From NCBI GenBank assembly GCA_032718475.1, contig JAUCBJ010006960.1, positions 1 through 64,000 of the forward strand: a stretch of DNA of 64,000 nt. Reading direction: 5' to 3'. Positions 1 to 64,000 of this stretch are shown here, one piece after another. The notes beneath the pieces are model-generated. The model saw only the letters and a program-made list of their open reading frames with translations, was not told the DNA's origin and did no database searches. Source of the DNA: Nemertoderma westbladi. Lineage: Eukaryota > Animalia > Xenacoelomorpha. The position numbers and the translations under genes were made by a program. Each line of letters begins with the position of its first letter. Within the stretch, counting starts at the first letter, position 1.

Positions 1-109
1 CAGTTAGGCCTAGCAGTATGCAGACTCTATTCCATTAACATACACCAGTACAGCAGTATACCAACCAACCAGACAGCCAGAAGCCAGATATTCATTCAGC
101 CACAATGCA

Positions 110-2101
110 ATAGAAGCTGACCCCCAAAAAATTGATGCCATAGCCAATTTTCCTATTCCTACTAATCGTACAGATTTACGTTCATTCTTGGGCTTGGTAA
201 ATCAATTAGGGCATTTCTCTTCTAATATATCTACAATGGCTGAACCTTTGAGATGTGACTTGAAATCTAAAATGGCGTTCATATGGCTACCAGAACAACA
301 AAGAGCTTTTGAAAATGTCAAGCAGGCTCTTGTATCGCCACCAATTTTGGCCCAATTTGACCCATCAGCACCGACGTCGCTTCATACTGATGCTGCACGA
401 ACTAGGGGATTTGGGTATGCCTTAATGCAACAACAGAATGGACACTGGAGATTAATCCAATGTGGTTCACGTTTTCTACGGGATGTAGAAACTAGATATG
501 CAACCATAGAACTGGAAGCTTTAGCTGTCTTATGGGCAACACGCAAATGTCGGATATATCTTGCTGGTTTGGATAACTATAAAGTAGTAACTGATCATCG
601 TCCTCTAATTCCAATCCTTAATCATTATACTATGGATATGGTTGACAACCCAAGACTTCAGTCATATCTTGAAAAACTATCTGGATACAATTTTACCACT
701 GTATGGAAAAAGGGTAGTGAACATCTTGTTCCAGATGCACTTTCAAGATCACCAGTATCAGATCCGGATGATACTGATAATGATGTTGATACAACACGTA
801 GAGTAACAGCTACTATACAAAGAATTGTTGAAACAATTTCTGTGAGTACAGAAAACACTGACCCAGTCTTGGTTGAATTAAGTGACATAGGGTCAAATGA
901 CACAGACTATATCATATTGAAAGAATGTATAATTAATGGCACTGTCAATGACAATAAATATGTTAAATCTTTTGATAAGATTTGGGGTGAATTAAGTGTC
1001 ACTAATAACTTGGTTATGCGGGGGAACCGCATAGTAATACCAAATAATGCTAAAGAATGGATACTTAAGAGACTTCATGCAGGTCATCTAGGTATTGTTC
1101 GATCTAAACAACGTGCAAGGCAAGTGGTTTATTGGTTAGGAATGAATTCTGATCTTGAGAACTATGTAAGAAACTGTTCCGAATGTCAATTCCATCAAGC
1201 AAGCAATCCTCATGAGGATATGATTTCTGATAATATTCCTAATACTTGTTTTGAGACTACAACTAGTGATCTGTTTTACAAAGACGGTTATCATTATTTA
1301 GTATATGCAGATCGTAAAAGTGGATATCCTTTTGTGTGTAGATTTGAAAGAGATCCATCATCTCAACAAGTGATAAATAAACTCTTACAATGGTTTGCAA
1401 TAACGGGAATACCATACAAATTAAGATCAGATTCAGGACCTCAGTACAACTCAGAGGCTATGAAGGCCTTTCTTAAGGAATATGGAGTTATATGGGAGCC
1501 CTCATCGCCACATTACCCTCAAAGTAATGGGCATGCAGAGGCCATGGTCAAAATTATTAAAAGATTGGTTAGCAAAACATCTACTGATATTGTATCAAGG
1601 AAATTCCAAGATGGTTTAATGGAAATACGTAATACACCAAAGTCAGATGGACTATCACCATCACAGATGTTGTTTGGACATAGTACTCGTACTAATGTAC
1701 CTGTACATAAAGATGTATTAAATCCAATTACTATAGAAAATGTGATAAATGCCGACAACATGAGAGAAGTTATATCAAAGAAAACCGAGGCACACTATAA
1801 CCGAGATTCTAGAACATTACATCCAATACTAAGAGGTCAACATGTTCGTATTCAAAATCCCGACACAAAGAAGTGGGATCGAAATGGAGAAGTGGTGCGC
1901 TGTGATAATCACCGAACCTATACTGTCCGTCTACAATCAGGGTCTTTTCTTAGACGTAACAGACGTTTTTTACGACTTATGGGATCAGGAGGGAAGTTCA
2001 AACAAACATTTAAAGAATCTTCAGATTCAGAGACAAATGAGACAATCGTCAGACGAAAAAGTGATCGTGTAAAGAAACCAACAAATTTTTATCAGGCATA
2101 G
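110..2101 (+). mobile_element. pol: Ty3/Gypsy LTR retrotransposon pol, 3' part (RT thumb/connection, RNase H, integrase)
   Basis: The frame reads IEADPQKIDAI...LRSFLGLVNQL. RNase H motifs LHTDAA, YATIELEALA and TDHRPL; integrase zinc finger H(AG)H...CSEC; DDE core (SDLF, SDSGPQY, SNGHAEAMVK); GPY/F-like C-terminus. The RT catalytic core is not in the window. Confidence 0.93.
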
Positions 2102-2177
2102 ATCGATATTTATTAAACTCTTCAATTGATTGGTTCATATCTTTAGTTAAACTGTTGTAGATATGAACCAGGGGGCG

Positions 2178-2411
2178 TGTAGTATATAGATACACTTAGG
2201 GAGTTTGAGTGGTGGAGGGAAATTCAAAAACGAGAGAAACACAGTTAGAGACTAGGTATATATTACCGGTACTAGCGTAGTGTGAGTGTGACCGTTATGT
2301 TACGCGCTGTCCAGCAGTAGACTGGACAGCACCATTACACCGTATATTAATTACTGAACGAATATATATTGTACTATGTTTATGTCATTTATGGACCTTT
2401 TATATACAACA
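2178..2411 (+). mobile_element. 3' LTR of the Gypsy element (234 bp)
   Basis: Preceded by purine tract AGGGGG (2170-2175). Begins TGTAGTATATA and ends TATATACAACA (imperfect terminal inverted repeat, TG...CA). BEL gag-like coding sequence resumes immediately after. Confidence 0.8.
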
Positions 2412-5306
2412 GACGCCGAGCGAGATATCCAGAATTTATCGCCCGTCGTCTCTCGCTTGCCCGCTACTACGTTGGCGACTCCCGCTTCGGCGGTCGAGTG
2501 GGTAGCTGAGGGACGACGGGAGATGGGTCTCCTGCTCGGGCAGCTGAGGGAACATTGTAAATGTTCCTCCCAGCAGGTCCGGGAGTTGGAAGGGACTGTT
2601 GAGCAGTTAAAGAGAGCAGTAAAAGAGGGTAGGTTAGCATTGCAAGAAGTGCAGCAGAGTATCGCGTCAGAACGCGATAAGTTAGTAAATTTACAAAAGG
2701 GTATACCACCACCCTCTGTAACAATGTGTCAACCTGTTAGGTCTGAAGTATTTCATGCGCAAGGTGTGGAGCCTACACGCATCTATACTGCTAGTGAAGT
2801 AGAAACTCCTATAGTAAACCCTATTAAGGGTAATTATAAACCTGTTGACAGTGATATTCCATATAGACTTGATAATAATCCGAGAAATTTATATACCGAT
2901 AACTCGATATTAAATAATACGATGGCCCAAGAAAGTTTTACGCGTCAAATGGCTAGAACCGAAGCCTGTCAAGCGGTAAAGATGGGAGAGATCGTCAAGT
3001 TCAATGGAGATGAGATGAAATGGTTACCTTTTAATGAATATTACAAAGATAACATACAGAACTCCGTGTTATCTAACGGAGAAAAGCTTAGATTCCTCAT
3101 CGAGTGCTTGGAAGGATCTCCCAAGTTAATGGCGTTAAAGTTTATTGGACATCCAGATGGATTAAGACAAGTTTGGGATACACTAAACATCAGGTATGGT
3201 AATAGGAATAACATAGCTAGGTATTTATATGCGAAATTAATGGCGCCCCGAAAGTTTCTTAGCAGCGGAATTATAGAGTTTTCCGACGAGATTCAAGAGA
3301 TCTGTAGACAACTAGATTGGTTAGGTAAGTCTCATGAATACCAGAATTCTATGGTTGTAGGAGCCTTAGCATCAACTCTGCCAAAGGGTGGAGTAGGTAC
3401 ACGCTGGGACAAGAAAGTATTATATATGATGGAGCAACAACGACGAGACCCTACCATGGCTGATCTCATGTCATTCTTGGATAGCGAGGTAAAACTACAG
3501 CTCCTAAAGCAATCCAGAGAGAAGATACCGGAAAATAAGGTAAGTGAGAAACCCGTTTCTAGGAGAAAGGTAATACCAGTGTGTTATACAGACGACGGCG
3601 AAAGCCAGACTTCTCGAGAGGAAGACAGTGGGAAAGACACTGAAAGATCTTACTATGACAACACAACGCCTAAGGACGTAAGTAAATTCAAGTCTCGAAC
3701 CAATGACAGGAGAGAACAGGTAAGAAAAACTCCTCCCACGTCTCCTAAAAGAATTCACGGAAGAAAGCCCGAGAAAAGAACGAGCGTGCACCACACAGCA
3801 CATGTTAAAGTAAGTAACATCAAGCCCAAATGTGTGTTGTGCGACGGGCCCCACCGTTTAAATGTGTGTAATGAATTCCTAAAGAAATCATTAAAGGATA
3901 GACGTGAAGTCATGTGGGATAAGCGGTTGTGTTATAATTGTCTCAGACGAGGACACCAACGGCGAACCTGTTACTCCGACGCAAGGTGTGCGAAGTGCGG
4001 CGCGAAACATCATATTTTGTTGCACACCGAATTCGAAAGAAACAGCCCGAGTCAGGTAAGTGAGTCCGAACTACATGTCCAATTCAGTGATGTGAACGAC
4101 ACTGACCAAAGTTCTGAGATGGAAGGATTCTATACGGACGAATTCTCCGACCAAAGTTCTGAAATGGAAGGATTCTATACGGACGAATTCTCAGACGAAA
4201 ACGAATCCTGTTACTTAATAAATACCGCAGTGTATCGAGCACTTACGTATGAGAAGGAAACCGACAGTGAGCTCCCCCTAACTACTTCTGATCGACAACC
4301 ATCTTGGAAAGCGCCAACTTCCAATGTAGGAATCCGAGAATTTCCTGTAGTACAGTTAAGGGTCCACGGACCTAAAAGGAGTTATATAGTGAACGCCCTC
4401 CTTGACTCCGGTAGCACAGGAACATTCATCGACAAAGAACTAGCCGAAGACATCTTTGCTGGACAACCCAAGTTCCGAACTAAGCTAAACATGGCAGGAA
4501 TTATGCAGGTTTGGAAATCTACCGTAATAGCGGATTATTATGTAGGCGCGTTGTCCACCCCCCAGGATGAACTAGGAGAACACAGCATAAGGTCAGTAAA
4601 AATGGTAGCGATAAAGAACTTCGCGACCAGCCAAGTGGAACCTTATAACTGGGATGAGGACGATTTCACCCAGCAGCTTGAAATACCTAGATTCAACACC
4701 GATTACCCTGGAGTCCAAATACTCATCGGTCAAAATGCGCATGAAGCGCTCGAGACATTGGAGAAACGGCCTGCTCAACCGCAACCACTACAAGTCTATG
4801 CGGGAAGAACTAGAGTAGGTTGGTACTTTACTGGCCCTTCTCGTAGAACTCTTATGGAAAGATTACCAAAAGAACAGGTATATCAATTAAGTGAACGGGA
4901 AGTGGAGAGCAGTGAAGTTGACGACCCAACTGAGGGAACACCATACTCCTCAGATAATGACGACATCAACTCCAATGTAGATCAATGGAGACATTGCCCC
5001 GAGACGATCAATCTAGCCGACATCGCTTCCAGAGGAGCAACTCCTCAAGAACTTACAGATACTCCAGACCGGTTAGGTGGACCCGACCTCCTAAGTAAAG
5101 AAGATGAATGGCCTCCTCATCTTACCCCGGTGAAGATTAGACAGGCCAAGGGAGCGGAGAAAGTAACACAACCACTCAATCGCCCAGCTGGTCGTTTATG
5201 TTTACTGGAAAGGGACCGAAAACTGTCCGGAAACTATGGAAGGCAAGATACTCTTCCCACGACCACCTCCCTAATCCAACAAATATCTAGGGACTCCATA
5301 ACGTAA
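2412..5306 (+). mobile_element. gag: BEL/Pao-type gag-protease ORF of a non-autonomous element, 5' part interrupted by the Gypsy insertion
   Basis: DUF1759-like KFNGDEMKWLPF; three BEL-type zinc knuckles (CVLCDGPHRLNVC, CYNCLRRGHQRRTC, CAKCGAKHHILLH); aspartic protease LLDSGS...ILIG...GW; only short pol remnants (WRHCPETINLADIASRG; RPAGRLCLLE). Confidence 0.88.
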
Positions 5307-6730
5307 CAACATACAGAGTGGGTGTTTGACTATATTATTTTATATTTATTTTATTATTTTATATTATGTATGTATTATTATGTAATTTTATTATAATCGT
5401 TTTCTTTAATTTTATTTAGTCAAATGTTATTTAGCGATTATTTAGTAGATTAGTGCAATATATTAGTGTTTATTACTTAATTACTTATATATTATATATT
5501 TAGTGCGATGGCGAGAAATAATCCTTTTTCTCTTTCCTTACTGTCCGTATCATATTATAAATACGTAACTACAGTAAGATGAAATATCCGTACTTATTAA
5601 AGTACAATAAAGCTCCTACTATATTCAAGTATTATTGGTAGGCAGAGTATTAGGAATGCAAAGTTCAGATCCTCGTGTCTCGGCTAAACCAAGCTCTGGG
5701 TAGACCTTGGAAACGACTTGCCTCTTCACACTGACATTGCTTCGTGCGATATTGCTCTCATACCGTATATTAAATAATACATATAGTAGCGTGATGTCCC
5801 TTTAACAGTAGCGTAAAACGCAAAATAAATCTGTTAAACCCTTTGACCATTTGCAATTCTAGTCGATTAAGATATCGCGGCACCCACCGATATACTTGAA
5901 AGACAAAATTCTAGAATCAGTGGTTAATGTCCCCAGACTTGTTCTGGAATAAACTGGTGCCCATCCTAAATATTAATTATTAATATTTACAAAATCTGTC
6001 GAATTTTGGATCCTTTAAAATTCTAGTCGATTAAGATATCGTAGCACATACCGATACTCTTAAAAAGACAAAATTCCTAGAATCAAGGATCCCAGTCCCC
6101 AGACATGTTCTGGAATAAAATTGTGTCTATTTAATATTAAATAATAAAATTTACGGGAATAAATTTAAATTCATCTTTTAATGAATTTGATAAATTGTTA
6201 TTTTATACAATTTATAATATTCCCAAAATTCCATTAATTAATAGATCATGGGAGCGGAGATTCACCTCTTAAGTGTATTAGTGTGCGAGAATCTCCAATA
6301 TAGAGTCAATAGCCTATAAAATTCATAAAGTCATATATAAAGATGATATTGACCATTAAAGACTTACTATTAAATAGCATCCCAGATCTGTATGCATGGG
6401 AATTACCCTAATTCTACCGCTAGCTTTCCATAATGTCACCATAGTAACAGCCACGCTAGAATTAGAAGTGAGTTAAAAGAACAATAAAACGCTTGCCCAT
6501 TGAATAGCATACGGAATAAATAGCACACCGCTAGTATCCAAGGATACCTAATAACAACGTGACATTCTGGAAGGCACTTGACTAACGGACAAATGACCCG
6601 AATGTGTGATAGAATGTGTACCATTTGTGACAGTTACGTGGAATTTGTGCGTTTGTAGGTGAATGTTACTACTAAGGTGTGTTTACAGTAGCGAGTCGCA
6701 ATTGTGAAAGTAGCCCTAACTCTCCAGTAA

Positions 6731-6910
6731 GAACCTGAAGTATATCTAAGCCTTTGGGACGGACGGTGGAGTGACTTGTGCTGGTTGTTGTAGTCGTTGT
6801 GCAGCTACGACGTTGGCGATAGGCACATCGACGAAAGTACACCAGCGCTGAGGATCTTGCACTGTCCGGGGGCAGAGAGGGGTAGGCAGCGACGCCCGCT
6901 CGCCTAAATA
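6731..6910 (+). other. Conserved GC-rich, probably structured cis-element in the BEL 3' region (copy 1)
   Basis: Ungapped alignment with the reverse complement of 30733-30913 (about 18 mismatches in 142 nt by hand count); a long hairpin is possible in both copies. Confidence 0.75.
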
Positions 6911-6925
6911 TAAACTCATTATAAT

Positions 6926-8470
6926 ATGGATAAACTTATATAGCAGATATGGCTGAGTTGATAGAAGATGATCTTGGTATCAGGGAGCGATATACTCTAC
7001 CTTTACAGGCGTTTGTTGATAGCTTGATACGCGGCGACGCTGGTCCAACTACTACGGAGGACGATGGTCGTTATATCTAACCGCCAATGTCCCGGGAGCA
7101 ACTTGCGCGTGGGTTGGACTGTAGAAAATTCACCGCTCGCTATACGCTTCGTAATGGTACGTATATGGACTTCTTAACTACTGGTCATCCTATCGACCTA
7201 CACGATACGAACGATATAGACACCAAAAGGGAAATGGTTTTATTTAAATATCATACCCAGCGGAAGCGGAACGATAAACTGAGACTCGAACACGAAAATT
7301 CTATTCGAAACCGACTCGAAAGTGCAGATGTTGAAGAGCCGGATAAACGCAGCGACTTCACCAAATACCTGGAATTCTTGAGAGAAACCTATCTCGATAT
7401 TACCAGTCAACAGAATCTAGAAACTCGATATCCTCAAGGTATACATCATGACCGCATGGTAGAACTCAAACGGCTCTATTCCACTATGATGTATCTAACC
7501 GCCGATCGACCGCTACCTGTTGTACCGGATAGCTTCGAACAGATGGAGGAATATTGTAAACTGGAGAAAGATCACTCGCGTTTCCCCTACAAGACGTGCG
7601 TCTTTGGTATTATTGCGATGAATGCCCTAGACCCAACCAACAAACGGAAAGACCTAAACATCCGTGGAGACGTTGTATTAAACACGGTTTTACTCGCTAT
7701 ACTTACGGGAGTTTCGAGCGAAATTTGTTTGACGTATCACCTACGCTCGTTCGACTCAGACGATCCTTAAATAAACCAATGATCAGAGTTACGGAATACT
7801 CGATCAGACCTCCTCATTCCCTAGTGAGACCTCAGACTCCTGATCCTATTAGTATGACGGATCCTCCCGAGCTGTACTCACTGTTCAAAGATCTAGTGTT
7901 ACCTGAACAATTAGTCGGTGGCACCCCGGTTGTGGGCTTCCTAGATATTAGCCCATCTTACTTAGCCGTATTGGGACGCGGACACCTAATATCGCCATTC
8001 AACTGTATAGTCGTCCCAGTTTAACGCGATACAACCCTTCATCAAGGTGGAGGAGAGCGTTGTACGAAACGAGTTAAACGCTATTCTACAAAGATCAGAA
8101 AGGAAACCTGCGTTTGTTCAGATAAACGTAAGTTGTAACAGCAAGTCCAAGCGATAAACGAATTGGCTTTATCTCAGTTCGATTGGGAAATCCAGAATCT
8201 CTAAGAAGATATCGAACTTAGACAACCCTATTCTCTGCGAGAGTTTTGGACGAACGTATCCAACGACAAGCGGAGGAAAATCAGCTCGAGGAGAAGCATA
8301 TCGAAATGGACGAGACCCCGACCGTAACCTTAAACCTTCTGATGCAATTGTATTGCACCCTTCACCCAGGAGTTATAGCCCTCCTAGTAAAGTGGCTCGC
8401 CCTAAAGAGAAAAGGACTCTTGCTAGCCTCAAGAAACTGCGTAAACGCCGTCCGCGCAAGAAAGACTAAC
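6926..8470 (+). pseudogene. Decayed accessory ORF of BEL element 1 (unknown product; intact segment 7087-7770)
   Basis: ATG 6949 is in frame with the 227-aa ORF across a single TAA. ATG 6926 joins it after a small frameshift. Coding-like sequence continues in shifted frames (7770-8024, about 8150-8470) up to the PPT. Confidence 0.5.
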
Positions 8471-8546
8471 TGTTTAGAGTATTTTTATATTTTAGAAACT
8501 GTGATTTTTATATTTTATATAATTAAATCCCATTTTCTGGGAGCGG

Positions 8547-9171
8547 TGTAAAAGCTTTTGGGGATATAACTGGCCTTTTCCATTTGTAATCCAGTTTTCC
8601 CCCATTCGCTCAAATCCTCTAAACTGTTGCTTCTAGTGGCACAATCCGCCCGCTGGTTGGCTGATTTGCTGTACACAAGGCCTCTTTGTTCTGTTCGATT
8701 AACCAATCAGAACAATGATCGACCAATCAGAGCGATTTAGCCTTGTGTTGGCTATGGGCTGCAAAGGCTAGGGAGGTTTGGCATTTAGACATTCATGGAA
8801 CTTATAGAAACTGGAACTCTGCCAATGAGAGCTTTTCCTCTTTGTGTTGAAAGCTACCTGCAACAGCTCACAGGGTTCAGTGTGTTGGTTTTCCTGATGC
8901 CATGAACATCGGCTATGGAATTATTCTGTTTTATTCCAACATTAGAACGACTTTAATTATAAGAACACATAACTGTTACCGGAACCGGCACGGTACAGCG
9001 GTACGAGACACTAAGAACACGAACGGTACGGTACATTGCACATTATTTACTGCTATTTACTGTTTGTTATTAATTGTATCAGTTGTTTACATATTGTTAT
9101 TTGGAGAATAACGATAAACGATCAGAAACCCCGATCTTCTTGATACACTAAGGTTAGAGAGACTGGTTACA
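8547..9171 (+). mobile_element. Probable 3' LTR of BEL element 1 (right end uncertain)
   Basis: GGGAGCGG|TGT junction, same PPT/LTR junction as element 2 (GGAGCGG|TGT); CCAAT boxes inside; candidate end GGTTACA at 9171. Confidence 0.55.
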
Positions 9172-11919
9172 TATAGCAATTGCGACTTATATTATCGTGG
9201 TTTGTAGTGAATTGAATGCTATTTTATAGGCCCTACAAATGTCGGTTGCTATTCTCTTTATATATGATTAAAATCAGTGACTATCGGCAATTCAGTGTGC
9301 AGCGGTGTGCAATAGTCTGTATGTGCTTGTCCGCGTAACAAAGCATCTCCTAAAGAATGCGCCTTATGTGTAACTTATAATCCATTCCGTTGTGTTTAGT
9401 GTAAGCCATAGCTCTGTTTATATAGATAGAGCGCCACGTCCTAAAGGAACTGCTAATATCTCCCGAAAGTGAATGATATTTGTCAGGAATTATATTAACG
9501 ATCAATCGAATAGTACGGTAGGCCTGCACCGCAATCAAATTAAAGCATCCGAATCCAGTCTCCCGGGTATATCCAGCGGGTGAATGGTCGCGCATAGACT
9601 GGCTTCGGCTAATGTTGGATTTATTTGTGTCAAATACTTGTCATAGGCTAAAGTCGATTTATAACCTAGAAGACATATAGATTTGGCGGGTTAAACTGCC
9701 AAAGGTCTTAAAAGCGCGAACAGCCTCTGATGCGCACCACAAATTAATTGAAATCACGAAAATACACAAAAAAATTTCGCTCGCTGCGCTCGCATTAGTT
9801 TCTCATTTCCAATTCTTCAAACAGTCAAATCACTTCACCATAATACTGTAATACCGGCAACCGGAGCTGAATTTGTCTATTTATTTTAACTTTATACTTT
9901 ATTGTTGTATTGTTATTAGGTCTATGCTCAGATGCTATGCCGATGTTACGTTAGTAAACAGGTAAAGTCAGAAAGTAACAATGTATTATAAGTATGACTT
10001 AATTATAAGCCAACTGTATGTTTAAGCCTAATTGTTAGGTAGGCCTATACAAAGTATTATTGGCAGACTGGTACCTATTTCAATATTCGTTTTTTTGAAA
10101 TTACCGGTACATGTTTTGTTTGTAATCTAAAATAATATTTTCTGTTATAAAAGCAGTGAGCCCGATGGGCCACCATAGTAGTGGATTAAAAAAATATTTT
10201 TTAATATTAACAATTTTGATGTTGCAAAAATTACATTTATTATGTAAGCCTAGATTCAACGTACAGACAGACAGACGTAAAGATAAGCTTAAAACGCTCA
10301 AACTTGTAAAATAGGAATGTAAAATTGTTCTTATGAACTGTGCGATTTTTTGAGATATGCATGACATGAGCTGCGCGATTTTGTTTGGATTATGACATAT
10401 GATGAGGTGCGCGATGAGCCAATTTCAGGTGCGCGGTGATTTCAAAACAACAAAGCGTACCTGCGCACTCATGCATGAATTCCAACCTGGGTAGTCACCG
10501 GACCGCTGCGGTTTACTCCCGTAGAACAGTAGAATTCCCGCAGCTTCCGACCCAATTCGACAACGAATTCGCTTCACACTTTCGCGTCACAGAGAACGTA
10601 ATCCAGTGCGATAACGTCTGCCCAACGTTCAACCATTTCCCCCAGGCGATCCCAGGATCCGGGCCGCCGCTAAACCCAGATCGCAATCCTCGTCGATTCG
10701 TCCAGTCGTCGACGTAAGTCAGTAAGTGGGACTCTTCCCACCGCACTCCAAGGTGGGTGACCGGAGTGAGGCATGATGAACTTGGCAGTGGCCCGCATTA
10801 CGATCTGACCGACCGCCGTATTCCCAGTGTCTGAGTGTAGTAAATTACCCAAATAGAATCGTACTGACAAACAAGCAATTCCGTAGTATTCCCCCGTTAA
10901 TCACCTCTTGAAGCAACTCGGCTGCTCGGGTCCAGATACATCGGACTGTCGGGAGCATTTCAGACATCAGACAGTAATGGAGCGGCATTTGCGAATATTT
11001 CCAATGGTTTTATAGGCCTAATAAATAAGGGGATTCAACAGTTCAATGCTAAAACAAATGGATTATTCCTAACCCCACCCCAATACAGCAATATACCTAA
11101 CAGTATATAGCTTAGGTACCACAGTCTGACTAGCTTTAAATATTAGAGTATGAAAACTATTATAGGACCCTCATGGAAACGAGGTATATACCTCATGAGG
11201 CTATCCTTACACCAGAACCTTTTATTTAAGTAAATAAACATTTTATAAGTTGACTATCTACATAAATCAGTATTGGTGCTCCTAAATATCTAGTGTTATT
11301 ACTTGTACTGTAGGCCTAATATCGTAACGTAATCTTTATAAATGTATTATTGTGAATTTTAAAAGGTTTAATTATGTGTAAAAAACAATCAATCAATCAA
11401 ACCATAATCAGCACAGTCAGCCTACGCATGGGTGGTACCTACGGTGCGCACTACAACGGCAGTACAGCAATACGGTGTACCGTGCCAATGACTGAATGAT
11501 TAGCGGTAACTACTGAACTATCTAAACTATTATATTATTATTACCGGTACTAGGCTAATTAGGCCTAAACTATAATCACCGCAAGGGTTTCCGGGGCCAT
11601 GTTTAGATTACATGATATGGCATGTCTGCAGTGTATGGTACCGGCTGACCTGTATTGCAGTATTGACTGATTGCAGAATTCTCGATTCAGGAATTGAGTA
11701 CAGCCTGACAGTACCGGTACAAATGGTACATGCAGATTGGCAGACAGCCCCTATGTTTTGCAAAATTTGTCAGAAAACCAGCTGATTTATCCTACAGTAA
11801 TAATAATTTAACGCATGTTAATTTTGGATAAATAAATATATTATAACTACAATAACAGTTACACTGATGCTGCACGAAGGCCCCACGCAAATTCTACTTG
11901 GAAAATTTTCAAACTTTTG

Positions 11920-12203
11920 CCAAACAACATGTGTACCAAGTTTGGATAGATTTCATCAAGGATTGGCCGAGTTATTAACGTTTGAAATTAAATACTGAAA
12001 AAAAACGTGACAGAACGACAGAACGACAGGTTGATTAATGGTACCACTACGCTAAGGCTCTCTCACTTCGTGGCTCGCCCCACAGGTTGATTAATGGTAC
12101 CACTACGCTAAGGCTCTCTCACTTCGTGGCTCGCCCCACAGAACGACAGGTTGATTAATGGTACCCCTACGCTAAGGCTCACTCACTTCGTGGCTCGCCC
12201 CAC
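11920..12203 (+). repeat. Interspersed-repeat fragment with GACAGAAC microrepeats and 3 tandem ~56-65-bp copies ending GGCTCGCCCCA (Helentron/HINE-like)
   Basis: Three copies of CAGGTTGATTAATGGTACC.CTACGCTAAGGCTC.CTCACTTCGTGGCTCGCCCCA at about 12027-12203. The family assignment is by resemblance only. Confidence 0.5.
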
Positions 12204-12529
12204 ATTGTTTGCCAAACAGGAAAGACACTCCACAATATAAATAGTTGCATCGCCAATAGCTTTTACTGTACCAATAGCGCAGTTGGGGGATTTTAATGAA
12301 GGTTCAAACTGCTATTCCACAAACATGCTGCTTATCTTTTAGTTTATTTGGCCTTGGGGTGGGTTGTAAACGCTCTTAAATGGTTTGAAACAGTCGTAAT
12401 TTAAGGAAGCCAAGTCGTACCAGGTTGTAATGGTCGTAAAATACCTAGCCAGGCTGAGATTATTAGATAATATGTAAATTGTTTAATATTGTTAATCTGG
12501 AAAAAAATATCAATCAATCAATCAATCTA

Positions 12530-14512
12530 ACACTACTAGCCAAACAACAAACAAGCCTGAAATAAGATAAATAATGGTACCGGTACGGTATAGCAGTATT
12601 GTGCGCCACCTTGAGGATTGAGTGGTATTATTTATTAAGTTCTTTGAAGGGAATGCAATATTTTAATGTAATCTAAGGCGCCGGTGTCACAAACTAAGTG
12701 CCCACTTATCCTAAAATGACCACTTTATAATTTTAAATGCCCACTATGTTAAATGGCCACATAGTTTAGGTTAAGTGTTGTTTTTTATAAAAAGATAACG
12801 AGCACTTATAACTAAGTGGCCACTTTAATAATTTAAGGTACAATTTATCCTAAACTGAAAGTTTAATTCAGTAGTTACCGGACCGGTAGCTAACAATTCA
12901 ATCAGTTAATAATATGATCATATGTGAATGGAAGATCAATTTAATTTATTTTTATTACATCTGAGCAAAGGGTGAGAACAAAACAAAACCCAAGACTTTA
13001 AATAATAATAAAAAATTTAAATAATAATAATAATAAAATAATTTTAGCTAGCTAGATCAAGAATAATAGCTACCATCAAAAATCTATATATTTTTGCCAC
13101 GGGATGTTCTAGAACATTAATTATGTCAAAATCGGCATAAAAATAGCTAATTGAAATGAATACGGATCTATAGATATCTTCCCAATATTTTACAGACGAT
13201 TTAAAATGCCCCGTAGTGGCTCAGTAGAACTCAATAAAATTCAGTAGGGTGAGTGAGGGAGAATTGACTTTAGGGGAGACTTGATTTTTTTTTAATAACT
13301 CAAAAACTATTGTAAATTATTTGTCAACACCACACCAAAATGTGTAAAATACATGTAGGCTACATCCGCGCAACAATGTTTTATTACCTTTTGGTTATTT
13401 TTTGTTTTATTGCAAATAAACGTTTTCTGGGTTCAAAAGTAAATTTTTATACTTTACAACGAATGAGAATTCGCAACCTCGTATATTTCATGTTTATTGT
13501 AATTACCCAGATGTTTTGACCATTTATTGCACTATCCTGCCATATATTGTTTTCTAGTTTTGGTTCAGCCGTTTTGAAATAATTATATAAATTAATATAA
13601 AAAATCCCATGTGGGGAGACTTGACGTCCGAGTGTGAAGGAGACTTGAACCCGCCAATGCTTACGTCTACCTAGAGATACACCCACATAGAGAACCATTA
13701 CACCAGGCCACTCCAACTAGTTGATTGGCACTTACACCGACGTAGCTATCAATGGGTGGCTATGCTTCATGCAGTAGGAGTCGCCCCTCTCTAGACTAAA
13801 CCAAACCCAGCCAAGCCAACCAACAACTCTTCCTTCCCTCTTTGCAATGTGGTAGCCCGCCAACTTGGTGATTGACAACTATCATTATATACTTGTACTG
13901 GGTAGGAGTCAATGGCGCCAAATAACCGCAGACATAAAATAAATTTTAGTGTTTTTGACAATTAATTTAATTTAATTAAAAACATTAAGGGAAAGGAGCA
14001 GGTTAGAGTGACGGTGTTTTCTAACCAAAACAATAAACTATACATTTCATTTGCGGTCCAATTTGGGCTTAAGATCACTAACGGTCATTGTGCGCCACGA
14101 TCTGACTTGTAGTGGATTGAGTTTGATGTTGTTTACTCTCGATTTTCGTCAATGCCTATTTATAACTACCGGAACAAAAGCCATAATATTACCGGCACAA
14201 AGGAAACTGCATTTTTTTATTTACTTAAGACTAAGTGGCATGATAGGGTACCTCCCAGGGTTACTTACTGACTTAAATTCTCCCTTAAATGTGAAACTTT
14301 AAATGGTCATTTAACTTTTGAGATAGAAACTGCAAATAAATTTAAGGGGGCACTTAGAAACAAAACACTTAGTTTAAGTGCCCAATTTAGGTTAAGTGAG
14401 TTTTGAGAAACCGGGCAAATATCCGCATTGTTCTCAAGATGGAGCACAATACTGCTGTACCAATTTATATCAGTTTCTATCTGATTTCAGGATTGTTTAG
14501 CTAGTGTTGTTT
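12530..14512. mobile_element. Degenerate non-autonomous DNA transposon / foldback with diverged inverted ends
   Basis: AGCAGTATTGTGCGCCACCTTGAG (~12592) vs CTCAAGATGGAGCACAATACTGCT (~14433); inner CCGGTGTCACAAA...CACTTATCCTAAA (~12681) vs TTTAGGTTAAGTG...TTTTGAGAAACCGG (~14386-14414). Confidence 0.45.
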
Positions 14513-16981
14513 AAACATACTAATACCAGTATAAGCCTACTTCTCATCGCATAATTTACGTTCCACTAATTTCTTAATCGTCTCATTACCGCACCCATGT
14601 TTTGCTTTCAATGTTTATTGTTTATTTATGTTACCGTAAAGTAAACAGGCTGACAGGGGTCACAACTCACAAGAGACTGCGAGGTGACTTGATACAGAAG
14701 ATACTGATTTTTTTTAATTTATTTCCTTTAATTAATTATTATTATTTAATCATTATTTTATTATTTTTGAGTGAATGGATAATCGAATATAATAGAATAA
14801 AAACAGATAAATACAATAAATGTGTCATTTCTTAGTCTAGATGATGGGATGAGTATCTTCTTCATAGATTGTTGTTGATTTTAAAAAAAATGTGGGAGTC
14901 CCAATTTGGAAGTCAAGTGGGCAGAAAAACCTCCGTGTGGCAACGCGGGTAACTGCCCATGGCTTCCCCCATAAACTCTGCAATCGTATATAGCCTCCTT
15001 CCACGACCTGTCCCCCGAATGTATCTGTCGGTACTGCGGGCAATGCTGAGCCGATCACTACCACAGCTTAAGCTACACGGTCTGCCCAGCCCACCCATCG
15101 CCACCTTATCAACTATGACGTAACTCTGTTTAAAAATTTATATCGCCAATAAGTTTAAATAAAGTTTTAATTTCATTAAATTTGTGTGTTTATGTTCCCA
15201 TTAATGTAATTGTATAATATAGCGATAATTTACCCCGAACGGGGTGTAATGAAAGAAAAAAAATGTAAATTCAGCATGCCGTACTTCGATCGTTCGATGA
15301 TAGGGGAGTTGTGTCGTTATTAATTAAAATGACATTCTATGTTAACGGATTGGTGAAGCTCGGGTATAAAATCCAATTCAAATACTATGATATCCTGAAC
15401 CAAAGAATAGTCTTACAGCTGTTACCATAACAACATATACCGCAATTAATGTACATGCAGCCCCAGTATAGGGCCGCCATATCTCCCTCTGTGACCCCTA
15501 TATGGCTTATACATTGCATAATGTAAGCGTTTCAGTGGAATTACAAATGAAATTTAATATATTATTTATCTTTAAATTAATTACTTTACATTAAAGATAT
15601 TCCATTTCAATATTTGGCAGTGTATTTAAATGTATTACAGTTAAAGATGTATGATTGATTTGCTTTGGGAATTAGATAAATTGAATCCATTGTTAATTTA
15701 ATCTGTTTTATGTTTTTCGTTTGGAAATTATGTTAATTATATAATAAAGCTAATCAAGTAATTAAATTAATATATCGGAACATTCTGATAAAGGCTTTGA
15801 CTTTCAAAGAAAAAGGGGAGGGGGGGGGGGTGAGGAGGGGGTGGGGTATCTGGAATCTGGACCCTAAAATTGGGTGAAAATTACATTTTGTCCTACTAAA
15901 CCAAACCAAATATTTTTAAAATTTGATTTTTCTTAAAAATTAAAACAACTTTTTATCCTTTTTTATTCATATCAGTGCACCATAACAGCTTTTTTTATGA
16001 GCAGTGCCTTATTAAATTCTAAAATATCGTGATGCTCGAAGACTTGTCAAAAGTCAGACTAGCTCATACGATTTGGCTGTCTAAATTAAATTTGGCACAT
16101 GATAGGATTAACATTTTTTGACAATTTATAAAATAGGGGGTGCTACCCCCCCCCCCCCCCCCCTTTAAATTGAAACTAAATTCGATTTATGTAGCTCCGT
16201 AGCTATAATTAGACGTATTTTTTATTGTTAGAACTTTATTAGGTGGCTGACATTTTATAAATAAACTATAGACATACTCCATGTTTATTAGATTACAATG
16301 TTCTCTATCGCCCTTTCTATCAAATAAAGTGATAGATTATATGACTTCTAGCAGTTAATTTATTAAATATCAGGTCTATTTTGTTAGCACTTTGCAGCCT
16401 CTTAACACATAAATTCATGTTGATTAACCTTTATTAGTTTCTTATATTTAAAAATATTACAGAAAGTAACTTTCCTTTAACATATTTATTATATACATTT
16501 TAATGGCTAAAATCATAATTTTCATAATTACTTATATATTTATTCATGTGAGTCAATTATTAATAACCATAACTTATCCCCACAATTTACGTTCTTTTTT
16601 TCCTATATCTCCATAAGTCTTATATTATGATGTTGTAATTAACAAAAGTTTTAAGTCATTTGACGACACACGAGTTTCATATCTCAAATCTAATTTCATA
16701 GCCCATTAATGCCGCCCATTTATCATATTACTATTGACTAGCTTCTCCCACTAGACCCCCACTGACTGAGAGGCAACATTATGTCTGATTGAGAATCGAT
16801 CACCTGTTTGCGATGGTGTAGGAGGTTCATATTTGAATAATCGAACACTATAAGAAAACTTAACGCCAGAGGACAAGGCCATATAAATTTTTCTGCATTA
16901 GGTATTTTTTAGAAATGTAAAGAAATGTATATTTTATTGGCATATAATATTTTATATAATAAAAAATTAATTTTAATCCAG

Positions 16982-18722
16982 GCGACTCAATCCAGCGCTG
17001 ACACTAAGGCACTAGACAACAATGAATATATTAAGAATAACGAAGATGACGATTCATTAAACAATGAATCTGATGTAGAGGAAGATGACGATGATGACAT
17101 AACCGATGAAGATGATGAAGAAGACGAGGAAGAAATAGTTGGAACTGATTATGACAGATTTGATCAATCTAAGGGGGATGAATTAGATATGATGAGTGAT
17201 GATGACTTAGAAAAGGGAAACAATTCAGCTGAGAAGCAAATACTTAAAAATAATGTTGAGATTGATGGGGAAAATAGAAATAATAATGAGGAGGAGGCGA
17301 TCACTAATGGAGTTGAGAGAGAAAGAGAGGGTGCACACACTAAGGAAGATAACATAGAGGGGACAGAAGCAAAAGATGGAGAGGGTGCACTCACTGAGGA
17401 AGATAACATAGAGGCGACAGAAGCAGAAGATGGAGAGGGTGCACTCACTGAGGAAGATAACATAGAGGCGACAGAAGCAGAAGATGGAGAGGGTGCACTC
17501 ACTACGGAAGAAAACATAGAGGCGACAGAAACAGAAGATGAAGAGGGTACAGAAACAGAAGATGGAGAGGGTACAGAAACAGAAGATGGAGAGGGTGCAC
17601 TCACTCCGGAAGATAACAGAGAGGCGACAGAAGCAGAAGATGGAGAGGGTACAGAAACAGAAGATGGAGCGGGTACACTCACTGAGGAAGATAACAGAGA
17701 GGCGACAGAAGCAGAAGATGGAGAGGGTGCACTCACTACGGAAGAAAACATAGAGGCGACAGAAACAGAAGATGAAGAGGGTACAGAAACAGAAGATGGA
17801 GAGGGTACAGAAACAGAAGATGGAGAGGGTGCACTCACTGAGGAAGATAACATAGAGGCGACAGAAGCAGAAGATGGAGAGGGTGCACTCACTACGGAAG
17901 AAAACATAGAGGCGACAGAAACAGAAGATGAAGAGGGTACAGAAACAGAAGATGGAGAGGGTACAGAAACAGAAGATGAAGAGGGTGCACTCACTACGGA
18001 AGATAGCATAGAGGCGACAGAAGCAGAAGATGGAGAGGGTACAGAAACAGAAGATAGGGAGGGTACAGAAACAGAAGATGGAGAGGGTGCACTCACTGAG
18101 GAAGATATCATAGAGGGGACAGAAACAGAAGATGGAGACACCGTTACAGAAAATGGAGGAACTGATGTGGAAGATGATGATGCAGCAAAAGAAGACGATA
18201 TAGTTGAGAATGTATTAGAAGTACGACCACCCAGATCATCTGACTCGATACCACCGGCGCCAGTTGCCTCGATGTCATTGACAATAAACCGAGACCGAAA
18301 GAGCCGTGAACCAATGAACCCGGAGTTTATTCGTCTTAGACGACTTCCATCTCGTTTGGTTCACGGAAACTTTCTAGAGTTCGACGTGCAGTGCACTCGC
18401 GCTTCCGTCTTTGGTGTGGAGATTGTCTACAAATCGTTGATCTTATCGTCGACTATAGTGGAGGATTTACAGTGTAGCGTTCCGGCAACTCTCCAGTGGG
18501 TTCGCATTGCGATCAACCTCCCTCCTAGGATGGCCTACCTGCCAGACCTACTGAATCCATTCCCTCTCGTTCTCAGCCGCATCTCCCTCAGGGCGTGGAT
18601 GATGCCCGAGTACAACTACGATGAAGTCGAAGACGAAGACGCATTTAAAGAGGCTCCAGTTACTGCGAGTTACAAGACAAGAATAAAGGCGCCGTATAGA
18701 AGACCATCTAGAGAAATTACTG
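16982..18722 (+). CDS. SEL1L3: SEL1L3-like protein, exon A (acidic repeat region plus start of the conserved N-terminal domain); upstream exon(s) not found
   Basis: Acceptor TTTTAATCCAG (phase 0), donor G|GTAAGT (phase 1). The C-terminal part ([14 protein letters not shown]...LPPRMAY...ISLRAWMM...APYRRP) resembles the SEL1L3 N-terminal region as I recall it. Confidence 0.75.
17325..18140 (+). repeat. Coding minisatellite of modular TETEDGEG / [10 protein letters not shown] units
   Basis: 24-nt ACAGAAACAGAAGATGGAGAGGGT modules and ~30-nt GCACTCACTGAGGAAGATAACATAGAGGCG modules, all frame-preserving. Confidence 0.9.
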
Positions 18723-19137
18723 GTAAGTTAGTTGTCTAGATGTCTCTATGGAATAAGACTTATAATAGTGTTGTGAAATAAAGGATTCCAACAAATTTTT
18801 TTATTAAACTTTAATTTTAATTTTAAACTTTATAAATATTAAATTTAGAATATAGAATATTAAAATATATATTTTAATTTTAATTATTATTTGAATAAAA
18901 AATTCCATTTGCCCCGCGTGGGGGCGTATATTAAAAAAAATTTAAATCATTTTTTTATTACAGTAAATAATGATTGTCTATCTGATGTTTGTTTTAATTA
19001 GACTTCATTAACATGATGTGTTGCACTTTATAAATATAAAAATGAGGATCTAAACAATGTAAACGTTGTTGTATTTTACAACAAGAACAGTGAATAAAAT
19101 CAAAATATTTTAATTTCAGTAGAAATTGTAGACATTT

Positions 19138-19168
<31 letters not shown>

Positions 19169-20222
19169 TGAGGTGGGGTGGGGTACTCCGGCCTTAATTA
19201 ATCGCGATGTCAGAATGTAGACCGATTTATTTACAGTTTGCGGAAAGGGGGGGCTTTCAATGAACCTAAAGCTCCATGTTTGACTTAGACCTATTTATAG
19301 CAGAAAAAGCCTTAGACCTAACATTTTCCTGATGCGGACAACTATAACTAATTTGGCCTACAATATGTATGCATGGTGGAACATTCAGAGATGTAAGGAC
19401 AATACTCACTTTGCTATTAAATGTGAACCATGTAAAGTGGACTTAACGGAATTATGTTGTCTTTAAGAGTTATAACAACTCTCTGTTAATACTAACGGCC
19501 TCTTTTATCTGAAGTAATATTGCAATTTTGGAAAACGGTAATTATTTCACTAAGTTGATTGATATAAATATAGTTAGTTAGTTTATTATTGACCAATAAA
19601 TCGGTCCAAGTGGGACGGAATACATATATATATATGAATACACTCAAGCACTTATTATAATAACCAGTAAAATACGCTGCCGCGGTACTCTCAAATCCTA
19701 AATTAAAAGTTACTTAAGTATACATAAACCAGCATAGTAATGGCCATATTCAAATAATTTAATATATGCTGATATTACCCAAACGTTACGTACAAATAAC
19801 TTACTAATAAATATTAAATAAATATAAATACATAATAGAGTTAAACCAACTTAATTAATAATTCTAAATCTCTAAAATCTCTAAAAGTTCGTCTATATAT
19901 TGCATCGTGGTGCACAGGGGGTCACTGGATAGAACAGAGCATGGGGATTAATAATCTAATTGGTATTTATTCCTTAGGCCTACTGCCTCTACAAATGAAC
20001 ATGTACAAATAACATGTGATTCGGATTGGGGCGAGCCACACTTGCAAAAACGTCGATCATATGGGACTCGGTTCCATCTCCGTAAAAATAAATAAATATG
20101 GGTATAACAATAAATAATTATCCGCCATTATTGATTCAAACGCTCTTACAATACTGATTAAACCACTAATCATCATAAATAATTTAAAAAAAAGTTTCGT
20201 AAAATATTGTGTCGAATTGCAG

Positions 20223-20424
20223 TTTGTGTTCCGTGGATCCAAAAGTACAGATTATCGCGGAGTCAGAAAAGAATTCCACAATGTTATCCTCAACCAACCT
20301 ACCTGGAGTTGCTTAGTAACCCGGTAGTGATGTGGGGCGAATTCGGCGGTGTGATTAAAGAAATACCCCTCCTATCGGATCCAATCCTAATGAAGCTTGA
20401 TAAGGAGAACCTAAGGAATCCAAG
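20223..20424 (+). CDS. SEL1L3: SEL1L3-like exon B
   Basis: TTGCAG| acceptor phase 1, AG|GTTAGA donor phase 2; VCVPWIQKY...RIPQCYPQPTYLELL...GEFGGVIK matches the SEL1L3 C.W...RIPQC...GE.G(I/V).K pattern. Confidence 0.8.
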
Positions 20425-20453
20425 GTTAGATAACCGTCGTGGTAGTAGGATGG

Positions 20454-23400
20454 AGTTCGTGTTAGTAAGACGATCGTGTTAGTAAGACAGCCGTGTTAGT
20501 AAGACGATCGTGTTGGTAAGACGATCGTGTTGGTTAGACGATCGTGTTAGTAAGACGAAGTTCGTGTTAGTAAGACGATCGTGTTAGTAAGACGATCGTG
20601 TTAGAAAGACAAAGATCGTGTTAGTAAGACAATCGTGTTAGTAAGACGATCGTGTTAGTAAGACGATCGTGTTAGTAAGACGATCGTGTTAGTAAGACGA
20701 TCGTGTTAGAAAGACAAAGATCGTGTTAGTAAGACAATCGTGTTAGTAAGACAATGATCGTGTTAGTAAGACAATCGTGTTAGTAAGACGATCGTGTTAG
20801 TAAGACGATCGTGTTAGCAAGACGATCGTGTTAGAAAGACAAAGATCGTGTTAGTAAGACAATCGTGTTAGTAAGACAATGATCGTGTTAGTAAGACAAT
20901 CGTGTTAGTAAGACGATCGTGTTAGTAAGACGATCGTGTTAGCAAGACGATCGTGTTAGAAAGACAAAGATCGTGTTAGTAAGACGAAGTTCGTATTAGT
21001 AAGACGATCGTGTTAGTAAGACGATCGTGTTATTAAGACGAATTTCGTGTTATTAAGACGATCGTGTTAGTAAGACGAAGTTCGTGTTAGTAAGACGATC
21101 GTGTTAGTAAGACGATCGTGTTAGCAAGACAATCGTGTTAGTAAGACGATCGTGTTAGTAAGACGATCGTGTTAGCAAGACGATCGTGTTAGAAAGACAA
21201 AGATCGTGTTAGTAAGACGAAGTTCGTATTAGTAAGACGATCGTGTTAGTAAGACGATCGTGTTAGTACGGCAAAGTTCGTGTTATTAAGACGAAGTTCG
21301 TATTAGTAAGACGATCGTGTTAGTAAGACGATCGTGTTAGTAAGACGATCGTGTTAGTACGGCAAAGTTCGTGTTATTAAGACGATCGTGTTAGTAAGAT
21401 GAAGTTATTGTTAGTAACACGAAGTTCGTGTTAGTAAGACGATCGTGTTAGTAAGACGACCGTGTTAGTAAGACGAAGTTCGTGTTAGTAAGACGATCGT
21501 GTTAGTAAGACGAAGTTCGTGTTTGTAAGACGATCGTGTTAGTAAGACGATCGTGTTAGTAAGACGATCGTGTTAGTAAGACGAAGTTCGTGTTAGTAAG
21601 ACGATCGTGTTAGTAAGACGAAGTTCGTGTTAGTAAGACGATCGTGTTAGCAAGACGATCGTGTTAGAAAGACAAAGATCGTGTTAGTAAGACGATCGTG
21701 TTAGTAAGACGATCGTGTTATTAAGACGAATTTCGTGTTAGTAAGACGATCGTGTTAGCAAGACGATCGTGTTAGAAAGACAAAGATCGTGTTAGTAAGA
21801 CGAAGTTCGTATTAGTAAGACGATCGTGTTAGTAAGACGATCGTGTTATTAAGACGAATTTCGTGTTATTAAGACGATCGTGTTAGTAAGACGAAGTTCG
21901 TGTTAGTAAGACGATCGTGTTAGTAAGACGATCGTGTTAGTAAGACGAATTTCGTGTTATTAAGACGATCGTGTTAGTAAGACGAAGTTCGTGTTAGTAA
22001 GACGATCGTGTTAGTAAGACGATCGTGTTAGAAAGACAAAGATCGTGTTAGTAAGACGAAGTTCGTATTAGTAAGACGATCGTGTTAGTAAGACGATCGT
22101 GTTAGTAAGACGATCGTGTTAGTACGGCAAAGTTCGTGTTATTAAGACGAAGTTCGTATTAGTAAGACGATCGTGTTAGTAAGACGATCGTGTTAGTAAG
22201 ACGATCGTGTTAGTACGGCAAAGTTCGTGTTATTAAGACGATCGTGTTAGTAAGATGAAGTTATTGTTAGTAACACGAAGTTCGTGTTAGTAAGACGATC
22301 GTGTTAGTAAGACGACCGTGTTAGTAAGACGAAGTTCGTGTTAGTAAGACGATCGTGTTAGTAAGACGAAGTTCGTGTTTGTAAGACGATCGTGTTAGTA
22401 AGACGATCGTGTTAGAAAGACAAAGATCGTGTTAGTAAGACGAAGTTCGTATTAGTAAGACGATCGTGTTAGTAAGACGATCGTGTTAGTAAGACGATCG
22501 TGTTAGTAAGACGATCGTGTTAGTAAGATAAAGATCGTGTTAGTAAGACGAAGTTCGTGTTAGTAAGACGATCGTGTTAGTAAGACGAAGTTATTGTTAG
22601 TAACACGAAGTTCGTGTTAGTAAGACGATCGTGTTAGTAAGACGATCGTGTTGGTAAGACGATCGTGTTAGTAAGACTAATTTCGTGTTAGTAAGACGAT
22701 CGTGTTGGTAAGACGATCGTGTTAGTAAGACGAAGTTCGTGTTAGTAAGACGATCGTGTTAGTAAGACGAAGATATTGTTAGTAACACGAAGTTCGTGTT
22801 AGTAAGACGATCGTGTTAGTAAGACGATCGTGTTGGTAAGACGATCGTGTTAGTAAGACTAATTTCGTGTTAGTAAGACGATCGTGTTAGTAAGACGATC
22901 GTGTTGGTAAGACGATCGTGTTAGCAAGACGATCGTGTGAGAAAGATAAAGATCGTGTTAGTAAGACGAAGTTCGTATTAGTAAGACGATCGTGTTAGTA
23001 AGACGATCGTGTTACTAAGACGAATATTTCGTGTTATTAAGACGATCGTGTTAGTAAGACGATCGTGTTAGTAAGACGAAGTTCGTGTTAGTAAGACGAT
23101 CGTGTCAGTAAGACGATCGTGTTACTAAGACGAATATTTCGTGTTATTAAGACGATCGTGTTAGTAAGATGATCGTGTTAGTAAGACGAAGTTCGTATTA
23201 GTAAGACGATCGTGTTAGTAAGACGATCGTGTTAGTACGGCAAAGTTCGTGTTATTAAGACGATCGTGTTAGTAAGATGAAGTTATTGTTAGTAACACGA
23301 AGTTCGTGTTAGTAAGGCGATCGTGTTAGTAAGACGACCGTGTTAGTAAGACGAAGTTCGTGTTAGTAAGACGATCGTTTTAGTAAGACGATCGTGTTAG

Positions 23401-24370
23401 TAAGACGATCGTGTTAGTAAGACGAAGTTCGTGTTTGTAAGACGATCGTGTTAGTAAGACGATCGTGTTAGAAAGACAAAGATCGTGTTAGTAAGACGAA
23501 GTTCGTATTAGTAAGACGATCGTGTTAGTAAGACGATCGTGTTAGTAAGAAGAAGTTCGTGTTAGTAAAACGATCGTGTTAGTAAGACGATCGTGTTAGT
23601 AAGACGAAGTTCTTGTTAGTATGACGATCGTGTCAGTAAGACGAAGTTCGTGTTAGTAAGACGATCGTGTTAGTAAGACGAAGTTCGTGTTAGTAAGACG
23701 ATCGTGTTAGTAAGACAATGATCGTGTTAGTAAGACGATCGTGTTAGTAAGACGAAGTTCGTGTTAGTAAGACGATCGTGTTAGTAAGACGAACGTGTTA
23801 GTAAGACGAAGTTCGTGTTAGTAAGACGATCGTGTTAGTAAGACGATTGTGTTAGTAAGACGATCGTGTTAGTAAGACGATCGTGTTAGTAAGACGAAGT
23901 TCGTGTTAGTAAGACGATCGTGTTAGGAAGACGATCGTGTTAGTAAGAAGATGGTGTTAGTAAGACGAAGTTATTGTTAGTAACACGAAGTTCGTGTTAG
24001 TAAAACGATCGTGTTAGTAAGACGATCGTGTTAGTAAGACGAAGTTCGTGTTAGTAAGACGATCATGTTAGCAAGACGATCGTGTGAGAAAGATAAAGAT
24101 GGTGTTAGTAAGACGAAGTTATTGTTAGTAACACGAAGTTCGTGTTAGTAAAACGATCGTGTTAGTAAGACGATCGTGTTAGTAAGACGAAGTTCGTGTT
24201 AGTAAGACGATCGTGTTAGTAAGACAATGATCGTGTTAGTAAGACGATCGTGTTAGTAAGACGATCGTGTTAGTAAGACAAAGATCGTGTTAGTAAGACA
24301 ATCTTGTTATTAAGACGAAGAATTTGTTAGTAACACAAAGTTTGTGTTAGTAAGACGATCGTGTTAGTAA
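20454..24370 (+). repeat. ~3.9-kb minisatellite of 17-bp (GATCGTGTTAGTAAGAC) and 20-bp (GAAGTTCGTGTTAGTAAGAC) units
   Basis: Directly visible tandem array with recurring variant blocks; it fills most of the intron between exons B and C. Confidence 0.97.
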
Positions 24371-24703
24371 TAAATTCTTCTAAATGCTGTATGCTAACTG
24401 CTGACTTTGTGAGCTCGAAGTCTTCAAAACTAAATTATACCTGGACATAAACTTTTTAAAAAATACACGTTTTATGTTTTATCTGTAACTTTTTCTCGGT
24501 TACATTTATTCTTACTATCTTTGTCCTGCTTACGCCGTAGTATCAGGCAACCATCCGGATTTTATCGGCATCCGGATTTGAAAACCCGTTAAAGGGATGT
24601 TCTCAACCGCTGAAACAAATATGCACATGCCATACCCAAAAATACCAAACGCATAACTCTGCATTTCCTAAGGGAAATAGATTAATTCATAATTTTCGTT
24701 TAG

Positions 24704-24941
24704 ATTCACATTGGAGATGCATTTCTATTTAACCGGACATTGTCAACACAACTACTGCTCTCTGATACAAAGGTTCGCCGAAAATTTCAGTTGTCTTTCT
24801 CCATGGATACACGTGGACGGATCGGGTAGACTGGTGGTGGAAGTCTGGCACATCGACGGTAGAATGTCTCTTACGAAATCGACCTTTACTATCCCGACAT
24901 TGGAATGGATTCAATTCATTTTTACTGTCAATAAAAACTCA
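24704..24941 (+). CDS. SEL1L3: SEL1L3-like exon C (laminin-G/ConA-like domain)
   Basis: TTTAG| phase 2, TCA|GTGAGT phase 0; FTLEMHFYLTGHC...YCSL...SPWIHVDGSGRL...KSTFTIPTLEW. Confidence 0.82.
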
Positions 24942-25069
24942 GTGAGTAAATAAATTTACTTATTTTTTGTAAAATTTCTTAAAATTTAATACCTATATAT
25001 TTTTTATGAATCAGCTAATAAGAAACAAAATACCCTCCAAAAATAAAAATCTTTGTTATCGAGCAAAAA

Positions 25070-27767
25070 TGAACAAGCATTCCTTTAGGAACAGAGTGGA
25101 AGGGTTTCCTGTGGAAGATCACCCATGGTGGTGAACGGGCATTCCTTTAGGAAACAGAGTGGAAGAGTTTACTGTGGAAGATCACCCATGCGGTGAACAG
25201 GCATTCCTTTAGGAAACAGAGTAGGGGTTTACCGTGGAAGATAAGTACTGGATGTATACACGATTGTTTTTAACATCAATATATTTTAAATCTTAAAAAG
25301 TCCACCATAACAGTTGTTTTTATTGTTTGTTTTTACTATTAATTTTAATTCATTATCACTGCCATTATATTCTATTCTGCCATTAATTACATTTTAATTT
25401 AACCCGCACTGGAATGCTTGCGATGATCGTTTTTTATTGTTTGTTTTTTACTATATGCTACTATATTTACGATGATCGTTTTTATTGTTTGTTTTTACTA
25501 TATTTTATGATGTTTTTATTGTTGGTTTTTAATTACTACATTATTTTAGTTGATTTTTTTTATTTCATAACTATTGCTATTGCAGTCACGAACTATTAAT
25601 TACTGTGTACTATGTGTTGTCAGCGCCTTAGAGTACGTATATTATGTAAATTTGGCGCTATATAAATAAATATATATTATTATATTATTATTATTATAAG
25701 ATCACTCATGGTGGTGAACAGAATTCCTTTAGGAAACAGAGTGGAAGGGTTTCCTGTGGAAGATCACCCATGGTGTTCAACAGGCATTCCTTTAGGAAAC
25801 AGAGTGGAAGGGTTTGTTGTGGAAGATCACCCATGGTGGTGAACATGCATTCCTTTAGGAAACAGAGTGGAAGGGTTTACTGTGGAAGATCACCCATTGT
25901 GGTGAACAGGCATTCCTTTAGGAAACAGAGTGGAAGGGTTTACTGTGGGAAATCACTCATGGTGGTGAACAGGCATTCCTTTAGGAAACAGAGTGGAAGA
26001 GTTTACTGTGGGAGATCACTCTTTTTGGTGAACAGGAATTCCTTTAGGAAACAGAGTGGAAGGGTTTCCTGTGGAAGATCAGCCATGGTGTTCAACAGGC
26101 ATTCCTTTAGGAAACAGAGTGGAAGGGTTTACTGTGGAAGATCACCCATAGTGGTGAACATGCATTCCGTTAGGAAACAGAGTGGAAGGGTTTAGTGTGG
26201 AAGATCACCCATGGTGGTGAACAGGCATTCCTTTAGGAAACAGAGTGGAAGGGTTTCCTGTGGAAGATCACCCATGGTGGTGAACAGGCATTCCTTTAGG
26301 AAACAGAGTGGAAGGGTTTACTGTGTGAGATCAACCATGGTGGTGAACAGGAATTCCTTTAGGAAACAGAGTGGAAGCGTTTCCTGTGGAAGATCACCCA
26401 TGGTGTTCAACAGGCATTCCTTTAGGAAACAGAGTGGAAGGGTTTGTTGTGGAAGATCACCCATGGTGGTGAACATGCATTCCTTTAGGAAGCAGAGTGG
26501 AAGGGTTTACTGTGGAAGATCACCCATTGTGGTGAACAGGCATTCCTTTAGGAAACAGAGTGGAAGCGTTTACTGTGGGAAATCACTCATGGTGGTGAAC
26601 AGGCATTCCTTTAGGAAACAGAGTGGAAGAGTTTACTGTGGGAGATCACTCTTTTTGGTGAACAGGAATTCCTTTAGGAAACAGAGTGGAAGGGTTTCCT
26701 GTGGAAGATCAGCCATGGTGTTCAACAGGCATTCCTTTAGGAAACAGAGTGGAAGGCTTTACTGTGGAAGATCACCCATAGTGGTGAACATGCATTCCTT
26801 TAGGAAACAGAGTGGAAGGGTTTACTGTGGAAGATCACCCATGGTGGTGAACAGGCATTCCTTTAGGAAACAGAGTGGAAGAGTTTACTGTGGGAGATCA
26901 CTCTTTTTGGTGAACAGGAATTCCTTTAGGAAACAGAGTGGAAGGGTTTCCTGTGGAAGATCAGCCATGGTGTTCAACAGGCATTCCTTTAGGAAACAGA
27001 GTGGAAGGGTTTACTGTGGAAGATCACCCATAGTGGTGAACATGCATTCCTTTAGGAAACAGAGTGGAAGGGTTTAGTGTGGAAGATCACCCATGGTGGT
27101 GAACGGGCATTCCTTTAGGAAACAGAGTGGAAGAGTTTACTGTGGAAGATCACCCATGCGGTGAACAGGCATTCCTTTAGGAAACAGAGTAGGGGTTTAC
27201 CGTGGAAGATCACTCATGGTGGTGAACAGGAATTCCTTTAGGAAACAGAGTGGAAGGGTTTACTGTGGAAGATCACCCATTGTGGTGAACAGGCATTCCT
27301 TTAGGAAACAGAGTGGAAGCGTTTACTGTGGGAAATTACTCATGGTGGTGAACAGGCATTCCTTTAGGAAACAGAGTGGAAGAGTTTACTGTGGGAGATC
27401 ACTCTTTTTGGTGAACAGGAATTCCTTTAGGAAACAGAGTGGAAGGGTTTCCTGTGGAAGATCAGCCATGGTGTTCAACAGGCATTCCTTTAGGAAACAG
27501 AGTGGAAGGCTTTACTGTGGAAGATCACCCATAGTGGTGAACATGCATTCCTTTAGGAAACAGAGTGGAAGGGTTTACTGTGGAAGATCACCCATGGTGG
27601 TGAACAGGCATTCCTTTAGGAAACAGAGTGGAAGGGTTTACTGTGGGAGATCACCCATATGGTGGTGAACAGGCATTCCTTTCGGAATCAGAGTGGAAGG
27701 GTTTACTGTGGAAGATCACCCATGGTGGTGAACAGGAATTCGTTTAAGAAACAGAGTGGAAGGGTTT
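25070..27767 (+). repeat. 63-bp satellite (GGAAACAGAGTGGAAGGGTTTACTGTGGAAGATCACCCATGGTGGTGAACAGGCATTCCTTTA), left part
   Basis: Tandem array interrupted at 25243-25697; the unit matches the SINE segment at 56841-56901. Confidence 0.95.
25243..25697 (+). mobile_element. LINE 3'-end fragment (L2/CR1-like tail) inserted in the 63-bp satellite
   Basis: Ends GCGCCTTAGAG...GGCGCTATATAAATAAAT followed by (ATT)n; flanked by AAGAT on both sides. Confidence 0.55.
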
Positions 27768-29322
27768 TGTTAAGTGCAATCCCAAATCCCCCGAAAGGGC
27801 AGAATTAACCGAGATCAAAACTGAGGGAAAGCTATCGCTATTGCGAGTAAATGTTTTAATTCAATGGTGGAGACCTCAACACCTTTTTTACAGCAGCGCT
27901 CACAATAAGTAAGTTCAATAGATATTTGTCGTTCGATTTTGGCAGGCAGTAAAGGCTAACATATAAAGTACTGTAAAACACCAGCAACCAAAACAATAAA
28001 CCAAACCTATATCAGAATGTACAGCAATTATGGCTGAAAATTCGTAATTCATGCTAGACCAGTAGGCTCTTCTAACTAATCCCAAAACGAGCAAATACTA
28101 ATTTTTTATCTTTCAAAATATGTATAAACAAATAAATAAATTTTATACTTACAACAGTTTGGTTGTCAATCTATACGGAATTTAGGATACTAGGGCTGAG
28201 AAAGAAATAATTAAATGGCCTAACTATTTTACCATCCCAAATGTTCCCTCAGCGCTATAATAACCACCAATTTATCCGTAGGGCCTAAGAATGATCACAA
28301 ACTATCTAAAATAATTATTAGAAAATTAGTAAGTTAGAATTCCTAACGTGTTATGGTAGACCTAGCTACCGGTCTGCCGGTACATGAATTAGAAATCAAT
28401 ATAGGGGCCTCTGAAAACTATAATCTAACCCCTTCACCAATTGGCCTACAGCCTTAGCACTTAGGGGCAATTGATTGACATTTACTAATCCAATTTTAGC
28501 GAGCCCAAACTTATGCCTAATGGTTCGATCAACTTCCCTGATAGTCCAATTTTGCTTCCGTACCGCCACTGATGTCCCACATCCCATTGCCGGCCTCACC
28601 GCACCGCAGCTAATCTTAGCCGGACATCGCGAATGTTTTCGATAATTGACTCATGTCAGAATGCGATCTGATCCGTTAATCAGGAACAACAATGTTATTG
28701 AACGTGTTCTAATCGACTAAGACATTATATTGAATATCGTATCACAGTATCACAGTTTTATATCAAACACATCCAGACATCAGACATCTGAATGCAAAAC
28801 AACACTGTCAAAATTTAAATACACGTCCAAATGTAAAAGATTAAACCATATAACGTACCGGTACTGCGGTACTTAATGCAGTAACAGAGTAAATGAATGA
28901 ATATATATATAACTTCAATTCTACATTGAAACAAGCATAAAAAGAATTCAAAGGCTGTCATTGGCTAATCATGTTTAAAAAGCCTTAATTTGAAAATACC
29001 TCCAGCAGGGCTTAGTTATACTGTACTGTATAATAATAATAATCTGGAAATAATTATAGATACTGGACAATTAACCGACTGGTGATTTATCAGATAATCA
29101 GGTAGTATTTCACATAATGAATCGTACAGTATTTCTACTGCAGTAAGTAAAGGAACTGAAACAAACTTAACTTTAAAGAGAATCCATAAGATTTTCGTTA
29201 ATTAATATAGTAGAATATAGGTATAGAATATAGGTTTTATACTTTAAACGTACAGTAGAAGTTATCGGAACAATATAACGATTATAAAATAAAATTTTTA
29301 TACTCTTACCAAATACAATACA
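27768..29322 (-). repeat. 3' LTR of BEL element 2
   Basis: Near-identical to 39506-41060; preceded on the - strand by the PPT. Confidence 0.95.
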
Positions 29323-30732
29323 CCGCTCCGATCAGACGTTTAACGCTCTGATCCCATCACCGGACATACCGAATAAATCTAAAAACTACTATATAAAATT
29401 ATGTAGAATAAACTAGATTAATCTAAATTTATCAATATTTCAAAAGGACATACAATTGTATAACATACTACCTATAACACAAAGATTTATCTGAATTATT
29501 TCAATTATTACATAAAATATCTAGCATAATAATAGGACTGACTTACACATTTTCTTAAAATATTGTAAGAGTCCGGTTCACTTTTAGTACCTTGTCAGGT
29601 AGTAACTACCTTTTACTAAGGCATAAATAATATAAATCGAATGAGTTAGTGAAATATTTGTTAACATCGTAAATAAATTGAGGCTAATATGTGATTAGGT
29701 AAGCATTTAAGACGGTAAGCATATAAGACGGTAAGCATATAAGACTTATAAAAAAAAAAAAATACCAGTGCGACGATGGTATTGGTTTCCAGGATTTAAA
29801 GGGCGCAGGGTTTGTTGTAGTATTATCTCGTTGACACATCCCAATGTTACAGTAAGAATGACTAGGTTAATATAGGATCGCCCTGAGCATAAGTTCTTCG
29901 CTCTCGATCGCATTAGTTTGATTTGTGTCTGAAATGGGTCAAATATTAGGATCTCAAACCCCGCCCTAATCCTGGTATTGCAATCGGCAGTGACAACGTC
30001 GGTCACATCCAGCCCAATCGCAATTACTTCGCATCGAACGCTCGTATGGGATTTGTGTATTCTGGAATTCTTTGAGTTTCTTACTGTTCCAACTCCGCTG
30101 GTGGCCGGTATCAATGGGAGTTCGGGTAGAACCTTTCATCCCCCCCTCCTTTTCCACTCATCAACCATCAGATGGCGCAATATCTTTTCTGTATCGCCCA
30201 GATATTTCGATCGCATCCACAGTTCAAATCGATGGGGTATGTCAACAGGTTCTTATGCGGTACCATCCTGTAACTAGTAACTTATAGAAAGATTATTGAT
30301 GGATGGATGAATGGCAGGTACAGTATCACAAACTTTCAGCTAAGCCTGGGTTTACCTCCATCAGTTCAGCGTTTGTCAACCAATTGATATTAAATTATCT
30401 TATTCTAGCGCTGACCCCAAATTTTGATATTTGCGAAACAAAATCATTCGCTTTTTTATATTACTATCTAAGAAATTTAGAGAGAAATTATGTCAATAAA
30501 GTGTTAATCAATAAAGAGATATCTTGATTTTGGGATCTGTCTCCCCTTTCTACAAAACATGTTTTAAACATACCCCTTAAGACAGCTACAATACCTGTGC
30601 CAATATATCTGTGAGACCCTTTTTGATAAAATAATTTAATGTTACAGCCTCCAGATGTAGTACTCCAATCTTTTTGACACAAATTTAAAGTTAAATAAAT
30701 CAACTAGTTAAAATTATTTAACTTTTTTGTAA

Positions 30733-30913
30733 ATATATCAGGGAGCGTGTGAGCTGCCTCCCCCTCAATGCCCCCCGGACAGCGCAAGATCCTCAGCGCT
30801 GTTGTACTGTCGCCGCTGTGCCTCTCGCCAACGTCGTAGCTACACAACGACAACAATAACCAGCGCGAGTCACTCCACTGTCCGTCCCAAGGGCTTAGAA
30901 TTACTTCAAATTC
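30733..30913 (-). other. Conserved GC-rich, probably structured cis-element in the BEL 3' region (copy 2)
   Basis: Reverse complement is ~87% identical to 6731-6872; 16 contiguous WC/GU pairs possible (TATTGTTGTCGTTGTG / CACAGCGGCGACAGTA). Confidence 0.75.
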
Positions 30914-31065
30914 AAATGGGATGTAATAAATAATAAAAGTGTTGTCGGTATTCCAGTACACAATAATCCGCTCCTATGTGTAATCGGACGTAATCCGAAA
31001 TACACATAACAGACACTGGAATATCGAGCACTAGAACACCACAGTAAAATAAAGTACACTTTATT

Positions 31066-34000
31066 TTACTTTGTCTTCTTGGAGGTTTTTACATTTCCTA
31101 TCTCATATAATTTGTGGGAAGTATAATCACTGGGTTTTTTAAAGATTTTGTAGTCTCCAGTCTGACAACGTGACTCTTCTAATAAAACGAGATGTTGCAC
31201 TGGTCTAGTTACTACATGTTTGTCTAGTGTTCTAACTGTCACAGTTCGAACTGTTCCGTCTGATCCTGGATGAACTGCTACTACAACACCTGTTAACCAG
31301 TGACGCCGTTTTAGGTTCGCCTCGGCTAAGAGAACAGAATCTCCTTTACAAAGATTCCTTGTTGTTTGATACCATTTACTTCTGGCTGAAATAGTGGGCA
31401 AATAGTGTTGTCGCCATATTTCCCAGAAGTTATCTGCTAACAATTGTACGATTTTCCACGCTTTCCTGGAGTACAGATCGCTGTCATCTGGGACAGAGAT
31501 TGGTACAAGTGGTGCGGGAGATTGCATTAATATATGGTTTGGTGTCAGGGCAATAACGTTGTCTGACCTGTCTGGCACCAGTGCAATCGGTCGAGAATTC
31601 AAAGTATACTCGATCTCTGTGAAAAGAGTCACTAGTTCATCGTCTGTGAGTACTTTGTTCGGTGGGATGGTCTTATGGAACGCCAATTTTATGGATCGTA
31701 TAAGACGCTCCCAGCTACCGCCTCTCCAGGGGCTGTCAGCCGTGTTAAAGTTCCATGTGATACGACTGGGTATTAATTCGGCAGCAATTTTATCATGGTC
31801 AATAGTATTAAGAGATTTATTAATCTCGTTGTCCCCACCGACAAAGTTCGTACCTTGGTCACTATAGAAAGCCTGAACCAACCCGCGTCTGGCTATGAAC
31901 CGACGCAAAGCAAGTAATAAGGCATTTGTGGACATGTCTGTGACGCGTTCAATGTGTACCGCACGGGATGCCATACAAATGAATATGACACCCCAACGTT
32001 TTACCATCGACCGTGCACGCTTTGTGAGGATTGGACCAAAACAATCCAGTCCCGTATGGGTAAATGGTGATTGGTGTGACTGCACTCTAGCTAAGGGTAG
32101 TTCACTCATTTGTTGCTGGGTAATGCGTGCGTTCAACTTTTTACAAACTATACAGTTTGATAGAACTGTATTTAATGCCTTTGTTGGTTTTATTAAGATA
32201 AAACGTTGTCTTAACAAAGAGATGCAATGTGAACGGCCAGCATGTTTCAGCTTCAAGTGAGCATCCCATATCATGGCGCATTGTAATTCTAAGTATGCTG
32301 GGATTATAATTGGATATATGAAGTCTCGTGCTAGGTCTGTAGCTTGTAATCTAGACCTGTGACAAAGGAGTCCTTTGTGTATGGTCGGGCTCAACCTGAC
32401 TAATGGGGAAGAACTAACCGCTTTCTTAATCATAATGGCGTTGTACTCACGGGTGTAACTTCGCAGCTGAAAATGAAGGATGATCTTCAATTCCGCCTGG
32501 TCTATTTCCTCGATAGATAGTCTCCTGGGAAATCCTCTAATAACCCTTTGTCTCCAATCAGATAGTGAGTATTCCTTTGATTTACCCAAGAATTTACTAA
32601 GTCTACTGATCCAAGCGGCTTTCCTACATAGCTTTAGCCAAGATGAACTGGAATTTACTAACCTGACAAAGAAATTCCTTAAATTACTGTTAAGTGGTTG
32701 TGTTACCATAACATTAGGCGGTGGCTGTGATGCCACATTTTTTACAAGATCTTGCTTACTATTGGTCAAGGGTGATTCTAGAAATATCGCTTTTACTTCA
32801 TCGAATTTTTCATCACCAGGAACTGGATGCATGTCAATATATTCATCGTCGTCTGATATATCTAGGGCTAGGTCAACTTCGGACTCAATCTCTAAATTAA
32901 TATCTGAATCTGGCGGATTTGGCGGTGGTAACGACGCAGGAACTATATCACTTGTATGTGTCACTCGCGATCTTAGATTATATAATGTGGTACGGGACGT
33001 AATCTCCTTTCTGTCTAACATCTGTTCACTCATGGCATTTCTCGGCCGCTCCATATAATTATTTGACATTACCTGATCAGTCAATGATGTTGGTATATGG
33101 GATAAACCTGTGGCCTTCGCCTTTGACTTCTTTACTTTCTCGATCTTAATCTCCGCTTCCGGTGGAAGTTTATGTAAGTGGCAGTGAAAGATTGGAGGCC
33201 AATGCTCTGTTGACTTCCTTAAGAATTTGGGTCCATGCAGCCAGAAATCTTGATTATCTGGTTGACAAAACTCCGTCGGCATCATTCCTCGCGAGGCAAT
33301 GTCTGCGGGGTTGCGATCACCCGGACAGTGACGCCAGTCTTCTGTGATAGTAAAATCTAAAATCCCGGCTTTCCGATTTGCAACAAATGTCTTAAATTGT
33401 ACATCATCAATATTTAAGTACATTAATACTAAAGTGGCATCAGTCCAATAGGTTATATGTAAACGTATCCCAATCTCGCGTTTTATGAGTTTCGCAATGG
33501 TTACGCCTATCAAGGCGGCTTGTAGCTCACCCCTCGGTATGTTCATATATTTAATTGGCATAGTTTTAGCTCTAGACGTAATGAGCGATGTCTCAAACTC
33601 ACCTGACTCAGTCTCTCTCCTGAGGTATAAGGCAACTCCTAACCCATTCGAGCTTGCATCACTAAAGCAGTGGAGTTCCAACTCAGTAGGAAAAGTTGTC
33701 TGATCTGGAAAATATAGTCTAGGAAATTCTAATTCCTGCAGAGCTCCCAACTCTGCCTCCCAGAGTCTCCACTTACCTGCATGTTCTGAGGATATTGGCT
33801 CATCCCAACCGATTCCAGTTTGCCAAATGCTACGAAGATATATCCTTGCCTGTAATACAACGGGGCTAATGAGGCACAGCGGGTCGAATAGTCGACTCAT
33901 TGTGGATAGGCATTTCCGCTTAGTCAATGTCTCAGCTGGCGGCAGTACTTGGACACGCACCTGGAAGTTATCATTATTTGGATTCCATCCTAGGCCGAGG

Positions 34001-35037
34001 ACCTTCGATGTGGGGGTATCCTCAAACTCTAGCTCGATGTCGCCGCTCCTCCGATCTTCTGAGGGAAACGAGTTGATTAGTTTGGCTGAGTTAGAAGTAA
34101 ACTTTGTTAACCGGAATCCTCCAGTCTTCAGACACTCCTGTAAGCCATGGGAAATTTTAATTGCTTGCTCCTCGGAATCAAAACAGTCTAACCCATCATC
34201 CATGTAGAAGTTATCACCTACTGCCTCAATTACTTCAGCAGGGAAATGTTCACTTTGTCTTTTTGCAGTTTCTTTCAAAACAAAGAGGGATCCATTTGGG
34301 CTATCTCGTGCTCCAAAAATTCTAACCAACATTTGATATGTGATAGGTTCACCAGACAAGTCGTCATTTGGATACCAAAGGAACCTTAGGCTGTCCTTAT
34401 CTTTCTTTAAGGCAAATACTTGGTGGTACATAGCTTCTATGTCGCATGCAAAAGCGAATCTACGTCTCCTAAAACGAAGCAATATCCCGATCAGGTAATT
34501 ATTTTGATTTGGGCCATCCATAAGCTCAGAGTTGAGCGACATTCCTAAATATTTCCTACGACAATCGTTAACAACTCTAACACGTCCAGGTTTATCAGGG
34601 TGAATGATATAATGATGAGGAAGATAGTATGTCTGATCAGTAGTTCTGTCTGGGTAATCCATTTTCTCAGCATATCCCTTTTCTAAATAATTGTTTATTT
34701 GAAATCGGTATTGCATGTGTATCTTTTCGTCTCGCAACAATCGTGTACGGATAGATTGAAGGCAACGTAAAGCTAGTGGTCGATTATTAATGAGTTTTGG
34801 CTTGTCGTGTCGCAATAGCATTCCTACCTCAAAATGCCCATTTGGTAGGCGATTAATAGTATTTCTCATTATATCAAGGGAACGTTTGTCATTCGCTGAC
34901 ATCGCTATATCGTAGCTACCAGGTTCCATAGCATATTCTTCTAGCCATTTAAGGGTCCGATAATTCATTTCATGATCTTGGTCCATGAGATCACGGATGT
35001 ACTCAATATCTTCAACTTCAGCTGAGGGATTACACAT
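31066..35037 (-). CDS. pol: BEL/Pao pol (RT, RNase H, integrase)
   Basis: YYLPHH, CDIEAMYHQV, FYMDD (RT); HCFSDAS, NPADIASRG (RNase H); H..H..C..C, DCFGP, SDQGTNF, WERLI (integrase); DUF5641-like C-terminus. Confidence 0.95.
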   Translation of the reverse strand: MCNPSAEVEDIEYIRDLMDQDHEMNYRTLKWLEEYAMEPGSYDIAMSANDKRSLDIMRNTINRLPNGHFEVGMLLRHDKPKLINNRPLALRCLQSIRTRLLRDEKIHMQYRFQINNYLEKGYAEKMDYPDRTTDQTYYLPHHYIIHPDKPGRVRVVNDCRRKYLGMSLNSELMDGPNQNNYLIGILLRFRRRRFAFACDIEAMYHQVFALKKDKDSLRFLWYPNDDLSGEPITYQMLVRIFGARDSPNGSLFVLKETAKRQSEHFPAEVIEAVGDNFYMDDGLDCFDSEEQAIKISHGLQECLKTGGFRLTKFTSNSAKLINSFPSEDRRSGDIELEFEDTPTSKVLGLGWNPNNDNFQVRVQVLPPAETLTKRKCLSTMSRLFDPLCLISPVVLQARIYLRSIWQTGIGWDEPISSEHAGKWRLWEAELGALQELEFPRLYFPDQTTFPTELELHCFSDASSNGLGVALYLRRETESGEFETSLITSRAKTMPIKYMNIPRGELQAALIGVTIAKLIKREIGIRLHITYWTDATLVLMYLNIDDVQFKTFVANRKAGILDFTITEDWRHCPGDRNPADIASRGMMPTEFCQPDNQDFWLHGPKFLRKSTEHWPPIFHCHLHKLPPEAEIKIEKVKKSKAKATGLSHIPTSLTDQVMSNNYMERPRNAMSEQMLDRKEITSRTTLYNLRSRVTHTSDIVPASLPPPNPPDSDINLEIESEVDLALDISDDDEYIDMHPVPGDEKFDEVKAIFLESPLTNSKQDLVKNVASQPPPNVMVTQPLNSNLRNFFVRLVNSSSSWLKLCRKAAWISRLSKFLGKSKEYSLSDWRQRVIRGFPRRLSIEEIDQAELKIILHFQLRSYTREYNAIMIKKAVSSSPLVRLSPTIHKGLLCHRSRLQATDLARDFIYPIIIPAYLELQCAMIWDAHLKLKHAGRSHCISLLRQRFILIKPTKALNTVLSNCIVCKKLNARITQQQMSELPLARVQSHQSPFTHTGLDCFGPILTKRARSMVKRWGVIFICMASRAVHIERVTDMSTNALLLALRRFIARRGLVQAFYSDQGTNFVGGDNEINKSLNTIDHDKIAAELIPSRITWNFNTADSPWRGGSWERLIRSIKLAFHKTIPPNKVLTDDELVTLFTEIEYTLNSRPIALVPDRSDNVIALTPNHILMQSPAPLVPISVPDDSDLYSRKAWKIVQLLADNFWEIWRQHYLPTISARSKWYQTTRNLCKGDSVLLAEANLKRRHWLTGVVVAVHPGSDGTVRTVTVRTLDKHVVTRPVQHLVLLEESRCQTGDYKIFKKPSDYTSHKLYEIGNVKTSKKTK

Positions 35038-35090
35038 AACCTTATTGTAGTCTGGTCTACTTAGTACTTCAGTGAAATTCCTAGCATCAC

Positions 35091-38000
35091 TTAAGAATGT
35101 AAAAGCAGTTTCACCACGTATATTACTGTCGTCTTGATCAGAATCCTATATTCTATATCCTTCATTCTGTATCCTATAGAAATATTTCTATAGTTAACAT
35201 TACATTCCGGGATACCTAAACATCCGAAGTATTCTCGTTCTTGTTTGGTCAAAGCAGGCACTCCCCCCAAAAGTCCAGAAAATTCTTTCAAAGCAATGAA
35301 GGATACATTCTTTATTGGTAGTAGACTTTGTTCTGGTAGAGTGTGATGATTTCGTGGTAATAAGGAATCTAATGAGAGGTTTATCGATTTACCATTTAGT
35401 TCTCCTTGTCCATGTATAGATCCTAAATCGATCCTACGGCTCTTCGCACTCAAAGTGTCCGTAACAGCGCTGGCTACTTCTAAATCTACATAGCTATGGG
35501 TAGAGGCAGGATCTAGTATGACATAAATTCTCTTCGTTCCATGTTCTCCAATAATCTTAATGGGAATTACGCTAAATGAAGCAGATTGTACTGCTGTAAG
35601 GTATGTATTTGCACATATGATGTCATCAATATTAGTGGCATCAGTATCTCCTACCTGACACTCATCCTTTTCATCATCCTCATCTGAAGAACCGGATTGA
35701 TCAGCATTGACTGAAGCAAATGTAACCTTATTTGGGATTGGGTTAGGATTTCTAGCAATCCTACTTGGATGGTCCATGATATATTGTTTTGTAGGAGTGT
35801 GCTGACTAGTATGTAGCAACCGATGATGCAACCTACCACAATCTTGGCATCCTTTCTTTATGGTGTCTGGACATTCTCGGCGTTTATGACCAGTGGAAAG
35901 ACACTTCCAGCATGCATCTAAAGATCGTATTGCCAGTCTTCTCTTATCGACGTCGAGTTTTGTAAAGAAATCGCAACAATGCAATTTATGATCCATATGT
36001 TTTTGAGATTGCTGATAACAATATTGGCAACCGCGAAAGTTGGAGGGTAGCTCCTGACGCTCCAGGGTCACTCCTATGGGGGCTGAAACTTTACTCTTCT
36101 CCAATTGGTATCGCGATTTTGATATATTCGAGTCAGTCCCAGTTGGTCCTAAAGTGTTGTAGGTTAGACACATCCCCTCTGTTGTCATCAAGGATTTAGG
36201 TTTTGCTATTGAGCGCCTTTCAACCTGTAAATATTCTTCAGAGTAATTTGAACGGGAATCTGCGAGTGCTTTTCTAGCGATTAACTCATGTAAGTGTCGT
36301 AACTTTAAAGTCTCTCCACGTTCTTCTATTTTGCTCTCTAATTTCCGCCACTTTTGACGGTGACGGTAACTTAATCTTCTAATTATATCTTTCAAGATGT
36401 CTGGTCTATCTCCATAGTTTTCACAACCAATATCCGGTAATATTGATATTGCATTCTTTATTTCATCCGCTAGTTTTAATAATTCATGAGATGTAGAAAT
36501 AGGACCACCTTTTCCAAGTTCATCTACAATGGATTGAGCCACCCTGGTGTTACTTCCATATACAGAGGTTAATCGCTCATAAGTATGCTGAAATGCATTT
36601 GGGTTTCCTGTAAAAGTCTCAGCTAACCCTCTAGGTTCCTTCTGTAGTAGTTGTAACAGGTAATTGAATTTCTCATTTGAACTGAAATCCTTTTCTTTTA
36701 TTTGGGAGTCAACATAATTTATAAAGGTGCGCCAATGTTTTGCATTACCATTAAAACATGGAGGTTGTTGGGTTGGCAGACTCTGGCGAGCAGCAAAGCG
36801 AGCAATTTCGGTAAGGACAGCCGTAGTCTCTGTCTGTTTTTCCTTCTCCTTCACCAAACTAGATTTATTTCCTCTTTGAAATTCTCCACAGAAACTGCTA
36901 GAAGAGCTCTCAACAACCTCGGAATATAAATTTTGATGTGGGGTTGAACGACGCTGTGCATACGTCGAATTGAAGTGAATCTTCTTTGACAAACTTGGCT
37001 CTCTAACTGGATTTTGTGATATTTCCTCCATTTCTGAATCAGTTTTTAAGTTTCTCCGGACTGGTGTGTCCATCCAATCAACTTTTTCTTGAACTTCCTT
37101 CAGTTGTTGTAGTAAAGGTGCATTGCATTCTTGCATAGCAGCTTTCATTTGCTCAATTGAAACCTTCGGTTCTATGGGAGTCTCAAAATCAAATAGATCG
37201 AACTTATCGGCTCTGTGTGAATGTTCCCAATTCTGTGAGTAGGGCTCATCGCCACCAGTTCTATACCTCTCCCGAGATCTATTACCATAATGATACCAAG
37301 GATTCTGGGGAAGTAGATATCTTTCCCTACAAACGAAACATGGGCAATCTCTTTCATGAGGCTGTGGTCTGTGCTCGCCCTCACATTGCCAACGTTTGTC
37401 TACAAATTTGTTTGGGGTATACAGCGGTTGGAAGGGTTTCTCGTATGGCTTTGTCTCAGGCTTCCTCACTATGTTCTGGTTTAGTCGAGGAATGGGTCGT
37501 TCTTGGTGAACTTCTTGTGCTATCCTGCCCTTATGCAATGACGATACATATGCTTCTGTTAGAGGGAACCTTCTTTGGGCGGACTCACATATGATTGGAG
37601 CTTCCTCCACTTGGTCTATAATACTACTGTGCTCTTCTTCATACTGCTGCCTATCATTTACCAACTCAAGCCGTGCATCCTGCAACTGAGCTCGCTTATG
37701 TTCCATTTCAATCTCATGGATACGCCTTCGTTGCTTTAATTCTAATTCTCTCCGCTTTTCGTCAACTTGTGCGCGTCTCTGTGCATGTTGATGCTCTAAA
37801 TTTGCCGCTGCTTCACGCTGTTGCCTCTGCAATTCATCACGCAAATGCTCTGCTTCTTGGGCTGCAGCTTGTGCTTCACGCCTAAATTTAGCTGCTGCTT
37901 CCTCATGCCGAAGTTTAGCTTCTTCTGATTCCAGCTGCTCTTGCTGCTTTAAATCTGCTTCTTGTGCTGCTAATTTATGTATCTCCTCTTCAGCGAGTTC

Positions 38001-38789
38001 AACTTCCTGCCTATGCGCTTCCTCTACTTCGAGCTTTCTCTCTTCAACTGCAATTAGTCTATCTCGTTCTGTGAACGCTCGCAGGGCCTTTTGTGATTCT
38101 GTTATCGAACTCCGACTACGTACTACACTCGTACTTCGTCGCGACCTTGTTGTGCTTTGGCTGGCAACAGATAAAACTTCCGCTCCACTGTTTAACCCAC
38201 TCACTGTCTCTTGGTTTGCAGTTAATGGCAATGGTAATCCAATGATAACTACTCCTCTCTTACTTAAATAACGGGTTAATTTAGTAACTCGATGCTGAGT
38301 CTCAACCACAATACGTTCCTCTGATTCTCTAAACTCGACTTCATTGACTGTTAGAGATTCACAAACTGCTTCGCTCCATCGTGTATTACGAATTTGGGAA
38401 AAGTGTTCAATTACTCTTATATAACTCACTCTTGCCTTTTTCAATTTCTCGAATAAGAAAGTCAGGGTTTTATTCTCTTGATATTTTTCTGCTCTATCCA
38501 CAAGAGCTTGTAGTTCAGCTACTGGATGGATCATCTGGGTGTTAAACTTACCTTGTAACTCCAAAAGTTGTTGTCTGTCTAATGTAGCACCCTCTTGTAA
38601 TAATAATGTAATCACCTTGTTTGTGCACTTTGTAATTTGTGCCATATACCCACCAGCACTCCTACTTATCGGTGGCCCTCTTTGTGAATCTAAACTACTT
38701 ACTCTCACCACCTCCTCTATTTCGTCATCGTTTGAGTCAGAACCTACTAGAGTTATGTCCTGTATAGTCGATGTCCTATGTATACTCAT
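35091..38789 (-). CDS. gag: BEL/Pao gag-protease (protease C-terminal half damaged)
   Basis: Coiled-coil N-terminal region, FNGNAKHWRTF (DUF1759-like), three zinc knuckles, protease ILDPAS; the expected ILIG...GW segment is missing. Confidence 0.9.
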   Translation of the reverse strand: MSIHRTSTIQDITLVGSDSNDDEIEEVVRVSSLDSQRGPPISRSAGGYMAQITKCTNKVITLLLQEGATLDRQQLLELQGKFNTQMIHPVAELQALVDRAEKYQENKTLTFLFEKLKKARVSYIRVIEHFSQIRNTRWSEAVCESLTVNEVEFRESEERIVVETQHRVTKLTRYLSKRGVVIIGLPLPLTANQETVSGLNSGAEVLSVASQSTTRSRRSTSVVRSRSSITESQKALRAFTERDRLIAVEERKLEVEEAHRQEVELAEEEIHKLAAQEADLKQQEQLESEEAKLRHEEAAAKFRREAQAAAQEAEHLRDELQRQQREAAANLEHQHAQRRAQVDEKRRELELKQRRRIHEIEMEHKRAQLQDARLELVNDRQQYEEEHSSIIDQVEEAPIICESAQRRFPLTEAYVSSLHKGRIAQEVHQERPIPRLNQNIVRKPETKPYEKPFQPLYTPNKFVDKRWQCEGEHRPQPHERDCPCFVCRERYLLPQNPWYHYGNRSRERYRTGGDEPYSQNWEHSHRADKFDLFDFETPIEPKVSIEQMKAAMQECNAPLLQQLKEVQEKVDWMDTPVRRNLKTDSEMEEISQNPVREPSLSKKIHFNSTYAQRRSTPHQNLYSEVVESSSSSFCGEFQRGNKSSLVKEKEKQTETTAVLTEIARFAARQSLPTQQPPCFNGNAKHWRTFINYVDSQIKEKDFSSNEKFNYLLQLLQKEPRGLAETFTGNPNAFQHTYERLTSVYGSNTRVAQSIVDELGKGGPISTSHELLKLADEIKNAISILPDIGCENYGDRPDILKDIIRRLSYRHRQKWRKLESKIEERGETLKLRHLHELIARKALADSRSNYSEEYLQVERRSIAKPKSLMTTEGMCLTYNTLGPTGTDSNISKSRYQLEKSKVSAPIGVTLERQELPSNFRGCQYCYQQSQKHMDHKLHCCDFFTKLDVDKRRLAIRSLDACWKCLSTGHKRRECPDTIKKGCQDCGRLHHRLLHTSQHTPTKQYIMDHPSRIARNPNPIPNKVTFASVNADQSGSSDEDDEKDECQVGDTDATNIDDIICANTYLTAVQSASFSVIPIKIIGEHGTKRIYVILDPASTHSYVDLEVASAVTDTLSAKSRRIDLGSIHGQGELNGKSINLSLDSLLPRNHHTLPEQSLLPIKNVSFIALKEFSGLLGGVPALTKQEREYFGCLGIPECNVNYRNISIGYRMKDIEYRILIKTTVIYVVKLLLHS

Positions 38790-39493
38790 GGTCGGTAAAT
38801 TTTAATTCTGTATTTCTGTATAACCTTCCGGTCAGTATATATCTAAATATATTTTCTAATTTTACTTGAAGTTGTGCTGCTCCTACAGCGGTAAACTTTC
38901 TAAAATATTTTTAATATTTCCTTCAAATATTATATTTTTTATACACAAATATAATAGGCGTAACGGTTTCCCGGCACGACAAAGATGTGGAGTTCTAAAA
39001 ACATAGTGGACAAACTGGAAGCATTTAAATAAATCATAAAATTAACTTGCCGCAAAACTTTCACAGGTCTCACAGACACAGAGATACAGGTAATGCAACT
39101 AACCCCAGGAGCGTTTCAATTTTCCTCGCGTCCCAATCTGAGCTGCAGATTTTCATTCTGCGAACTTCTTTTTGTACCAAACTCGTAAACATCAACAGAT
39201 CCCAGAATCAGTTGGAAAGTCTCCCTCTGTACCTGAAAGTCGTATAGAAACTTTAAACGGCGCCTACTAATTTTATTTCCTGCAAATAAACTTTAAATTT
39301 AAATTTTTAACCTTTTTTGGCTACCAAATATCTATTCAACCTCCTTTACATAATTTTGGAGCTGATATTTTAATTTTAGAAAATATTTTGTATTTCTGCA
39401 AAACGGAATAATTACAGAAAGACTGATTATTTTCTAAAAATGTTATTTGCTAAGTATTTTGTAAATCAGCTGGGATTTACAGCTTTGATTTTT

Positions 39494-39506
39494 TATATTG
39501 ATTTCT
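39494..39506 (-). promoter_or_regulatory. Primer-binding-site position, complementary to LTR-internal sequence 40129-40141 (putative self-priming site)
   Basis: + strand TATATTGATTTCT (39494-39506) is the exact reverse complement of AGAAATCAATATA (40129-40141); no TGG on the element strand until 39326. Confidence 0.6.
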
Positions 39507-41060
39507 GTTAAGTGCAATCCCAAATCCCCCAAAAGGGCAGAATTAACCGAGATCAAAACTGAGGGAAAGCTATCGCTATTGCGAGTAAATGTTTTAATTC
39601 AATGGTGGAGACCTCAACACCTTTTTTACAGCAGCGCTCACAATAAGTAAGTTCAATAGATATTTGTCGTTCGATTTTGGCAGGCAGTAAAGGCTAACAT
39701 ATAAAGTACTGTAAAACACCAGCAACCAAAACAATAAACCAAACCTATATCAGAATGTACAGCAATTATGGCTGAAAATTCGTAATTCATGCTAGACCAG
39801 TAGGCTCTTCTAACTAATCCCAAAACGAGCAAATACTAATTTTTTATCTTTCAAAATATGTATAAACAAATAAATAAATTTTATACTTACAACAGTTTGG
39901 TTGTCAATCTATACGGAATTTAGGATACTAGGGCTGAGAAAGAAATAATTAAATGGCCTAACTATTTTACCATCCCAAATGTTCCCTCAGCGCTATAATA
40001 ACCACCAATTTATCCGTAGGGCCTAAGAATGATCACAAACTATCTAAAATAATTATTAGAAAATTAGTAAGTTAGAATTCCTAACGTGTTATGGTAGACC
40101 TAGCTACCGGTCTGCCGGTACATGAATTAGAAATCAATATAGGGGCCTCTGAAAACTATAATCTAACCCCTTCACCAATTGGCCTACAGCCTTAGCACTT
40201 AGGGGCAATTGATTGACATTTACTAATCCAATTTTAGCGAGCCCAAACTTATGCCTAATGGTTCGATCAACTTCCCTGATAGTCCAATTTTGCTTCCGTA
40301 CCGCCACTGATGTCCCACATCCCATTGCCGGCCTCACCGCACCGCAGCTAATCTTAGCCGGACATCGCGAATGTTTTCGATAATTGACTCATGTCAGAAT
40401 GCGATCTGATCCGTTAATCAGGAACAACAATGTTATTGAACGTGTTCTAATCGACTAAGACATTATATTGAATATCGTATCACAGTATCACAGTTTTATA
40501 TCAAACACATCCAGACATCAGACATCTGAATGCAAAACAACACTGTCAAAATTTAAATACACGTCCAAATGTAAAAGATTAAACCATATAACGTACCGGT
40601 ACTGCGGTACTTAATGCAGTAACAGAGTAAATGAATGAATATATATATAACTTCAATTCTACATTGAAACAAGCATAAAAAGAATTCAAAGGCTGTCATT
40701 GGCTAATCATGTTTAAAAAGCCTTAATTTGAAAATACCTCCAGCAGGGCTTAGTTATACTGTACTGTATAATAATAATAATCTGGAAATAATTATAGATA
40801 CTGGACAATTAACCGACTGGTGATTTATCATATAATCAGGTAGTATTTCACATAATGAATCGTACAGTATTTCTACTGCAGTAAGTAAAGGAACTGAAAC
40901 AAACTTAACTTTAAAGAGAATCCATAAGATTTTCGTTAATTAATATAGTAGAATATAGGTATAGAATATAGGTTTTATACTTTAAACGTACAGTAGAAGT
41001 TATCGGAACAATATAACGATTATAAAATAAAATTTTTATACTCTTACCAAATACAATACA
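39506..41060 (-). repeat. 5' LTR of BEL element 2
   Basis: Near-identical to 27768-29322; lies upstream of gag on the - strand. Confidence 0.95.
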
Positions 41061-41806
41061 GGTTTACTGTGGAAGAACACCCATGGTGTTGAACAGGCAT
41101 TCCTTTGGGAAACGTAGTGGAAGGGTTTACTGTGGAAGATCACCCATGGTGGTGAACAGGCATTCCTTTAGGAAACAGAGTGGAAGGGTTTACTGTGGAA
41201 GATCACCCATGGTGGTGAACAGGTATTACTTTAGGAAACAGAGTGGAAGGGTTTACTGTGGAAGATCACCAATGGTGGTGAACAGGCATTCCTTTAGGAA
41301 ATAGAGTGGAAGGGTTTACTGTGGAAGATCACCCATTGTGGTGAACTGGCATTCCTTTAGGAAACATAGTGGGAGGGTTTACTGTGGAAGATCACCCATT
41401 GTGGTAAACAGGCATTCCTTTAGGAAACAGAGTGGAAGGGTTTACTATGGAAGATCACCCATGGTGGGGAGCAGGTATTCCTTTAGGAAAAAGAGTGGAA
41501 GGGTTTACTGTGGAAGATCACCCATTGTGGTGAACAGGCATTCCTTTAGGAAACAGAGTAGAAGGGTTTACTTTGGAAGATCACCCATTGCGGTGTACAG
41601 ACATTCCTTTGTGAAACAGAGTGGAAGGGTTTACTGTGGAAGATCATCCATGGTGATGAACAGGTATTCCTTTAGGAAACAGAGTGGAAGGGTTCACTGT
41701 GGAAGATCACCCATTGTGGTGAACAGGCATTCCTTTGGGAAACAGAGTGCAAGGGTTTACTGTGGAAGATCACCCATTGTGGTGAACAGGCATTCCTTTA
41801 GGAAAC
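41061..41806 (+). repeat. 63-bp satellite, right part
   Basis: The same unit resumes in register after the TSD. Confidence 0.95.
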
Positions 41807-41868
41807 TATTGTAAACTATTCATTTAGGTAGCTATTGTAACTATTGAAGAATGTTTATTTACATTTAG

Positions 41869-42048
41869 TTTTCAGCGTCTATCACCTATGGCAACGAGAC
41901 AAAGACATGTGTTTATGAAGATGAGCAACCAATTGTTATCGACTTCCTGCAACGGGGGTTCACTCACATTGGAGGCAGTCACATATACCCGAGTGTTAGA
42001 GGATTCATTGGCTATCTAAGAATGTGGAGACACGTTGCACTAACACAG
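41869..42048 (+). CDS. SEL1L3: SEL1L3-like exon D
   Basis: TTTAG| phase 0, CAG|GTAGTA; FSASITYG...GFTHIGGSHIYPSVRGFIGYLRMWR (laminin-G-type IGGS...GF.G motif). Confidence 0.82.
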
Positions 42049-42748
42049 GTAGTAGGCGAAAATGATATGAAAAATGTTAAATAATTTTTAAATAATTATA
42101 AATAATTACTTGCTCACAAAAAAAATACGGAATTAGTCTACTGAAATGCAAACGAACGTCACTAATTAGTTATTTGCTTTTAAAATTTTACACATTTTGG
42201 TCACGTCAGGAATGATAATTTTTTTGTTCGCTCCCGGAATTACAATTCTAAAACTTAACGTATTAAAATTGTAATTGTATTTAATGAAGAACTGTTATTT
42301 GTTAGAAAAAAAACAGCCGCGTGAACTTGTGGGGTGCCAATCATGATGCTCTGGATCGATCCTTAGTCGGAACCGATTAAAAAAAGTCATGAAATCCTTG
42401 TTTTTTTTACTTAGAATAGATAGATTTCTTCTAACTCAAAAAATATTGAGTTAGAAGATCGATAATTCCAATAACTACCTAGGCCCAATAATTCACGGGC
42501 CTCTGTTTGGGCCTACGCTTAATGCTTAAAATGCTGCAACCTATATCAACCTATAGGCTTTCATACATTACTGGTTGATAAAAGGGAACCATGGAAACTT
42601 GGTAACAATATAATATAGAATGACAAAATGTTTAATGTGGAAAGCCACCATTGAGTATACAACATAAATCCATAGGGCTTATATAAGTTATCGGTGCTTA
42701 CTAATTATTATGAGAAACAATTCTCATTATTTTGGAAACATTTTCTAG

Positions 42749-42890
42749 GTTCCAACATTGGATCGTAATTTCTCAATGTTCAATATGGACTTCGAAGGGT
42801 CCAAACAACAGTGCGAACGTTTTCTACACTGGGCCGACCATATGGCAACCCACTACAAGCTTCGCGTTGCTAGGTTACTAGAGTACACAA
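42749..42890 (+). CDS. SEL1L3: SEL1L3-like exon E
   Basis: TTTTCTAG| phase 0, A|GTTAGT phase 1; open VPTLDRNFSMF...QQCERFLHW...RLLEYT. Confidence 0.65.
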
Positions 42891-43404
42891 GTTAGTATTA
42901 GTTTCTGTGTTGGATATTTTTTAATGTTAATTTAGTGTTTCAGTGAAATTTGGTTGCTAGGTTACTACAGTACACGGTTCAGTGTAAAAAGAGTAGTAAT
43001 GCACAGGTTACTCAAAGTTTATTTCCCAGTTCAATTAGACAGAGACGTTAAACCAGTATAGTTTTGGTACATAAAGTACGTTAGGATTCTTCTCCGATGA
43101 TGTGCCTTATTTTTTAATAATTGAGATATGTTTTGGTACAATAATTATTTATATTAGATATTTCGTAGGAATTCTATTGGCGCTGGTTGGCAATTTCATA
43201 CACACGTTATATTTAGTGTGTATTTTTCCCTACACCATGCAAAATTCCAGATATTGAGTATATTGTCATGAGACACGGAACTTACTAACTCAAACGGCTT
43301 TATTATTTAACAGTTATTGAATAATTAATAATTGAGTTAGCATAAAATATAATGTTGTATGATAATTTTTCAGAAAATCGATTAAAATACTTTTGTTCCA
43401 ACAG

Positions 43405-43604
43405 ATGTTTGTCCATCAAATCCCTTCCATTACGTTCTACTGCAGACCCAAACCCCGCCGAAACAATGTCCAAAACAACGCCCGATGAAGTTCCGCAAGT
43501 TGATACGAAAGATACTGAAACGAATGGTTATCGATGGGACTATAGACAATATGCCTCGAGAGCACATAGGATTACGACTCTACAATGAGGCGATTATTGT
43601 ACTG
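43405..43604 (+). CDS. SEL1L3: SEL1L3-like exon F
   Basis: TTCCAACAG| phase 1, CTG|GTGAGT phase 0; VCPSNPFHY...KQCPK...EHIGLRLYNEAIIVL. Confidence 0.7.
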
Positions 43605-44481
43605 GTGAGTACTGAGTACCTGGCTAGGTTGCCATAGAGATTGCAAATAAACAACTTACTGTCACTGTCAGTGGATACTTACAATTATAAGTACTGTACT
43701 GTACGAACCAGAACTATAATTATACTCTACAGGGGAAACTGGAAATTATTTAGGGAAAGGAGAGATTCAAGGCAGAGATGCGCCTTTGTGAAGAGTGGAC
43801 CATGTCAGGATTAAATAATATTCGGTCGAAAATGTATTGAAGTTTTATATATGAAGAATTATTTTTTTAATTTCTCCTTATGGCATTTAGTTATTTCTTA
43901 TAATCTGCACAGATACTAATTCGTTTATTGTTTTGGTTAGATACAGCCTTCTGTAACTTGTGGTGTGATTTCCGGACAACAGATTACTCTACTACGCCAA
44001 AGTTTGCTCGGTTTTTTTATGCGCGACTGTCCGAACCCCTTCTGAAATCGTATATTCATTGTGATTTGAATGGATTGACTCTCAGCCCAAACAAGAATCT
44101 ATCCACTGCGTAACAGTGACGTCATAAGTGAAAAAGCCAATTGCAAACAATATGGTTGCTTAAAACCCGGTATGAATGAATATGGGTACATGATGTCATC
44201 AAAGATTGACAAAATTATTATTTGCCGAAGGACCGACTGACTGACAGACAAAGAGACCGATAGACCGACCAACCGACAGTCAAAGGTTGAAACTGCGGTA
44301 CCAGTTTGCTTACTTCTATGCTTGATAGCCAAGACTACAGTAGTATCAGTGTGGTAGAGTTGAGGTATTCATAACAATATTTTAATACATATACTGTAGT
44401 ACAGTAGAATGGATATTTGTTAGAGTGGGTATAAATTGTGTTAATAAAATTCTGTTGTATCTCAATGTTGTATTGTCACAG

Positions 44482-44627
44482 GGCAGTGGATTAACTAGCG
44501 TACCTCGTTTGATGCCATATCTTTATCAAGGAAGTTGTTTTGGGCATGCGCAGAGCGCATACATGGCTAGTATAATCCTAATCAATGGAGTGGGCGGGCA
44601 ACCACTAGACACTAACAAAGCTATGAG
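44482..44627 (+). CDS. SEL1L3: SEL1L3-like exon G (start of the SEL1-repeat region); later exons not found in the window
   Basis: TCACAG| phase 0, AG|GTAAGT phase 2; GSGLTSVPRLMPYLYQGSCFGHAQSAYMASIILINGVGGQPLD (SC.G...A.Y...G SEL1-type repeat). Confidence 0.78.
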
Positions 44628-45364
44628 GTAAGTTGCAAAATATGTGGGATGTATAACACTGCCATGTAAATCCAATCGCTGTCCATCCACAAAGTCAAGC
44701 AAGCTCCATCCACCACCTTGTCAATCACAAAGCGGCTTGGCCATTAACAAAAGCCAGTTCTCGGCGGGAATCTGAGTACAAAGGCTTGCCGCAGAAGAGA
44801 GATATAAACTGTTACCTTGAAATCATTTCAATGTCATTTCAATATGAGACAGAAAGTCTGGAATTTCGGTCTGTCGATTTCAAGGTCATTTCAATATGCC
44901 ATCAAGGTCATTTCAATGTCAATGCTACTTTCAATGCTATCAATGCTGTTGGCCCCTGCTGGTTGTTTCCCCTTCCGAGGTGGTTTGACCTCTGACCTAC
45001 CCTTTGTGTGTGGCTTTGGGGTTGTGTTCTCCCCAGTGTTGGTTGTGATACGAGATTAGTTATTGCTAATCTCGTATCTCCAACATTGCTGAAAATGCCA
45101 CTTCCCATTTTATGAGGGTAGTGCGGCGGAATTGAATCCGCTTACAGATTTCACGTAAAGATATCCAGAGAACAAGACCAGGGAGTATTACAAACGACTT
45201 CCCAAGAGTCAGATAGCACACGCAATGCAAGATCAGTATAGGGAGATGCACGAATGACGATTAGTTGGGACCTATGGGACGCCATTGTTGGATAACGCAA
45301 TCAACGAACATCTTCGTTACTTTGTGAAGGGGGACGAAGGTACCTTTGGGGAAGTAAGTAAGGA

Positions 45365-45630
45365 GGCGGGGAATCCCGCCTCCTGTAACCTGTTCCTTTC
45401 CCTTAATTAGTTAAATGATCGTTTATTGTTTTGGTTAGAAAATCCCGCCTCTGTAAACTTCTCTTTTCCCTGATTTGGTAAAGTGACCGTTTGTTGTATG
45501 GTTAGAAAGGCCCGCCTCTGTAACCTGCTCCTTTCCTTCATTTGGTAAAGTGACTGTTTATTGTTTTCTTTAGAAAATCCGGCCTGACTAACCTGCTCTT
45601 TTCCATCAATTGGTAATTGTTTTTGGCTAT
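45365..45630 (+). repeat. Diverged ~70-bp tandem repeat (4 units), with dispersed relatives
   Basis: Unit ~CCCGCCTCTGTAACCTGCTCCTTTCC...TTGGTAAAGTGACCGTTTATTGTTTTGGTTAGAAA; related motifs at ~13990-14040 (-), ~43920-43960 (+), ~59030-59050 (-). Confidence 0.7.
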
Positions 45631-46852
45631 AAAATGAGTGTTTTCCTACGTCATATGTTAATCGATTATCGACAACAACCATAAACTATTAAATTTAGAG
45701 TCTTTTACCACAGGCGCATATGGAAATCTATCTCATGGCCTATAAATCATGGAATTTTGAATGTTTTGCCACAATTATTGTAAATTAAACTGTCTGAAAG
45801 TCAAGAAATCAACAAATTTTGAATGTTTTGGCACAGGCATAGTGAAATCAACTGTCCGACAGTCCATCAGAAATCAACAAATTTTTATTTTTTTGGCATA
45901 GGCATGTTGAAATCAACTGTCTGACAGTCCAGAAATCAGCAGTCGGACAGTTTAAAGAAATACATACATAAAAAGTCATTAAAGGGACAACAAAAGTCAT
46001 TATGCACAATTCGTAAAAAAAAGGCGGACAAAAAAAGTCAAACAAACCATAAAAAATCACTGCCTAATTAAAATGTAGTGCCGGATGCCTGTTGTTTTAT
46101 GTACTTTTTGTTTAATGCAGTTTAATAATGTAGCTAGGCCTACATAAATTTGGCCAACTTATATCTTAACAGTCTGCCTTTAGTATGTAGACATTCTTTA
46201 AATATCTAGGTAGAGTTTAATTAATATCTGAATAATAAACGGATGATAAAAAATGTGGAACAAAATATGACGCAAATGTAATATTGATATATCTTGGCAT
46301 AGGTGGCTTGGAAGAGAATGAAGAACACTACCTATAACAATAGGCTTATGTATCATTAATGTATTATAAATAATATAAGATACATGAGGTATACTATCTC
46401 TAGTATAATAGTACAGTAGAACCAAATCTTCTTTATTACAGCAGTTCTATACATAAAGTTTACAACATATCTTTTTAATATTGTTTCAGGTAGGCGTAGT
46501 TGAGAATAAATTTTAGGACGTCAGAAAATTTAAAACAATCTAAACTAAATTGTAAATGAATTATACTGTATCAACTTATTGTACCCTTTCTAAAATAACA
46601 TTTACTGGCCATTTTTGGAGATATTTTTGACCCACCCTCTTCATCGTCACAAAATGGCTACCACCGATAAGGGTGGGGGTGGCAAGACGCAATTTTCTCC
46701 CCCCTTTACCTATCACCCCCCCCCCCCCCCCCCCCCCCCACTCACACACACAGCCTCCTCTGAAAGTTTTGGTCATTGTCCTGGCTTTGACAGTACAATG
46801 CACCCCACACTTTCTGAGGGCCTCTACCAGGTTCTGACATTACCCTCCCCCT

Positions 46853-47368
46853 CGACGGATACCATCCTGGACGGATATTGCACTGCCACGGACGGATACC
46901 GCCACAGACGGATACCGCCACAGACGGATACCGCCACAGACGGATACCGCCACAGACGGATACCGCCACAGACGGATACCGCCATGGACAGATACCGCCA
47001 TGGACAGATACCACCACATACAGATACTGCCATGGACAGATACCACCAGATACTGCCATGGACAGATACCACCACGGATAGACACTGCCACGCACGGATA
47101 CTGCCACAGACGGATACCGCCACAGACGGATACCGCCATGGACAGATACCGCCATGGACAGATACCACCACATACAGATACTGCCATGGACAGATACCAC
47201 CAGATACTGCCATGGACAGATACCACCACGGATAGACACTGCCACGCACGGATACTGCCACAGACGGATACTGCCACGAACGGATACCACCATGGACGGA
47301 TACTGCCACATATGGATACTGCACTGCCATGGACGGATACTGGCAGTATCCGTCCATGGCAGTGCAGT
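46853..47368 (+). repeat. 17-bp minisatellite (CACAGACGGATACCGCC variants) ending in a perfect palindrome
   Basis: Visible array; 25-bp arms 47318-47342 / 47344-47368; more units at ~47935-48020. Confidence 0.9.
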
Positions 47369-48148
47369 CATTATTGCAGCTGTTATTTGCATCCGTTTTC
47401 CCCTGGAGATGGTTGAATTTTGATTGCGTCTAAAAGCATTTTTGTTATTTATATAAATGTAGCGGAAATCCGGAAATCCGTACCAAAGGTTTTATATCAC
47501 TTTCAAAATAAAGTTATATTTACAAGTGTTTGATAAACCTCTATCAATGACAATCAATCGGCCGAACTCAACCATCTCTGATAACTAAGGAAAAAAAGGT
47601 GACAATTTCATTGATATGTTGATTTATAATAATTATATTACCATTGCCGTCATCTGTGTTTCTACTTTTTAACTTACTTTGATCTCTCCCTGTCATTTAA
47701 TACAGTGACGTTTCTCAATAGGCCATTATAAGGTTAATTAAATATTATGTTTACTATCCTTTTTTTTAAAGATAATATCAATTCAGTTTTTCACTTTTTT
47801 TGTAACTTTTATTTACAGTATCCGATCCTTTTGTCCTTCTTTTGAACTGCATCCTGTCCTTTTTTTCCTTTTTTTTTTGAAAATATAAATTCCTTTTTTC
47901 CTTTTTTTCATCTATTTTTTTGGCTGGGAGGGCTGTACTGCCACGAACGGATACTGCCACAGACAGATACCACCATGGACGGATACTGCCATACAGACAG
48001 ATACCGCCACAGACGGATATACTGTAGCTTTTGTCTTCTTTTATAAACCGTATTTTTTAGTAGACTTTATCTTATGATTAATTTAATTTAGTTTAGCAAT
48101 TTAGCTCTTCATTTTGCAATCCAAGTGTTTAGAGATTTTTGTCAGAGG

Positions 48149-49036
48149 ATGCATAGACGAAGATTTAGTTTGTCTGACAGGTCAAGCAACTTCGAACGCT
48201 TAGGATTTACAAGGAAATATATCAGTCTGCTATTTTGGCACACATTTCTCTTGACATCCTTGACACCACTGGCCCGAATTTGGAGTGGTCAGTGGTTCGC
48301 GGTAACATCACTCGGACTAATGCCAGCCTATCCAAAGCCAGACGAAAACCCTACTGCAGACCGCGCATTTGGTATCCATGCATTTTTCGCTATAATGTGG
48401 TTGCTGTGTGCCTACATTCAGATAGTGCACACGACTGCTACAAAATTCCACAGAACATTTGGATATATCACTGTAATAGCGTACATGCTACATGTTGCAG
48501 GAGCAATCAATACTCTTATAACTGATATCGAGCATCACACGATCCTCAACAAATTCATGTTATTCTCTTCCATTTATCGGTCCACTACATTGGTGGTACA
48601 CGGAGTATATTGCGCCATTTCTGGGAGACTTACCAAACACAAACATTGTCTTGCCCAAGCCTTCATATGGTCATTAGAAGGAGCTGGAAGTGTTCGAACC
48701 ATATCATCCATACAAGTTATATTTGGCTTTGGGCCGGTGTTTTGCGAATGTGAATTTAAAAGTGTTGGAGATCATTGTGATTGGTCATATACATGGAGGA
48801 TGTGCTGGACAGCATTATTAACGTTTCTACTTCGTACCGTTTACATTTTAGCTCAGAAAGAACCATCTTTGTCAAGAGAATTATACCAGGATTCACTGGG
48901 GTACATATGGCGGCTTCTCGTTTTAATCAGCTGTTTCGCATTAGGTTGGAGTCAAACAGATGCTTTAATATTGTTTATTGTATTATTAGGCATATCGTCA
49001 TTAATAGTGGCTTATTCATCCACTAATAAAGGGTAA
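48149..49036 (+). CDS. Intronless multi-pass membrane protein, DUF2306-like (copy 1)
   Basis: First ATG at 48149 (295 aa); 7-8 hydrophobic segments; membrane histidines FGIHAFF, FHRTFGY, MLHVAG, KHKH; AATAAA motifs around and after the stop. Confidence 0.7.
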   Translation: MHRRRFSLSDRSSNFERLGFTRKYISLLFWHTFLLTSLTPLARIWSGQWFAVTSLGLMPAYPKPDENPTADRAFGIHAFFAIMWLLCAYIQIVHTTATKFHRTFGYITVIAYMLHVAGAINTLITDIEHHTILNKFMLFSSIYRSTTLVVHGVYCAISGRLTKHKHCLAQAFIWSLEGAGSVRTISSIQVIFGFGPVFCECEFKSVGDHCDWSYTWRMCWTALLTFLLRTVYILAQKEPSLSRELYQDSLGYIWRLLVLISCFALGWSQTDALILFIVLLGISSLIVAYSSTNKG

Positions 49037-49133
49037 TGATTTTTCTACTTTAAAATACATTTTATTGAAAAATAATTGCGGTAGATAAATAGATAAAAAA
49101 TTCATATAAATATAAATAAAACAAAAGTGATCT

Positions 49134-49232
49134 ATAAATGGGAACAAGGCAACTTGTTAAACAGAGTGGATCACCCATGGTGATGAAAAGGCATTACTTG
49201 GCTTAACGAGCCTAAAAGATTCTTCCATCCAA
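49134..49232 (+). mobile_element. Truncated 3' fragment of the SINE family seen at 56672
   Basis: TAAATGGGAACAAGGCAACTTG...TTGGCTTAACGAGCCTAAAAGATTCT; duplicated at ~62452-62550. Confidence 0.7.
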
Positions 49233-49837
49233 TAATTAAATTTTTATTTAATATCAAGCTTGGCAAGTAAAATCTATACCAGGAGGTATATTGTATTTAC
49301 AGTACATACTGTGATGTTTCTGTTATTGTATCAATATTATGCTATCAATTGTATAACATTTTCGCATTTCAAATATTACATATATGCAAAATTATTTTCG
49401 ATATATACATATATATTTTCTTGTACATATGCAAAATTATTTTCGATATATACATATATATATTCTTTATATTATGTATTTAGTTCTATTTAATATGTTT
49501 TTATTCTGTCAGTATTCGTTGTGCTATCACTATGTGGGCAATTCCATGGAAAAATGGAATTCCAGGGAAAAATGGAATTCCATAAGGGAAAGACATTTTC
49601 ATCCATTTTTACGCCGTTTTTTTGCATTGAAATCTATAAAGATGAAATTGTCTGTTTAAATTTTGTCAATCTGTTAATTAACAATTTGCGAGAAATGCTA
49701 TGTATGGATTTTGAAAAATGATTTTTGTTTGCAGTGTTTTCGAGGTCATCTACTAGAACATACGGTATTATCTCAATTTCAAAAATAATTATATTTGCCT
49801 TAGGCCAGATAGGGTGTATGTGTCCATACATACCCTC

Positions 49838-51125
49838 TACTACTAGGATCGGCATGCTGCATTGCAGCCGCATTTTTAAGAATGCTGTGCCGGCTTGTCA
49901 ACAAAATTGCACCGCCACAACTCCCTATCACCCATGACATTTGCTAGATCATCCGCATCTTTAAGGCCAGTGTCCTTTAAGATGCGTCTCAAGAAAGTCA
50001 TGGGCTGTCCACCATGCTTATTCACTCCATGAGGCTGCCAAAGTACAAGATTATGCACTGGCTGGTCCTCACGGCGAAAGCAATGTCCTGCAAAGCGGAG
50101 GCGATTTTGTTCTAGTGTCAAGCTTGGGGGAACCAATGAGATACCTCCAATGTTATATAGTGTCTGGTTGGAGATGTGTGCATTGTACTTGACACAATGA
50201 ACCCGGCGTAGCATTCTTGTGAATGTGCCATCCAGAGATTTGGTGTCCTCAGCAGTTAGAGCCCAGCATGGACTCCCGTAGAGGAGTACTGGAACAACTG
50301 CTGCTCTAAATAATCGGACCTTAAGTTTCCGATTAATTCTCGGTGACTTCCAAATCCTGGAAAGCCTATTCAAGGCTGCCCATGCCTTTCCCTTACATAT
50401 TCGAAGGTCCTCACCTGACTTCCGGATCCATGATCCCAGGTAACAGAAGTCGTCCACATGCTCAAGCATACCATCCTTTGAGCTTATGCTCATCCGATCA
50501 GAGACTTGCTGAGGACTTTTCAAAGTTAAAAGTCAGAATTTTGGTCTTTCTGGAGTTAATAAAAAGACCAACACTAGAAGCAGCATGTTCTAATGAGCTG
50601 AGGAGCCGTTGGGCTCCCTCTAATGATTCTGAGAGTACTCCTAAGTCATCAGCAAAGTCTAGATCAGTTAGGTACTTGGCAGGATTTCCTCGACTTCTGG
50701 AGCCAGTAGGTGGAGTTATCATCACCCCATCATCATTATAATGATCTAAGGACTTGCGTAGAACATAGTCAACCACAATAATGAACAAGAATGGTGCAAG
50801 TGTGTCTCCTTGGAGGACCCCCCATAACACTACAAATGGTTCTGTGTCACCATCAACAGTAGACACAAATGTTGTCGAACCATCGTATACTGATCTGATT
50901 GCTGCAATAATTTCATCAGGAAACCCATATAATGAAAGTATGCTGAACATACGTGAGCGAGAGACTGAATCAAAGGCCTTGAAGAAGTCAACAAAGATAA
51001 CAGCCAGATGCCTGTCTTTCTTTTTTGATAACTCTTCAATTATCCTTCTAAGTGCCAAAATGGGCTCCATGGTCCCACGACCTTTACGGAACCCATTCTG
51101 ATTTCCACGGAGCAGTCTCTCAACA
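49838..51125 (-). mobile_element. 5'-truncated RTE-like LINE (RT and C-terminal domain, frameshifted)
   Basis: FVDFFKAFDSV, GVLQGDTLAPFLF, LDFADD, FCYLGS, LLYGSPCW, RLRFAGHC; (TAG)n tail. Confidence 0.9.
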
Positions 51126-51499
51126 CGTATTGCATGTTAAATAAAGTGTAACATTACTTTCACTATACTCGAGAGCAATGGCAAACTATGGGAAGGCAAC
51201 CTAAATAGGATGATTGACCATATGTGGCTGAAAATTATGTTTCGCATGGTCTGCCAGAGTGGTAGATAGAACCATCAGCATTCCATGGGAATCAAATGGA
51301 AGCACCACCCCAGATAGAGTACAATCAGGTCATACACGCAGAAATCGTAGCACAACCCGCGTGTACAGCACTAAATCCAAATGCCGACATATATGACTAT
51401 TACCCCATAACTGTAGGGAGAGCAGACATAATAGAGCAGCCCTTATACGTGCATCCCAATATAACACGGCACCAATGGAACAGCAATATAATCATCAGG

Positions 51500-52440
51500 C
51501 GATCTCTGCAGCACCAGTAAGCCACAATAACCCTATAGAGTGGCTAACCAACACGAGGCCCTTATAGCGGCAGATGGAAGGAACCACCCAGTAGAAGCCC
51601 TAAATTTGGACCAATAACAGTCAAGGTGGGACGTACATACAACAAGAGGTGGGGTGCAATACTGCTTTGTTATACCAGTAGAGTGGTCGCTCTTGAGGTG
51701 GTAAGAAACGCCAGTGCAGATGCATCTGCACTGCAGATGCACTGAGTAGGTTTATAAGAAACCATGGAGGGATAAAGAAGTTAAGTTCCGATAATGGAGG
51801 AAACTTAATAGGAACAAATGAGGGACTTAAAACATTATATCAATACGCGCAGACACCAGAGGTAAAAGCGACGGCAATGCGGAATGGAATAGAGTGGAAA
51901 TTCCATACAACTTATGTGCCACACTCATTCGGGGTGTGTGAGTGATTAATAGGGTCAGCCAAGCGACAAATAATAGCAGTAACCATGAACAGATGCCTTA
52001 ACGAGGATAACCTAGCACCAATATTCGCAGAGACAGCGGCGACAATGAATAGTAGACCTCTGTGCGCGCAAAGTGATGATCAGAATTCATACGAAGTAAT
52101 TACACCCAGTCACCTACTGTTACAACGGGAACTATTTCATGACAGAGATAATTACATTAAAAGGATGTGGAAAGGATATTCTGGAAGAGATGGGTAAAGG
52201 AGTACCTCCCCACTCTATACAAGAGACAGAAGTGGCGTATAGAGAAACGAGACCTGCTAGTCAATGATGCAGTCATAGTGACGGACGACACATTGAAGAA
52301 GTTCGACTTGATCTTAGCCAGAGTGGTCAGTACAAAGACCGAGAAAGACAAAACGTCAGAACAGTCGACCTAAGGACAGTGAATAGTGGTAAGAAAACCA
52401 TTCTAAGACCAAAAAAAATGATGTTTATTGGAACAGTAAA
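51500..52440 (+). pseudogene. Degenerate BEL/Pao integrase fragment
   Basis: SDNGGNLIG, MNSRPL, TPSHLLL, FWKRWVKEYLPTL...RQKW, with stops and frameshifts. Confidence 0.8.
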
Positions 52441-53092
52441 GCCTAAAATTAGAAACATCGTGCATTGAAAATAAAACTCTGGCGTATACCCATTAGAAGT
52501 AAAATAAAGTCATAAAGTAGTAAAAGTTAAATTAAATTAAAGTATAAAATGAGATTATAGACATACGATATACTGGACGTACGATGACATGTGATTATTA
52601 CAATGACATGATTTATGACATATAGAATGAATGTATGAGGGACAGAAATTAAATAAGAATTTAAATAATAAAGTGATAAAGAATGGGTATTTAAACCCAT
52701 AGAAAGTGAGACGAATTGGAATTGAAGTGAATCCCATATATAATTTTATCGCATTATTAACAGCAGAAGAAACTAATGCAAAAGTGATACAACCGTTTGA
52801 TCGGCTGCCCTGGAACATTATTTAGTGCCGACTGGACGTTAAATATAGGTGAGACAGGACACCTAGCCGTCACCTTCAAGGCAGAACCCCCTAAGTCGAT
52901 TTTTGTAGTTCTGAGATAATCGATAAAAACTGTTTATTTTTTAGAGAGATGCCTCAATCTACTTGTTATTGTGTTTTTTGACAACTATAATTCATATAAG
53001 TAAACTTTCAAATTGAGTTAGAATCACCATTGTTATATTATTGAGGTTTTTTGTAAAAAATTCTGACTTATAGTGATTTGCCAAGATAAGGA

Positions 53093-53376
53093 GGTAAAGT
53101 AAAGTAAAAAGTAAATTTTCTTCGGCCGCTTGGCCAGGGATTACGCACAAAGTCTGACGACTTATTTCCAGTGCGGTCCCCCCAGAACTTTACTCCTCAG
53201 AGGAAACTCCAGTACTCATTTAGCTACCACTTAAGGATGCAAGGCAGAGATGAGCCCTGGCTGGTCCCTTTAAAGCATTCGTGCCGAAACTAAAACTGCC
53301 CTGGCCCATGTGAGGATCGAACCCACGACCTACAGGAGATGTGAATTCAATGCAACCACTACACCAAGGTGGAACC
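53093..53376 (-). mobile_element. tRNA-derived SINE (family A)
   Basis: A box TGGTGTAGTGG, B box GGGTTCGATCC, core GCCTTGCATCCTTAAGTGGTAGCTAAAATGAGTAC, (TTTAC)n tail. Confidence 0.8.
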
Positions 53377-54098
53377 TTAGGTACACCTTCTTCTGGCATT
53401 ATCCCGTAATTATACGATAGTTGTGGGGTAATGCCAGAAAAACATGGTATCCTCAACTTGGCAAAACACCATAAGTCAGATTTTTTTACAAAAAACCCGC
53501 AAATATCAATTATTAGCCAAGGTGTATCGTGCATCCTTAATTATTTAGTGTGTAGTGAGCACCGTAATACTAACATGTGCGCACTTGTTAGCTAATACGT
53601 GCTATCTACCATGTTAACTAGCACATGAGCAGGTGATGGTATTAACTGTGCATGCAATAATAACAAATAAGTACATACAATATGCTAATACACTTGCACA
53701 CAAGTAGGAAATTTTTGTATTCAAAATCGGACTCTTTTGGGAATCCATATATATATGTGATTCAGACTGCCCCGAGCACATGGACATGAAACGTCATTAT
53801 ATCGAGGCTAATTTTATGCATCATTTATGCGTGAATGCGTATTTGTGGTCAAATTGGGCTATTATTACATAACTATTTTCGGCCAAATTACTGGTCAACC
53901 AGCAGGAAATTCTATAACAGCGGTTGCACCACCAGACTTAATCTGTTCTAAATGATACTTTGCAGATCTATTCCCGACCGATATATATTTAATTACATAC
54001 ATACAGTACTAGAAGTATACATACAGACCACATTATATAAATTTACCTAGACAACAGAATAAATACAAAATCAGAAATTTAGGTTACCCCAAGCACCA

Positions 54099-55061
54099 CT
54101 AACCACCTCTTGCGCAACACCGAGGATTTGATTGATTGACCGAGAGAGGAGAAACGTTAGCAATTGCACGAATAATGATGTTTTGTGAAACATCAATACG
54201 TCGTAGCAAAAAAAAAATATTACTTCTCTGCATAGCCCTAAAAGTATTGCTCCTATTATTTACAAAAATTTCACTAGCATCCTCAGTTCTAGAATATTTG
54301 AAAAGTGATCTAAAAGCAGTATTATAAGCTACCTTAACCTTGCGCAAATTCTCAACACGAAATATAGACCAGAGTGAACAACAGTACATGCTGTAACAGT
54401 AGGATCTAAATAAGGTTAACTTTACTTCACATGAACAATTCGAAAATAATCTAGCAATCTGGTTACCCCTACAATACATTGAGCACATTATACGTTTCAT
54501 ATCTGATTCATCGCTTAGATCGCAAGTAATTGTATGACCAAGGTAATTAACCTCCTTAACACAATGTAATGGTTTACCACAAAGATATACATCACCAGCA
54601 CGGTTAATTCTATAAGGAAGAAAATACATACAGTGAGATTTAAGCGGGTTAAATTCCATATCAAATTCCACCCCAAACTTTTCACAAATAGCAATTAACT
54701 TACGTAGACCAAAAATGCTAGGGGATAATAAACATAGATCGTCTGCATAAAAAAGATTATTAATAATAATGGAACCTACTTTGCAACCAACAAAAGAGTC
54801 GTTTAAACGTCTACTTAATTCCGTCATATAGATATTAAAGAGAAGAGGGCTGAGAAGGCTCCCCTGTCGTACACCATTAGTAACAGTGAAGACATCCGAG
54901 GAAGCACTTCCCCATCTTACAAAAATATATTGATTTGAATACCAAAAGGAAAGAATTCGCACAATTGAAACCGGTACATTAATATCCAATAGCTGTCTAA
55001 ATAATTTAAAATGATTTACCCGGTCAAACGCCTTAGACGCATCTAAGAACGCCGAATACAC
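54099..55061 (-). mobile_element. Non-LTR retrotransposon RT fragment (5'-truncated LINE)
   Basis: FLDASKAFDRV, GVRQGSLLSPLLFN, LFYADD, YLGH. Confidence 0.9.
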
Positions 55062-55628
55062 ATTATAGTACTCCCTTCAAACAGACAATATTTATTGGGA
55101 CTACAAATATTGTACCTCATATTGTACTATATACATGGATCATTCATTTTTTGAAAATATATTTCGTACTACATTGATGGGATTTTAAAATATATTTATA
55201 TGATTGTTTATATAGTATATTTGACTGGGAGAGGATATGGCTGCATATTGGTTTTTAATTTTGGATAGTTACACCCGTTACTGTGTAAGTATAATATTAT
55301 TACATTACATATAACATACATTACATATATTATTACATTATTACATTATAGCTTTATATATTTTATATTTAGTATATCTTTGCAGATTATTATGATAAAA
55401 TTACTGTAAATAAATTTACTCTGTATAATATTCATTCAAGTAAAGTATGTTTATTATGTGAATTATTATCGTTTGAAACAAAAGATTTATAATTGCAACC
55501 CTTAACATGCACCTAGTTTTTATATCTCACGAAACAGTTCTTCCAAGACAGGGACAATATAGTAATGGAGTATTAATAATCTTAAGATATAATGAACCGT
55601 TTAAAGTTGTTGAGTCAGACCAGCCCTT

Positions 55629-55769
55629 TTAAGCAGCAGCCTCTTCCATACCTTCCTTCACGCATCGCATTATAAAATCCCAATAAAGAGACAATGCGAC
55701 AAGTGTATCTTGATCCACCATTCCACCGCAACACTGAATAACCATGTTTACAAAAGCCGGCTTCATAAG
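55629..55769 (-). CDS. Globin exon 3 (G7 to C-terminus)
   Basis: TTTTTTAG| phase 0; LMKPAFVNMVIQCCGGMVDQDTLVALSLYWDFIMRCVKEGMEEAAA*. Confidence 0.85.
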   Translation of the reverse strand, partial: LMKPAFVNMVIQCCGGMVDQDTLVALSLYWDFIMRCVKEGMEEAAA

Positions 55770-55987
55770 CTAAAAAATAAAAAGTAAGATAACTTCAATC
55801 AATAGAAATACAAATAAGTAACATTACTCCATTCAATAGCCTCTCTACATACTGTATAGAGTGTATAATTGTTTTTAATTCTCCACTAACGACTTGACAC
55901 TGTCGCCTGTCGCCAATGGATTTTGTCAAAAGTTAATGTATATAGAAAGATTCAAGAATAATATGTCAATACATAGTTTTGAACCAG

Positions 55988-56056
55988 ATTTTGTTGACAA
56001 GCCGGCACAGCATTCTTAAAAATGCAGCTGCAATGCAGCATGCCGATCCTAGTAGT
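55988..56056 (+). mobile_element. Short 3' end of the same RTE-like LINE, in globin intron 2
   Basis: TTTTGTTGACAAGCCGGCACAGCATTCTTAAAAATGCAGCTGCAATGCAGCATGCCGATCCTAGTAG matches the reverse complement of ~49841-49907. Confidence 0.85.
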
Positions 56057-56321
56057 TGAACTAAGCCTACTGATACCCACATGCACGCATGACACATATT
56101 ACCAATATATAATGTACATTCCTTATCGTATTAATGCCGGTTTATTTGTTTAAACTTTGCACATTTTTGGTCAACTCTTAGTCAGGAACCTGAAAATTTA
56201 TTTTCGTAACGAATTTAACTTATCCTCAACTTAAGTTTACGTGGCAGAGATGGAGTCAAATTCGTGACAGAGTAATCGGCAACAAAATGCTGACAAAGTT
56301 GATCACCAGTTTTCTACTTAC

Positions 56322-56547
56322 ATCGAACATTTTAAAAGGAACTGTGTGAGCTGTGTGGGTCCTCCCGAGATTTCTCCACATATCCGCGCAGACAGTGGGT
56401 TCTGCAACCTTATTTATAGTACAAGTAATGTGGCTGAGCCCTCGCGTAAGATGTGCTTCCATGTGGATGTTTTCACGAAGTTCATACAGTGGTCTATCTT
56501 TGACGAACCAGAAGTAGTTTTGTGCTTCAGGTGTATCAGTGAAAAAC
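56322..56547 (-). CDS. Globin exon 2 (B12 to G6; heme pocket)
   Basis: TTTAG| phase 2 and GAT|GTAAGT phase 0; C2 Pro (TP), CD1 Phe (NYF), distal His E7 (EAH), proximal His F8 (LGRTH), VPFKMF. Confidence 0.92.
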
Positions 56548-56671
56548 CTAAACAATTCAGTGACAGCTTGGTAGAGAAAATAAGAGAATAATTAATATCC
56601 AAAACAAATTTTTGGATTTTAAAAATATTGTGTAAAATGTTATTATTTTATTATTAATATTATTATTTTAA

Positions 56672-56943
56672 GCAGCATCTTGGTCTAGTGGTGACATTAC
56701 TGTGCTTCCGATTAAGGAGCCCGGGTTCGATCCCTAGATGGGGCAGCACTGTTTGGGCACAGTGCTTTAAATGCTTGCAGCCTAGCCCAACCCCGGCTTT
56801 CATCCTTCAGTGGTCGATAAATGGGAACCAAGGCAACTTGGGAAACAGAGTGGAAGGGTTTACTGTGGAAGATCATCCATGGTGGTGAACAGGCATTCCT
56901 TGGCTTAACGAGCCTAAAAGATTCTCCCATTCAATATTATTAC
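56672..56943 (+). mobile_element. tRNA-derived SINE (family B), source of the 63-bp satellite; in globin intron 1
   Basis: A box TGGTCTAGTGG, B box GGGTTCGATCC, core GCTTTCATCCTTCAGTGGTCGATAAATGGGAACC, satellite unit at 56841-56901, (TAT)n tail. Confidence 0.85.
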
Positions 56944-57071
56944 AGTATTTTGTTATTTATAAAATGGTTACGGTTACCATGGTTAATCATCAAATATGGT
57001 GGGTTACCTCGGCTATTATCTTGTACAACTTCAAAACTTTAAACTGCTGCATTGCATATTTTCTCACTTAA

Positions 57072-57444
57072 GGCCCGTTCACATCCAACGGAACGGTACA
57101 CCGCGCGGTGTACCACATCCAACGGAACGGTACACCGCGCGGTGTACCACATCCAACGGAACGGTACACCGCGCGGTGTACCGCAGGGCCAGCGGTACAC
57201 CGCTGACTGTGAACGACTCAACAGGTAGTTGTGCGCTAAACCGCGCGGTTTACCACAGCCCATTTAAACAATGTTAAAACAATTAATGTAATTTCCTGTT
57301 GAATTCACAGTCGACAGATAGACAATCAGTTACCGCAATTGTACCGTTGGGTGTAAACGGGCTCCGGGTAGTGTACCGCTGGCTTACCGCTTCAATACCG
57401 CCAGACTACTTTACCGCTCACGCACCGTTGGATGTGAACGGGGC
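57072..57444. mobile_element. MITE with ~20-bp TIRs and TTAA flanks; internal tandem palindromic units
   Basis: TTAA|GGCCCGTTCACATCCAACGG ... CCGTTGGATGTGAACGGGGC|TTAA; three units containing GGTACACCGCGCGGTGTACC. Confidence 0.8.
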
Positions 57445-57664
57445 TTAATGTTGTCCTACATGGCGCTTCAAATCGGAGATTAATCAGAAATAAATTATTG
57501 TAGGCTATTGTTCTCTTTTGATAGTAATTATCCATTAAATAAATATCCATTCATCCATCCAAAAATACCCAATATTTGGTCTCCTGTAGGCCTATCCGCT
57601 ATCTGAACATTGTTAACCTTATGCATTAACTTTTTATCGGTACTTACTTCCGATGACTTAAGAC

Positions 57665-57908
57665 GGGGTAGCTCAGTTGGCTGAGCGCCGGACCTGCAAT
57701 CTATTGGTTGTAGGTTCGGCCCCGCCAGGGTCCACTCAGTCTTTCATCCACTGGGGTCGATAAAATGAGTACCAGTTAAATAACTGGGAGCAAATCTTGG
57801 GATAGGAGTAACACCCACCCCAACCCTCAGGTAGCAGCTATCGAAAGAGGAGCCTTTGGGTCGCCTCCGTCTTCAGCCGACTGTTTGCGATAAAACTTAC
57901 TTTATTTT
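57665..57908 (+). mobile_element. tRNA-derived SINE (family C); in globin intron 1
   Basis: GGGGTAGCTCAGTTGG...GGTTCGG head, core CTCAGTCTTTCATCCACTGGGGTCGATAAAATGAGTACCAG, ACTTACTTT tail. Confidence 0.8.
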
Positions 57909-58037
57909 CCAAGTTGTATATTACAACCTCATTACTTTACGAATCACCGATAGTTGACATCAATTTGTGGTGCCTCTTAACTCACTCATGTTACATTATA
58001 TTTATCCACCCACAATCTCAAAACTTGTTCAACTTAC

Positions 58038-58135
58038 TTGTTCATAAATATCAATCCAGGTTCATGATATCCATCAGCTACAACTTTATCCCACACTTTT
58101 TTCACTAGGAATTGTTGTGAATCAGTTAGCGCCAT
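58038..58135 (-). CDS. Globin exon 1 (N-terminus to B12); full protein 154 aa
   Basis: MALTDSQQFLVKKVWDKVVADGYHEPGLIFMN-AA|GTAAGT; A12 Trp and B6 Gly; introns at the canonical B12.2 and G7.0 positions. Confidence 0.9.
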
Positions 58136-58458
58136 TAAATAGATGTTGTATTATATAGCAATGGGAGAATTTTAATGTCTTGAATGGCAAAATTTTCTCA
58201 AATTTCCTTAGCAGTGGTTTGAAAGTTTCAACCACCTCACCTCTTGGACAATCGCCAAAATTTACATTAAATTATTTTTACGTAAAAAATACAAGAAGCA
58301 AATTGCTGTCTACTACTAAGAACAATAATGAATTAATTGTTGATAACAGTTATAGATAAATAATATGATTATTTGCAATGATAGCTTGTGTGAAAGTAGC
58401 AAGCAAGAAGTACGATAAAGGTATTTAAAATAATATATTACATTTTAGTATGGCTGAA

Positions 58459-58838
58459 ATTTTAGTATTTTAGTATTATTATTATTATTATTATTATTTA
58501 GTATTATTTTAGTATTTTAGTATTATTATTATTATTATTATTATTTAGTATTATTTTAGTATTTTAGTATTATTATTATTATTATTATTAATTAGTATTA
58601 TTTTAGTATTTTAGTATTATTATTATTATTATTTAGTATTATTTTAGTATTTTAGTATTATTATTATTATTATTATTATTTAGTATTATTTTAGTATTTT
58701 AGTATTATTATTATTATTATTATTATTTAGTATTATTTTAGTATTTTAGTATTATTATTATTATTATTATTATTTAGTATTATTTTAGTATTTTAGTATT
58801 ATTATTATTATTTAGTATTTTATTTAGTATTTTAGTAT
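58459..58838 (+). repeat. AT-rich ~35-45-bp minisatellite (TTAGTATTATTTTAGTATTTTAG(TAT)n)
   Basis: Directly visible, ~320 bp upstream of the globin ATG. Confidence 0.9.
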
Positions 58839-61466
58839 GGCAGCTTAGTATTGTGCTGGTGGATTTACAAGTTGTCTTTGTAAAATGAGTACAGGTAAAT
58901 GTAATATTTAATTAAATTATGTTGTGACTTATAGTATCCAGTAATTGATGAGACGGACAAATGGATGGACAAATTAATATATAGTCTCAATTTTTAATAT
59001 CAATTAAAGGGAAGGGGGTAGGCACGTAATTCTAACCAAAACAATAAACTAAAGTCGATAGGACAGGTTACCCTATCTGAATTGAATATAAATAAAGAAG
59101 ACATTTAAACCAGACAACACACCAACAAATTACATCACTATGTTTACACACAAACATTAAATTAGTCTTTGTAAGTCATACGATACTTATAAAAACCGTT
59201 GTATCATCTCAAACTGCATCATATAAAAAATCAATAATATATTAATTAAATTATATACGATGATATTTGCCAGGTTTCCAACTAGAATGCACTGTAGGTA
59301 GTTTTAACTCTCTGTACAGCCAAGTATGTTGTACTTTATGATATTTAATTAATAGTCATTTCATATATAAAGGAAGAACCTTTTGTCGAAGTTATTATTG
59401 TGCATTCGGTTTATTCCCAATTAAAAGGATTAATTGATTTATATAATTATGCAATGCACCATACTGGAAGAGATCAAGTATAGGTATTTATTAATCCAGT
59501 TTGGAACTTGGCAAGCATTATTATAAATATAAAATAATTGTGATCAAAGTAGCCTACAGTGTATGAAGGTATAGAATAGCTGAAATACCAATTTTGTGAG
59601 TTTAGTTTATTGACCGTCCGCAACTCCACCACCTCCATCCGCGACATAACAACATCCTCCTACCTATAACAATAGGCTTATGTATCATTAATGTATTATA
59701 AATAATATAAGATACATGAGGTATACTATCTCTAGTATAATAGTAGAACCAAATCTTCTTTATTACAGCAGTTCTATACATAAAGTTTACAACATATCTT
59801 TTTAATATTGTTTCAGGTAGGCGTAGTTGAGAATAAATTTTAGGACGTCAGAAAATTTAAAACAATCTAAACTAAATTGTAAATGAATTATACTGTATCA
59901 ACTTATTGTACCCTTTCTAAAATAACATTTACTGGCCATTTTTGGAGATATTTTTGACCCACCCTCTTCATCGTCACAAAATGGCTACCACCGATAAGGG
60001 TGGGGGTGGCAAGACGCCATTTTCTCCCCCCTTTACCTATCACCCCCCCCCCCCCCCCCCCCACTCACACACACAGCCTCCTCTGAAAGTTTTGGTCATT
60101 GTCCTGGCTTTGACAGTACAATGCACCCCACACTTTCTGAGGGCCTCTACCAGGTTCTGACATTACCCTCCCCCTCGACGGATACCATCCTGGACGGATA
60201 TTGCACTGCCACGGACGGATACCGCCACAGACGGATACCGCCACAGACGGATACCGCCACAGACGGATACCGCCACAGACGGATACCGCCACAGACGGAT
60301 ACCGCCATGGACAGATACCGCCATGGACAGATACCACCACATACAGATACTGCCATGGACAGATACCACCAGATACTGCCATGGACAGATACCACCACGG
60401 ATAGACACTGCCACGCACGGATACTGCCACAGACGGATACCGCCACAGACGGATACCGCCATGGACAGATACCGCCATGGACAGATACCACCACATACAG
60501 ATACTGCCATGGACAGATACCACCAGATACTGCCATGGACAGATACCACCACGGATAGACACTGCCACGCACGGATACTGCCACAGACGGATACTGCCAC
60601 GAACGGATACCACCATGGACGGATACTGCCACATATGGATACTGCACTGCCATGGACGGATACTGGCAGTATCCGTCCATGGCAGTGCAGTCATTATTGC
60701 AGCTGTTATTTGCATCCGTTTTCCCCTGGAGATGGTTGAATTTTGATTGCGTCTAAAAGCATTTTTGTTATTTATATAAATGTAGCGGAAATCCGGAAAT
60801 CCGTACCAAAGGTTTTATATCACTTTCAAAATAAAGTTATATTTACAAGTGTTTGATAAACCTCTATCAATGACAATCAATCGGCCGAACTCAACCATCT
60901 CTGATAACTAAGGAAAAAAAGGTGAAAATTTCATTGATATGTTGATTTATAATAATTATATTACCATTGCCGTCATCTGTGTTTCTACTTTTTAACTTAC
61001 TTTGATCTCTCCCTGTCATTTAATACAGTGACGTTTCTCAATAGGCCATTATAAGGTTAATTAAATATTATGTTTACTATCCTTTTTTTAAAGATAATAT
61101 CAATTCAGTTTTTCACTTTTTTTGTAACTTTTATTTACAGTATCCGATCCTTTTGTCCTTCTTTTGAACTGCATCCTGTCCTTTTTTTCCTTTTTTTTTT
61201 GAAAATATAAATTCCTTTTTTCCTTTTTTTCATCTATTTTTTTGGCTGGGAGGGCTGTACTGCCACGAACGGATACTGCCACAGACAGATACCACCATGG
61301 ACGGATACTGCCATACAGACAGATACCGCCACAGACGGATATACTGTAGCTTTTGTCTTCTTTTATAAACCGTATTTTTTAGTAGACTTTATCTTATGAT
61401 TAATTTAATTTAGTAAATTTAGCTCTTCATTTTGCAATCCAAGTGTTTAGAGATTTTTGTCAGAGG

Positions 61467-62354
61467 ATGCATAGACGAAGATTTAGTTTGTCTGACAGGT
61501 CAAGCAACTTCGAACGCTTAGGATTTACAAGGAAATATATCAGTCTGCTATTTTGGCACACATTTCTCTTGACATCCTTGACACCACTGGCCCGAATTTG
61601 GAGTGGTCAGTGGTTCGCGGTAACATCACTCGGACTAATGCCAGCCTATCCAAAGCCAGACGAAAACCCTACTGCAGACCGCGCATTTGGTATCCATGCA
61701 TTTTTCGCTATAATGTGGTTGCTGTGTGCCTACATTCAGATAGTGCACACGACTGCTACAAAATTCCACAGAACATTTGGATATATCACTGTAATAGCGT
61801 ACATGCTACATGTTGCAGGAGCAATCAATACTCTTATAACTGATATCGAGCATCACACGATCCTCAACAAATTCATGTTATTCTCTTCCATTTATCGGTC
61901 CACTACATTGGTGGTACACGGAGTATATTGCGCCATTTCTGGGAGACTTACCAAACACAAACATTGTCTTGCCCAAGCCTTCATATGGTCATTAGAAGGA
62001 GCTGGAAGTGTTCGAACCATATCATCCATACAAGTTATATTTGGCTTTGGGCCGGTGTTTTGCGAATGTGAATTTAAAAGTGTTGGAGATCATTGTGATT
62101 GGTCATATACATGGAGGATGTGCTGGACAGCATTATTAACGTTTCTACTTCGTACCGTTTACATTTTAGCTCAGAAAGAACCATCTTTGTCAAGAGAATT
62201 ATACCAGGATTCACTGGGGTACATATGGCGGCTTCTCGTTTTAATCAGCTGTTTCGCATTAGGTTGGAGTCAAACAGATGCTTTAATATTGTTTATTGTA
62301 TTATTAGGCATATCGTCATTAATAGTGGCTTATTCATCCACTAATAAAGGGTAA
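61467..62354 (+). CDS. Intronless multi-pass membrane protein, DUF2306-like (copy 2)
   Basis: Translation identical to copy 1. Confidence 0.7.
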   Translation: MHRRRFSLSDRSSNFERLGFTRKYISLLFWHTFLLTSLTPLARIWSGQWFAVTSLGLMPAYPKPDENPTADRAFGIHAFFAIMWLLCAYIQIVHTTATKFHRTFGYITVIAYMLHVAGAINTLITDIEHHTILNKFMLFSSIYRSTTLVVHGVYCAISGRLTKHKHCLAQAFIWSLEGAGSVRTISSIQVIFGFGPVFCECEFKSVGDHCDWSYTWRMCWTALLTFLLRTVYILAQKEPSLSRELYQDSLGYIWRLLVLISCFALGWSQTDALILFIVLLGISSLIVAYSSTNKG

Positions 62355-63110
62355 TGATTTTTCTACTTTAAAATACATTTTATTGAAAAATAATTGCGAT
62401 AGATAAATAGATAAAAAATTCATATAAATATAAATAAAACAAAAGTGATCTATAAATGGGAACAAGGCAACTTGTTAAACAGAGTGGATCACCCATGGTG
62501 ATGAAAAGGCATTACTTGGCTTAACGAGCCTAAAAGATTCTTCCATCCAATAATTAAATTTTAATTTAATATCAAGCTTGGCAAGTAAAATCTATACCAG
62601 GAGGTATATTGTATTTACAGTACATACTGTGATGTTTCTGTTATTGTATCAATATTATGCTATCAATTGTATAACATTTTCGCATTTCAAATATTACATA
62701 TAAGCAAAATTATTTTCGATATATACATATATATATTCTTTATATTATGTATTTAGTTCTATTTAATATGTTTTTATTCTGTCAGTATTCGTTGTGCTAT
62801 CACTATGTGGGCAATTCCATGGAAAAATGGAATTCCAGGGAAAAATGGAATTCCATAAGGGAAAGACATTTTCATCCATTTTTATGCCGTTTTTTTGCAT
62901 TGAAATCTATAAAGATGAAATTGTCTGTTTAAATTTTGTCAATCTGTTAATTAACAATTTGCGAGAAATGCTATGTATGGATTTTGAAAAATGATTTTTG
63001 TTTGCAGTGTTTTCGAGGTCATCTACTAGAACATACGGTATTATCTCAATTTCAAAAATAATTATATTTGCCTTAGGCCAGATAGGGTGTATGTGTCCAT
63101 ACATACCCTC

Positions 63111-64000
63111 TACTACTAGGATCGGCATGCTGCATTGCAGCTGCATTTTTAAGAATGCTGTGCCGGCTTGTCAACAAAATTGCACCGCCACAACTCCCTA
63201 TCACCCATGACATTTGCTAGATCATCCGCATCTTTAAGGCCAGTGTCCTTTAAGATGCGTCTCAAGAAAATCATGGGCTGTCCACCATGCTTATTCACTC
63301 CATGAGGCTGCCAAAGTACAAGATTATGCACTGGCTGGTCCTCACGGCGAAAGCAATGTCCTGCAAAGCGGAGGCGATTTTGTTCTAGTGTCAAGCTTGG
63401 GGGAACCAATGAGACACCTCCAATGTTATATAGTGTCTGGTTGGAGATGTGTGCATTGTACTTGACACAATGAACCCGGCGTAGCATTCTTGTGAATGTG
63501 CCATCCAGAGATTTGGTGTCCTCAGCAGTTAGAGCCCAGCATGGACTCCCGTAGAGGAGTACTGGAACAACTGCTGCTCTAAATAATCGGACCTTAAGTT
63601 TCCGATTAATTCTCGGTGACTTCCAAATCCTGGAAAGACTATTCAAGGCTGCCCATGCCTTTCATTTACGTATTCGAAGGTCCTCACCTGACTTCCGGAT
63701 CCATGATCCCAGGTAACAGAAGTCGTCCACATGCTCAAGCATACCATCCTTTGAGCTTATGCTCATCCGATCAGAGACTTGCTGAGGACTTTCAAAGTTA
63801 ACTGTCAGAATGTTGGTCTTTCTGGAGTTAATAAAAAGACCAACACTAGAAGCAGCATGTTCTAATGAGCTGAGGAGCCGTTGGGCTCCCTCTAATGATT
63901 CTGAGAGTACTTCTAAGTCATCAGCAAAGTCTAGATCAGTTAGGTACTTGGCAGGATTTCCTCGACTTCTGGAGCCAGTAGGTGGAGTTATCATCACCCC
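63111..64000 (-). mobile_element. RTE-like LINE, duplicated copy
   Basis: Homologous to 49838-50728 with several substitutions and different frame breaks. Confidence 0.9.

What the first reader, a model, noticed from the sequence alone, without database searches (positions are those of the whole stretch)
6731..6910. ~180-nt structured non-coding element shared by two divergent BEL retrotransposons, directly ahead of an accessory ORF
Seen: 6731-6872 and the reverse complement of ~30772-30913 align without gaps at ~87% identity, although I see no nucleotide similarity between the two elements' LTRs or gag genes. Many substitutions preserve a long hairpin: GGAC(G/A)GTG with C(A/G)CTGTCC, G(T/C)GCTG with CAGCGC, and up to 16 contiguous pairs below an invariant AGCTACGACGTTGGCGA apex. 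A second G/C hairpin follows. In element 1 an ATG lies ~16 nt downstream. Inference: an undescribed cis-acting RNA, such as an IRES for the 3' ORF, a CTE-like export element, or a packaging signal that lets the non-autonomous element use the autonomous one's machinery.
Basis: partly seen in the sequence, partly recalled or inferred. Interest (0 to 1): 0.8.

Follow-up and report, generated by a model that had tools for sequence, protein, structure and literature searches.

The report
Portable RNA hairpin of BEL retrotransposons
Two very distantly related BEL/Pao jumping genes of an animal share a 170-base stretch whose variants mostly keep one long RNA hairpin intact; it was likely swapped between them and likely serves as a docking site for a host protein that exports or routes their RNA, but no function has been tested.

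Summary
The shared block is real: 6731-6872 matches 30772-30913 (minus strand) at 125 of 142 bases, in two BEL elements whose Gag proteins are 21% identical. It folds on the sense strand only. Family variants favour pair-tolerant transitions (15 of 46 sites versus 2 of 32, p=0.005). Between the two window copies no pair changes on both sides. There is no Rfam match. Corrections: the apex loop varies; the ATG 16 nt downstream opens only 5 codons; element 2 has no ORF behind the motif, which argues against a general IRES. New here: element 1's family is highly diverse in public contigs while element 2's flanks are single contigs; one contig has the motif in a third context; the apex 16-mer recurs in a hairpin at element 1's gag start; element 1's 3' ORF shows third-position bias but has no homolog. 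Best reading (0.42): a portable protein-binding signal on full-length RNA, working like a CTE/MTE export or routing element, spread by recombination. Rivals: packaging handle, translation element, passenger. Side finding: element 2 looks self-priming. Function is untested.

The parts
6736..6906 (+). Shared structured motif, copy in element 1 (non-autonomous BEL)
   Evidence: sense fold -68.7 vs antisense -51.9 kcal/mol
6760..6868 (+). Main hairpin: 39 pairs in three helical blocks, with bulges on the 3' strand (6859, 6849, 6840-41)
6772..6774 (+). 5' side (UGA) of a predicted 3x3 internal loop with tandem G.A pairs, opposite 6853-6855 (GAU). No listed variant except 6855, but loose ends of a diverged subfamily differ at 6853
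   Evidence: the non-canonical pairing is inferred
6803..6822 (+). Apex: fixed flanks around a variable loop (6809 G/U/A, 6811, 6812); likely a 4-bp hairpin on an asymmetric loop. ViennaRNA prefers another pairing, which the 6809 variants would break
6883..6906 (+). Second, shorter G/C hairpin
30738..30908 (-). Shared motif, copy in element 2, 158 nt after the pol stop and 1.4 kb before the PPT
   Evidence: sense fold -79.9 vs antisense -50.7
2441..2520 (+). Strong hairpin at the start of element 1's gag ORF; an in-frame ATG (2523) follows closely
   Evidence: z -4.75
2463..2478 (+). Second copy of the apex 16-mer: 15 of 16 identical to the window copies, and matching the common family variant at the loop base
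   Evidence: third and last hit of the covariance model in 64 kb, E 3.2; post hoc expectation about 5e-6
2358..5306 (+). Element 1 ORF, 982 codons stop to stop: BEL gag (DUF1759), zinc knuckles, protease motif, then in-frame scraps of the RNase H end and the integrase tail; no RT
6716..6727 (+). Splice-acceptor-like site (CTAAC, pyrimidines, CAG) just upstream of the motif, in element 1 only; use not shown
6926..6943 (+).
6949..7770 (+). Orphan 3' ORF of element 1, 273 codons, broken in this copy by a stop at 7078; 8 of 11 listed family variants fall on third codon positions (p 0.009)
   Evidence: no homolog
8539..8550 (+). Element 1 PPT and start of its 3' LTR; GGAGCGG|TGTA is shared with element 2
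31066..35145 (-). Element 2 pol ORF (Pao peptidase family, integrase, DUF5641), 1359 codons; nearest relatives are about 40% identical over the integrase region
35091..38801 (-). Element 2 gag-protease ORF, in another frame than pol (programmed shift or break, not resolved)
39506..41060 (-). Element 2 5' LTR, 1555 bp, 2 differences from the 3' LTR; 5-bp target duplication
27768..29322 (-). Element 2 3' LTR

Best explanation
The block is a structured RNA element on the full-length transcript of BEL retrotransposons, likely exchanged between families by recombination and likely acting as a docking site for a host protein that exports or routes the RNA, in the way retroviral constitutive transport elements do. 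Shown: sharing, sense-strand folding, pair-tolerant variation, position 3' of pol, and a second apex copy in element 1.
For: Sense folds are 17 and 29 kcal/mol better than antisense. Transitions occur at 15 of 46 pair-tolerant sites vs 2 of 32 intolerant ones (p 0.005; Watson-Crick pairs only, 10 of 32 vs 2 of 32, p 0.011), and both exceptions have a changing partner, 6782/6844 and 6789/6836 (from the variants listed). Element 2's copy lies within the spread of element 1's family while Gag is 21% identical, which points to exchange rather than descent. Similarity ends at the edges of the fold. A third flank context is seen in 1 of 11 contigs of run X4 (record 18). The position between pol and the 3' LTR is where export elements usually lie (PMC4588558, first part of text), and such an element has been gained by recombination between retroviral groups (PMC11379458, passages). 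No ORF follows in the young element 2. The loop bases vary, which does not suit a fixed kissing loop.
Against: No function, binding partner or transcript was shown. There is no Rfam match to any element at E up to 10. The variants are unphased, cut lists (40 of 77 rows), and the fold was derived from the same copies, so the test is partly circular. Six pair-breaking alleles are listed, two of them common: 6828 and 6835 at 41-53% of laid depth in X1 and X3. Partner frequencies at the two 'compensatory' pairs do not match well (6782: 63-78%; 6844: 18-37%). In element 1 the block sits 43 nt before a conserved ORF and 9 nt after an acceptor-like site, which suits a translation role. The shared PPT/LTR start suits a shared helper and so a packaging role. 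In the 5' hairpin the 16-mer is predicted to pair differently; forcing the apex fold costs 3.6 kcal/mol.
Confidence: 0.42

Rival explanations
1. Packaging or co-packaging handle: the block is read by element-encoded Gag or Pol, so the RT-less family rides in, or draws Pol from, particles of an autonomous family such as element 2.
For: Element 1 lacks RT and integrase. Both elements share GGAGCGG|TGTA at the PPT. The diverse family is the RT-less one, and the element with a long pol ORF is covered by single contigs. The apex 16-mer also lies in a 5' gag hairpin, where packaging signals usually sit (usual position recalled). Exchange by template switching itself implies co-packaging at some time (inference).
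Against: Element 1 keeps a 982-codon Gag ORF only 21% identical to element 2's, so one Gag-specific signal for both is unlikely. Element 2 has no apex copy at its 5' end. The loop varies, and the apex self-duplex is modest, -12.5 kcal/mol.
Confidence: 0.2
2. Translation element for a 3' ORF: an IRES, or the structured 5' UTR of a spliced subgenomic mRNA, that drives or times the orphan ORF of element 1.
For: The ORF at 6949 begins 43 nt after the block and shows third-position bias (8 of 11). An acceptor-like site lies 9 nt before the block. The 5' hairpin with the same 16-mer is also followed by an in-frame ATG. 3' ORFs of LTR elements are typically made from spliced messages (PMC5408684, passages).
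Against: Element 2 is young (2 LTR differences) yet has no ORF behind the block in any frame and no acceptor-like site by the same rule. A 5-codon upstream frame lies in between in many copies.
Confidence: 0.18
3. Passenger or independent small repeat: the block matters in one family only, or is a small mobile repeat, and element 2 picked it up by chance.
For: Only two window copies and one partial third context were seen, and the third is not shown to be a BEL element. Element 2's window copy has a pair-breaking base at the position equivalent to 6842. An earlier unchecked note on this genome found a nested repeat inside a BEL pol.
Against: In runs X1 and X3 at most 1% of laid contigs run on into unlike sequence, and the listed loose ends at the block's edges are nearly all element-1-like. 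No target duplication, terminal repeats or tRNA-like boxes were seen by eye. The block has the element's orientation in both cases, and element 2 took the whole fold.
Confidence: 0.11
4. Rev/RRE-like pair: an orphan protein from element 1's 3' region binds the block and exports any RNA that carries it, so element 1 supplies export and element 2 supplies Pol.
For: Element 1's 3' ORF looks conserved and has no homolog. A later frame there ends in a Lys/Arg-rich tail. Element 2 has the block but no such ORF.
Against: There is no evidence of RNA binding. The basic tail lies in a separate, broken frame.
Confidence: 0.07

Closest known systems
Constitutive transport elements of retroviruses and retroelements: MPMV CTE, musD MTE, SERV-K/MER11 CTE, RSV DR (PMC4338338, PMC4588558, PMC5767303, PMC11379458, PMC3856414)
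   Same: Non-coding, structured, on the genomic RNA between the coding region and the 3' LTR; one known case was gained by recombination between unrelated groups.
   Different: No sequence match found; 170 nt against about 400 (MTE) and about 750 (MER11); 1.4-1.6 kb from the PPT rather than next to it; in BEL/Pao elements of an invertebrate; activity untested.
Egl-BicD localisation signals, including the I-factor ILS (PMC13186709, passages)
   Same: Long stem-loop with helices of 6 bp or more separated by short stems with 3'-strand bulges; a retrotransposon precedent exists.
   Different: Much longer and GC-rich; has a fixed apex sequence, while those signals tolerate loop variation; the host is not known to use Egl; no Rfam match.
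Non-autonomous LTR elements that keep cis signals: TR-GAG, LARD, TRIM (PMC4350172, passages)
   Same: Element 1 is gag-only and must be moved in trans; such elements must keep recognition domains for a partner's proteins.
   Different: TR-GAG1 had no notable leader structure. Here the shared signal is 3' of pol, joins families with 21% identical Gag, and is followed by an orphan ORF.
Extra 3' ORFs shared between retroelements of bdelloid rotifers (PMC5408684, passages)
   Same: Module exchange in the 3' region of LTR elements.
   Different: There the shared modules are genes; here it is a non-coding fold, and the ORF is not shared.

Membership tests
BEL/Pao LTR retrotransposon (host elements) | DUF1759 gag, Pao peptidase/RT-RH region, integrase with DUF5641, TG..CA LTRs, 5-bp target duplication | tested here: met
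   Element 2. Element 1: gag plus pol scraps only.
CTE (MPMV/NXF1 type) | Strong primary-sequence conservation of a core with Nxf1-binding internal loops | tested here: inconclusive
   No Rfam match, but I did not check that Rfam holds a CTE model, and the passages read did not give the loop sequence.
CTE-like export elements (functional class) | Position between the coding region and the 3' LTR on unspliced RNA | tested here: met
   158 nt after the pol stop in element 2; 1430 nt after the ORF stop in element 1.
CTE-like export elements (functional class) | Promotes export and expression of an intron-retaining reporter without an element protein | not testable with these tools
   Needs a reporter assay.
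musD MTE | About 400 nt, many stem-loops, next to the 3' LTR | tested here: not met
   170 nt, two hairpins, 1.4-1.6 kb from the PPT (paper features).
musD MTE | Kissing loop and pseudoknot | not tested
   No systematic pseudoknot search was run.
IRES for a 3' ORF | An ORF directly downstream in every carrier | tested here: not met
   Present in element 1, absent in element 2.
IRES for a 3' ORF | Cap-independent initiation | not testable with these tools
   Needs a bicistronic assay.
Packaging/dimerisation signal (psi/DIS) | Conserved self-complementary loop | tested here: not met
   Loop bases vary, including a shorter loop in one loose end.
Packaging/dimerisation signal (psi/DIS) | Specific binding by Gag/NC | not testable with these tools
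   Needs a binding assay.
Egl-BicD localisation signal | Helices of at least 6 bp separated by a short stem with 3'-strand bulges | tested here: inconclusive
   Such bulges are predicted at 6849 and 6859; the feature is generic, and the bend and U-A contacts were not tested (paper).
SECIS element | RUGA/GA core with unpaired AA about 11-13 nt above it on a short helix (features recalled) | tested here: not met
   A GUGA/GA loop is present, but no AA follows and the helix runs on for about 27 bp; no Rfam SECIS match.
Known ribozymes and other Rfam families | Match to a covariance model | tested here: not met
   0 matches at E up to 10 in 6500-7100; 0 at gathering score in the window.
SINE/MITE | Many unrelated flanks, target duplication, terminal repeats or a tRNA head | tested here: not met
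   At most 1% of laid contigs run on into unlike sequence in X1 and X3; no tRNA. Contigs are short, so this is not genome-wide proof.
miRNA precursor | One arm fixed in sequence, loop free (recalled) | tested here: not met
   Both arms vary while the apex flanks are fixed.

The most novel reading that the evidence does not exclude
BEL/Pao families in this animal trade a stand-alone RNA 'passport'. An RT-less, highly amplified family carries its recognition site twice and pairs it with an orphan protein that may act like Rev, while unrelated autonomous families, one of them self-priming, have captured the same passport. This would be a cross-family parasite-helper network held together by one RNA fold.
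Probability: 0.12. Interest if true: 0.85.

Novelty: new variant of a known kind. Interest (0 to 1): 0.55.

Why it matters
My searches found no description of a cis-acting structured RNA in BEL/Pao elements (open-access library only). A short fold kept at 88% between families whose proteins barely align marks a step of the life cycle (export, routing or packaging) that is portable, and it gives a 170-nt test object with a built-in pointer to the binding site: the fixed apex flanks, repeated at the 5' end. It would also show how an RT-less family can outgrow its helpers.

Tried and rejected
No host genome was held, so no genome-wide search was possible. Pattern scans of public collections gave chance hits only: 1 viral locus, 1 bacterial metagenome locus, 0 for a degenerate apex pattern; a first window pattern had too short a gap and found 0. 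No BEL relative in viral contigs (8 pattern hits, 0 confirmed). No phage match. Orphan ORF piece 7081-7767: no homolog among 187 candidates, 1.84 billion representatives, PDB or Pfam; the single-sequence model had pLDDT 40.6, so no fold search was run; the Atlas gave no answer. Element 1 gag residues 190-560 found no hit. No RNA holder listed; X5 is only guessed to be RNA, so expression, ends and splicing are open. X6 gave 0 laid contigs, which may be false. The covariance model from two copies gave 16 weak matches with filters off in 1-6600; the best (E 0.009, Gypsy pol, minus strand) matches mainly the second hairpin and is taken as chance. Earlier scan notes held nothing on this sequence. 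Rejected: SECIS, known ribozymes, miRNA precursor, SINE/MITE (see membership tests); DNA cruciform (strand asymmetry); a kink-turn at the G.A loop (not kept in a diverged subfamily, loose ends); protein homology between the two 3' regions (best E 0.53 outside the block). The Legiewicz 2010 MTE paper was not held and was seen only through two reviews. No supplements were read.

Full report
Observation. The block 6731-6872 matches the reverse complement of 30772-30913 without gaps at 125 of 142 bases. blastn gives E 5e-49, and it is the only hit between the two elements in the window self-comparison. Looser similarity runs from 6736 to about 6906. Rfam gives 0 matches at E up to 10 around copy 1 and 0 at gathering score in the window.

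The carriers. Element 2 is a BEL/Pao element on the minus strand: LTRs 41060-39506 and 29322-27768 (1555 bp, 2 differences, 5-bp target duplication), gag 38801-35091 and pol 35145-31066 in different frames. The motif starts 158 nt after the pol stop. Element 1 has one 982-codon ORF with BEL gag, a protease motif and short in-frame scraps of the RNase H end and integrase tail, but no RT. Its leader is interrupted by a Gypsy element, so its 5' LTR is not in the window. The Gag proteins are 21% identical. Apart from the motif I found only the PPT/LTR start GGAGCGG|TGTA in common.

Is it an RNA structure? Both copies fold better than shuffles (2 and 0 of 200 shuffles as good) and much better in sense than in antisense (-68.7 vs -51.9, and -79.9 vs -50.7 kcal/mol). 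Between the two copies, of 54 pairs 9 change on one side and stay paired, 5 break and 0 change on both sides. Public contigs add variants (one search shows 40 of 77 rows, all 29). Over 39 pairs, transitions occur at 15 of 46 sites where pairing survives and at 2 of 32 where it would not (p 0.005; Watson-Crick pairs only, 10 of 32 vs 2 of 32, p 0.011). Both exceptions have a partner that also changes, 6782/6844 and 6789/6836. Against this: the variants are unphased, the fold came from the same copies, partner frequencies differ, and six listed alleles break pairs, two of them common (6828, 6835). I take selection on a sense-strand RNA fold as likely; formal covariation is not shown.

The apex. 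It is not invariant. 6809 is G, U or A, and 6811 and 6812 vary, while the flanks do not among the listed variants. This fits a small hairpin with a free loop better than the ViennaRNA optimum, and a protein site better than a kissing loop. The same 16-mer occurs once more, at 2463-2478, inside a strong hairpin at element 1's gag start. It differs from the window copies only at the variable base and is the third of 3 hits of a covariance model in 64 kb, though weak (E 3.2). The post hoc expectation is about 5e-6. There it is predicted to pair differently; the apex fold costs 3.6 kcal/mol more.

Distribution. On element 1's 501 nt, 4764 (X1) and 1311 (X3) short, diverse contigs were laid. Element 2's flanks are covered mostly by single long contigs with 0-1 differences, while its motif draws hundreds (782 and 352 laid in all). 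Depth is no copy number, but this suggests a large, diverse element 1 family and a rare or uniform element 2, whose motif lies within element 1's spread. With Gag so distant, exchange by recombination is the simplest origin (inference). At most 1% of laid contigs run on into unlike sequence in X1 and X3, which argues against a free SINE or MITE. In X4, 1 of 11 contigs (record 18) covers 30753-30895 with 11 differences and has 168 and 41 loose bases; the 30 shown at each end are mostly unlike both elements, so a third context exists, of unknown nature. A second species label (X5) holds element-1-like copies. No genome was held, and collection scans gave chance hits only.

The downstream ORF. 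The ATG at 6926 opens 5 codons and is lost in about 30% of laid depth. The long ORF starts at 6949, runs 273 codons and is broken by a stop at 7078 in this copy. It looks like a real gene: 8 of 11 listed variants are at third positions (p 0.009). The piece after the stop has no homolog. An acceptor-like site lies at 6727. In element 2 all three frames close within 10 codons, and the first ATG is 55 codons on, although the element is young. So a general IRES role is not supported, while a translation role in element 1 stays open.

Mechanism. A signal that works behind two unrelated Gags, sits 3' of pol on the genomic RNA and moves as a whole fold is most simply read by a host protein. Export elements usually lie between the coding region and the 3' LTR (PMC4588558, part 1 of 2 of the text; PMC3856414 and PMC5767303, passages). 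One was gained by recombination between retroviral groups (PMC11379458, passages). Nxf1 binds internal loops of the CTE (PMC4338338, passages). Routing signals read by Egl are stem-loops with 3'-strand bulges and include a retrotransposon case (PMC13186709, passages). I put export or routing at 0.42, packaging at 0.20 (shared PPT, RT-less partner, 5' apex copy; PMC4350172, passages), translation at 0.18 (PMC5408684, passages), passenger at 0.11 and a Rev-like pair at 0.07. Every functional step is inferred.

Novelty. It works, by inference, like known cis-acting transport elements, but it is not shown to be a member of any family; MTE, SECIS, known ribozymes and SINE/MITE fail their tests. Searches of the open library (listings) showed no such element for BEL/Pao; subscription papers and Repbase/Dfam were not searchable, and no supplements were read. 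PMC12440569 (passages) had nothing on priming. Side finding: element 2 lacks a TGG-type primer site, and its first 12 post-LTR bases are complementary to its own LTR at position 920 (3 of 10168 control positions), as in Tf1-type self-priming, which the passages read do not list for BEL. An earlier unchecked note on this genome warned that non-coding inserts in BEL elements here can be nested repeats; I did not check that note, but tested the same idea for this block as above.

Verdict. A real, likely selected RNA fold shared between BEL families; new variant of a known kind; function open; interest 0.55.

Noticed in passing
window 39505-39494 and 40141-40130 (minus strand, element 2): No TGG-type primer site follows the 5' LTR. 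Instead the first 12 bases are exactly complementary to LTR positions 920 onward (13 with the LTR's last base); only 3 of 10168 internal 12-mers have a complement in the LTR. This suggests Tf1-like self-priming in a BEL/Pao element. The passages read list self-priming for Tf1/Sushi, Tcn1 and TAR/Houba/Osr-1 only.
   Followed up: partly
window 2463-2478: Second copy of the apex 16-mer inside a strong hairpin at element 1's gag start; both hairpins also have a bulged U in the same local GC-U-GAG context.
   Followed up: partly
window 30921-31040 (minus strand): A long hairpin directly upstream of the motif in element 2, the strongest in the scan (z -7.5), with no sequence match in element 1.
   Followed up: partly
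window 5827-6154: Tandem duplication of about 165 bp (78% identical) in element 1's 3' region; each unit folds into a hairpin.
   Followed up: no
window 14-2339: End of a Gypsy element (RNase H, integrase; LTR about 2178-2339, judged by eye) sitting 37 nt before element 1's first ATG, so element 1's 5' LTR and primer site lie outside the window.
   Followed up: partly
window 7779-8551: Further short, broken and overlapping frames after the orphan ORF; one ends in a Lys/Arg-rich tail, another has hydrophobic stretches. No Pfam hit.
   Followed up: no
window 25000-27767 and 41061-41806: Element 2 is inserted in a 63-bp satellite; a 17/20-bp satellite lies at about 20.4-24 kb.
   Followed up: no
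window 29746-30277: Stop-free frames of 129 (minus) and 114 (plus) codons in element 2's 3' region, about 460 nt or more past the motif; no Pfam hit.
   Followed up: no
window 46328-50728 and 59660-64000: A 4.4-kb direct duplication (98%) holding a 16-bp minisatellite and a DUF6451 piece of a LINE-like element.
   Followed up: no

Follow-up and report, generated by a model that had tools for sequence, protein, structure and literature searches.

Self-priming of the Tf1 type involves a stem-loop formed between U5 and the leader, and within the BEL group the Cer7 element of C. elegans has been proposed to supply its own primer in the form of a tRNA-like sequence encoded near its 3' end. Tf1 primes reverse transcription with its first 11 bases after a cut by RNase H (PMC7175516), and the initial annotation of this DNA likewise stated that Tf1 uses the first ~11 nt of its own mRNA. 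Self-priming has been described for Tf1, Tf2 and Tj1 (PMC7175516, PMC5341516, PMC4600332) and predicted for Tcn1 and the plant Copia TAR lineage (PMC6317226), where elements qualified if a complement of 10 nt or more began 0-5 nt downstream of the 5' LTR; the passages on self-priming in PMC6934838, PMC3601003 and PMC5443660 name cases from the Gypsy group only. The ICTV profile of the Belpaoviridae describes tRNA-primed elements with LTRs of 0.2-1.2 kb and an 18-nt primer-binding site (PBS) for tRNA-Arg or tRNA-Gly, and calls their replication poorly understood (PMC8742986). The relevant part of PMC8220671 mentions the PBS only in general terms, and the main texts of four BEL/Pao surveys (PMC554778, PMC3118150, PMC6238403 and PMC8556966) mention neither a PBS nor tRNA. 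We found no report of BEL/Pao self-priming or of a split primer in the open literature (subscription papers, Repbase and GyDB entries and supplements lay outside the scope of the search), and the initial annotation likewise knew of no described case in this superfamily.

The element considered here, referred to as element 2, lies on the minus strand of the window, by which we mean the whole stretch of 64,000 nt of Nemertoderma westbladi DNA that was analysed (Table 1). It is a young BEL/Pao retrotransposon with LTRs that are 99.9% identical. We assign it to BEL/Pao because the matches to DUF1759 in ORF1 and to Peptidase_A17 and DUF5641 in ORF2 exceed the Pfam cut-offs (those to rve and Integrase_H2C2 in ORF2 were weak and below cut-off), and it also shows the TG...CA LTRs, the short target-site duplication and the position of the integrase after RT-RNase H that characterise BEL/Pao elements. 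The two ORFs overlap by 55 nt in different frames, which represents either a programmed shift or a lesion. A protein search produced 610 matches, and among the 120 listed the top ones were BEL/Pao polyproteins with no more than 41% identity, PF05380 was present in all 120, and the named matches came mostly from molluscs, echinoderms, cnidarians and fish, a distribution that is only suggestive as regards membership of the Sailor or Suzu clade of BEL/Pao. The 63-bp tandem array hosting element 2 (about 25100-27767 and 41061-41850) is very deep in all four of the DNA runs used below.

Like the Tas type of Belpaoviridae, element 2 has an LTR-gag-pol-LTR layout with one or two overlapping ORFs and the integrase after RNase H, and it differs from the ICTV profile in the length of its LTRs (1.55 kb) and in the absence of a TGG site (PMC8742986), which was found in only 1 of the 15 related families that we scored. 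The 18-nt PBS for tRNA-Arg or tRNA-Gly is likewise missing from element 2, and we read the missing tRNA PBS as a gap in the profile because BEL/Pao membership rests on proteins.

Table 1. Features of element 2, with positions given for the whole window
Feature	Position	Strand	Remarks
5' LTR	39506..41060	-	1555 bp, TG...CA; 2 mismatches to the 3' LTR
3' LTR	27768..29322	-	1555 bp
Target-site duplication, 5 bp	41061..41065 (other copy 27763-27767)	-	Within the 63-bp tandem array
Non-tRNA primer-binding site (PBS)	39494..39505	-	Adjoins the 5' LTR; the X3 run lists no change there
Putative self-primer, PBS complement	40129..40141	-	11 nt common to the major alleles, 12-13 nt in the window copy; 40130 polymorphic
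3'-LTR copy of the putative self-primer	28391..28403	-	String match
Segment 5' of the primer with predicted pairing to leader 39486-39472 (duplex extension)	40152..40170	-	-14.0 kcal/mol
Leader segment with three competing partners	39470..39486	-	Upstream LTR segment, U5 or a local 7-bp hairpin (39480-39461)
U5 segment of the proposed U5-leader stem	39513..39523	-	Present; conservation unsupported
Poly(A) hexamer, the sole one in the LTR	39593..39598	-	Downstream of the primer; consensus match only
ORF1: gag (DUF1759) and probable protease	35091..38801	-	1236 aa, stop to stop
ORF2: RT-RNase H (Peptidase_A17), integrase, DUF5641	31066..35145	-	1359 aa
Short purine-rich tract, probable PPT	29323..29329	-	Before the 3' LTR
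3'-UTR segment, predicted long hairpin	30753..30908	-	88% identity to element 1 6736-6890

The window also contains element 1 (14-8550), which has a BEL gag-protease ORF (2358-5306) and an extra ORF without a Pfam match (7081-7770) and lacks most of pol. Its 5' end appears to harbour a nested Gypsy-type pol (14-2101), for which a probable 3' LTR lies at about 2180-2411, and the probable 3' LTR of element 1 itself begins near 8548, preceded by the 7-nt purine-rich tract also seen in element 2. The two elements share a 156-bp 3'-UTR segment (6736-6890, plus strand, and 30908-30753, minus strand) with 88% identity while their gags are ~25% identical, and this is predicted to fold into a long rod of 48 pairs with none broken, nine one-sided changes and no two-sided changes. 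No Rfam match was obtained for this segment, which may be a packaging signal or the product of a recent exchange; across the window there was no Rfam match at the gathering score, and the four matches in the 3' UTR were all far below threshold. Other features of the window are a 4.4-kb duplication with 98% identity (46328-50728 and 59660-64000) containing short tandem repeats, a LINE-like RT fragment and a 314-aa ORF that has no Pfam match, a decayed BEL integrase (51605-52355), and a long array of 17/20-bp tandem repeats at about 20400-24200.

The initial annotation had proposed that element 2 primes itself, and the strings on which it drew are all found in place (the two copies of the LTR motif, 40141-40129 and 28403-28391, the PBS at 39505-39494, the U5 string at 39523-39513 and the leader string at 39481-39470), as is the absence of a TGG-type tRNA site directly after the 5' LTR. 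The 12 nt following the 5' LTR are complementary to LTR positions 40141-40130. When the LTR was dinucleotide-shuffled 5000 times, 6 shuffles contained a 12-nt complement at offset 0, 53 contained one of at least 12 nt at offsets 0-5, and 140 contained one of at least 11 nt at these offsets, and the complement in element 2 alone is real yet modest (shuffle p 0.001-0.03). Element 2 has no tRNA PBS, and its own LTR contains a complement of 10 nt or more with pairing that begins 0-5 nt after the LTR, the criterion applied in predicting self-priming in plants, and in this it is similar to Tf1/Tf2/Tj1, Tf1/sushi and Tcn1, which are described as having no tRNA PBS and an ~11-nt LTR complement beside the 5' LTR (PMC7175516, PMC4600332, PMC5341516). 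A primer built by splicing within its own LTR would reach at most 9 nt, below the contiguous 12 nt, and no spliced alternative in element 2 scores higher. An acceptor-like site 7 nt upstream of the primer motif fails the strict splice filter and was left unused, and no tRNA was found within the window.

We looked for relatives of element 2 by scanning metagenome contigs, and grouped the best 80 of 475 confirmed loci into 54 families at 85% identity (scans of viral contigs found no relative). Fifteen families in which the 5' LTR end could be fixed from paired LTR copies were scored, leaving 39 without a mapped LTR end. Perfect complements of 10-15 nt within the family's own LTR, differing in sequence, were found in 13 of the 15, and one of 12 nt including one G-U pair in L062, such that the layout is kept with different letters in 14 of the 15 relatives, with pairing that starts 0-5 nt after the LTR. 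The remaining family, L024, has the sole TGG-type site among those scored and no complement (score 4). The initial annotation had expected compensatory changes between the PBS and the LTR motif in sister families, and complementarity is indeed maintained: with a relaxed filter (Watson-Crick pairs only, at least 10 nt at offsets 0-5) it was present in 14 of 16 families, i.e. element 2 and 13 of the 15 relatives, compared with 17 of 3200 decoys, which were windows from the same elements. Only 1 of the 200 decoys belonging to element 2 scored as high as its own complement. With the strict splice filter and one G-U pair allowed, 13 of 16 matched LTR/PBS pairs reached at least 10 nt compared with 9 of 220 mismatched pairs. 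It should be noted that the acceptor filter was loosened from 9 to 7 pyrimidines after L042 and L043 had failed the strict version. When splicing was disallowed, 4 of 16 families reached at least 10 nt, and the complement is contiguous in the window element and in L046, L059 and L019 (10-12 nt in these relatives).

Five of the relatives have one PBS core in common, and the 16 families therefore represent about 10 independent primer types; within this group the letters of exon 1 track the tail of the PBS. A change on each side of the pairing separates the sister families L059 and L019. A de novo scan of 46 other loci, made without a control and kept outside the counts given above, produced 10-15-nt candidates in eight (five spliced and three contiguous) and nothing in 25, with nine lacking upstream DNA and four rows being end-of-string artefacts. 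A spliced layout was also seen by eye in L010. We note that the LTRs of L017, L046 and L019 end in TA rather than CA.

In 11 of the 15 relatives the complement is found only across a GT-AG junction: this applies to the perfect 10-15-nt complements of L003, L017, L038, L042, L043, L045, L048, L054, L067 and L035, and to that of L062. The predicted introns of these 11 families are 71-409 nt long with consensus-like donors, YAG acceptors and, in every case, a T content above that of the flanks, and the predicted junction joins 4-9 nt of the first exon to 5-7 nt of the next. The AG-TT starts of partial complements had been considered as initiator sites, a reading that was dropped because taking them as splice acceptors extended the matches from 6-9 to 10-15 nt. 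Neither the 80 loci nor the window yielded a DNA copy of any of these 11 families that lacked the intron.

A quick IQ-TREE analysis of 53 RT-RNase H rows (L044/L054 and L053/L055 were left out, and no outgroup was used) placed element 2 on a long branch (1.42, with identities of no more than 40%) nearest to the intron families L045 and L043, though without strong support. At least three changes between the intron and contiguous states are needed among the 14 labelled rows of this unrooted tree, which does not distinguish gain from loss, and a single clade of the four contiguous families was rejected (AU p 1.6e-75). Occasional copying of a spliced 3' LTR into DNA would account for the presence of intron-less families on several branches. 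The primer complement is a trait of the lineage and not of element 2 alone. In the same tree L024 (TGG site at L024:406-425) sits among the self-complementary families and beside long branches, which is either a return to tRNA priming or a misplacement.

Folding predictions bear on where the primer would lie in the transcript. Across the 15 families, pairing between the 30 nt that precede the primer and the 30 nt that follow the PBS is stronger than in mismatched combinations (mean -12.5 vs -10.3 kcal/mol, permutation p 0.004), and the control window 30 nt farther upstream showed no enriched pairing with the leader (p 0.67). This pairing is uneven, with shuffle p <0.05 in 4 of the 15 families including element 2, where the value for 40170-40152 (Table 1) is equalled by 2 of 28 mismatched pairs (shuffle p 0.03) and the pairing is weakly populated in long folds. 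The initial annotation had proposed a stem between U5 and the leader that loops out the PBS, and here the two strings are present and capable of pairing, with the stem appearing in a fold of 96 nt, but this fold is matched by 55 of 200 shuffles (z -0.55), the probability of the stem is 0.01 or less in longer folds, and U5-leader pairing is not enriched across the relatives (p 0.66). The leader segment in question is the same one that pairs with 40170-40152.

The primer-PBS helix is present in both the MFE and centroid folds of 40200-39440, with a probability of 0.69-0.85 for the window allele and of 0.09-0.13 for the other allele at 40130, which leaves 11 AU-rich pairs (for both alleles, folds of >700 nt are weak evidence either way). 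Five families, element 2 among them, have TATA-type matches at 115-359 nt upstream of the primer and the other ten have none, and L045 has a further TATA box 31 nt before the primer that fits a 5'-terminal primer; in 13 of the 15 families the primer is followed by a poly(A) hexamer, and in one the hexamer is upstream (all of these are consensus matches only). In element 2 the primer lies in what is likely to be the transcribed R region, because the sole poly(A) hexamer of the LTR is downstream of it, and its distance to the LTR end is 624 nt as against 74-252 nt in the relatives. Transcription probably starts upstream of 40141, since the sequence 5' of the primer is predicted to pair with the leader, and taken together the upstream-leader pairing, the TATA positions and the poly(A) hexamers favour a primer inside the transcript over one at its 5' end.

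Variation within the species was assessed from four DNA runs (X1-X4) of the same organism, representing at most three samples from three studies. At 40130, the twelfth pairing base, another letter accounts for 940.9 of 940.9 depth in X2, 387.9 of 446.2 in X3, 21.4 of 21.4 in X4 and 0 of 432.5 in X1, and so dominates two of the three samples. As the X3 run lists no change in the PBS that would compensate for this, only 11 pairs are common to the major alleles, and adjacency of the pairing to the LTR end is not fixed. The claim that the twelfth base pairs with the first base after the LTR is thus true of the window copy but does not extend to the other allele at 40130 or to the relatives, where pairing may begin anywhere 0-5 nt after the LTR. 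The window base at 40130 may be the older state, because both of the diverged X3 contigs covering the primer motif list no change there; each differs at 40138, where a G-U pair results, and in one of them (depth 25.8) a core pair at 40136 is broken as well. Runs X6-X8 contributed nothing over 39440-40200, which does not prove that the sequence is absent from them. LTR depth is ~2x or more the internal depth in X1-X3. Diverged contigs in X1 (depth 17) and X3 (26.6) omit 999 bp of the LTR (39962-40962) including the primer motif, and probably represent an old deleted copy.

We consider it likely that element 2 primes reverse transcription with 11-12 nt of its own LTR RNA in place of a tRNA, and tRNA-independent self-priming in BEL/Pao, as predicted from sequence, gains support from the covariation in the relatives. 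Transcription would begin within the LTR, probably upstream of 40141, and the segment 40141-40131/40130 would fold back in cis over ~625 nt onto the PBS, with a duplex that the flanking sequences lengthen towards the leader. Cleavage at the segment's 3' end, by analogy with Tf1 by the RNase H of the element, would free a 3'-OH from which RT could copy U5 and the portion of R below the cut before jumping to the 3' LTR, whose copy would serve to restore the sequence upstream of the cut. Most relatives would acquire the primer only once the host spliceosome had removed the intron from the 5' LTR copy, and the intron would persist when the 3' copy escapes splicing, with an intron-less LTR resulting otherwise; element 2 would have a ready-made primer, as expected of an intron-less LTR. 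Self-priming is likely to be a lineage-wide BEL/Pao trait, with element 2 as an intron-less form, though the transfer from the relatives to element 2 is an extrapolation because of its 624-nt primer distance and long RT branch. More broadly, we regard it as on balance probable that in a widespread animal BEL/Pao lineage a primer from the element's own transcript replaces tRNA, that the host spliceosome assembles this primer in most families and so licenses reverse transcription, and that intron-less families occur on several branches.

Were element 2 identical to Tf1, as the initial annotation had it, transcription would start at about 40141, the first 11-12 nt of the mRNA would be the primer, and the U5-leader stem would assist. 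The shared core of 11 nt has the length of the Tf1 primer, the helix would still form with a 5' end at 40141 (probability 0.69), and the nearer TATA box of L045 is suitably placed, but the interval 25-35 nt upstream of 40141 contains no TATA-type match (the closest lies at 359 nt) and the 11 relatives with complements spanning a predicted junction would require a first exon of 4-9 nt. This and the enrichment of upstream-leader pairing and not of the U5-leader stem make a start at about 40141 doubtful, and we judge a Tf1-identical arrangement unlikely. Priming might also occur in trans, if a short LTR-only transcript (spliced in the intron families) or a small RNA derived from it annealed to the PBS of a separate genomic RNA. 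The same covariation would be predicted, the 625-nt loop would be unnecessary, and LTR templates are abundant given the depth of the LTR relative to the internal region; the genomic RNA could also stay unspliced, which would explain how introns persist in 11 families. Folding in cis, however, is predicted for the window copy and has a precedent in Tf1, and we think priming in trans quite improbable.

Two further explanations do without self-priming. The pairing might be a regulatory or structural switch that masks the PBS or controls translation or packaging after splicing, with a host RNA such as a tRNA half as the real primer, and half-tRNA primers are indeed described for Copia lineages (PMC6317226) and one PBS core is shared by five relatives. 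It is difficult to reconcile this with some 10 unrelated PBS sequences that each match their own LTR, with a helix whose end is in every case 0-5 nt from the end of the LTR, the point at which priming has to begin, and with the lack of pairing in the TGG family L024, and we hold it to be very unlikely. We give the least credence to the match in element 2 being a chance event or a decaying relic in an element that uses some other priming route, which seems highly improbable: the LTRs are nearly identical, the relatives have the same layout, a TGG site is missing and no spliced alternative scores higher, even though the single-element p is 0.01-0.03 at offsets 0-5, the LTR is long and AT-rich, and the twelfth pair is lost in most copies in two samples.

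Self-priming from the LTR would make element 2 act like Tf1, probably without the geometry of Tf1. Tf1/sushi and Tcn1 are Ty3/Gypsy chromoviruses, and element 2, with its BEL/Pao domains, is not a member of Tf1/sushi; it further differs from Tf1 in the position of its primer, which is probably internal and not at the 5' end of the RNA, in the absence of a conserved U5-leader stem, and in the predicted intron that splits the primer in 11 of its 15 relatives. Cer7 is similar in being a BEL-group element with a proposed primer of its own, though it would use a tRNA-like sequence where element 2 would use an LTR segment. The TAR lineage of Ty1/Copia (Houba, Osr-1) shows the same sequence criterion and is likewise a prediction, but belongs to another superfamily and host kingdom, and a split primer is not mentioned in the description of TAR in PMC6317226. 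If the reading that we prefer is true, BEL/Pao would be a third LTR superfamily with self-priming besides Gypsy and Copia, and would have a form unlike that of Tf1 with an internal primer often built by splicing. The predicted splice junctions are exact and can be checked in existing RNA-seq. Self-priming of this kind would tie retrotransposon replication to host splicing and free these elements from control through tRNA fragments, and it would explain why PBS-based annotation overlooks them.
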